Shown piece after piece: positions 1 through 26,984 of a stretch of 26,984 nucleotides of DNA (positions within the stretch are counted from its first letter, which is position 1; every line of letters begins with the position of its first letter). Below the pieces are notes generated by a model. That model was not told where the DNA came from, did not search any database, and saw nothing but the letters and a program-made list of their open reading frames with translations. The stretch covers positions 1 to 26,984 of the IMG/VR virus record IMGVR_UViG_3300020045_016803; one strand, given 5' to 3'. The stretch is from a virus. Lineage: Duplodnaviria; Caudoviricetes. The position numbers were made by a program, and so were the translations under genes.

Positions 1-121
1 CTACACACACGTGTATGTGGTAGCCACGGCGCCCGACACTGGAAACGACATAATACTGGACGCGGTACATACCGCCTACGACGAGGAAGTACCATACTAC
101 AAGAAAAAGGACATACGCCCA
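1..121. repeat. Terminal direct repeat, left copy (circular contig overlap)
   Basis: Identical to 26864-26984; an ORF reads through the join. Confidence 0.97.
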
Positions 122-232
122 CAACAGCAAAACCACCAGATCGGAAACACAACACCAGCCACGCCGGCACGATTCCCGTTTTTAAAAATCGGAATATTGG
201 TTTGCCTGGGCTACCTGATAGCACGACAATGA
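1..232 (+). CDS. 3' part of transglutaminase-like cysteine protease (starts at 26427, wraps the junction; 222 aa in total)
   Basis: THVYVV and ILDAV supply the His and Asp of the triad with GDCKS upstream; C-terminal hydrophobic anchor; stop overlaps next ATG (ATGA 229-232). Confidence 0.85.
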   Translation, partial: YTHVYVVATAPDTGNDIILDAVHTAYDEEVPYYKKKDIRPQQQNHQIGNTTPATPARFPFLKIGILVCLGYLIARQ

Positions 233-1362
233 CCCGTATCAGCACCATACACGGCTTACCGCCCTACGACGAATGGGCCGACCGCAGCGCCAACGTGGCC
301 GCCAAGGACTATTTTCCGTATCTGTCCATGACGCGGGGCCAGTTGGAGTTATCCCTGCTGCGCCAGCGGGCACAGATGTACGCCGGGTTCTATCCCGAGT
401 ACGCCACCTACACCAAAGCCGTGGCCATGCTCGACCGCGCCCTGAAAGACGGCGATACCGGCGTGAACTACATAGGCGCAGTGCCCGACGAATTGCAAGG
501 ACTGGCCGCCACCATCACCCGCGCCGCCGCGCAGCGCCAACCGGCCAGCCGCGCCGGTATGCTCACCGCCCCACGGATGGGCGAAATCATACCCGTGCAG
601 CAGCGATACGAAACCTGCATACAGCGAAGCCTGTCCGAAAAAGGGCTGCTTACTACACAGCCTCACCCATCCGACACATTAAAAACATCGGTATGGAACA
701 CCCAAAAGGGCGCCCGGGAAAGCATCATAGCCAAATGCCGAAAACTGTTCGAAGTTGAAAAAATACTGAACAGCGGCATTGAGAAAAGTGGCCACCACAT
801 GCTCTACAAGACCGTGCCCAACGGCTACGCAGTGCCCGGCGACGTGCGTACCAAACGAATCCTGCACCGCACCGGCGTGGAAGGCATGGCCGTAGTGGGC
901 GAGATAGACGCCGCCCTTATGTATATGTGGGTGGAAAACGGCATTATGCTGAAAAACACCGAGGCCCAAATAGGCCCGATGAACAGCACCTACTCCAGCC
1001 TGTACCTATCCCCCGACCCACAGAAATCCCTCGACTTATTCAAAAAATGGATGAACGGCCAACCCATTTCTGCACAGGAGAAATGGAACGCCGGAAAGGT
1101 TGCCGGTATCGGCGTCATTGACCCCATTACGGCCAAAATCATTTTGGCTATTGCAGGCGCATTGGTCGCCGCATTCGGGTTTTTGAAATCACTACGCGAG
1201 CAAAAAGACTACGCAATGGTGCAGGCCCAAGGCTTCGCCACCGATGCGTACAGCGCCAGCGAAGGGGATTGGCTTGGACAGTCATCCACGGGAGGTTTGG
1301 ACAACGGTATGTTACTGGCTATCGCAGCCGGTGGCCTGTTACTGGCAACACAAGACAAATAA
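229..1362 (+). CDS. Putative membrane-associated virion protein (~377 aa)
   Basis: ATG coupled to upstream stop; two C-terminal hydrophobic segments (IILAIAGALVAAFGFL, MLLAIAAGGLLLA); position in structural operon. Confidence 0.75.
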   Translation: MTRISTIHGLPPYDEWADRSANVAAKDYFPYLSMTRGQLELSLLRQRAQMYAGFYPEYATYTKAVAMLDRALKDGDTGVNYIGAVPDELQGLAATITRAAAQRQPASRAGMLTAPRMGEIIPVQQRYETCIQRSLSEKGLLTTQPHPSDTLKTSVWNTQKGARESIIAKCRKLFEVEKILNSGIEKSGHHMLYKTVPNGYAVPGDVRTKRILHRTGVEGMAVVGEIDAALMYMWVENGIMLKNTEAQIGPMNSTYSSLYLSPDPQKSLDLFKKWMNGQPISAQEKWNAGKVAGIGVIDPITAKIILAIAGALVAAFGFLKSLREQKDYAMVQAQGFATDAYSASEGDWLGQSSTGGLDNGMLLAIAAGGLLLATQDK

Positions 1363-1411
1363 CAAACGCCGGTAGCGTCCGGTACACTCTAACACACAAC
1401 AAACAAACACT

Positions 1412-1693
1412 ATGGCAATCGCAAAAAGAACTGCAAAACGCCGCAAAACCACGGGCGCACCGAAGCGTAAGCGGAAAGCGCGGGTCGGTGTGGCCGCAGC
1501 ACCCAAAACCACGGTAGTGCTGTCCGGCTCCAAATTTACAAAATCGGCTTGCGGGCTGAACAAAACGACCGCCTCAAAGCGGGCGGACAACATCCGTAAA
1601 GCAGGCAAAAAAGCCCGTGTAATCAAAGCAGGCAGTACCTACTGCGTGTACACCGGGAGCAAATCCAAAGCGCTTACGCGCCGCCGCGCCTGA
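1412..1693 (+). CDS. Very Lys/Arg-rich small protein, candidate genome-condensing/core protein
   Basis: 93 aa, KRTAKRRKTTGAPKRKRKAR, almost no acidic residues; A/C-rich leader. Confidence 0.7.
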   Translation: MAIAKRTAKRRKTTGAPKRKRKARVGVAAAPKTTVVLSGSKFTKSACGLNKTTASKRADNIRKAGKKARVIKAGSTYCVYTGSKSKALTRRRA

Positions 1694-1730
1694 TTCAAAA
1701 AAGTCATTCACAATCAAAAACTACATAGCC

Positions 1731-2117
1731 ATGTGTGGCTGTAACAAAAGCATCAACGGTATGAGCAAAAAAGGCATTAAAGGCTTTGGCAGTATCGGCA
1801 AAAACCTGGGCGAACTCGTGCCCGTTTTGGTCGGCTACGCCGTCGGGCAGATAGCCCAAAAACAACTTACTTTTCTTTCGGCAAACCCCACCACGGGCAA
1901 CCTGGTAAAACTGGCTGCCGGCCTGTTCATGGCCGGAAACAGCGGCTTTGTCGGTGGCATGGCCAAGGGCGTGGCCCTCAACGGCGCCGCCGGGTTTGTC
2001 ATGCCGATTCTGGAACAGTCAGGCCTCGGCCTGCTGCCGCCCGGTGTACCGGCTCGGTACATTGCCGGCATCCCGGAACCGGACCAAATCCAAACCGGCG
2101 AAACCCTGGGCTACTAA
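1731..2117 (+). CDS. Gly-rich membrane virion protein
   Basis: Several Gly/Ala-rich hydrophobic helices; directly upstream of the capsid candidate. Confidence 0.7.
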   Translation: MCGCNKSINGMSKKGIKGFGSIGKNLGELVPVLVGYAVGQIAQKQLTFLSANPTTGNLVKLAAGLFMAGNSGFVGGMAKGVALNGAAGFVMPILEQSGLGLLPPGVPARYIAGIPEPDQIQTGETLGY

Positions 2118-2175
2118 GTAGCCGAAAAACCAACTTTCACAATTTCAACATTCACGCAAAATCATTCAACACGAT

Positions 2176-2907
2176 ATGAAGCAAATTTTGCCTTCAGATG
2201 CCGGACGCTCCAACTACCTGCGCGTAGCGCAGTCGGTGGCCGCCCAATTGGGCATAGACATCAACCTGTTCATCCAAAACTACAAGTTTTACGACGATGA
2301 ACTGAAATTGTACAAATCGCTGTCACCCAGCCAAAGCCAGTACAATTTCAACCCCGTGCGCGGCCTCGACAGCGACGTGCCCACATCCAACCTCATGGAC
2401 AAAAGCGACCTGTTTGCCGTCACCGGCGTGGGCCTCATTTTCACCCGCGCCACGTATGCCAGCGCCAGCCAGTCGTTGAGCCAATACGGCAACTACGAGG
2501 AATACACATTCCCGTATGCCGCCGTGTTTTCCGGCTCCAACGAGGCCACCGGCCTGCAAAACATTGTGCGCGGTGTGGTGCAGTTGGCGGTCAACTCTGA
2601 CCAACAATGGAGCATCCCAGCCGACCGCATGGTGTACAAAAATCAGTACATCAATGCGCAAGCGCAAACGATCACCTACGGCGCCGACACGGAAGCGGAG
2701 GGCATTTTGCCCCTCAACGCCATTGTCATCATGGACGGCGAAAACCAGAACACGCTGACGGTGAACCTTGCCCCAGGCGGCACGCTCACCAACATTGACG
2801 GCAACACCAACGCCACTACCCGCAACATTTTGGGCGTGAAACTTATCGGTTTCCGCGTGCGCAACGTGGCAAACGGTGGTTTCAATGCGGCAAACTGCCG
2901 GGTGTAA
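2176..2907 (+). CDS. Candidate major capsid protein (jelly-roll type, inferred)
   Basis: 243 aa, beta-strand-like pattern, no TM, strongly biased codons, followed by a terminator; the ORF is secure, the fold is inference. Confidence 0.55.
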   Translation: MKQILPSDAGRSNYLRVAQSVAAQLGIDINLFIQNYKFYDDELKLYKSLSPSQSQYNFNPVRGLDSDVPTSNLMDKSDLFAVTGVGLIFTRATYASASQSLSQYGNYEEYTFPYAAVFSGSNEATGLQNIVRGVVQLAVNSDQQWSIPADRMVYKNQYINAQAQTITYGADTEAEGILPLNAIVIMDGENQNTLTVNLAPGGTLTNIDGNTNATTRNILGVKLIGFRVRNVANGGFNAANCRV

Positions 2908-2936
2908 CCCAAGAAGGGACGATTTTTTCAATATAT

Positions 2937-2973
2937 CGGGCGGCGGCTCTCACGCCGCTGCCCGTATTTTTTT
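2937..2973 (+). terminator. Rho-independent terminator
   Basis: CGGGCGGCGGC-tctcac-GCCGCTGCCCG followed by a T-run. Confidence 0.85.
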
Positions 2974-2999
2974 CCATCGAACAAACACACACGCATACC

Positions 3000-3437
3000 A
3001 TGTGTAAATGTGCAGCACACCGTTGCTATGAGTTGCAAGAGATTGTAACCAGCAGCGCCCAAGTAGCATTGCCGGACGATACCCGGATACGCCGAAACCT
3101 GGTAACATCTATCCAGGTGCAGCCCAGCGACCCGGCAGGCTCGTTGACGTTCCTTAGCCCGCAGGGCCGAACGCTTGCATCCTGGTCGGTGCTCAATTCA
3201 TCGTACCTGAATGTGGTAAACCAAAACGGCACCAAGTTGGCCCCTATCCCGCTTTCGGCGCTGATCCGCACCACGTCCGACCAGGAACCGCTCGCGGTGT
3301 CGTGGCAACAGATTGACCCGACACAATCATTCATCCAAATCAACACCACGGCAGCCGGCTACAATGCCGCCCATGCCATCATGCTAATGTGGGGCCTTGC
3401 TTGTGATGAATGTGGCGTCACGCCAAACAACCTGTAA
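3000..3437 (+). CDS. Candidate second/minor capsid protein (small beta-rich)
   Basis: 145 aa, beta-rich, Cys clusters at both ends; adjacent to capsid candidate. Confidence 0.5.
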   Translation: MCKCAAHRCYELQEIVTSSAQVALPDDTRIRRNLVTSIQVQPSDPAGSLTFLSPQGRTLASWSVLNSSYLNVVNQNGTKLAPIPLSALIRTTSDQEPLAVSWQQIDPTQSFIQINTTAAGYNAAHAIMLMWGLACDECGVTPNNL

Positions 3438-3454
3438 AAAACCTGAAACCGTCC

Positions 3455-4225
3455 ATGATTACAAGTTTTGAAAATCTGCGCAATTGGTTTGTACAAGCCC
3501 AGCGTACCGACGAACCGGTACACTGGAACCTGTACAGCCATATACCAGGGGAAGCCGAAAAGCGGGTAGCGTTCAACGTGGCGGTAGACGATACAAACGC
3601 CTCTTTCGAAATGCTTATGAGCAATATACGAATGATGAACAACCCAGACGGCAAGCAATTCAAAGTGATGCTTTACCCCAAGAACAAGGCAAACAACCCC
3701 TTGGCGCATTCGATAGTGCAGATTTTCGAAAAAACAAACGGATCTTCTGGAACCGCCCTACCTGCACCTGGCATTGCCGGGCTGCCGGTAGGAATGGGCA
3801 GTATTCAGGAGTATGTACAGAAAGAGGTGCAACTGGAGCGGATGAAATGGGAAATTGACGAATTGAAAAGCGCACTGGCCCAGCCGAACACCGGTTGGGA
3901 GCGTGCAGTAGAAACCATCGGCGCTATACCTGGTATAGAGAAAGCCATACAGGCATTGGTGGTTGGATTGGTGACGAAATTCAACCCCGCAGCCACGCCG
4001 GCCATACAGGCAGCCATGAACGGCACGCCTGAACCGTCGGCGGGCTACGTGGGCGAAATGGATACCGACGACGAACCGGCAGGCGACCCGCAAACCGTGT
4101 TTGCCACAAACATCCAACAGGCTGCCGCTACCCTGAAAACCGACCCGCTCACACTGGCACAGCGCATAAACCGGTTGGTGCAAACAAACCCCGAAATCGC
4201 AAAACAACTTTTGGAAAATGGGTAA
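3455..4225 (+). CDS. Hypothetical structural-module protein with coiled-coil
   Basis: ATG 3455 after upstream stop; helical C-terminal half. Confidence 0.7.
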   Translation: MITSFENLRNWFVQAQRTDEPVHWNLYSHIPGEAEKRVAFNVAVDDTNASFEMLMSNIRMMNNPDGKQFKVMLYPKNKANNPLAHSIVQIFEKTNGSSGTALPAPGIAGLPVGMGSIQEYVQKEVQLERMKWEIDELKSALAQPNTGWERAVETIGAIPGIEKAIQALVVGLVTKFNPAATPAIQAAMNGTPEPSAGYVGEMDTDDEPAGDPQTVFATNIQQAAATLKTDPLTLAQRINRLVQTNPEIAKQLLENG

Positions 4226-4529
4226 CGTAACGCTCAATTTGAAACTTCGGCCAACGACGCTGCCGCCCATGACGGCCAACGGCATCCTGACGGACATAGA
4301 GGGCGTGGCGGCAATCATATTCCAAAACACTGGTGACAGCACGTGTAGAATTTTTAACGGCATGTGGACGCTGCTACCAAACGGCGGCGTACTGGCCCTG
4401 AATGTGACCGAGCATGTAGGAAGCATTGATTTGCTAAACCTGCAAGTGACATTTACAGGCGGCACGACCAACCGCCTGGAAATACTGACCATGCGCCAAG
4501 GAAAAGACAATACGGTACTAAATTGCTAA
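4218..4529 (+). CDS. Small beta-rich virion protein (vertex/penton-like?)
   Basis: 103 aa, overlaps upstream stop, alternating hydrophobic pattern. Confidence 0.6.
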   Translation: MGNVTLNLKLRPTTLPPMTANGILTDIEGVAAIIFQNTGDSTCRIFNGMWTLLPNGGVLALNVTEHVGSIDLLNLQVTFTGGTTNRLEILTMRQGKDNTVLNC

Positions 4530-4542
4530 CCAACACCACCAC

Positions 4543-4839
4543 ATGGCACTTTTACAGGCATGGAACCCCAGCAGCGGGGGCAGCGGTTCGACGCTCGCCT
4601 GGCAACGCGACCGAGTGGTGGAAACCAATCCGTTTTCGAGCGGCTATACCATCACGCTGACCGAGGAACCGGTAGACGCAAATAGTATTGTAGTGTGGTC
4701 GCAAGGCTTGTTACTTGATACCGACGACTACGACTACACAGCCCCCGACACCATAGAAATACTTTTTTCAGGCAACCCTGCCACCGACACACCAGACGGA
4801 GAATGGGTTTTTTGGGTACAATATCCATATGCAACGTAA
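4543..4839 (+). CDS. Small acidic beta-rich virion protein
   Basis: 98 aa, immediately before the spike gene. Confidence 0.65.
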   Translation: MALLQAWNPSSGGSGSTLAWQRDRVVETNPFSSGYTITLTEEPVDANSIVVWSQGLLLDTDDYDYTAPDTIEILFSGNPATDTPDGEWVFWVQYPYAT

Positions 4840-7800
4840 AATACACAACCTGTTACTGGCCGCTCTGGCCTCCCTTCTCCTGGCAATTCCGCAACGGGCC
4901 GGGGCGCAGTGTCCCGGCCCAAGCCAGCGTACCATGCTCATCAACCTGCAACGTGCCAACGTATTCGGCGGCACCCGAGCAGGACAAATACCGCTCACCG
5001 ACACCTGCGGAAACCAGCGGTATGTGCGACAGGTACAGGTCAACCTCGATACCATCAACTACATACCGGCGCAGACGGGCAACACGGCAAACCTGTCCGA
5101 ATTTGTTTTTGATACCACGGGCGCCCTGTGGTACATTGATTGGAAGGGCGAAGCAATCGAAATGCAGGGCGGCGCCGCATGTGATCAGGATTTTTTGCAA
5201 ATTTCTGACGCCTCTTGCCCGGATAACATCAACGACAGCATCTACCACTACAAATACACGTCCATCGGCGCCCGATACGTGTGGCCAGGGGCCACGTTTT
5301 TGGTGAACGACAGCACCAACGTGAACGGCGCTTTAATGGTCATACAAGGCGACCGCGCCGTAAAACTGGCCCTGTACGACCTCACAAACGAACAGTGGAC
5401 AATGCTTTACGGAAACAACACGGACTTATCCGTGTATTTGCCCGACGGCGGCGCTTTCAATGTCACCACGGCCACCGGCACGCCTACCACGGCGGCAGCC
5501 GACATAAACCATTTCCAGGTAAATACCCTTGATAGCACCGTCACGATGAACCAATACCCCAACACGCGCCTGGATACCCAGACTGTAGCAAATTTTTTGT
5601 ACACGGATGATATTGGCACGATCAGAAGCCAAAGTGTTGATTCGTTCCCACTTGCTGGTCGTGGGGGAATTTATACTGGTAGCGGATTTGTTCCTGATTC
5701 CACACATGCCGAAATTGCCTTTGGTGGGTTTTTCCAATTCGGATACCCTACGGGGGTATTTGATCCCGCTTTTAGGATCACAGACAACCCGCCAACAACA
5801 GCCAGGCAAATAGATATGTACAGCACAAACGTGGCTGTTCAGATAAAGCCTAACACGATAACCGCCACGGCGCAAGACGAATTAAGTGCAATTGTAGATG
5901 ATGGCAATGGAACAGCCGGCAGGTTTGATGTTTTCCCTGGGTATGTCGGCCTGTATGTAGATAGTGTGGCATCTTCAACCGGATGGTCTAGGTTTGTAGC
6001 AACAGCAGATTATGCAGAACTTAATGCGTCGGACGGAGGCACTGGTGGAAGTGCATTGTTAAGGGCCTATAAAACAGCCGGTGTAGATGCTCCATACATC
6101 AATATGGCAGTAAATTATACTGCGGCAATAAATCCAGACAATTTAATTGTTATTGATACGGGTGGCGTTTGGATTAAAACAGGCGCATCTGAATACGGTA
6201 TATCTGGGCAAGTATTGCATACGGATGGACAGCGCACATATTGGGACGATGCAAGCGGAACAAGTGTGAATATATACAACAGCGACGGCAGTATAAGTAC
6301 CCAGCGCACCGTAACCCTATCAGATACCGTCCTATGGGACATAGCCAGCGCAGCCGGCGCTTTCCAGATTGAGGGACTAAACAATAGTTATTTCAGGCAG
6401 TCGGACAACGCAATAGTGACGGGTACGGGTGGCGCATCGTTCAATCTTGGCAGCGGAACACCCATTGCAATGTCCATGAGCCTGGACGCCGGCACGGCTC
6501 GTGTAACAGACAACCGGGCCGGGAAAGTTGGTATTGAATATGCCAGTGCCGGGTATGGAGCAGATTTTACCGATAGTACATTGGTGCACAGGGGCTATGT
6601 AGCAGATATGATTTCAGATAGTATTGCTGGTTCTCCAGCAAATACAAATATATACAACAGTGACGGAAGTATAAGTGTACAGCGTACCGTAACGCTGTCT
6701 GATGAATTAATATTTGATGCTGCAAACTCGGCAAGCGGAATTACATTTAATAGCTTGATTGGAACATCTTTTGAACTATATGAAGATAGGGCTTTGATTG
6801 GAGATTTAGGTAATTCTTTATTTGGTATTGCCCTAAAATATGACGCCTATTCTGGCGATATGTTTTTGGGTAATGTTTTTTCGTCTAACGATGAGTATTT
6901 CTACAGCGGATCGGGAGGGATTGGTATTTTTTCCCCAGCATCTTCTTACTTCATTGGTGGTGGTTCTACTATTATTTCGGTTAGTGGTACCGGTTATTTT
7001 AAATTTGATGATTTTAGAACCTCTAAAACTGGTATAGAATACGCAAGTGCAGGGTATGGAGCAGATTTTACCGATAGTACATTGGTGCACAGGGGCTATG
7101 TTGCAGATATGATTTCAGATAGTTTGCCTGCAAGCTTTGGCGATATTTTACAGGGTGGAAATAGTTTTGGGTCTAATATGACAATTGGCACAAACGACAA
7201 CAACGCGCTAAACATTGAAGTAAACGGAACAACAGGCTTAACGCTCGGTACAGACTATAAATTAGTGGCTACAGCCACGGTGGCGAATACGAACACGGTA
7301 GCAGATCGTTATACTATTCGTACTAACTCCAGCGGCACCCCTTCAACAAGTTTTGGAGGAGGCATACTATTCCAGGGAGAAACCACGACAACTGATAACC
7401 AGGATATGGCTCGAATTTCGTCATATTGGACGACCGCTACGCACGCAACAAGAGAGGCGGCGGTGTCTTTTCAAATACAAAATGGCGGCGGATCACTTGA
7501 AGAAGTTGTAAAAATAGATCGTGCGTCAGTATCGGGTGGTAGCATATATATAGGTCAATCTTCGCCGGTAATTATTTCTGCAAATTCGTTAATTCCTTCG
7601 AGTAACTTTATCGTTGGGAGTTCAGTTAGTACCCTAACGTTATCATCTTCCGCAAGTTCTAACCCTTCATGTATATCGTTCGTAAGTTCAGCCAGTGGCG
7701 CAACATCAACCAGCGGAATTAATTTTGGGGGGGGAACCGCGTACACGCAAACATCTGGGACAAGGAACTATGTTAATATTAATTCTGGTTTTGCGCCGAC

Positions 7801-8326
7801 GTCTGGCACCGGGGAACACAACCAATTTGTTTTTAACGGGACATTTAACCAAACTGGTGGCGCATCTGGCATAACAAGAAATATACACCTAAACCCAACA
7901 CTTACAGCAGTATCAGATTTCCGTGGCATTGACATTGCCTACTCAAACAGCAGTGCCAAAGGCGTGTACCAATCCGGCGCAAGCACGACAAATAACTTTG
8001 TTGGCGCTACTCGCTTCGGTTCCACAACCACCGCCACCGATAAACTGGAAGTAACTGGAAACCTTGCCCTAACCGATGCCGGAAATAAATTGAAAATAGC
8101 CACTGGCAGCAATGCCTCAATTGGTACTTCTACCCTAGTGGCAGGGACAGTGACAGTATCCACAACTGCGGTTTTGAGCGACAGCAAAATTTTCCTTACC
8201 ACTGCTGTGGCCGGTGGCACGCTCGGGATTTTGAGTGTAGGAACAATCACCAACGCAACTTCATTTGTCATAAACTCAAGCAGCGCGTTAGATACCTCGG
8301 AAATAAATTGGCTAATCATAAATTGA
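4829..8326 (+). CDS. Large spike/receptor-binding protein with Sec-type signal peptide
   Basis: 1165 aa, G/S/T/N-rich; N-terminus MQRK-hydrophobic-AGA|Q; internal duplicated modules; lower-GC 3' two-thirds. Confidence 0.75.
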   Translation: MQRKIHNLLLAALASLLLAIPQRAGAQCPGPSQRTMLINLQRANVFGGTRAGQIPLTDTCGNQRYVRQVQVNLDTINYIPAQTGNTANLSEFVFDTTGALWYIDWKGEAIEMQGGAACDQDFLQISDASCPDNINDSIYHYKYTSIGARYVWPGATFLVNDSTNVNGALMVIQGDRAVKLALYDLTNEQWTMLYGNNTDLSVYLPDGGAFNVTTATGTPTTAAADINHFQVNTLDSTVTMNQYPNTRLDTQTVANFLYTDDIGTIRSQSVDSFPLAGRGGIYTGSGFVPDSTHAEIAFGGFFQFGYPTGVFDPAFRITDNPPTTARQIDMYSTNVAVQIKPNTITATAQDELSAIVDDGNGTAGRFDVFPGYVGLYVDSVASSTGWSRFVATADYAELNASDGGTGGSALLRAYKTAGVDAPYINMAVNYTAAINPDNLIVIDTGGVWIKTGASEYGISGQVLHTDGQRTYWDDASGTSVNIYNSDGSISTQRTVTLSDTVLWDIASAAGAFQIEGLNNSYFRQSDNAIVTGTGGASFNLGSGTPIAMSMSLDAGTARVTDNRAGKVGIEYASAGYGADFTDSTLVHRGYVADMISDSIAGSPANTNIYNSDGSISVQRTVTLSDELIFDAANSASGITFNSLIGTSFELYEDRALIGDLGNSLFGIALKYDAYSGDMFLGNVFSSNDEYFYSGSGGIGIFSPASSYFIGGGSTIISVSGTGYFKFDDFRTSKTGIEYASAGYGADFTDSTLVHRGYVADMISDSLPASFGDILQGGNSFGSNMTIGTNDNNALNIEVNGTTGLTLGTDYKLVATATVANTNTVADRYTIRTNSSGTPSTSFGGGILFQGETTTTDNQDMARISSYWTTATHATREAAVSFQIQNGGGSLEEVVKIDRASVSGGSIYIGQSSPVIISANSLIPSSNFIVGSSVSTLTLSSSASSNPSCISFVSSASGATSTSGINFGGGTAYTQTSGTRNYVNINSGFAPTSGTGEHNQFVFNGTFNQTGGASGITRNIHLNPTLTAVSDFRGIDIAYSNSSAKGVYQSGASTTNNFVGATRFGSTTTATDKLEVTGNLALTDAGNKLKIATGSNASIGTSTLVAGTVTVSTTAVLSDSKIFLTTAVAGGTLGILSVGTITNATSFVINSSSALDTSEINWLIIN
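6269..7123 (+). repeat. Intragenic tandem module duplication (A-x-B-A'-y-B')
   Basis: NIYNSDGSISxQRTVTLSD at 6269 and 6647; GIEYASAGYGADFTDSTLVHRGYVADMISDS at 6530 and 7031. Confidence 0.92.
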
Positions 8327-8329
8327 AAC

Positions 8330-8587
8330 ATGAAAAACGACCTCATTCTTGGCATTATCATTGGCGCATCTGCTGTTATCATACTCACGCGCCGCAGCAA
8401 ACCCGCTCCGGCTATCATTCAGCCCACCGTACAGCATGGCCGGCATCTACCCTTACCGGCAGGCAATAGCGGCAACCTGACCGGGTATCGTGGCAATGTG
8501 ATGATTGCCCGTAAGCCGCAGCGGCCACAAACCTACAACCAACTCACCAACCCAGGCTACCCCATGCCGGGGTGGCAGGCCATATAA
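8330..8587 (+). CDS. Small N-terminally anchored membrane protein
   Basis: LILGIIIGASAVIILT followed by RRSK. Confidence 0.7.
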   Translation: MKNDLILGIIIGASAVIILTRRSKPAPAIIQPTVQHGRHLPLPAGNSGNLTGYRGNVMIARKPQRPQTYNQLTNPGYPMPGWQAI

Positions 8588-8593
8588 CACGCC

Positions 8594-9013
8594 ATGCCAA
8601 TCACATCTGTAAACATAGGCGGCAAATACTTCCCAATCGGGCAGATATTCGATAAAACCCTGTACGCTTCAGGGCCGGTAAAGATTTACCGAAGCGTCAT
8701 CGGGCAGCCGGTGTACACTGCCAACGCTGGGCAGCCGGTGGGCATCGTGTACAGTTATGTGGAGCGCGACGGCATATTGTGGTGGCAATTCCTCGACACC
8801 TACAATAAACCGTACTACGCCAAACACAGCCCTACGGCATTTTCGTTGTCGGCCATCGTCAACCAGGGCAGCCAGACACACCAGGAGATCGAGGAACAAA
8901 AAGAGAAAGACAAAAACCCGGTACTGTCCACCATCGCCGAAACGGCACAGCGCATACTTATGCCGGTGGCCATCGCGGCGGCGGTGTACTACCTGGTAAA
9001 AAGCACCAAGTAA
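8594..9013 (+). CDS. Small protein, SH3-like beta domain (tentative) plus C-terminal TM
   Basis: GIVYSYV..DGILWWQF pattern; C-terminal ILMPVAIAAAVYYLV. Confidence 0.65.
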   Translation: MPITSVNIGGKYFPIGQIFDKTLYASGPVKIYRSVIGQPVYTANAGQPVGIVYSYVERDGILWWQFLDTYNKPYYAKHSPTAFSLSAIVNQGSQTHQEIEEQKEKDKNPVLSTIAETAQRILMPVAIAAAVYYLVKSTK

Positions 9014-9654
9014 TGGCACGCCTCACCCCCGAATTTTTCCGAACAATCCTGAAAATGGAAGGCGGCTACCAGGCAATGCCGGACGATTCCGGTAACTACG
9101 CCTGCGGGGCATTGGTGGGAACCAAATATGGCGTGTCGGCGGTGGCGTATTCATCCTGGGTAGGCCGGTGCCCCAGCGCGGCGGAAATGAAGGGCATCAG
9201 AGAGCAAACGGCACGCGACTTCTACGCCAACTACTTCCATAAATACAACCTCTACCCCATCGAGAACCAGCAGTTTTTTGAACTACTGGCCAACAACACA
9301 ATGGGAAGCCCAGCGGGTGCGGCACGTGCTGAACAGCGCGCGCTCAACACATTGGGCTACAACGTCACCGTGGACGGCGCCCGAGGCCCGCAAACCGTAG
9401 CTGCACTAAACGACGCCTGGCGAAAAAACCCAGCGGGCATTTACAACGCAGTGCGCGAAGAATGGGTAAAGCACCTGCATAGTATAAACAAGCCGCAGTT
9501 TCTTGTGGGGTGGATGCGCCGTTTGGACACTTACTTTCCGCCTATGTCCGTGGCTGCCGGTGGGCTTGGGTTGGTGTTGGTCGGGTTAGGGGTTTGGTAT
9601 GCAATTAAATATTTGAAAAAAAATCGAGCATGGGCAACACAGAAAAAACATTAA
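9013..9654 (+). CDS. Glycoside hydrolase family 108-like lysozyme with peptidoglycan-binding motif and C-terminal TM
   Basis: EGGY...DSG...TKYGV catalytic motif; VDGARGPQT; FLVGWMRR; hydrophobic tail. Confidence 0.88.
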   Translation: MARLTPEFFRTILKMEGGYQAMPDDSGNYACGALVGTKYGVSAVAYSSWVGRCPSAAEMKGIREQTARDFYANYFHKYNLYPIENQQFFELLANNTMGSPAGAARAEQRALNTLGYNVTVDGARGPQTVAALNDAWRKNPAGIYNAVREEWVKHLHSINKPQFLVGWMRRLDTYFPPMSVAAGGLGLVLVGLGVWYAIKYLKKNRAWATQKKH

Positions 9655-10088
9655 TAGTAATTGCCGGTCTTTTTTTGCTGCCTCGCCTTGCTCGGGCACG
9701 CATCGGCGCTATTTCCCCAGAATCAGCCGCATTAGGTAAGTATTACGATACCTATAATATTAAGCCCAACGGGCGGGTAGATCGGCATTGGGGCGTTTTG
9801 AATATTGTGCCGCGCCATTGGGGCGTAGAGCTGCGAAAAGAAAAGTATTTTATCTACCCTACCGAAGCGGTAAAGCATTTTAACCTGCACAGTATCGAGT
9901 TTGGAAACTGGACAAACCAGGAGGAACGCCAGGGCTTCATGTACGCTACCCTCGTAACGCTGCGCGACATTGGAGAAATTACCGGCATACCACAAAGCAA
10001 ATTAGGTATGAGAAAAAAACTGGCGCTGTCATTCGGCGCCCGTGGTAATGGAGGAAATGCATTTGCAAAAAAAATCAGAAGTAATTGA
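9630..10088 (+). pseudogene. Truncated polyvalent-protein (LPD1-associated metallopeptidase-like) fragment with N-terminal TM
   Basis: EFGNW..QEERQ...LALSFGARG.G motif ends abruptly at an A8 run; no HExxH in any frame. Confidence 0.5.
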
Positions 10089-10176
10089 ATACAGCAAACG
10101 CGAGGCTACGCTGTTCGGACGGAAACGCCGACGCACAGGCCGGTAAAATATTTTTTCACAATCAAAACACACACTC

Positions 10177-10470
10177 ATGGCAGACACACCAACACCAACG
10201 GCAAAGCCCTGGTATCAATCAAAAATTATCCTGCTGGCCGGCGCTTCAGCGCTCATTTTCGGCGGCAATGCCCTTTCGGGTTTCCTCACCGGCGCAGGCG
10301 TCACCCCCGAACAAATAGACGTCATCCGCGCCCAGCAGCCGCAAATTGCCGAGGCCGTGGAGCAGTTCAAAACCGGCCAAAACATTTTGAACACCATTTT
10401 GGGCGCGCTTATGCCTGCCCTTATTATGATAGCGCGGCGCTGGTGGACCAACATTCCACTGCTGCGCTGA
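10177..10470 (+). CDS. Holin-like two-TM membrane protein
   Basis: KPWYQSK followed by TM, second TM near C-terminus; last gene of the operon, near the lysozyme. Confidence 0.6.
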   Translation: MADTPTPTAKPWYQSKIILLAGASALIFGGNALSGFLTGAGVTPEQIDVIRAQQPQIAEAVEQFKTGQNILNTILGALMPALIMIARRWWTNIPLLR

Positions 10471-10505
10471 CCTGGCTTTGTTCATGAGATTATTTTGTTT
10501 AAAGT

Positions 10506-10539
10506 CGGCCTGCGGAACAAGTCCGTGGGCCGTTTTTTT
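10506..10539 (+). terminator. Terminator between convergent structural operon and integrase
   Basis: CGGCCTGCGGA-acaag-TCCGTGGGCCG-T7. Confidence 0.8.
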
Positions 10540-11728
10540 ATGGCTCCATTATCCGGGTTTTGATCTTTGCAAAACCATCGTTTACCAGGTCGGGCAGGTT
10601 GTACAGCATGGTGGTGCCCGGGTTGATATGCCCAGCCTGCTGCATTACCTGGGGCAATGGCAGCAGGCGCAACCAGTCAGTCACGCCGGTATCTTTGAAC
10701 GAGTAAGGGCTGATACCTTCCACATCGCGCAAGCGGCCAGAATCCAACAGCGCATCGAGGCAGCGCCGAAACCGTTTCCATGCCCACGTGCGCGGCCATG
10801 CCTTTTTGGGGTGCGGCGCTCCACCGTGGCCAAAAACATAGTAATTGGTTGGGATATCGGCAAACCGTTTGTCCTGCAGAATTTCCCGGACGTAGGCCGT
10901 CATGGTCGGGAATCGTTCCCGCTTGGTCTTGCTATGCTGGGCAGCCAGGCAAATAATGCCCTGCGACATATCAAAATCCCCTGCACGCAACCGGCGCAAC
11001 TCCGTACCCCGCAGTAGGCAATAGTATTCCAGCGTGACGAACAAAAAAAGGTAGTAGTCGTGCTCCCACAGCCATGCAGCTATGGCTGCCCGCTCGTCGG
11101 GCGTGCATTTGCGCCGAGACTTGCCCAAAACAGGTTTTTTGGTAATACCCCGAAACGGGTTTTCGGCCAACACTTCCCGCTTTACCAGTTCGTTGAAAAC
11201 CGTGCTTATTTTGGTTTTGTAGTTATTCCAGGTACGGTTTGAAAGATCGGCGCCCGACTTGTTTGGTCTGGTGGCTACATAATCAAGAAAATCGAGCGCG
11301 TGTCGCTTCGAAAATTCCGACACCGGCATGGCCCCTACCCTACCCTGTTCTGTCCATCGCAGGAACACGCCGCAAATGCTCCGGTAGTCCTTCCGGGTTT
11401 CTTCCCGATCCGTTTTCAATTTTATGGCCAACGCCATTTTCACGGCATCGCAAAGCGTTTGCGTGGCGGCTCGGGCTTCAATCTGTTCAGGCGATTGGTA
11501 CGGATACCCGGCAGGGAGCAAGGCGTTTATGCGCCCGATCAGCGCCGCAGCCTGCCGTTTTCGCTCCCTTAGTTCGTGGATTCTGTTTAGGTCGCCTGTT
11601 TCCCGGTGGCGCTTGCGCTGCCCGTCTTTCGGGTCAGTCTGGTAGTACACAATCTCCCAGCGGTCTTTTTTCATCGCCAACCGAGCCGGCAGGTACCCCA
11701 TGCGGGTGGACAATTTTTTTTTCTCCAT
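10538..11728 (-). CDS. int: Tyrosine recombinase / phage integrase
   Basis: LRGTEL (R), SKTK (K), YSFKDTG (variant of HxxR), QAGH, TMLY; SAM-like region (RTWNNY, ENPF); ATG 11728 preferred over TTG 11785. Confidence 0.93.
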   Translation of the reverse strand: MEKKKLSTRMGYLPARLAMKKDRWEIVYYQTDPKDGQRKRHRETGDLNRIHELRERKRQAAALIGRINALLPAGYPYQSPEQIEARAATQTLCDAVKMALAIKLKTDREETRKDYRSICGVFLRWTEQGRVGAMPVSEFSKRHALDFLDYVATRPNKSGADLSNRTWNNYKTKISTVFNELVKREVLAENPFRGITKKPVLGKSRRKCTPDERAAIAAWLWEHDYYLFLFVTLEYYCLLRGTELRRLRAGDFDMSQGIICLAAQHSKTKRERFPTMTAYVREILQDKRFADIPTNYYVFGHGGAPHPKKAWPRTWAWKRFRRCLDALLDSGRLRDVEGISPYSFKDTGVTDWLRLLPLPQVMQQAGHINPGTTMLYNLPDLVNDGFAKIKTRIMEP

Positions 11729-11751
11729 TGCTTTGGTGCCTTTTTTTGCCG

Positions 11752-11929
11752 TGACACGGTGGTGACACAGTTTTTTTGGCAGCAATGGTAAGTGATACGT
11801 TTACAGTGGTTTGTAAGGTTTTGTGAGCGGGATACGAGAACCCACCCCACCCCACAGACCACCCACGGAGATACCATAAACGCACTTTTACTACTGCCAA
11901 AAAACACAGCCCTGACACAGTTTTGACAC
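11752..11929. promoter_or_regulatory. attP region with arm-type repeats
   Basis: TGACAC pairs 11 bp apart on both sides of the core (11752/11763 and 11913/11924); TGACACAGTTTT occurs twice. Confidence 0.65.
11825..11839 (-). other. attP core = 3' end of a tRNA-Gly
   Basis: Minus strand TCTCGT-ATCCCGC-T-C fits the T-stem, acceptor strand and U discriminator of tRNA-Gly (E. coli Gly-GCC ends TCTCGTTTCCCGCTCCA); ~100 bp from the int start. Confidence 0.75.
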
Positions 11930-11939
11930 TGTGCCAGGG

Positions 11940-12326
11940 CTATTTTTTTTTCAGTTCTGAAAGTTTCTTTTCCAGGGCAGCCACACGCGCCTGCAATTCT
12001 TCCACCACCCCTACCCCACCGGCTGCTTTTTGCTGGTATGGCATGGCCGGCTCATGCATGGCCGCTACCTGCTCTGCATGCTGATACGCAGGTGTGGAGA
12101 GCAAAAACATATCTCCAGTGCCTCTAATCAACCAATTCAGATCAAGGTCTTTAAAGCCATCTGAAATAGCAAATATGAAATTTGCAGATAGGTTTTTTTT
12201 GCCCATCAAAATTTGGCTGAAATAGCCTTGTGTGAACCCGAACTTTTTTGCAAAAGCCTCTTGGGTTAGTCCGTGGGTATCCATTACATCGCGCAGGCGC
12301 TTACCCATTGCCTCTAATTTTGTCAC
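11940..12326 (-). CDS. Cro/C1-type HTH repressor
   Basis: RLRDVM...LTQEAFAKKFGFTQGYFSQILMGKK and LNWLIRGTGDMF; C-terminal coiled-coil. Confidence 0.9.
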   Translation of the reverse strand: MTKLEAMGKRLRDVMDTHGLTQEAFAKKFGFTQGYFSQILMGKKNLSANFIFAISDGFKDLDLNWLIRGTGDMFLLSTPAYQHAEQVAAMHEPAMPYQQKAAGGVGVVEELQARVAALEKKLSELKKK

Positions 12327-12374
12327 TTTTACGACAATTTACAAGTATTTGAGCGGATTAAATCTATTTGTAAT

Positions 12375-12382
12375 TACATTTG
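12375..12382 (+). promoter_or_regulatory. Bacteroidota -7 promoter element for the early operon
   Basis: TACATTTG (TAnnTTTG), overlapped by the palindrome TGTAATTACA at 12369-12378. Confidence 0.6.
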
Positions 12383-12411
12383 CTTGCAAATTACACAAAA
12401 TAGAACATACA

Positions 12412-12648
12412 ATGCAAAATGAATATTTGAGTACATACGATAAAATTAAGGCCTACGACCTCATGGAGGCCTTAGAAATGCAAATTGAAGCATGGCGAGA
12501 GGAAGGGGTATCTGAAACGATGATCCGCAAAGCACTTGCTAAAAATGCGGACACCAGTTTGAGCAAACTTATACGCCGGGAGGCATTTAAGTTGCTTGAA
12601 AGCCATGAAACGAAGGCTGCCGAAAAACTGCTACAAATGCAGTCATAA
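12412..12648 (+). CDS. Small helical protein divergent from repressor (Cro-like by position)
   Basis: 78 aa; GVSETMIRKAL resembles a recognition helix. Confidence 0.65.
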   Translation: MQNEYLSTYDKIKAYDLMEALEMQIEAWREEGVSETMIRKALAKNADTSLSKLIRREAFKLLESHETKAAEKLLQMQS

Positions 12649-12662
12649 AAATTTTTGAAACC

Positions 12663-12807
12663 TAAGCCTAACCGGCTTAATAGCGACGGGTGGAAAGGGC
12701 GGCAAACGAGCCGCCCTACTCCGTCAAATAAAAAAACCCACCGGGGGCAATCCGATGGGCTGCGGAGCGGGCGGCTTTACAAACCCGCTGCCTGCTCCGC
12801 AAATTTA
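12663..12807. ncRNA. Structured intergenic RNA / possible antisense RNA
   Basis: Four consecutive hairpins; minus-strand TAAATTTG at 12807-12800 and minus-strand terminator ending near 12730. Confidence 0.4.
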
Positions 12808-12840
12808 TACACATTTTTTTAACATAAAAACTTATTTATC

Positions 12841-14172
12841 ATGGCTTTGCAAAGCAACACAACCGCCTGGTGGCAACGACCCGACAACGGGGAAAGCCTC
12901 CAAAAACGAATCGCCAGAATAAACCAGATCAACGACCCCACCACAAACGCAGACGAGATTTTGAAGTACGGCAAAATGCTGCTTTGGCTGCTGCTCGCTT
13001 TTACGGGTCTACTTGGTGGCCTCTCCTACTACAAAAATTTCGCCGGAAGTTTCCCACACGAAGCCGCCATTTTTATGGCGGGTGCTCTTACTGTTGTCAT
13101 TGAGTTTGGCAAAAACTACTGCACCAAATGGGCGCTTCGCATTCCATTTTTTCGCGGCTTCGGACATATCACCGACAAGGCCGAAAACACCTTTGTGTGG
13201 GTTGGCTTGCTGGCCATCGCCGGCGCCACGTTCTACATGAGTGTGTACAACAGCACCATTGGAGGCCAGCAACTTTCCCGCATGCTGCACAGCGAACGCA
13301 ACCAGGTGACCTTTGCGCCCGACACGCGCAGTATTGACGCCCAAATAGATGCCACCAACCGCAGCATGGCCGAAAACCAGGCGATCAAGTGGAAAGGTAC
13401 CACCACCTACACCGCACAAAAAGCCATTGCCCGCCAAAGTAGCGCAATGGAAACACTCCAAAAACAGCGGGCCGACGTGGTAAGCATGCAGCGGGCCGAC
13501 TTCGAGCGCTCACAGGCCGAAAAGGCCGAAAACTCCAACTATGCCGCCAACCTCGTCATGGCCAGCGGCGGCTGGGTGGAATTGCTCCAGGCGCTAATCC
13601 TCATGCTTTTGGTTTCGTGTGAGAAGTCCCTGGACAAATCGCATGCCCCTACCCCATCAACACAAAAGCCCGGCATTGGATTCAACCGCCCCGCCATGGT
13701 TACGGCACAGCACTACCAGCCAGAACAGGAACAGGAACATCGCGAGCCTCGCCAACCAATAGGTTTCCACCGCAGGCAGGAAACACTACCTGTTCCAATC
13801 ACAGGCCTGCCAACTGTTCCACGAAAAAACACTGTGGAACAGTGTACCACAGTGGAACAGCCGGAACAGGAACAGCCCACCACACAAGCCACTGTTCTGG
13901 CCGATGTGAAGCACTGGGACAAACGAGCAAAACAGTGTTTCGCCCGATATTTTGAACAAAAAAGAGACGAAAAACGCCGCGACAACCAACAGCGCTGCAT
14001 GTGTTTTTTGGGCATGCTCGGCAGCGTCGGGGTAGTGTGTGAAGTGGACTGGAACACAGAGCATTTGAAAATAGAACACCCGGAACAATACACATTCCAG
14101 CCCTGGAGCCTGGACACCATCCAAGCCAACAAACGCGAACTGGCCACCATCGGAAAACAAGCCTACGCATGA
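12841..14172 (+). CDS. Multi-TM membrane protein with coiled-coil and Pro/Gln-rich linker
   Basis: Three N-terminal TMs, coiled-coil, a further TM, then a soluble C-domain. Confidence 0.8.
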   Translation: MALQSNTTAWWQRPDNGESLQKRIARINQINDPTTNADEILKYGKMLLWLLLAFTGLLGGLSYYKNFAGSFPHEAAIFMAGALTVVIEFGKNYCTKWALRIPFFRGFGHITDKAENTFVWVGLLAIAGATFYMSVYNSTIGGQQLSRMLHSERNQVTFAPDTRSIDAQIDATNRSMAENQAIKWKGTTTYTAQKAIARQSSAMETLQKQRADVVSMQRADFERSQAEKAENSNYAANLVMASGGWVELLQALILMLLVSCEKSLDKSHAPTPSTQKPGIGFNRPAMVTAQHYQPEQEQEHREPRQPIGFHRRQETLPVPITGLPTVPRKNTVEQCTTVEQPEQEQPTTQATVLADVKHWDKRAKQCFARYFEQKRDEKRRDNQQRCMCFLGMLGSVGVVCEVDWNTEHLKIEHPEQYTFQPWSLDTIQANKRELATIGKQAYA

Positions 14173-14651
14173 AAACGATCTGCTATTACTGTAAAAAGCC
14201 GCTAACCGATCCGGTTTCTGTAGAACGTGGCGTTGGGCCTGAGTGCTGGGCCAACAAACTTTTGTCTGACAGGAAAGAACGAACCGGCAATCTTTTTTCC
14301 AACTGTGCAGATTTTTCATGGGGAATTGATGGGCAGGTTATTTGGCTAAAGGACAACAACACCAGCGGCGGGCGTTCGCTTACAAACGACAAGGAAAACG
14401 CCCTATCAAGAATTCAAGGAGAATTAGACACCCCAATAAATGGGTACCTAATTACATATCGTGATTCAGATGGAATTTGGGATAGAGTAATAATTACCAA
14501 ATTCAACTTGAAACAAGTCCTTGGAGATGCCGAATTTCTAAAAAAGGGGGGGCACTACGGTGCCCAAGGCCTTCGCATTGATTTTCGATTCCTCGGCGCG
14601 AAAACTTACACCGAAGCAAAAGCAAAGTTGTTGGAGGCGGCACACGCATGA
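14169..14651 (+). CDS. DUF6011-like Zn-binding protein
   Basis: CYYCKKPLTDPVSVERGVGPEC. Confidence 0.75.
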   Translation: MKTICYYCKKPLTDPVSVERGVGPECWANKLLSDRKERTGNLFSNCADFSWGIDGQVIWLKDNNTSGGRSLTNDKENALSRIQGELDTPINGYLITYRDSDGIWDRVIITKFNLKQVLGDAEFLKKGGHYGAQGLRIDFRFLGAKTYTEAKAKLLEAAHA

Positions 14652-14764
14652 CACGCCGCCACCATTACCTGCTTTGGGTGTGCGCGGCACTGTCTTGCTC
14701 GCTTTGCCTGTACATGGTGCCCGTCACGATGTTGTACTTTTTCTACCTCACAAACCTTGATTGA
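14648..14764 (+). CDS. 38-aa hydrophobic peptide (not in ORF track)
   Basis: ATGA overlap; MTRRHHYLLWVCAALSCSLCLYMVPVTMLYFFYLTNLD. Confidence 0.45.
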   Translation: MTRRHHYLLWVCAALSCSLCLYMVPVTMLYFFYLTNLD

Positions 14765-14817
14765 TTCACCAACGGCGCCCTGCCCAACAGGGTAGGGCGC
14801 CGTCAAAAAACAACAGC

Positions 14818-15123
14818 ATGGAGAACAGACTTTTGGCCGTTGGCCCCATAGAATACCGTCGGATGAGCGACAAGAAACTGGAGCAGGAACAAGCCTACGT
14901 ACTGCACCAAATCAGCCTTACTATGCAGCGCATACAACGCATTTCCGTATTGCTGTGCATGGGACAGGTAAAAGAGGTTACGTTTCCAGTTGACGATGTT
15001 AACCAAATTTATTTTTACCCTGGTTTTTCAAAAATAGGGACAAAATTAATCGAGGATTTAAAATTTCGATATCTGGAACTGGAGGCTATAGCCGACGAAA
15101 TACAGTACCGCAACATTCCATAA
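14818..15123 (+). CDS. Hypothetical protein (101 aa)
   Basis: ATG after A-rich leader; fills the gap before the primase. Confidence 0.65.
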   Translation: MENRLLAVGPIEYRRMSDKKLEQEQAYVLHQISLTMQRIQRISVLLCMGQVKEVTFPVDDVNQIYFYPGFSKIGTKLIEDLKFRYLELEAIADEIQYRNIP

Positions 15124-15142
15124 TCCACAAAATCGCTCTTTA

Positions 15143-17947
15143 ATGATCCACGCCGACACTGTACAGGCCATCCGAGAACAGGCCAGAATTGAGGACGTTG
15201 TAGGGAAGTTTGTTACCCTCAAAAAAAAGGGCGCAAACCTGACGGCATGCTGTCCGTTTCACACAGAAAAAACGCCATCGTTTGCCGTCAACCCGGCCCG
15301 AAATATTTTTAAGTGCTTCGGCTGCGGGGAGGGTGGCGACAGCATTACTTTCCTAATGAAGCAAGGCAAAACCTACCCGGACGCCTTGCGATACCTGGCC
15401 GACCTGTACCGAATCGAGGTACGCGAAAACGGCCAAACTCCCGACCCAAAACACGACGAAAAAACCCAACTGCGCACCACTGCATCCGTGCTGACGGCGC
15501 ACTGGTGTATCAGTGAGGTGGACGACAATCCAGGGCGGCGCTACTGGCTGGACCGGGGTTTCAAAGAGGAAACCCTGGACACGTTCCAGGTGGGCTACTG
15601 CGACGGCAAGAAGCCCGCCCACGTCACCGACGAACAACTGGAAGCCGTGGGCGCCATCAACGAAAAGGGCAATATGTCCATGTGGAAGCGCTCCATAATA
15701 CCGCTGCACGACCGCAGCGGCCACCCGGTAGGGTGGGCAGGGCGCACCGTGGAAAGTGGCAAGGACGTGCCCAAGTACATCAACAGCCCGGAAACGATCA
15801 TTTACCAGAAAAGCCGCACGCTGTTCAATGTGCACCGAGCCGCGCCGCACATACGCCGAACGGGCCAAATTTGGATTGTAGAGGGCTACGCCGACGTAAT
15901 GGCACTTTGGCAGGTAGGCGTCTGCAATGCCGTGGCCCTGTGCGGTACCGGCCTCACAGACGAGCACGCCGCCGAAATCAAGAAATTCAACGGAGACCGG
16001 AACCTGACAATCATTTTGGCTCTCGACAACGAGACGCGCAAAAGCGACGACACCTACAAAAAGGCCGTGGCTTATGCCTGGGCAAAGGCACTGCAAAAAC
16101 TGGTGCCCATCGGCGAAGTTAAGCGAGTAGAATACCCGAAGGCCTGCAAGGATATGGCCGACGTGGTAAACCGTGGCATTGATCCGGCCACACTGGAAAA
16201 AACCGACGCCATACAGTCATACGTGGCCGACTGGAAGGCCGACAACGAGAACGCAAGCCCGGTACAAATAGCCGAATTTCAGGACGAAGTGGCCACCATG
16301 CTGGCCAACGTGAAGCGCGACAACGTGCGCACGATATACTGCAACACCCTTGCCGGCGTGCTTTCAATGTCGCCGCGCGACCTTGACAAACGGGTGAAGG
16401 AACTACGCACCGAGCGCGAAACAGAGGAAGAAAACAAGCGGGTGAGCGAGTACCGGTACATCAAGGTAGGAGACGACTACTACCAACGCCTCATCGAATA
16501 CGACATTTTCACCAAGAGCACCACACCGGTGTACAAACGCCGGAAACGGCAGGAATTGGCCACCGAGGGCGTGGCCATAGGGAGCATCGAGAGGTTCAAT
16601 GACTGGATCATAGAACCAAGCCACTTGCAATACAGGCGCACTATTGAAATACCACACGGCGGCGAAACTTACCGGTTTTTCAACTACTACCAACCGCTCC
16701 CGTACACGCCAAAGGCATTTGATTTGCCCGAAGCATTTTATCGCGATCCGGTAAACTTCGATTATGAAAAAATACCGGAAATTGCCAACATTGCCCGGTT
16801 TTTCAAACACATCTTCGACTTTGAAACGTACCGAAACCGGTACCTTACAATTGGCTGGGATTGGGTGGCGCTATGCTACCTGCAACCAACCCAGCGCATG
16901 CAGGCGCTTGCGCTTGTCAGCAGTGAGGAAGGCACCGGGAAAAGTACCTTTATCAACCTCATGCTGGCACTGTTTGGCCAAAACGCCACCAAGACCGAGG
17001 CAAGCCGGATTGCGTCCAACTTTAATGCCATGAGTGCCGGCAAGGTGCTGCAATGCGTGGAGGAAACGAAAGACGAAAAAGGCGGCATCGAGAACCGCCT
17101 TAAAGACCTGATTACGGCCTACGAGCAGGTAATGGAAGCCAAACACCAGGACGCGAAGGTGGTAAAGGCTTTTTGCAAGTACGTGTTTGCCTCAAATCAC
17201 GAGGAAGGATTTATGAAGGTAGGCAGCGCCACCACTCGTTTTTTTGTGATGAAGGTTAAGCCAATCCGGCAAAAAATTACCGACTTTGAGGAAAAAATGT
17301 ACTTAGAAATACCGTATTTGCTCCATTTCCTGCAAAAAAGGGGAGTTATCACACAAAAGTCGGATCGGCTGTATTTTGACCCGAAACTATTGGAAAACGA
17401 GGCGCTACTGAAACTGCGGCAGGCCTCAAAAGACCAGGTACAGCAGGTCATGGAGGAATTATTTAGCGCGTTGTTCCTGCGCTGCGAAATCACGGACCCT
17501 GTTCTGAACTTGAGCAGCCAATATTTAAAACTACTCATGTGCGCCTACGGCGGCAAGTCCTACGAGCAGAAAACGCCCGTGTACTTCCAGAACACCGCCA
17601 CCAGAGATATGAAACTGACCTACCGAGAGGCTCCCAGCAAACGCGATACCCTGGAACTGGAGGGCATCCACTCCGATGCCTGGATAAACGCCGACAGTTG
17701 GACGTACAACCGGCGCCGCACGCAGGCCCGTTTCATCGAGGTTCCAGTGTGGATGTTTTGCACACCGCAGGACGTAGCCGCCAACTACTCCGCAAAAACA
17801 TTTGCCGACCTGATACTGAACCTGAAAACCAACCTGGAAAAACTGATACAGGACTACGGGGTGGCGCCATCCGATTGGCTCTATAACCTGGAACAATTCA
17901 CCACAAACACCCAGCCCGAAGGGGAGGGGGAAAAACTGCCTTTTTAG
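15143..17947 (+). CDS. DnaG-type primase fused to SF3/D5-like helicase
   Basis: CHC2 Zn finger (CPFH..KTPSF...CFGC), KYINSPET, TOPRIM IVEGYAD/LALDN/KDMAD; Walker A EGTGKST, Walker B CVEE, motif C FASN. Confidence 0.93.
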   Translation: MIHADTVQAIREQARIEDVVGKFVTLKKKGANLTACCPFHTEKTPSFAVNPARNIFKCFGCGEGGDSITFLMKQGKTYPDALRYLADLYRIEVRENGQTPDPKHDEKTQLRTTASVLTAHWCISEVDDNPGRRYWLDRGFKEETLDTFQVGYCDGKKPAHVTDEQLEAVGAINEKGNMSMWKRSIIPLHDRSGHPVGWAGRTVESGKDVPKYINSPETIIYQKSRTLFNVHRAAPHIRRTGQIWIVEGYADVMALWQVGVCNAVALCGTGLTDEHAAEIKKFNGDRNLTIILALDNETRKSDDTYKKAVAYAWAKALQKLVPIGEVKRVEYPKACKDMADVVNRGIDPATLEKTDAIQSYVADWKADNENASPVQIAEFQDEVATMLANVKRDNVRTIYCNTLAGVLSMSPRDLDKRVKELRTERETEEENKRVSEYRYIKVGDDYYQRLIEYDIFTKSTTPVYKRRKRQELATEGVAIGSIERFNDWIIEPSHLQYRRTIEIPHGGETYRFFNYYQPLPYTPKAFDLPEAFYRDPVNFDYEKIPEIANIARFFKHIFDFETYRNRYLTIGWDWVALCYLQPTQRMQALALVSSEEGTGKSTFINLMLALFGQNATKTEASRIASNFNAMSAGKVLQCVEETKDEKGGIENRLKDLITAYEQVMEAKHQDAKVVKAFCKYVFASNHEEGFMKVGSATTRFFVMKVKPIRQKITDFEEKMYLEIPYLLHFLQKRGVITQKSDRLYFDPKLLENEALLKLRQASKDQVQQVMEELFSALFLRCEITDPVLNLSSQYLKLLMCAYGGKSYEQKTPVYFQNTATRDMKLTYREAPSKRDTLELEGIHSDAWINADSWTYNRRRTQARFIEVPVWMFCTPQDVAANYSAKTFADLILNLKTNLEKLIQDYGVAPSDWLYNLEQFTTNTQPEGEGEKLPF

Positions 17948-17949
17948 CC

Positions 17950-18495
17950 ATGCCAATACTTGATCTTTTGCACAAATCCCGCTACGCGCCACCGGCCACC
18001 ACCGCAGCCCGCCGCGACGAGTGCTCCAAATGCCCGCAGCGCACGCGCCTGGGCCGCTGCCTGCAATGCGGCTGCTTTACCAACCTGAAAACCAAACTGG
18101 CCACCGAGGCCTGCCCGATAGGCAAGTGGGCAGCCGTGGCCATGCTGCTGCTGCTGCTGCATGCCGGTGTGGTGGGGCAATCATTCACCGCGCCTTTTTC
18201 CATAGTCACGTCCGACAATGGCGTGGACATTTACCACGTGCCGGTGGCCATACACATCACCGCCGACGAAATACTGATAGGCAAAAAATGCTCCGATATG
18301 GACGTGCTGTTTGCCCACATACTGGAGCGAAAATTTAGTTTCGACGGCAAAACCATCACCTACACCACCGAACAGGGAACCGTCACACACGCCATTGATG
18401 GAAATTGCCAGTCGGTGACATGGGAGGTGGGCACGTTCACGTGGCGGCTGTATTCCAATCTGCCCGAGTGGGTACAGGTACAAAACAAGCCATGA
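17950..18495 (+). CDS. Cys-rich Zn-finger domain fused to hydrophobic segment and beta domain
   Basis: CSKC...CLQCGCF..LKTKL...CPIGKW then AAVAMLLLLLHAGVVGQ. Confidence 0.7.
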   Translation: MPILDLLHKSRYAPPATTAARRDECSKCPQRTRLGRCLQCGCFTNLKTKLATEACPIGKWAAVAMLLLLLHAGVVGQSFTAPFSIVTSDNGVDIYHVPVAIHITADEILIGKKCSDMDVLFAHILERKFSFDGKTITYTTEQGTVTHAIDGNCQSVTWEVGTFTWRLYSNLPEWVQVQNKP

Positions 18496-19184
18496 AACTG
18501 AAACTGTTAGACTTGTATTCCTGCGCCGGAATTGGCGCCATTGGCTACCACCAGGCAGGTTTTGAGGTAGTTGGGGTGGACATAAATCCGCAACCGCGTT
18601 ACCCATTTAAGCACATACAGGCAAACGCTTTGGATATTTTGAACGATGCCAAATTTTGCAGAAAATTTGATTTTATCCATGCTAGCCCACCATGCCAGCG
18701 GTACAGCAAAAGCACCGGCATGTTTAGGGCTTCTGGGAAGTGGTACCCCGATTTAGTACAACCAACTCGGGATGCCTTGGAACGTATTGGAGTACCGTAT
18801 GTGATTGAAAACGTACCGGGTGCTCCGGTTAGGCCCGATATTGTTTTGCACGGCTGGATGTTCGGCCTAAAAGTGATGCGGAAACGTATTTTTGAAATGG
18901 GCGGTTGGTGGATGATGCAGCCAGGTATTACTAAGCGGGTAGGCTCTGTGAAAGAGGGGGATTTTTGCACCATCATAGGTAAACAAGGCTACCGGAAATA
19001 CAAGGGGCTGCCAAAGAACTGGAGGCCAAAGTTTGACCATGGCACCGGCATAAAAACGTGGGCTTTTGCGATGGGAATACCGCCCACATTTGGCCCGTTC
19101 AAAGACGTAGAAATTTCGGAATCTATACCACCGGCATACACTCGATTTATCGGAGAAACTTTTTTACTTCAAACAAAAAAATGA
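18492..19184 (+). CDS. DNA (cytosine-5) methyltransferase, orphan
   Basis: LDLYSCAGIG (motif I variant), SPPCQ (IV), IENV (VI), RKRIF (VIII). Confidence 0.88.
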   Translation: MKLKLLDLYSCAGIGAIGYHQAGFEVVGVDINPQPRYPFKHIQANALDILNDAKFCRKFDFIHASPPCQRYSKSTGMFRASGKWYPDLVQPTRDALERIGVPYVIENVPGAPVRPDIVLHGWMFGLKVMRKRIFEMGGWWMMQPGITKRVGSVKEGDFCTIIGKQGYRKYKGLPKNWRPKFDHGTGIKTWAFAMGIPPTFGPFKDVEISESIPPAYTRFIGETFLLQTKK

Positions 19185-19185
19185 T

Positions 19186-19902
19186 ATGGGCTACGTCTAC
19201 CAACACCCTGACTTTGGGCTGGGCAATTTTATCAACCTGACACCCGCTATTGCGTGGCTGCATCATACGCAGCGGGAGCGGGTACCGGTTTATTTCAGCA
19301 CCGAATACGTGCGCCAATGCTTTTTGGATTGGAAAGCAATAGAAATACTCGACCAAAAGCCGGACAATGATCCGCTGTTTGGCTCCAACCTGGTAAACCC
19401 GCACAACGATCAACCAGACTACAAGTATGTGTTTGAACATATTACCGGCCAAGACTGGCACCCGGATTGGCATACATACGTGGATAATCCGGCGCTGACC
19501 AAGTTGGAAAAAATAGCATTCTCCAATACGGAACCGTTCATCGTTGTAATTTGCGGGAGCGGAAGCGATTCCCCAAATTATTTTGCATTAAAAGACCCAG
19601 GGGAGGAAGAATATTGGAATATGGTCTATGAAATTTCGAAGGGATTAAACATTTATGCCGTTGGTTCCGGTGCCGATGCCGCCCGCTCGCCGTGGCTTAA
19701 TTTTATGTCAGATGAGTGCTTTTTTGGAGACATACGGACAGCGCTAAAAATAATTTATGCAAGCAAATTGGTAATTTCAAATGACTGCGGACTGGCACAC
19801 GCCGCTGGGGCGATGAATAAACCCCTAACAATCCTTTGGAAGGACACGCCCAGGGAACGGTGCAAAAATGCCGGGGTGAATACGAAATATTTGTACCTAT
19901 AA
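19186..19902 (+). CDS. GT9-like (heptosyltransferase-type) glycosyltransferase
   Basis: GLGNFINLTPAI and ISNDCGLAHAAGAMNKPLTIL. Confidence 0.82.
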   Translation: MGYVYQHPDFGLGNFINLTPAIAWLHHTQRERVPVYFSTEYVRQCFLDWKAIEILDQKPDNDPLFGSNLVNPHNDQPDYKYVFEHITGQDWHPDWHTYVDNPALTKLEKIAFSNTEPFIVVICGSGSDSPNYFALKDPGEEEYWNMVYEISKGLNIYAVGSGADAARSPWLNFMSDECFFGDIRTALKIIYASKLVISNDCGLAHAAGAMNKPLTILWKDTPRERCKNAGVNTKYLYL

Positions 19903-19916
19903 ATGAAAAGAAGAAA

Positions 19917-20129
19917 ATGAAAAAAGCACTACAAACACACGGATTTGTCTTGTACCACAAACCGACTGGCAGTATTTGGCCGGAAACATTTTCTCCTGAT
20001 AAAAACCTTTGTAAGGCATACGCAGTGGAAATGTGGGCATTGATGGGAGAAATGAAAAAAGATAATCCAGGTTGGAAAATAGTTCGGGCCGATAGGCTGG
20101 TATTAATTGATTTTAAATACATTGATTAG
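19917..20129 (+). CDS. Hypothetical protein (70 aa, AT-rich)
   Basis: ATG after A-rich leader; last gene before terminators. Confidence 0.55.
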   Translation: MKKALQTHGFVLYHKPTGSIWPETFSPDKNLCKAYAVEMWALMGEMKKDNPGWKIVRADRLVLIDFKYID

Positions 20130-20183
20130 GAAAAACACCTATTTTTGTACTTCGTTTTCATTTGGTTTTTTGGGGTTTATGGG

Positions 20184-20216
20184 CCGGCTTGCTGCATAGC
20201 GAGCCGGTTTTTTTTT
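20184..20216 (+). terminator. Rho-independent terminator
   Basis: CCGGCTTGCT-gcat-AGCGAGCCGG-T9. Confidence 0.85.
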
Positions 20217-20241
20217 GTTGCTCAGGCAGGGTAGGGGAATG

Positions 20242-20278
20242 GCCCCGATGCGGTTTTTCCACGTCGGGGCATTTTTTT
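20242..20278 (+). terminator. Second tandem terminator
   Basis: GCCCCGATG...CGTCGGGGC-A-T7. Confidence 0.7.
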
Positions 20279-20346
20279 CAACAAACAGCCCGTAAAAGAA
20301 CTGTTTTCAAAAACAGAACATTAAAATTATTTTTTTTTGACAAAAC

Positions 20347-20636
20347 AAGTGTATAAGTGTAGTTTTAAGGTACTTTTAAAAGTAAATAATTAAATATCAA
20401 TACTTTATCTAACTACACTTTATACTACACTTTAAACAAAAGTAAAATGCAAAGTGTAGTACAAAGTGTAGCACATTTTGGCAGTTTGAGTTACAGGTGC
20501 CCAGGCAACTACACTTTGGCGTGCTACACTTTGAAACGAACTACACTTTGGTTGTTCAAAGTGTAGTTTCTCGCAAGGTTTTGCACGTCAATTGATTAAG
20601 ATGCCAAAAAAGGCAAAAACTACACTACTACACTTT
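20347..20636. repeat. Iteron-like repeat cluster, probable replication origin
   Basis: CTACACTT(T) forward at 20413, 20425, 20509, 20524, 20541, 20628 and reverse at 20355, 20452, 20464, 20559, plus partial copies; AT-rich, non-coding. Confidence 0.8.
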
Positions 20637-20773
20637 GTTTTGGAAAAATTTGAGTTTTGGAAAATTTCTGAAACACACTTTTCAACAAATTGGAAAAAAC
20701 CGCGTATATTTGTAACCTGTTCTCATAGGCTACCGCTGGAATAGCGGCTACAAGTGTTACTTACCGAAGCTAT

Positions 20774-20806
20774 AAGGGCACCCAAAAGCGGGTGCCCTTT
20801 TTTTTT
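20774..20806 (+). terminator. Rho-independent terminator
   Basis: AAGGGCACCC-aaaagc-GGGTGCCCTT-T7. Confidence 0.85.
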
Positions 20807-20957
20807 CGGCATTAATTCCATTTGGATTTTTTGGGCCTGTTTTTTGCTTTAAAAAATACAAATAGGAATACCTTTACAGCCAACAGGTATTTCCCTTTCC
20901 AATTTGGCCTAAATCGGCCACCGTTCACACAGTCTTAAACCACTATTCTGGCAGTTT

Positions 20958-21182
20958 ATGGCTATTTGTCCCGATGGGTGCATAAGTAAAAAGTGGGTGT
21001 TTTTCGTGCTGCGGCCCGGATGCACTACCTACCGCGCCGACGTGTTGCGCCAATTTTTCACACAGCAACGTTTGGAGCGCTGCGGTATCCAGCCCGACGA
21101 GTTTCCCCGCATTCGGGTTTTTAGCCCGGAGGCCTCATCGGCAATCAAAAACGACCTTAGACAACTCAACTTTGTAGAATGA
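20958..21182 (+). CDS. Hypothetical protein (74 aa)
   Basis: Stop overlaps next start (ATGA). Confidence 0.5.
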   Translation: MAICPDGCISKKWVFFVLRPGCTTYRADVLRQFFTQQRLERCGIQPDEFPRIRVFSPEASSAIKNDLRQLNFVE

Positions 21183-22168
21183 GGAAAATACGCATTTTGG
21201 TAGCCAACGCCCCCGAGGAAATAGGGGGCGTCACAGCGTGGCGCATGTTCTGGCCGCTGCGCCATCTGGCCCACAAATACCACGACCTGGTGGAAATTCA
21301 GTACAGCCGTGGCCAAATATTCCCGTTCGAGTTTTACCAAACAGATATTTTGCTTTGCTACCGGCCAAGCGAGCCGGCACACCTGGCCGTCATGCAGCAA
21401 GCCAAAACGGTGGGCTGTAAAATCGTGTGTGACTACGACGACGACTACCTCAACCTTGCCGTGGGCCATCCTGCCTACTGGAGCCTCGGCACGCGCAAGC
21501 ACATCATACAGCAAGCCCTGGAACTTACAGATTTGCTTTGGGTGAGTACCGAAGCCCTGGCACAGGTGTACAAGCACGCCAACACCCTGGTGCTGCCCAA
21601 CGCCATGCTGCCCGAAGATTTGCAAGACCATCCCGCTGACTGGCGCAAAAAAACCTTTGTGTGGGCCGGATCTGATGCACACCGGGAAGACGTGGACGTG
21701 TATGTGGAAACCTACCGCGCACTGCTGCGCCGGGCCGACCGCTTTGTATGGATCAATTTCATGCCCACCTGGGCCGTGTCCGTATCGGCAGAAAAAAATA
21801 CCCGGGTGGATTTGCAGCCGTGGGTACACACCGAAAAGTACCTTGATTGGATGCGCCTAAACGACGTGACGGCCATTTGGAAGCCGCTCCTTACAAACCA
21901 ATTCAACCGGGGCAAAACAAACATTGCCTGGATGGTGGCCACGGCCTGCGGCGCTATCTGTATCACCAACCAGGCCGGGCAGCCGGGTTGGGAGTTTGCC
22001 CTAAAAGAGCTGCCCAAGACCTACGAGCATTTCAGCCAGCAATGGCAGGAAAGCCGCGACTACCTCGTGGCCAAATACAACCTGGAAGCCTGGAACGAAA
22101 CCCGCTTGCATTCACTTCTTAAACTGGCCAACCATGAGCACCCGACCATTGCAGCCACTACCGCCTGA
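21179..22168 (+). CDS. Putative GT-B fold glycosyltransferase
   Basis: WRMFWPL, KIVCDYDDD, DLLWVSTEAL, VLPNAM, FVWAGSDAH, FNRGKTNI: the pattern of phage GT4-like enzymes. Confidence 0.72.
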   Translation: MRKIRILVANAPEEIGGVTAWRMFWPLRHLAHKYHDLVEIQYSRGQIFPFEFYQTDILLCYRPSEPAHLAVMQQAKTVGCKIVCDYDDDYLNLAVGHPAYWSLGTRKHIIQQALELTDLLWVSTEALAQVYKHANTLVLPNAMLPEDLQDHPADWRKKTFVWAGSDAHREDVDVYVETYRALLRRADRFVWINFMPTWAVSVSAEKNTRVDLQPWVHTEKYLDWMRLNDVTAIWKPLLTNQFNRGKTNIAWMVATACGAICITNQAGQPGWEFALKELPKTYEHFSQQWQESRDYLVAKYNLEAWNETRLHSLLKLANHEHPTIAATTA

Positions 22169-22286
22169 CCGTGGCCGCATACACACGCCGCTGCTGCTGC
22201 TGTTCTTCTTCCTTTCGCTAATCGTGCTGGGCATCGGCACCGGCATTTTCTTTTTCATCGTATGGGCGAGCGGGGCACTAAACTGA
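22134..22286 (+). CDS. 50-aa single-TM protein (not in ORF track)
   Basis: LLLLFFFLSLIVLGIGTGIFFFIVW; overlaps both neighbours. Confidence 0.55.
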   Translation: MSTRPLQPLPPDRGRIHTPLLLLFFFLSLIVLGIGTGIFFFIVWASGALN

Positions 22287-22465
22287 TTTGCAAACTTGGG
22301 CTGCATCATTGGGTGTACAGTTGGAAGCCCATCCGCCTGAACACCGGCGGCTCGGTGGTGGTGCTGTACCGAGAATGCAAAGAATGTGGCGACAAACAGC
22401 GCTACCGCGTGGATCAGAACACGCCCGAAGGAAACCCGATCTGGAGAAAAATAAACACGGCCTGA
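22262..22465 (+). CDS. Small Zn-ribbon protein (DUF1660-like)
   Basis: LICKLGLHHW...RECKECG. Confidence 0.6.
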   Translation: MGERGTKLICKLGLHHWVYSWKPIRLNTGGSVVVLYRECKECGDKQRYRVDQNTPEGNPIWRKINTA

Positions 22466-22468
22466 ACC

Positions 22469-23053
22469 ATGCTAACCGTACTCACCCGAACAAGCGGGCG
22501 CCCAAACTTCTTTCGCCGCTGCCGCCAAAGTGTAATGCAGCAGACTTCCAGGGCTTACCACATTGTGAGCCTCGACAACCCCGCCGACACCTACGCCCAC
22601 GGCGACGTGCTGGTGAAGGTGTGCCGCGACAACACCGCCGGCGCACGCCCAGAAAACGCCTACTTCAACGCCATGAGGCGCCGCGTACCGCCGTCATTCC
22701 CATATGTGATGTTCTTGGACGACGACGACGAATTTACCAGCCCGGAGGCCGTGGCGGCGATCTGCCGGTACCTGACACCCGACCGCCTGGTGTTGTGGAA
22801 GGTGGATATGGGCAACGGCCTACTGCTGCCTGAAGATAACTATTGGGGAGGCCCACCGCAGCCCGCGCACATTTCCGGCATTGGCTTCGCATTCCATGTG
22901 CAGCACTGGCACGACTGGATACCCGAACACTTTGGCGACTACCATGTGGCGCACCAACTGTACCGGCACCTTTCGCCGGTGTGGCTGCCGCATGTGCTTA
23001 CGCGCATGCAAGCAAGCCACGGCATGGGACAGCGGGGGGATAGGGTGGACTGA
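22469..23053 (+). CDS. GT2-like (GT-A fold) glycosyltransferase
   Basis: LTVLTRTSGRP, SVMQQT, YVMFLDDDD (DxD). Confidence 0.8.
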   Translation: MLTVLTRTSGRPNFFRRCRQSVMQQTSRAYHIVSLDNPADTYAHGDVLVKVCRDNTAGARPENAYFNAMRRRVPPSFPYVMFLDDDDEFTSPEAVAAICRYLTPDRLVLWKVDMGNGLLLPEDNYWGGPPQPAHISGIGFAFHVQHWHDWIPEHFGDYHVAHQLYRHLSPVWLPHVLTRMQASHGMGQRGDRVD

Positions 23054-23067
23054 ACGACAAATAAGTA

Positions 23068-23075
23068 TAAATTTG
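23068..23075 (+). promoter_or_regulatory. -7 promoter element giving a leaderless mRNA
   Basis: TAAATTTG-tggc-ATG(23080). Confidence 0.55.
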
Positions 23076-23079
23076 TGGC

Positions 23080-23436
23080 ATGAAAACAGCATTCGATTAC
23101 CGGAAAGAAGTAAAACAAAATCCTGTTGTACAATTTGATACCATCGAAAAATTGATGGATGAAATAGACGCCTTCCAACAGGATTTTGATTTTATTGTAG
23201 TAACAGATATTTCCAGTGATGCCGTACAGCATCTAATGTACAAAGGATTTTTTGATGTTTCGTGTCAATCAAAGTATCAGTGTACGGTTAGATGGAGAGG
23301 ACACACGAAATGGGTGGCATTTGAAAACGAAACCCCTGTTTTTGCAACTAATCAGGGAAGTTGGTGCTATTATCCGCCAACCTATGCTTTGGGTGCCGAA
23401 AAAACATATTCGGATTGGCGAAAAGTGCATTTTTGA
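23080..23436 (+). CDS. Hypothetical protein (118 aa, AT-rich, moron-like)
   Basis: Own promoter and downstream terminator. Confidence 0.7.
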   Translation: MKTAFDYRKEVKQNPVVQFDTIEKLMDEIDAFQQDFDFIVVTDISSDAVQHLMYKGFFDVSCQSKYQCTVRWRGHTKWVAFENETPVFATNQGSWCYYPPTYALGAEKTYSDWRKVHF

Positions 23437-23438
23437 AA

Positions 23439-23479
23439 CAACAAACCCCGCCCGGATCACGTCCGAGCGGGGTTTGTTG
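23439..23479. terminator. Bidirectional terminator
   Basis: CAACAAACCCCGCCCGGA-tcacg-TCCGAGCGGGGTTTGTTG between convergent genes. Confidence 0.8.
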
Positions 23480-23522
23480 CCGGTGTGCAGATAGGTTGCA
23501 CACATCGGGCGTATGGGGCCGG

Positions 23523-23942
23523 TCAGTACCCGGCAAATTTGTTGTAGGTAGACACGGCTTTTTTCTGATTTGCGCCCGACGATATGGAAGCGATAAGCGC
23601 ACCCGTGTACAAGCCTGCTGCCGTTATGTAGGCCGCCGCGCCGGTAGTGCTTTCGGTAGTGGTGGCCCCTACCAGGGTAGCGATAGCGCCGCCCAATGTC
23701 AATATTAGGCCGATAGTGGCGTTGCTTTCCGATTTGCGCCACTGGTGGTATGCTTCTGGGTTGGCTTTTTCGAGATGCAGCCGCACGTCTTTTGCGGACA
23801 CGTCCTTGTCACCAAGTTCGTATTCCGTGGATAGGAATCCACTGTTTACCCGTAGTTTTGGCCACTTGGTAGTGGTGTCCTGGGCGTGTGCGATACCGGC
23901 ACAACCGGCCAGCAGAAACAGAAGTAAAGCCATTTTTTTCAT
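23523..23942 (-). CDS. Exported membrane protein (signal peptide + 2 TM)
   Basis: MKKMALLLFLLAGCAGIAHA|Q; two Gly/Ala-rich TMs; own minus-strand promoter. Confidence 0.8.
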   Translation of the reverse strand: MKKMALLLFLLAGCAGIAHAQDTTTKWPKLRVNSGFLSTEYELGDKDVSAKDVRLHLEKANPEAYHQWRKSESNATIGLILTLGGAIATLVGATTTESTTGAAAYITAAGLYTGALIASISSGANQKKAVSTYNKFAGY

Positions 23943-23981
23943 CTAATAAAAATTTTTGAGTGTGAATGTGTAATTTGTGAG

Positions 23982-24000
23982 CAAATGTAATGTATATTTG
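23982..24000. promoter_or_regulatory. Back-to-back -7 promoter elements
   Basis: Minus TACATTTG (23989-23982) and plus TATATTTG (23993-24000). Confidence 0.65.
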
Positions 24001-24004
24001 TTCT

Positions 24005-24142
24005 GACAACTTTCAGTAAATCGGAAAAAAGTTTCCGACTTTCATTTCTTGAATCACGATACGCCACGCGATTGGCTCCCACGGGTCTTTACTTACCTAA
24101 CCGGTTTGCTGAAGGTTGTCCCCCGTGGGTTATTTTATTTTC
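24005..24142 (+). ncRNA. Structured 5' leader of the cassette operon
   Basis: 24005-24024 pairs with 24101-24120 over 20 bp (3 G-U pairs); alternative stem 24078-24085/24122-24129 followed by a U-rich tract. Confidence 0.55.
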
Positions 24143-24148
24143 AATACT

Positions 24149-24433
24149 ATGAGCATCACCAAAGCAATATTAAGCCTTCCAGTATTTGTAAAGGTGCCGG
24201 AAGGCCCGGAGTTTGAACTTAAAATAAGCCACAACGGCCCTAATATCACCCTGGCCTATGTATTTCTAACCACGCCAAAATCAGGGTATTGGGACAATCC
24301 ATATTTGCGTGAGGAAAAACCATACACATGCACTTTTCTATACCTGTCCGAGTGGATAGAAACAGATGCTGATTTGTTGCGGGCTATTGAAGAAACAAAA
24401 AAGTTTTTGAACAAAAACGGATTAATGCCATGA
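24149..24433 (+). CDS. Hypothetical protein (94 aa)
   Basis: ATG 24149; ATGA overlap with next gene. Confidence 0.7.
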   Translation: MSITKAILSLPVFVKVPEGPEFELKISHNGPNITLAYVFLTTPKSGYWDNPYLREEKPYTCTFLYLSEWIETDADLLRAIEETKKFLNKNGLMP

Positions 24434-24654
24434 CATACAAATATTCATTCGATGAAGATCAAAAAATGGTTATAGTGGCCCTTGATGACACAAGTTTTTT
24501 GGTTTTTACGCCGTCAGGAAATTACATTGCTCCTAATCCTCACCGGCATGCAATTATTGCAGATGTCGGCGAAATAGAGGCAACAGGAAATGAAAATACA
24601 CACGAACTTCTGTTTAAAATCAGAAAGCACATTGATAAAAAAAATAATCCATGA
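24430..24654 (+). CDS. Hypothetical protein (74 aa)
   Basis: Ends just before hairpin site 1. Confidence 0.7.
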   Translation: MTYKYSFDEDQKMVIVALDDTSFLVFTPSGNYIAPNPHRHAIIADVGEIEATGNENTHELLFKIRKHIDKKNNP

Positions 24655-24660
24655 ATTTAA

Positions 24661-24721
24661 TAACTGAATGCGCCCACGACGGGCGCGACGCATAGCGCGG
24701 CTTTACGGGGGCGCGGCGTTA
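24661..24721. mobile_element. attC-like hairpin site 1
   Basis: TAAC...GTTA, 61 bp, GC-rich imperfect inverted repeat; near-identical to site 4. Confidence 0.75.
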
Positions 24722-24754
24722 TGCGGATTTTTTGCCCCAGAAACATTCGACAAA

Positions 24755-24886
24755 ATGAATACATACGCAGTAACAGGAACGTTTCACGGCTCGATTGTCT
24801 ATGCAAACTGTGAAGGCGATGCCCGCAGGGCATTTCACAAGAAGTACAACGGCGAATTAATTACCCATATTCACCGAATTTTTTAA
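24755..24886 (+). CDS. Cassette ORF (43 aa)
   Basis: Flanked by GTTATGCGG (24718) and CCGCGTAAC (24891). Confidence 0.6.
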   Translation: MNTYAVTGTFHGSIVYANCEGDARRAFHKKYNGELITHIHRIF

Positions 24887-24895
24887 TATCCCGCG

Positions 24896-24954
24896 TAACT
24901 GGTGCTTGTACGCCGCTCGCCGTTTAGGCGAAGGTGTACGGGCAAGCATGGTTA
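24896..24954. mobile_element. attC-like hairpin site 2
   Basis: 59 bp; TGCTTG/CAAGCA, TACGCC/GGTGTA, TCGCC/GGCGA stems. Confidence 0.75.
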
Positions 24955-24977
24955 TTCAAACCTTTAATTTTTTCTTT

Positions 24978-25160
24978 ATGCAAACAATGTTGATTTACCT
25001 AAAAAAAGATTTCCCGTGTGGTCGTGGAAAAATCAAGGCTGGAACTTCTTGCATTTGGCATGGAGCAAGAGACAAAGACGGGAAACGAATCGTTGGCCCA
25101 AAAGGGAAAAACGGGAAATTTTACCTAACACGTCACATTCCTGATTCTTATTTTGAATAA
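24978..25160 (+). CDS. Cassette ORF (60 aa, basic)
   Basis: Flanked by GTTATTCAAA (24951) and TTTGAATAAC (25152); stop codon lies in the TAAC. Confidence 0.65.
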   Translation: MQTMLIYLKKDFPCGRGKIKAGTSCIWHGARDKDGKRIVGPKGKNGKFYLTRHIPDSYFE

Positions 25161-25217
25161 CTGGAGCACTGCCGACGTAGCCGCGTTTAGTCGGATATGA
25201 CAGGTAGTGCGGGGTTA
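25158..25217. mobile_element. attC-like hairpin site 3
   Basis: 60 bp; GCACTGCC/GGTAGTGC, CGTA/TATG, CCG/CGG stems. Confidence 0.75.
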
Positions 25218-25230
25218 CACACACTTACCT

Positions 25231-25425
25231 ATGGAACTCACAAAAAAGGAAAAGCAAATAATTGCCGGGCTTAAATCTGGCGGTGTCCTGATTACTGGTA
25301 AATACCCTTCCGTTGCCTTTAAAGACGGCCGCCCTGACATCCATTTTTCGTTTGCAAAATTCTGCGATCTACAATACAAGGGAGTTTTGCGCGAATGGAA
25401 TGGCGATTTTGTTCTTTGTGTGTAA
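25231..25425 (+). CDS. Cassette ORF (64 aa, possibly winged-helix-like)
   Basis: Flanked by GTTACACACA (25214) and TGTGTGTAAC (25417); stop codon in the TAAC. Confidence 0.65.
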   Translation: MELTKKEKQIIAGLKSGGVLITGKYPSVAFKDGRPDIHFSFAKFCDLQYKGVLREWNGDFVLCV

Positions 25426-25483
25426 CTGAGTGCGCCCACGATGGGCGCGACGCATAGCGCGGCTGTACGGGGGCGCTGAGTTA
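25423..25483. mobile_element. attC-like hairpin site 4
   Basis: 61 bp; near-identical to site 1. Confidence 0.75.
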
Positions 25484-25516
25484 TGCGGATTTTTCATCCC
25501 GGTAAAATATAATGCC

Positions 25517-25729
25517 ATGATAGAATTAGGCAGAGCACGAATTACTGCAACGGACATACTCGCCTTTCCAAAAGGCACGATTGTGAATATAGGGGAGTTA
25601 GATGACGGTGACGAAACCGCAAGCGGTGCGGATGCGGAAGGCGGCGAATTGGTTGCATACGTCGCAGACGGTGATAGTAGTCACGATGTAGACGTAACCG
25701 AAGATGACTTTGTTTTTATCCCCGCATAA
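25517..25729 (+). CDS. Cassette ORF (70 aa, highly acidic)
   Basis: Flanked by GTTATGCGG (25480) and CCGCATAAC (25722); stop codon in the TAAC. Confidence 0.65.
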   Translation: MIELGRARITATDILAFPKGTIVNIGELDDGDETASGADAEGGELVAYVADGDSSHDVDVTEDDFVFIPA

Positions 25730-25785
25730 CTCCAAGCCCCACGAAGCCGCCGCGCACAGCGGCGGTTTTCGGGCGGCGGCAGTTA
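25727..25785. mobile_element. attC-like hairpin site 5 (terminal)
   Basis: 59 bp; AAGCCGCCGC/GCGGCGGTTT stem. Confidence 0.72.
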
Positions 25786-25792
25786 TCCGTAC

Positions 25793-25828
25793 AAAATGCC
25801 CGGCACGTACCCCGCGCCGGGCATTTTT
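25793..25828. terminator. Terminator closing the cassette operon
   Basis: AAAATGCCCGGC...GCCGGGCATTTTT. Confidence 0.8.
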
Positions 25829-25917
25829 ATTCCTACCCACCTGCGGCTATTTGTAGCCATTTGTAACCAACTGCCGCGCCGCTTTGTCTGGCGCAGTTCC
25901 CGCCCCACATTCGTGGC

Positions 25918-26430
25918 ATGAAAGCACGCGAGGTACTTTTGTGGGGTGGACTTGTCGGTGTAGCATTCTTGTTACTGCGCCGCCAATTAGGCCGTTTCAC
26001 CGTAGGCAATGCCATCATCGACAGCCTTCGGTTGGAACCCGGCGGCGTACTCATCAATGTGAAACTGCCCATCGTCAACCGCTCCGACATTGCGGTACCA
26101 ATTTCGGGTTTCATTGGCGTGCTCACCTACAACGGTACCCAGATCGGTACCACCTACCTGAATCAGGCTACCATAATCCAACCCCGCAGTGTATCGGCCC
26201 CCGTTTTCGGTACACATATCAGTATGCTATCCGTGCTCACCAGCACGCCGTTGCTTTCCCTGCTCAACAGTCTGGCACAGAAGTACCTGGGCATTTCTAT
26301 TCCAGGCATCCCAGCCAACAAGCCGCTGGAGGGCGACGCCATTGCCAAGTACCTCGGAGGGCTACGCCTTACCGGTACGGTGTACGCCGCTAACTTGAGC
26401 ATTGACATAGACCAACCGCTGACCGCATGA
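25918..26430 (+). CDS. LEA_2/WHy-like domain protein with N-terminal TM; first gene of structural module
   Basis: VKLPIVNRSDIAVPISGFIGVLTYNGTQIG matches the LEA_2 pattern. Confidence 0.72.
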   Translation: MKAREVLLWGGLVGVAFLLLRRQLGRFTVGNAIIDSLRLEPGGVLINVKLPIVNRSDIAVPISGFIGVLTYNGTQIGTTYLNQATIIQPRSVSAPVFGTHISMLSVLTSTPLLSLLNSLAQKYLGISIPGIPANKPLEGDAIAKYLGGLRLTGTVYAANLSIDIDQPLTA

Positions 26431-26984
26431 CCCGACCACGCCGCGCCGCACTCCATCGAGGGCGCAGCGGGGCCACCTCGTGCGACCCGGCGCAGATCAT
26501 ACGCCACAGCCCCCAAACCGAAATACTGCGGCACCGCAACGGCGGCACCGACGACATCATTGAGGCAATACTGTACATGGACGCGCACAGCGCCGAATGG
26601 ATCACCGACCGCGTAGAATGCCTGCGCGGCGACACCGACCACGACACGCTGCGCAACGTGTGGGCATTCGTGACCCACACCGTACCAAACGCAAACCTTC
26701 GGTACCGGACCGACAGACCAGGGCACGAGCGCGTAAAATCGCCAGGTGCCCTGTACTCCAGCGGACACGGCGACTGCAAGAGCTTTAGCATAGCCATAGC
26801 GGCCATGCTGCGCACGCTCGGCATACCATACCGGTACCGGTTCACGGCATACGCGCCCGGCGACTACACACACGTGTATGTGGTAGCCACGGCGCCCGAC
26901 ACTGGAAACGACATAATACTGGACGCGGTACATACCGCCTACGACGAGGAAGTACCATACTACAAGAAAAAGGACATACGCCCA
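26427..26984 (+). CDS. Transglutaminase-like cysteine protease, 5' part (continues at 122-232; missed by ORF track)
   Basis: My translation: VWAFV...YRTD...VKSPGAL...GDCKSFSIAIAAMLRTLGIP...THVYVV...ILDAV (Cys-His-Asp). Confidence 0.88.
   Translation, partial: MTRPRRAALHRGRSGATSCDPAQIIRHSPQTEILRHRNGGTDDIIEAILYMDAHSAEWITDRVECLRGDTDHDTLRNVWAFVTHTVPNANLRYRTDRPGHERVKSPGALYSSGHGDCKSFSIAIAAMLRTLGIPYRYRFTAYAPGDYTHVYVVATAPDTGNDIILDAVHTAYDEEVPYYKKKDIRP
26864..26984. repeat. Terminal direct repeat, right copy
   Basis: Identical to 1-121. Confidence 0.97.

What the first reader, a model, noticed from the sequence alone, without database searches (positions are those of the whole stretch)
1..10470. Complete temperate tailless virus with two candidate jelly-roll capsid proteins and no packaging ATPase
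Seen: a closed 26.9 kb circle with integrase, repressor and lysozyme. It has no recognisable terminase, portal or tail genes, and the only Walker A motif I can find is in the primase-helicase. The structural operon is full of small membrane proteins, with a very basic protein and an adjacent 243-aa + 145-aa beta-rich pair. Known: sphaerolipoviruses use two single jelly-roll capsid proteins plus an ATPase; the archaeal portoglobovirus SPV1 has a circular genome, single jelly-roll capsid proteins, an internal membrane, a nucleoprotein and no ATPase. Inference: this is a bacterial (Bacteroidota) virus with a portoglobovirus-like assembly strategy.
Basis: partly seen in the sequence, partly recalled or inferred. 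Interest (0 to 1): 0.72.

Follow-up and report, generated by a model that had tools for sequence, protein, structure and literature searches.

The report
Tailless jelly-roll phage lacking packaging motor
This complete 26.9-kb circular virus genome has no recognisable head, tail or DNA-packaging motor gene and encodes two neighbouring proteins predicted to fold as single jelly rolls, so it likely builds a membrane-lined shell around protein-condensed DNA, as the archaeal hot-spring virus SPV1 does, but probably in a Bacteroidota bacterium.

The parts
1..121 (.). Terminal repeat (copy at 26864-26984): assembly overlap of a closed circle
   Evidence: (D1, 100%)
25918..26430 (+). LEA_2-like protein with N-terminal membrane segment; first gene of the late operon
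   Evidence: Pfam LEA_2 E 0.014, below cut-off; 6 homologs in loci
26427..26984 (+). Transglutaminase-fold cysteine enzyme, 5' part (continues at 122-232; 222 aa, C-terminal membrane anchor); homolog of SSIP-1 structural protein gp34; probable maturation protease (inferred)
   Evidence: Pfam Transglut_core E 7e-9; C117, H149, D166 invariant in 6 of 6; only phage match is SSIP-1 gp34; junction read-through
122..232 (+). 3' end of the transglutaminase-like gene with its membrane anchor
229..1362 (+). 377-aa conserved protein with a hydrophobic helix near the C-terminus; probable virion membrane protein
   Evidence: 8 homologs; no family; Atlas uninformative
1412..1693 (+). 93-aa very basic protein; candidate nucleoprotein (inferred)
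   Evidence: pI 12.0, 31% K+R; 5 homologs; basic ORFs at the same position in L008 and L009
1731..2117 (+). 128-aa glycine-rich hydrophobic protein directly before the capsid gene; likely homolog of SSIP-1 structural protein gp44
   Evidence: family profile vs 57 SSIP-1 proteins, E 0.0011; present in 8 of 8 distinct related elements
2176..2907 (+). 243-aa predicted single-jelly-roll protein with N-terminal helices; candidate major capsid protein
   Evidence: model pLDDT 74, pTM 0.77; family of 249 clusters
3000..3437 (+). 145-aa predicted compact single jelly roll; candidate penton or second capsid protein
   Evidence: model pLDDT 87; follows the capsid gene in 8 of 8 related elements
3410..4225 (+). 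Conserved protein of about 260 aa with a likely coiled-coil stretch; weak likeness to SSIP-1 gp33
   Evidence: E 0.057, not significant
4218..4529 (+). 103-aa beta-rich conserved protein, possible vertex component; not folded
   Evidence: 7 homologs
4543..4839 (+). 98-aa acidic conserved protein; not folded
   Evidence: 5 homologs; pI 4.05
4829..8326 (+). 1165-aa mosaic fibre/spike candidate with an N-terminal signal-peptide-like segment and a C-terminal K1-lyase_C domain
   Evidence: Pfam PF24146 E 1e-21; internal repeats D2, D5
8330..9013 (+). Two small membrane-anchored proteins (8330-8587, 8594-9013)
9013..9654 (+). GH108 lysozyme with peptidoglycan-binding domain and C-terminal hydrophobic segment
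9630..10088 (+). 152-aa accessory protein with N-terminal hydrophobic segment (CLCA_X-like, below cut-off); absent from both complete relatives
10177..10470 (+). 97-aa protein with two hydrophobic segments; holin candidate (inferred)
10538..11785 (-). Tyrosine integrase
11940..12326 (-). HTH repressor, divergent from the early operon
12373..12397 (.). 25-nt near-palindromic site repeated in inverse at 23967-23991; each copy lies between divergent genes and contains TAnnTTTG; probable operator/promoter (inferred)
   Evidence: (I4, 92%)
15143..17947 (+). DnaG-type primase fused to a DUF5906 helicase domain; holds the only credible Walker A
20413..20636 (.). Nine copies of CTACACTTT in both orientations in the lowest-GC stretch; probable replication origin (inferred)

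Best explanation
This is the complete circular genome of a likely temperate, tailless virus, probably of a Bacteroidota bacterium, whose shell is predicted to be built from a single-jelly-roll major capsid protein (ORF 2176) and a smaller jelly-roll protein likely at the vertices (ORF 3000), and which has no recognisable packaging ATPase and would therefore assemble the shell around already condensed DNA. Proposed steps. (1) The primase-helicase copies the circle from the repeat-rich origin near 20.4 kb (genes shown, origin inferred). (2) The 93-aa basic protein condenses the circle (inferred from composition). (3) Several membrane-anchored late proteins gather host membrane around the nucleoprotein (hydrophobic segments shown, membrane inferred). 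(4) ORF 2176 forms homo-hexamers, docking by its N-terminal helices, and ORF 3000 forms pentamers, as VP4 and VP10 do in SPV1 (folds predicted, roles inferred by analogy). (5) The membrane-anchored transglutaminase-fold Cys-His-Asp enzyme trims virion proteins (triad shown, activity inferred). (6) The 1165-aa mosaic protein binds the receptor, and lysozyme plus a holin-like protein lyse the cell (inferred). Step odds: tailless jelly-roll virion 0.88; internal membrane 0.75; no virus-encoded ATP-driven packaging 0.7; hexon/penton division of the two proteins 0.55.
Confidence: 0.6

Rival explanations
1. Sphaerolipovirus/SSIP-1-like particle: ORF 2176 and ORF 3000 are both major capsid proteins in mixed capsomers, and DNA is pumped into a preformed procapsid by a motor not recognised here (the helicase domain doubling as motor, a non-P-loop protein such as ORF 229 or 3410, or a host translocase).
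Against: No FtsK/HerA/A32/RecA-type gene in the window or G002; no conserved P-loop in 7 late-gene family alignments; SPV1 aligns over more residues than VP17 (156 vs 119); ORF 3000 is penton-sized and not detectably paralogous to ORF 2176 (hhalign 2.3%).
Confidence: 0.2
2. Same parts, other topology: the nucleoprotein buds outward through the inner membrane and is coated on the periplasmic side, so at least some virion proteins are exported by Sec.
For: 17 of 144 capsid homologs, in at least two clades, start with a basic-then-hydrophobic signal-peptide-like extension. The fibre and its homologs in G002, G003:C9 and L005/L006 start with such a segment followed by Gln.
Against: The window's capsid protein and 127 of 144 aligned rows lack the extension. 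Large proteins of the tailed phage in G001 have similar N-termini, so this is not specific to membrane viruses.
Confidence: 0.1
3. Not an autonomous virus: a plasmid-like or satellite element whose jelly-roll proteins make a filament, cement or other non-capsid structure, and which is packaged by a tailed helper or spreads in vesicles.
Against: A 16-gene late operon with fibre and lysis genes, conserved order across 8 elements, and homologs of two annotated virion proteins of a real membrane-containing phage.
Confidence: 0.08

Closest known systems
[quoted passage not shown]
   Same: Circular dsDNA of similar size; two single-jelly-roll shell proteins; top structural match for ORF 2176 and tied top for ORF 3000; a candidate nucleoprotein, many membrane proteins, glycosyltransferase and methyltransferase genes; no packaging ATPase (PMC8459092 whole text; PMC8812541 passages). 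That the 178-aa chains are VP4 is my inference; the tool does not name them.
   Different: Bacterial genes (DnaG primase, peptidoglycan lysozyme); integrase/repressor switch; own replication enzyme; lytic exit predicted. SPV1 infects Sulfolobales, is nonlytic, has no recognisable replication protein and carries mini-CRISPR arrays. No sequence similarity detected.
[quoted passage not shown]
   Same: Circular dsDNA, tailless, internal membrane, T=49, single jelly roll suspected (PMC6260650 and PMC5332951 passages). Shared transglutaminase-like structural protein gp34 and gp44-like protein before the capsid gene. The top BFVD hit for ORF 2176, I1ZBH9 (211 aa, probability 1.00, TM 0.42/0.48), is probably gp46 (211 aa, structural); that link rests on length and recalled accession range and was not confirmed.
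   Different: SSIP-1 is 43.8 kb, has an AAA_25/RecA-type ATPase among its structural proteins (gp40) and two similar-sized adjacent genes gp45/gp46. The window has neither. Capsid sequences are not detectably alike.
Sphaerolipoviridae, Simuloviridae and Thermus P23-77/IN93 viruses (realm Singelaviria)
   Same: Single-jelly-roll shell proteins; simuloviruses are circular and temperate (abstract start in listing).
   Different: Defined by two major capsid proteins plus an FtsK/HerA-type packaging ATPase (PMC5332951 passages); no such ATPase here.
ATPase-less double-jelly-roll viruses (FLiP, Odin group)
   Same: Tailless, no packaging ATPase (PMC5894146 Results part 1 of 3).
   Different: They have a double jelly roll and genomes of about 7-11 kb; ORF 2176 models as one jelly roll spanning residues 37-229.

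Membership tests
Portogloboviridae | Circular dsDNA of about 20 kb | tested here: met
   26,863-bp circle; somewhat larger
Portogloboviridae | Two single-jelly-roll shell proteins (VP4 hexamers, VP10 pentamers) | tested here: inconclusive
Portogloboviridae | No genome-packaging ATPase | tested here: met
   non-P-loop motors not excluded
Portogloboviridae | Internal lipid membrane and nucleoprotein core | not testable with these tools
   Only indirect: 8 of 16 late ORFs hydrophobic, one protein of pI 12
Portogloboviridae | Host in Sulfolobales; nonlytic; no replication enzyme | tested here: not met
   DnaG primase-helicase and GH108 peptidoglycan lysozyme
Portogloboviridae | Mini-CRISPR arrays | tested here: inconclusive
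   No regularly spaced array among the 20 largest repeat families shown; no dedicated search
Sphaerolipoviridae / Simuloviridae / P23-77-like (Singelaviria) | FtsK/HerA-type packaging ATPase | tested here: not met
   DUF87 and Pox_A32 find nothing in the window or G002; Walker scan
Sphaerolipoviridae / Simuloviridae / P23-77-like (Singelaviria) | Two major capsid proteins in mixed capsomers | tested here: inconclusive
   Two adjacent jelly rolls, not detectably paralogous; stoichiometry unknown
SSIP-1-like viruses (unclassified) | Transglutaminase-like structural protein gp34 | tested here: met
   (E 4e-10)
SSIP-1-like viruses (unclassified) | gp44-like protein directly before the capsid gene | tested here: met
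   E 0.0011 among 57 proteins plus position; weak
SSIP-1-like viruses (unclassified) | Capsid protein homologous to gp45/gp46 | tested here: inconclusive
   Top BFVD hit probably gp46 (identity unconfirmed); gp46 best of 57 but E 0.17; hhalign 0.4%
SSIP-1-like viruses (unclassified) | RecA-type ATPase gp40 | tested here: not met
   AAA_25 hits SSIP-1 only, 1 of 4 records; phmmer of gp40 finds nothing below E 0.3
Caudoviricetes | Large terminase, portal, HK97 capsid, tail genes | tested here: not met
   No such family among 40 ORFs; the four ORFs over 400 aa are fibre, integrase, a membrane protein and primase-helicase; no Walker A outside the helicase. The PF03237 search is not counted, since it missed a terminase-like gene in G001
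Double-jelly-roll viruses without ATPase (FLiP, Odin group) | [quoted passage not shown] | tested here: not met
   Model has one eight-strand barrel; matches to double-jelly-roll proteins cover one barrel

The most novel reading that the evidence does not exclude
This is a member of a widespread, undescribed family-level lineage of bacterial viruses (at least 249 capsid clusters at 50% identity) that still use the ancestral single-capsid-gene, motor-free, membrane-and-nucleoprotein assembly proposed for the root of Singelaviria, bridging archaeal SPV1 and the orphan phage SSIP-1, with a transglutaminase-fold protease for maturation and, in some branches, a capsid protein sent into the membrane by a signal peptide.
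Probability: 0.5. Interest if true: 0.82.

Novelty: new variant of a known kind. Interest (0 to 1): 0.68.

Why it matters
[quoted passage not shown] The living examples named there are archaeal hot-spring viruses. A 27-kb, temperate, probably Bacteroidota virus with that layout, with close relatives in freshwater, wastewater and biogas samples, would move this design into bacteria and ordinary habitats. It would give the orphan SSIP-1 a family context, and make motor-free packaging of 27 kb of dsDNA testable in a mesophile. The capsid family has no Pfam or NCBIfam match for the window's protein and no real PHROGs match for 144 members, so marker-based virome surveys would miss or mislabel it.

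Tried and rejected
Only two folds were allowed; ORFs 4218, 4543, 229 and 3410 were not folded, and the Atlas model of ORF 229 (pTM 0.24) is uninformative. Sequence searches of PDB with ORF 2176 and with the 144-row profile found nothing credible. tblastn of ORF 2176 and three distant homologs against 50,697 phage records: no match. PHROGs on 144 members: two single weak rows. No HK97 capsid appears in the fold lists; absence from a list is not exclusion. Paralogy of ORF 2176 and ORF 3000: not detected. PF03237 terminase search: discarded, because it missed the terminase-like gene I could see in G001. My Walker A scan missed the helicase motif of G003:C9 through its hydrophobicity filter, so it is not fully sensitive. 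Of 3 loci from the DNA motif scan, 2 (L011, L012) had no capsid homolog and were dropped. P0108 and P0115 (repeat proteins) and fragments were left out of alignment A3. Alignments A3-A6 were too divergent for locus scans. The Gly-hydrophobic-Gly tag suggested by earlier scan notes is not enriched in the window's late proteins (4 seen, 2.6 expected, 260 of 1000 shuffles reach 4), though it recurs in homologs of ORF 229 (7 of 9) and ORF 1731 (6 of 9): left open. ORF 4218 vs SSIP-1 gp48, alike by eye, is not supported (E 1.9). The Shine-Dalgarno test is weak alone (0 of 35 starts; 5.4% of random sites). No RNA holder was listed. No host junction was found in four runs. G003:C7 turned out to be a different phage-like contig with a related integrase. 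The SSIP-1 and SPV1 structure papers were not held; nothing is cited from them. No supplements were read, and bioRxiv supplements and ICTV proposal files could hold an earlier mention.
Full report
1. The observation. The window is a closed circle: bases 1-121 repeat exactly at 26864-26984, and the record is classed as complete with direct terminal repeats. Forty ORFs were scanned against Pfam and PHROGs and 29 against NCBIfam; none matched a terminase, portal, HK97 capsid or tail family. Of its 16 ORFs, 8 have a hydrophobic segment and one is very basic (pI 12.0, 31% K+R).

3. No motor. Six-frame searches for AAA_25, DUF87 (HerA) and Pox_A32 found nothing in the window, in complete relative G002 or in G001, while AAA_25 found SSIP-1 gp40. 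A Walker A scan of 99 frames of 100 aa or more gave three rows: the primase-helicase motif SEEGTGKS and two on reverse frames lying over real genes. The scan is imperfect, since it missed the same motif in G003:C9. Consensus lines of 7 late-gene families show no conserved P-loop. A PF03237 search failed its control and is not counted.

4. Relatives. ORF 2176 has 50 close homologs, and its profile finds 249 clusters at 50% identity. Contigs of close relatives top out near 24-30 kb. The loci fetched amount to 8 distinct elements (G002 = L001/L003/L014; G003:C9 = L002; L004; L005/L006; L007; L008; L009; the end of G001). In all 8 the capsid gene is preceded by the ORF 1731 homolog and followed by the ORF 3000 homolog, down to 24-27% capsid identity. 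The transglutaminase is present in the 6 that reach that far; its Cys, His and Asp are invariant in the 6 sequences aligned (window plus five loci). Integration is not fixed: G003:C9 lacks the integrase, and a contig in run X1 skips most of the integrase and the repressor. Four of six listed runs were laid: freshwater, wastewater and biogas runs cover 23-24 of 30 bins, mostly at 90-95% identity; the sediment run holds only short pieces.

5. The best BFVD hit for the capsid model is an unnamed 211-aa entry that I take to be SSIP-1 gp46 from its length and a recalled accession range; this was not confirmed. Independent of that, SSIP-1 gp34 is the only match to the window's transglutaminase among 50,697 phage records, and gp44 matches the ORF 1731 family (E 0.0011 among 57 proteins) at the same position before the candidate capsid genes. 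Both are annotated as structural proteins. SSIP-1 is described as tailless, membrane-containing, T=49 and unclassified (passages of PMC6260650, PMC5332951 and PMC6356626). It differs in carrying an ATPase as a structural protein, and its gp45/gp46 are not detectably alike to ORF 2176 in sequence.

6. Host. For Bacteroidota: the best isolate matches to the primase are Cellulophaga phages; 2 of 3 plasmid-collection matches to the integrase are Persicobacter; the nearest Atlas cluster is commonest in Bacteroidota; one homolog is labelled Tenuifilaceae; leaders are A-rich with no Shine-Dalgarno match in 35 starts; TAnnTTTG lies at both divergent switches (promoter consensus recalled). Against: MAG labels Gammaproteobacteria and Anaerolineaceae, which may be binning errors. 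No att junction was seen. I put Bacteroidota at about 0.8.

7. Mechanism. The most likely route is co-assembly: the basic protein condenses the circle, membrane proteins recruit host lipid, ORF 2176 hexamers and ORF 3000 pentamers close the shell, the anchored cysteine enzyme matures it, and lysozyme with a holin-like protein releases it. Shown: genes, order, hydrophobicity, catalytic triad and absence of known motors. Predicted: the two folds. Inferred by analogy with SPV1 (PMC8459092, whole text): membrane, nucleoprotein, capsomer roles. Overall 0.6. Rivals are a two-capsid-protein procapsid with an unrecognised motor (0.2), outward budding with exported coat proteins, suggested by signal-peptide-like extensions on 17 of 144 capsid homologs (0.1), and a non-virion element (0.08).

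8. Novelty. It works like a portoglobovirus but fails membership on host, lysis and replication; it fails Sphaerolipoviridae-type membership on the ATPase; it is related to SSIP-1 but lacks its ATPase. Nine full-text searches returned no description of this group. Papers opened: PMC5894146 (abstract, Results part 1 of 3), PMC8459092 (whole), and passages of PMC8812541, PMC12934983, PMC10848233, PMC9719478, PMC6356626, PMC6260650, PMC5332951, 10.1101/2025.08.03.668216 and 10.1101/2025.02.15.638363. Subscription papers, supplements and ICTV proposals were not seen. The scan's own index holds no look-alike of this capsid sequence, but it holds several notes on similar tailless jelly-roll viruses on other DNA, mostly 70-117 kb, and one 33.6-kb Bacteroidota prophage linked to SSIP-1. 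These are unchecked notes, read after my own SPV1 and SSIP-1 results, and are not counted as support. Verdict: new variant of a known kind; interest 0.68.

Noticed in passing
G003:C9 (L024, L025; 26,597 bp, 55-nt terminal repeat): A complete relative with 59% capsid identity has no integrase match yet keeps an HTH repressor-like ORF at the same place, suggesting a plasmid-type prophage or loss of integration.
   Followed up: partly
window 10742-12319: A contig of run X1, from a close relative, joins these positions, removing most of the integrase and the repressor: a possible virulent variant.
   Followed up: no
alignment A3 (e.g. P0118, P0193, P0242): 17 of 144 capsid homologs carry an N-terminal extension of 35 aa or more that looks like a signal peptide, in at least two clades.
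   Followed up: partly
window 4829-4910 and homologs in L001, L005, L024: The fibre starts with a signal-peptide-like segment followed by Gln (a Bacteroidota pattern, recalled); how an exported fibre reaches the particle is unexplained.
   Followed up: partly
window 20413-20636: Nine copies of CTACACTTT in both orientations; G002 has five copies of the same word and G003:C9 a variant in its lowest-GC stretch: probable iteron origin.
   Followed up: partly
window 24661-24746 and 25423-25508: Two 86-nt repeats (87% alike) in a region of small genes with no match in either complete relative; possibly regulatory or recombination sites of a variable gene cassette.
   Followed up: no
window 19186-19902, 21179-22168, 22469-23053: Three glycosyltransferase-like genes; two are kept in both complete relatives; could modify the virion or the host surface.
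   Followed up: no
G001 (63,018 bp): One record holds a tailed-phage module (about 1-41 kb) followed by a distant relative of this element (about 43-63 kb): tandem prophages, a nested element or a mis-assembly.
   Followed up: partly
window 10538-11785(-): The integrase reads YSFK where tyrosine recombinases usually have HxxR (motif recalled; sequence).
   Followed up: no
homologs of ORFs 229, 1412, 1731: A Gly-hydrophobic-Gly motif recurs in many homologs, at differing positions, and in SSIP-1 late proteins, but is not enriched in the window itself.
   Followed up: partly

Follow-up and report, generated by a model that had tools for sequence, protein, structure and literature searches.

Overall organization of the phage genome and its array

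The window analyzed here is a complete virus record of 26,984 bases, and its genes include an integrase, a repressor, a primase, an endolysin, glycosyltransferases and a transglutaminase-like protein. The 40 window ORFs scanned gave no match to a terminase or portal family. ORF 2176-2907 was predicted to encode a single jelly-roll capsid protein (model pLDDT of 81.7), and the best match to the model was the capsid protein of Sulfolobus polyhedral virus 1 (SPV1), with an E-value of 3e-4 and TM-scores of 0.39/0.51. Because the predicted jelly-roll resembles the SPV1 capsid protein, the window virus is likely a small, tailless phage. The capsid-protein family of this ORF also occurs in gut viral contigs that carry the same transglutaminase gene. 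The likely host of the phage belongs to the Saprospiraceae, to judge from two prophage-like MAG contigs and a single homolog with a named source. We also found an AT-rich, non-coding segment (20380-20720) with many direct and inverted copies of the CTACACTTT motif, which is also present in the related phage L001 near 6330-6550; this segment is possibly a replication origin or packaging region.

The features relevant to the array are as follows.

10538-11728, minus strand: phage integrase, 396 aa (Phage_integrase and SAM domains)
23993-24000, plus strand: putative Bacteroidota-type -7 promoter element (proposed from the sequence)
24005-24120, plus strand: long leader hairpin (RNA fold z of -3.48, 0 of 200 shuffles)
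24149-24654, plus strand: two ORFs (94 and 74 aa) not preceded by a site (comparison with a relative)
24661-24721, plus strand: site 1, cassette-type hairpin, 61 bp (motif, fold and family-model match)
24662-24896, plus strand: cassette 1, 235 bp, site 1 and a 43-aa ORF (24755-24886)
24896-24954, plus strand: site 2, cassette-type hairpin, 59 bp (family-model match)
24897-25158, plus strand: cassette 2, 262 bp, site 2 and a 60-aa ORF (24978-25160), stop within TAAC
25158-25217, plus strand: site 3, cassette-type hairpin, 60 bp (family-model match)
25159-25423, plus strand: cassette 3, 265 bp, site 3 and a 64-aa ORF (25231-25425), stop within TAAC
25423-25483, plus strand: site 4, cassette-type hairpin, 61 bp (family-model match)
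25424-25727, plus strand: cassette 4, 304 bp, site 4 and a 70-aa acidic ORF (25517-25729)
25727-25785, plus strand: site 5, terminal-class hairpin, 59 bp (position of its class, folding and relatives)
25793-25827, plus strand: terminator-like hairpin with a T tract (fold; absent from the output of a terminator scan)

The five hairpins, each running from TAACT to GTTA, were found on the plus strand with the positions and lengths (61, 59, 60, 61 and 59 bp) given in the preliminary description. They form the sole cluster of this kind in the window and are its only matches to the family models R1 and R2; R2 is a model of host sites that was seeded through R1, so its matches in the window are not independent. 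Two further candidates, the leader hairpin and an AAC...GTT hairpin at 20410-20493, matched neither model and were rejected as family members. Sites 1 and 4 belong to the same subtype (87% identity over 86 nt), and their similarity extends downstream only, while a near copy of site 2 precedes a different gene in L061.

As described previously, the flank after each GTT pairs with the flank before the next AAC, with 4, 6, 6 and 5 matches of 7 past the conserved first base, and three cargo ORFs end in the TAA of TAAC (25158, 25423 and 25727); the first cargo ORF ends 10 nt earlier. The earlier unit lengths of 233, 263, 266 and 302 bp were correct as GTT-to-GTT arithmetic, but the mobile units run from AAC to AAC and measure 235, 262, 265 and 304 bp. 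The single terminator reported for the array was recovered as the hairpin at 25793-25827, whereas its single promoter is a proposal: a sigma-70 scan of the window returned none on the plus strand, and the putative element is TATATTTG at 23993-24000, which we take to match the Bacteroidota -7 consensus.

The four cargo genes of the window had no Pfam, PHROG or PADLOC family match, and the suggested anti-defence function was thus not borne out for them; yet 13 of the 126 cargo ORFs scanned in related arrays encoded DNA methyltransferases. These 13 belong to the 19 ORFs with a Pfam match, together with two PAPS-reductase-like proteins and four others. The cassette 1 ORF had a homolog within another array (70% over 27 aa), and the cassette 3 ORF had one full-length homolog at 70%.

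Structure and spread of the site family

When aligned, 21 family sites of the window and its relatives showed an invariant AAC/GTT foot, unpaired spacers (4-5 nt versus 3 nt), a 9-bp stem running from GC to CG, an upper stem and a bulge in the 3' arm. In these sites, 89.7% of the cells were paired and 73 cells were altered on both sides. The covariation score was 0.479, compared with 0.145 for shuffled alignments (0 of 500 as high) and no more than 0.152 after the register was slid, although the structure was derived from the same 21 sequences, which biases the score in its favor.

A degenerate-pattern search revealed 73 stretches in 58 viral contigs, and the R1 model gave 158 matches across the 63 loci scanned; nine of the 58 pattern contigs had no R1 match or a weak one (<26 bits) and were left out of the unit counts. 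Including relatives found by protein, we obtained 98 distinct inter-site units, of which 94 had intact boxes. In these 94 units, the cognate flanks paired at 4.53 of 7 positions, compared with 2.34 for the flanks of a unit's own site and 2.89 ± 0.11 for permuted flanks (maximum of 3.36 in 5000). The family therefore shares with attC sites an imperfect hairpin, an AAC/GTT box, a covarying stem and ends that are complementary on circularization. Nothing in Rfam came close to a gathering score for the window sites, the exact motif of sites 1 and 4 had 0 matches in viral contigs, single-protein locus searches returned 0 loci, and comparison of the array DNA with cultured phages gave chance-level matches only.

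Polarity of the mobile unit

The offset pairing is silent on which gene owns a hairpin. Ownership was read from four tests: a breakpoint in three phages, the sharing of flanks, the contexts of cassette 4 and the covariation of the base before AAC. First, three near-identical phages agreed completely beginning with the terminal-site TAAC and were unrelated upstream of it. Second, where two sites had a body identity of 85% or more and one flank in common, this was the downstream flank in 16 cases and the upstream flank in 0, and the 17 site pairs with a common upstream flank had a mean body identity of 0.58 (maximum of 0.80). Third, an 89% copy of cassette 4 was found between different neighbors in L108/L146; in L146, its upstream hairpin was 92% identical and its downstream hairpin 56% identical, with the divergence starting at the first base past AAC. 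Public contigs also spanned 25423-25731 with 1 and 0 differences and then entered other hairpins. Fourth, the base before AAC covaried with the first base of the same unit (87 A/T, 4 C/G and 3 mismatches). These results indicated that the crossover lies in AAC and that the unit consists of a hairpin and the gene downstream of it. The hairpin travels with its downstream gene, which is the mirror of integron polarity, and the canonical attC polarity assumed in the preliminary description did not hold. Units are exchanged among phages with their ends at AAC. Their gain, loss and reordering in related phages were precise at the sites, which agreed with the proposed capture and shuffling array.

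The longest ORF lay on the 5'-AAC strand in 96 of the 98 units, and 44 of the ORFs stopped in TAAC. Moreover, the sense strand was the better-folding strand in 80 of 83 cassette-type sites (by a mean of -2.87 kcal/mol), with a GC skew of +0.21. In integrons, the attC bottom strand is cut at the 5' AAC, is G-rich and folds better by 2.12 kcal/mol on average (PMC5027507). With its 5' AAC crossover, better folding and G-richness, the coding strand of the phage arrays thus has the properties of the attC bottom strand. Sites 1-4 of the window precede their genes, whereas an attC site lies downstream of its gene and has a non-coding bottom strand.

These data also bear on whether the hairpins are RNA elements, such as 5' stabilizers or processing sites, that were shuffled by homologous recombination between similar hairpins. 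In the phages, the mRNA strand is indeed the better-folding strand, and hairpin subtypes recur before different genes. However, the junctions unite hairpins that are only approximately 58% identical, exactly at AAC; the two flanks of each unit covary, including four C/G swaps beside the box; and host arrays (see below) have their genes on the strand opposite the folding one. We therefore consider this explanation very unlikely, although the hairpins of the mobile units may have a secondary RNA role in addition.

Terminal site and probable platform

Site 5 belongs to a separate, fixed class of sites that was missed in the earlier reading. Sites of this TAACTC class were last in their array in 40 of 43 cases and internal in 3 of 43; sites of the TAACTG (cassette) class were internal in 74 of 89 cases and last with room to spare in 8 of 89. 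Folding of the terminal class was strand-symmetric, with the sense strand better in 23 of 43 sites. The related phage L001 had a lone terminal site (76% alike) without a cassette at the syntenic place, a closer relative kept both array flanks around a different array, and three distinct upstream sequences preceded one identical terminal site. Because its class is almost always last and stands alone in a relative, site 5 is likely to be a fixed resident acceptor, the equivalent of attI. An attI site lies beside intI in a promoter-proximal position, whereas the fixed junction here is a hairpin at the distal end.

The two ORFs at 24149-24654 were conserved at approximately 92% identity in a relative with a different array, and no homolog was found in the other arrays compared. 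Since this two-gene unit lacks a site and is retained in that relative, it is likely a fixed platform, or else an eroded old cassette. The first unit at 24129-24664, described previously as uncertain, thus looks like part of the platform.

Two separate terminal-class sites, and thus two platforms per genome, were observed in each of L060 and L001. At two other loci (L196:1972-2030 and L197:563-618), an ordinary prophage integrase gene runs toward the array and has its stop codon inside the terminal site.

Host arrays and the candidate recombinase

The window integrase had no NCBIfam family match, TIGR02249 included, in agreement with the earlier statement that the phage lacks an IntI; it is not IntI-like and is probably unrelated to the array. 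A tyrosine recombinase was present in 5 of 35 array-bearing viral records and absent from 2 of the 5 near-complete ones, most of the records being fragments.

R1 had matches in 16 of the 121 genomes screened from the presumed host family, with scoring limited to 45 candidates in each, and family sites were found in host chromosomes downstream of an IntI-like gene. In particular, one genome (G059) contained 58 sites in 240 kb, with none in shuffled sequence and none beyond the IntI-like gene, and its first cassette began 20 nt past the recombinase stop codon. The long ORF lay opposite the AAC strand in 15 units versus 2 on it, of 34, which is ordinary integron polarity, and the cognate flanks paired at 4.82 of 7 positions versus 2.98. 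The same site family thus fills host chromosomal arrays in gene-then-site order, downstream of an IntI-like gene that lacks approximately 43 insertion residues. The G059 array as a whole (C1:3.35-3.82 Mb; L214-L223) extends over approximately 470 kb with 58-nt and 117-nt sites and is headed by the I2-less IntI-like gene; it contains many near-identical, apparently non-coding cassettes of approximately 600 bp, and a block near 3.394-3.405 Mb is inverted.

The host protein aligned to VchIntIA (2A3V) on either side of the approximately 43 missing residues (24 versus 67), which in IntI belong to the additional domain that holds the I2 helix and separates the catalytic motifs, and a motif gap of 58 residues was uniform in all 17 scorable host integrases of 29. 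It scored 199 bits with TIGR02249, below the cut-off of 265, and retained an IntI-like N-terminal SAM domain and the SPL C-terminal motif. IntI-like homologs were found in 70 of 121 Saprospiraceae genomes at E <= 1e-50, the weakest of which may be other recombinases, and a true IntI in 1 of 121. At 25 host integrase loci, all 16 R2 matches were antisense to the gene and 15 were downstream of it; these sites lay near 10 of the 25 loci, and many of the 15 loci without them were at contig ends. A looser regular expression, applied to the 17 integrases with room, gave 5 antisense versus 4 sense sites, and one host integrase locus had a site in the sense orientation. At L201:416-520, a host integrase precedes an attI-like GTT, beyond which come a 50-nt spacer and a site opposite to the usual host polarity. 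A short IntI-like recombinase, with no site found nearby, was observed on a contig that resembles a prophage of this virus family, the contig of L062 (G003:C164:25529-26341; L065).

By association, the host IntI-like enzyme is likely the trans-acting recombinase of the phage sites, which would fit the earlier suggestion that the driver acts in trans or is a non-IntI enzyme. The I2 helix was reported as the step that gave integrases their single-strand activity (PMC7790495), so an I2-less enzyme may not act on hairpins. No excised-circle joint was found in the contigs of eight runs, although contigs cannot show its absence.

The same inverted cassettes could instead be moved by phage integrases, host XerC/D or the recombinase of a helper element. 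The L196 and L197 integrases that terminate within the terminal site, and the integrase genes of the window and L001, are consistent with such a mover. Against it, 30 of the 35 array-bearing records have no tyrosine recombinase, the near-complete pair included, the window integrase lies 13 kb from the array, and host arrays begin at the 3' end of the IntI-like gene. We thus regard another mover as unlikely and prefer the host enzyme.

Comparison with known systems

Qi et al. (2023) reported 17 phage CALINs (PMC9892861), which resemble the present arrays as phage-borne, attC-like clusters without intI that have methyltransferase cargo. The accessible text of that report notes "divergent directions" and describes no inverted polarity, terminal class, host enzyme or inter-phage exchange. 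One of its sites, Polaribacter phage P12002L_attC1, matched R2 with 26 bits; its published bottom strand is the coding strand, and its flanks pair in offset. The layout is thus present in a cultured phage, where it was not described as such. P12002L_attC1 was not recombined by IntI1 (PMC9892861).

An ordinary CALIN would consist of canonical attC cassettes that came from a host integron and do not move within the phage. The AAC/GTT box, the length of approximately 59 bp and the offset pairing are attC hallmarks, and phage CALINs have a published precedent (PMC9892861). However, the polarity is inverted, with host cassettes opposite to phage ones; the L box begins with GC and the spacers are 4-5/3 nt, unlike the aadA7 pattern (PMC9892861, Table S3); units are traded among phages; and a true IntI is as rare in the host family as stated above. 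As the hairpin belongs to the downstream gene, this explanation is refuted as to polarity, and overall we judge it extremely improbable.

With classical integrons (IntI, attI and attC; sedentary chromosomal ones included), the phage arrays share the AAC/GTT R box, the imperfect hairpin of approximately 59 bp, a G-rich, better-folding strand with a 5' AAC cut, cassette ends that pair on circularization, and promoterless, co-oriented genes. In contrast, the recombinogenic strand of the phage arrays carries the site ahead of its gene, a hairpin at the distal end of the operon appears to serve as the acceptor, the L box is GC-initiated, intI is absent in cis, and the candidate enzyme has no IntI insertion. 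The array is mobile and integron-like, yet it falls outside the integron/attC family as defined, as a mirror-polarity variant with a probable non-IntI host enzyme.

The host arrays resemble the inverted-intI integrons of Ghaly et al. (2021; PMC8352920) in that cassettes and recombinase gene point the same way. However, those integrons have a true IntI with the additional domain, and the accessible text concerns the orientation of intI rather than gene-versus-site polarity; unlike them, host cassettes begin at the 3' end of the recombinase gene. Bacteroidetes are unmentioned in the accessible part of that report, and one complete integron was reported for Bacteroidetes elsewhere (PMC9024848, also seen in part). 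A literature search, which covered subscription journals thinly, returned no publication that describes cassettes with the hairpin first or a cassette recombinase lacking I2.

Proposed mechanism

Taken together, we consider it quite probable that the array consists of mobile site-then-gene units exchanged at AAC on the coding strand, with a separate fixed terminal hairpin and with catalysis likely provided in trans by an IntI-like recombinase, itself likely from Saprospiraceae. The host enzyme would act in trans on the phage sites, and site-by-site recombination would excise a circle, in which the foot of the hairpin becomes perfect. Such circles would then insert chiefly at the terminal site; if so, the newest gene would lie farthest from the promoter and old promoter-proximal sites would erode. 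Speculatively, the inversion may keep the genes co-oriented with the phage operon and the recombinogenic strand on the lagging-strand template, an orientation reported to raise attC recombination or excision (PMC5371416).

In a broader reading, to which we give slightly better than even chances, Bacteroidota would have a second kind of integron in which an I2-less IntI-like enzyme acts on folded single-strand sites. Phages, from tailless 27-kb to 40-65-kb ones, would have evolved a mirror-image cassette pool with a terminal acceptor hairpin, both of which would parasitize the host enzyme so that accessory genes, e.g., anti-restriction methyltransferases, can be captured and traded. If true, phages would exploit a host gene-capture enzyme, providing a precise, enzyme-driven route to accessory-gene mosaicism across unrelated virus types, and integron-like arrays would exist in a phylum where IntegronFinder gave almost none, to judge from the accessible part of PMC9024848. 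An I2-less enzyme active on hairpins would make the origin of IntI single-strand recombination directly testable, and the shared layout of the cultured phage P12002L makes experiments feasible.

Unusual sites and cassettes in related arrays

Two L001 sites (1788-1850 and 3284-3336), which share the subtype of sites 1 and 4 and lie in the half of the array nearer the promoter, have kept the AAC end and lost the GTT end. One L001 cassette contains a tRNA-like gene (3810-3882) that ARAGORN called with no assigned anticodon. A short, ORF-less cassette in L125 (2395-2523) has a tRNA-like T-arm motif and received no ARAGORN call.

Follow-up and report, generated by a model that had tools for sequence, protein, structure and literature searches.

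A probable integron-like array of four hairpin-plus-gene units, closed by a terminal hairpin, in a phage genome

Does the hairpin in a phage gene array travel with the gene that follows it or with the gene that precedes it, and on which strand does it fold? The question is raised by a virus record of 26,984 bp with a 121-nt terminal repeat, which was analysed whole and is called the window below. Its gene content (primase, lysin, repressor and phage-type integrase) is that of a phage, and the genome is complete. Five AAC…GTT hairpins of the form TAAC…GTTA are found at 24661-25785, within 1.1 kb. An initial annotation had noticed these five sites and had read them as a mirror image of an integron array; the observation was confirmed and the interpretation was supported in part. 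The evidence below points to four exchangeable units, each a hairpin plus a gene, closed by a fixed terminal hairpin, and we consider it probable that they form an integron-like array whose genes run opposite to its attC-type sites.

The best Atlas cluster of a 243-aa gene at 2176 is 60% bacterial, most often from Bacteroidota, and the phage host likely belongs to this group, which is named among the integron-bearing phyla in the available text of PMC8618304. The same gene (window 2176-2907) has no Pfam or PHROG match; its nearest named Atlas clusters are jelly-roll capsid families (0.77), a likeness that we treat as a lead only, and the phage may be tailless. Two features of the window outside the array can be added. 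The non-coding stretch 20300-20700 carries repeats of the motif ACTACACTTT, some direct and some inverted, which may mark a replication origin or an operator array, and an 18-bp inverted repeat between convergent genes at 23439-23479 is likely a two-way terminator. The motif TAnnTTTG, which we take to be the Bacteroidota promoter motif, is present on the plus strand at 23068 and 23993 and is not enriched (16 vs 11.7).

Five hairpin sites and the genes they travel with

All five sites lie on the plus strand. Site 1 (24661..24721), found by pattern and by covariance model, is a cassette hairpin of the short (S) class and belongs to the gene on its right. If the cut is at AA|C, it opens unit 1 (24664..24898, 235 bp), which holds the site, a leader and a 43-aa ORF at 24755-24886; one contig from run X2 matches 24728-24900 with 8 differences. 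Unit 2 (24899..25160, 262 bp) consists of site 2 (24896..24954, S class), a hairpin type that also precedes other sequences, and a 60-aa ORF at 24978-25160, which uses the TAA of site 3 as its stop codon. Site 3 (25158..25217, S class), of a type that also precedes another ORF in locus L001, forms unit 3 (25161..25425, 265 bp) together with a 64-aa ORF at 25231-25425, for which no homologue was found except itself. Unit 4 (25426..25729, 304 bp) is a widely circulating cassette made of site 4 (25423..25483), an S-class hairpin of the site-1 type, followed by a 70-aa ORF at 25517-25729, here called ORF4; an additional two-codon ATG is present at 25512. Site 5 (25727..25785), a terminal (T class) hairpin, forms the resident terminus of the array. 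Built in part from the five sites, a covariance model found no sixth in the window, the next score being 10.9 against 52-57 bits, and an upstream unit starting near 24128 was considered and rejected, as there is no hairpin there. Beyond the GTT and AAC triplets, the two ends of units 1-4 are complementary at 5, 7, 7 and 6 of 7 bases; in the control, the two flanks of one site are complementary at only 2-4 of 7.

The cassette proteins matched no Pfam or PHROG family, and the Atlas matches of ORF4 were all below 0.9. The 170-aa gene to the right of the array retrieved no loci when used as a query, named phages and plasmids gave no real match to the array, and a search with the exact site-1/4 pattern gave none either.

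The near-identity of sites 1 and 4 was confirmed, with 5 differences in 61 positions; the other pairs of sites are 60-77% alike (63% for sites 2 and 5). Both sites are followed by GTTATGCGGATTTTT and, 37 nt beyond the G, by an ATG (24718 to 24755 and 25480 to 25517), and units 1 and 4 end alike, as first described. A simple local duplication was ruled out as the source of this likeness, since the hairpin type occurs in 11 other sequence contexts, with nine gene families in all, and the bodies of units 1 and 4 are only 55% alignable. The 37-nt spacing taken alone is weak evidence because it is modal for all units with an ATGCG flank (10 of 33 at 37 nt and 26 of 33 at 34-40 nt).

The proposal that the mobile unit is a site plus its downstream gene was borne out by homologous ORFs. 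Eleven gene pairs share at least 89% identity. In 10 of them the two upstream hairpins are at least 86% alike, in 2 the downstream hairpins are, and no pair keeps the downstream hairpin alone; the background identity between hairpins is 58 +/- 12%, with a 95th percentile of 81%. In one close pair (91%) the upstream hairpins are unlike. Of 37 more distantly related pairs, 7 have upstream hairpins whose likeness exceeds the 95th percentile, none keeps the downstream hairpin, and 30 keep neither. These 30 pairs and the one close pair suggest that hairpins are swapped or converted over longer times by another route, and the link between gene and hairpin, as judged from these pairs, loosens with time.

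The ORF4 family gives the same picture. A homologue in L001 (90% identity) retains the site-4 hairpin among other neighbours on both sides, and six units of the family have upstream hairpin identities of 91, 92, 83, 83, 57 and 64%, with downstream values of 49-69%. In contigs of 8 runs, chosen because they contain part of this stretch, unit 4 (25423-25731) recurs with 1 difference in run X1 and 0 in X9 behind unlike preceding DNA, and it is followed by unlike hairpins or DNA in six runs (X1, X3, X8, X9, X13 and X19). ORF4 continues into a T-type arm in three records. Contigs X17 and X19, which also contain unit 4, come from RNA libraries and cannot show transcription. No circle junction was found in the contigs of the 8 runs, where assembly into contigs drops rare forms.

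The wider family was sampled from viral loci obtained by pattern scans and from at least 130 metagenome loci. A home-made detector, which makes some false calls and misses, recovered at least 224 distinct hairpins that either lie in arrays or belong to the T type; 148 are short (S), 19 long and 57 terminal (T). Before counting, L119-L125 were left out together with seven locus-strand sets that we took to be false or reversed, and loci from related phages are not independent. Among the matches listed, 118 of 122 linked units have their longest ORF on the folding strand, with the site upstream of it, the stop codon falls inside TAAC in 61 of 122, and unit ends are complementary at a mean of 5.46 of 7 bases over 136 units, against 3.60 +/- 0.10 when shuffled. 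The site at L059 2185-2238 is fully symmetric, has complementary flanks and matches the site-2 hairpin in reverse; it is possibly the product of an inversion or of wrong-strand use. Relative G053 (L250) has site-1-type hairpins at 12554 and 14037 without the right-hand GTT, in a part of the array far from T, which we read as decayed or fixed cassettes. At L054 1835-1959 and L156 5335-5459, a 46-bp unit without an ORF stands before an inner T that closes one array, and a second array comes next.

The exchange point and the terminal site

The crossover had been placed in the left TAA|C, at the stop codon of the previous gene. Natural empty and filled alleles, together with flank covariation, confine exchange to the left AAC; a cut at AA|C within it is suggested by analogy with IntI (PMC5027507). 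Compared with L075, L097 has 442 bp extra, corresponding to two hairpin-plus-gene units between the shared left flank and the terminal hairpin, with flanks 97-99% identical and the right flank shared behind the terminal hairpin. L093 has one unit (A) and then T, and L097 has A, B and T. The same empty/filled pattern is repeated in L090 vs L110 and L102. The empty alleles L075 (2298) and L090 (3620) have one common T variant, unlike the variant of their filled relatives in two right-flank lineages, and the two may not be independent. The base after AAC varies with the hairpin that follows, and the base before it depends on how the preceding unit starts (C with G in 5 of 6), so that exchange would take place inside the triplet. 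As judged by comparison of these alleles, units come and go whole, the exchange point is in the left AAC, and site 5 stays.

Site 5 had been taken for one more cassette site, a view that did not hold. It belongs to a distinct terminal class found at 18 of 26 array ends and at 0 of 94 inner positions; both figures were counted in loci fetched without the T pattern, where the class was first seen ending arrays, over linked chains with at least 1 kb visible behind the end, T or T-like sites being scored. In the other 8 of the 26 chains the last site is not a T, which in at least one case is due to a missed link. Among the matches listed, a linked unit follows to the right of 0 of 65 T sites vs 127 of 236 other sites, and the T class precedes 32 unrelated right flanks. 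Its stem covaries, e.g., 0.87 paired vs 0.43 shuffled. The idea that T is the hairpin of a founding cassette was rejected, as the 1.5 kb behind each of the 43 listed T flanks contained no complementary end (best run 4/7).

At this locus, G053, a complete syntenic relative, has a bare T of the site-5 type, and a second T ends an array elsewhere in that genome. G003 and G034 have one site each, of T type, and in run X3 a close relative retains site 5 together with both flanks around a different middle. Terminal-only placement and the bare T of relatives suggest that T occupies the attI position, and site 5 is likely a docking site. New units would enter at T, judging from L093/L097 and from a weak gradient of the kind that would mark T as the entry point (p = 0.04 at 7 nt and 0.11 at 12 nt). 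Behind site 5, a terminator-like stem followed by a T run (25793..25828, plus strand) was called by eye, is missing from the list made by a scan and is retained in G053. Relatives in runs X1 and X3 have 278 extra bases directly behind site 5, at window 25789-25794.

Folding strand and relation to known cassette systems

The hairpins of all classes share a common register on the coding strand: AAC, a spacer one base longer than the opposite arm and a stem of about 9 bp, with, on the GTT side, one extra base 13-14 nt before GTT and then a G-T pair whose T lies 16 nt before GTT. In 75 aligned sites, 88.9% of cells are paired vs 68.2% when shuffled and 31-38% when slid, with two-sided changes in 12 of 17 pairs; such covariation cannot separate single-stranded DNA from RNA. 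The AAC/GTT R box is invariant in 75 of 75 sites, which had been selected on these triplets. The commonest flanks after GTT are ATGCG and AGCCG. With attC numbering, checked by eye against the aadA7 oligonucleotide in the available supplement of Qi et al. 2023, there is a single bulge at position 20/21 and none at 16, so that, unlike in attC, no bulged G16 is present. T23, conserved in 100% of S and 97% of T sites, faces G or T instead of being bulged, and the spacers are shorter, the stem beginning after 4/3 unpaired bases. Neither the RYYYAAC/GTTRRRY consensus and 5-6 nt spacers of attC nor its two or three extrahelical bases (G16, T23/24) were found in these sites.

In attC, according to the accessible part of PMC5027507, the bottom strand, when folded, is the more stable one by 2.1 kcal/mol on average; it is purine-rich, contains more G-T pairs and has its extra bases opposite the cut AAC. 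Among the matches listed, it is the coding strand of the S class that is more stable, G-rich and richer in G-T pairs (139 of 148, skew +0.20); the T class is without strand bias (30 of 57). The G-T wobbles noted on the top strand of the window hold overall, with 9 G-T vs 1 A-C over the five sites in the common register and, among the G-T pairs, three at site 2 and two at site 3, but site 5 has only one. Folding energies with DNA parameters likewise favour the top strand at sites 1-4, by 3.0-5.9 kcal/mol, but the bottom strand at site 5 (-17.5 top vs -19.2 bottom); top-strand z-scores range from -2.0 to -3.7. The coding strand of S sites has the features of the folded attC bottom strand, and we infer that it is the folded substrate, as had been proposed.

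The mirror-image description survives in one respect, as the gene is inverted relative to its site. The chemistry does not appear mirrored: on a minus-strand reading, each site lies at the 3' end of its cassette, exchange is at G|TT, and the cut arm is opposite the extra base. That the coding strand resembles an attC bottom strand in these respects suggests ordinary integron logic with the genes reversed.

Other traits are shared with integron attC sites as described in the available text of PMC5027507, namely an imperfect hairpin with an AAC/GTT pair, exchange in AAC, an extra base opposite the cut arm, one strand rich in G and G-T pairs with lower folding energy, complementary cassette ends and a length of 51-85 nt. 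Unlike in integron cassettes, where the gene lies upstream of attC and on the top strand, the gene here is on the folding strand and the site precedes it. The array head is a covarying hairpin with a terminator-like stem and not a double-stranded attI, the genes face this head instead of being read away from Pc, and there is no intI. Thus the array is real, actively exchanged and integron-like, with a mechanism proposed from natural alleles, and it differs from integrons and attC in intI, attI, G16 and gene direction.

Five attC-type sites on one strand, less than 4 kb apart and with no IntI nearby, also make the locus a CALIN (two or more such sites). CALINs of this kind have been reported in phages (PMC4889954, PMC9892861, in the parts available); unlike them, the arrays described here are polarised and actively exchanged. 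The closest published description is that of Qi et al. 2023 (PMC9892861), who found CALINs in 17 phages and ascribed the divergent site directions in Polaribacter phage P12002L to mosaicism; the portion of their paper available to us mentions neither a systematic reversal nor a class of terminal sites. The TAAC…GTTA layout on the coding strand is shared by P12002L, and the bottom strand assigned to its attC1 is the coding strand. In L249 (P12002L, 29200-32250) we observed methyltransferase genes bounded by complementary GTTA…TAAC ends on the coding strand, in an array whose closing terminal sequence is built differently and had been tested as attC2 by Qi et al. (PMC9892861, available part). 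Our covariance model does not detect the AT-rich P12002L sites.

Two other departures from the textbook integron are comparable in part. The attG/SALIN system (Loot et al., bioRxiv 10.1101/2022.09.11.507474) also takes up cassettes away from intI, but attG, in the text available, is double-stranded and unstructured, whereas T is a conserved covarying hairpin with no cassette end behind it. In the Treponema integrons (PMC4889954, available part) the orientation is likewise unusual, but there it is intI that is inverted relative to attC, and here it is the cassette genes, with no integrase. In the literature searched, with thin coverage of subscription journals, no description of reversed cassettes or of a terminal hairpin class in phages was found.

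The alternative that fares best, although we regard it as unlikely, is that the array is a canonical CALIN, in which a standard IntI of the host moves attC cassettes that are ordinary apart from their reversed ORFs, and site 5 is just the attC left by the first cassette. The invariant AAC/GTT, the one-base spacer asymmetry, the conserved T23 and the strand skew all match attC; IntI1 tolerates the loss of single extrahelical bases (PMC5027507), and 5 of 6 phage sites recombined with IntI1 (PMC9892861), both from the portions available. This account has difficulty with the missing bulged G16 and with spacers of 4/3 instead of 5-6, as well as with a reversal that is near-universal (118/122) and not occasional. 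T moreover forms a class of its own that is strictly terminal and lacks a complementary unit end behind it, and P12002L_attC1, the one published site of such polarity, failed with IntI1 (PMC9892861, available part).

Very unlikely, in our judgement, is a second alternative in which the hairpins are RNA leader or processing structures and exchange proceeds by homologous or illegitimate recombination, with no site-specific enzyme. Coding-strand RNA folds are strong (-24 to -34 kcal/mol), hairpins are replaced over time, and many array phages show no recombinase, all of which would fit. However, junctions fall in the same triplet though the hairpins are only ~58% alike, the mutual complementarity of unit ends would be relevant only in a circle or synapse, and no Rfam family reaches its cut-off for the hairpins.

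Candidate enzymes, proposed mechanism and meaning

The only tyrosine recombinase found in the genome is a phage-type integrase of 415 aa (10538..11785, minus strand), encoded beside the repressor gene. It scores 14 bits against the TIGR02249 cut-off of 265, hence it is not IntI, and five other recombinases from array-bearing records score 16-48 bits against the same cut-off. PF00589 matched in 4 of 54 array-bearing records, most of them fragments, and all four matches are phage-type and far below the IntI cut-off. A motif and a home-made profile, applied to the viral and metagenome loci, found no recombinase near arrays except phage integrases; the Pfam comparison took in 69 of 151 long ORFs from the larger metagenome loci. 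As for the IntI domain itself, Cury 2016 (PMC4889954) lists 21 integrases beside attC sites without it, and Smyshlyaev 2021 (PMC8138268) states that the IntI insertion is not fully conserved in an integron-like subgroup, in the text available of each.

That the phage moves the units with its own 415-aa integrase deserves still less credence than the RNA-structure account. No other recombinase was found in the genome, two further complete array phages have related integrases, and at L148 4698-6133 the gene of a phage integrase converges on the array and ends on a T-like terminal site. Its domain layout is nevertheless that of a phage integrase, its neighbour is a repressor gene and it lies 13 kb from the array, and G003, G022 and G034, which are at least 90% complete and carry sites, gave no PF00589 match. 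This protein is probably not the cassette enzyme.

Least likely of all is that a reverse transcriptase makes the units and inserts them by way of an RNA intermediate, which would suit their transcript-like build, from a 5' hairpin and fixed-length leader to a stop codon (inside TAAC in 61/122), but there is no RVT_1 (PF00078) match in the genome, and precise empty/filled alleles and whole-unit transfer fit DNA recombination. The RNA-templated route that the initial annotation had left open thus finds no support here, but may still have a part in cassette creation. The genome also gave no PF01797 match for the Y1 transposase of REP/RAYT (HUH) systems.

Under the reading that we favour, exchangeable hairpin-plus-gene units closed by a fixed terminal hairpin, the coding strand of a site would fold when single-stranded, and a tyrosine recombinase would cut at AA|C, on the arm that faces the extra base, in the way IntI cuts the bottom strand of attC. 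A unit excised between successive AAC triplets would form a circle, in which the complementary ends of the unit would rebuild the outer stem, and integration would occur mainly at the AAC of site 5, the attI position on the minus-strand reading. The enzyme would probably be supplied in trans by the Bacteroidota host, and transcription of the genes would start at phage promoters on the left and run towards the terminator that follows site 5.

Two rules that textbooks give for cassette arrays, that the gene precedes its site and that the entry point is unstructured DNA, would be broken here. Use of the coding strand as the folding strand would favour folding if the genes run with the replication fork, a point suggested by the available text of PMC5371416. 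Phage accessory genes, DNA methyltransferases among them, would move between unrelated phages as precise modules and not by chance mosaicism. One hairpin-plus-leader template stands before nine unrelated genes, with a leader of 36-39 nt, and this reused template and the natural empty and filled alleles are ready substrates for an enzyme search and for work on cassette genesis. More tentatively, and with the odds somewhat against it, the arrays may represent a phage platform parallel to the integron, in which phages of Bacteroidota have planted T as a docking hairpin at many unrelated places, a non-IntI host recombinase does the work, and a few hairpin-plus-leader templates become attached in front of the phages' own genes. 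If this platform reading is true, the question of how cassettes are created would become directly testable through the shared hairpin-leader template.
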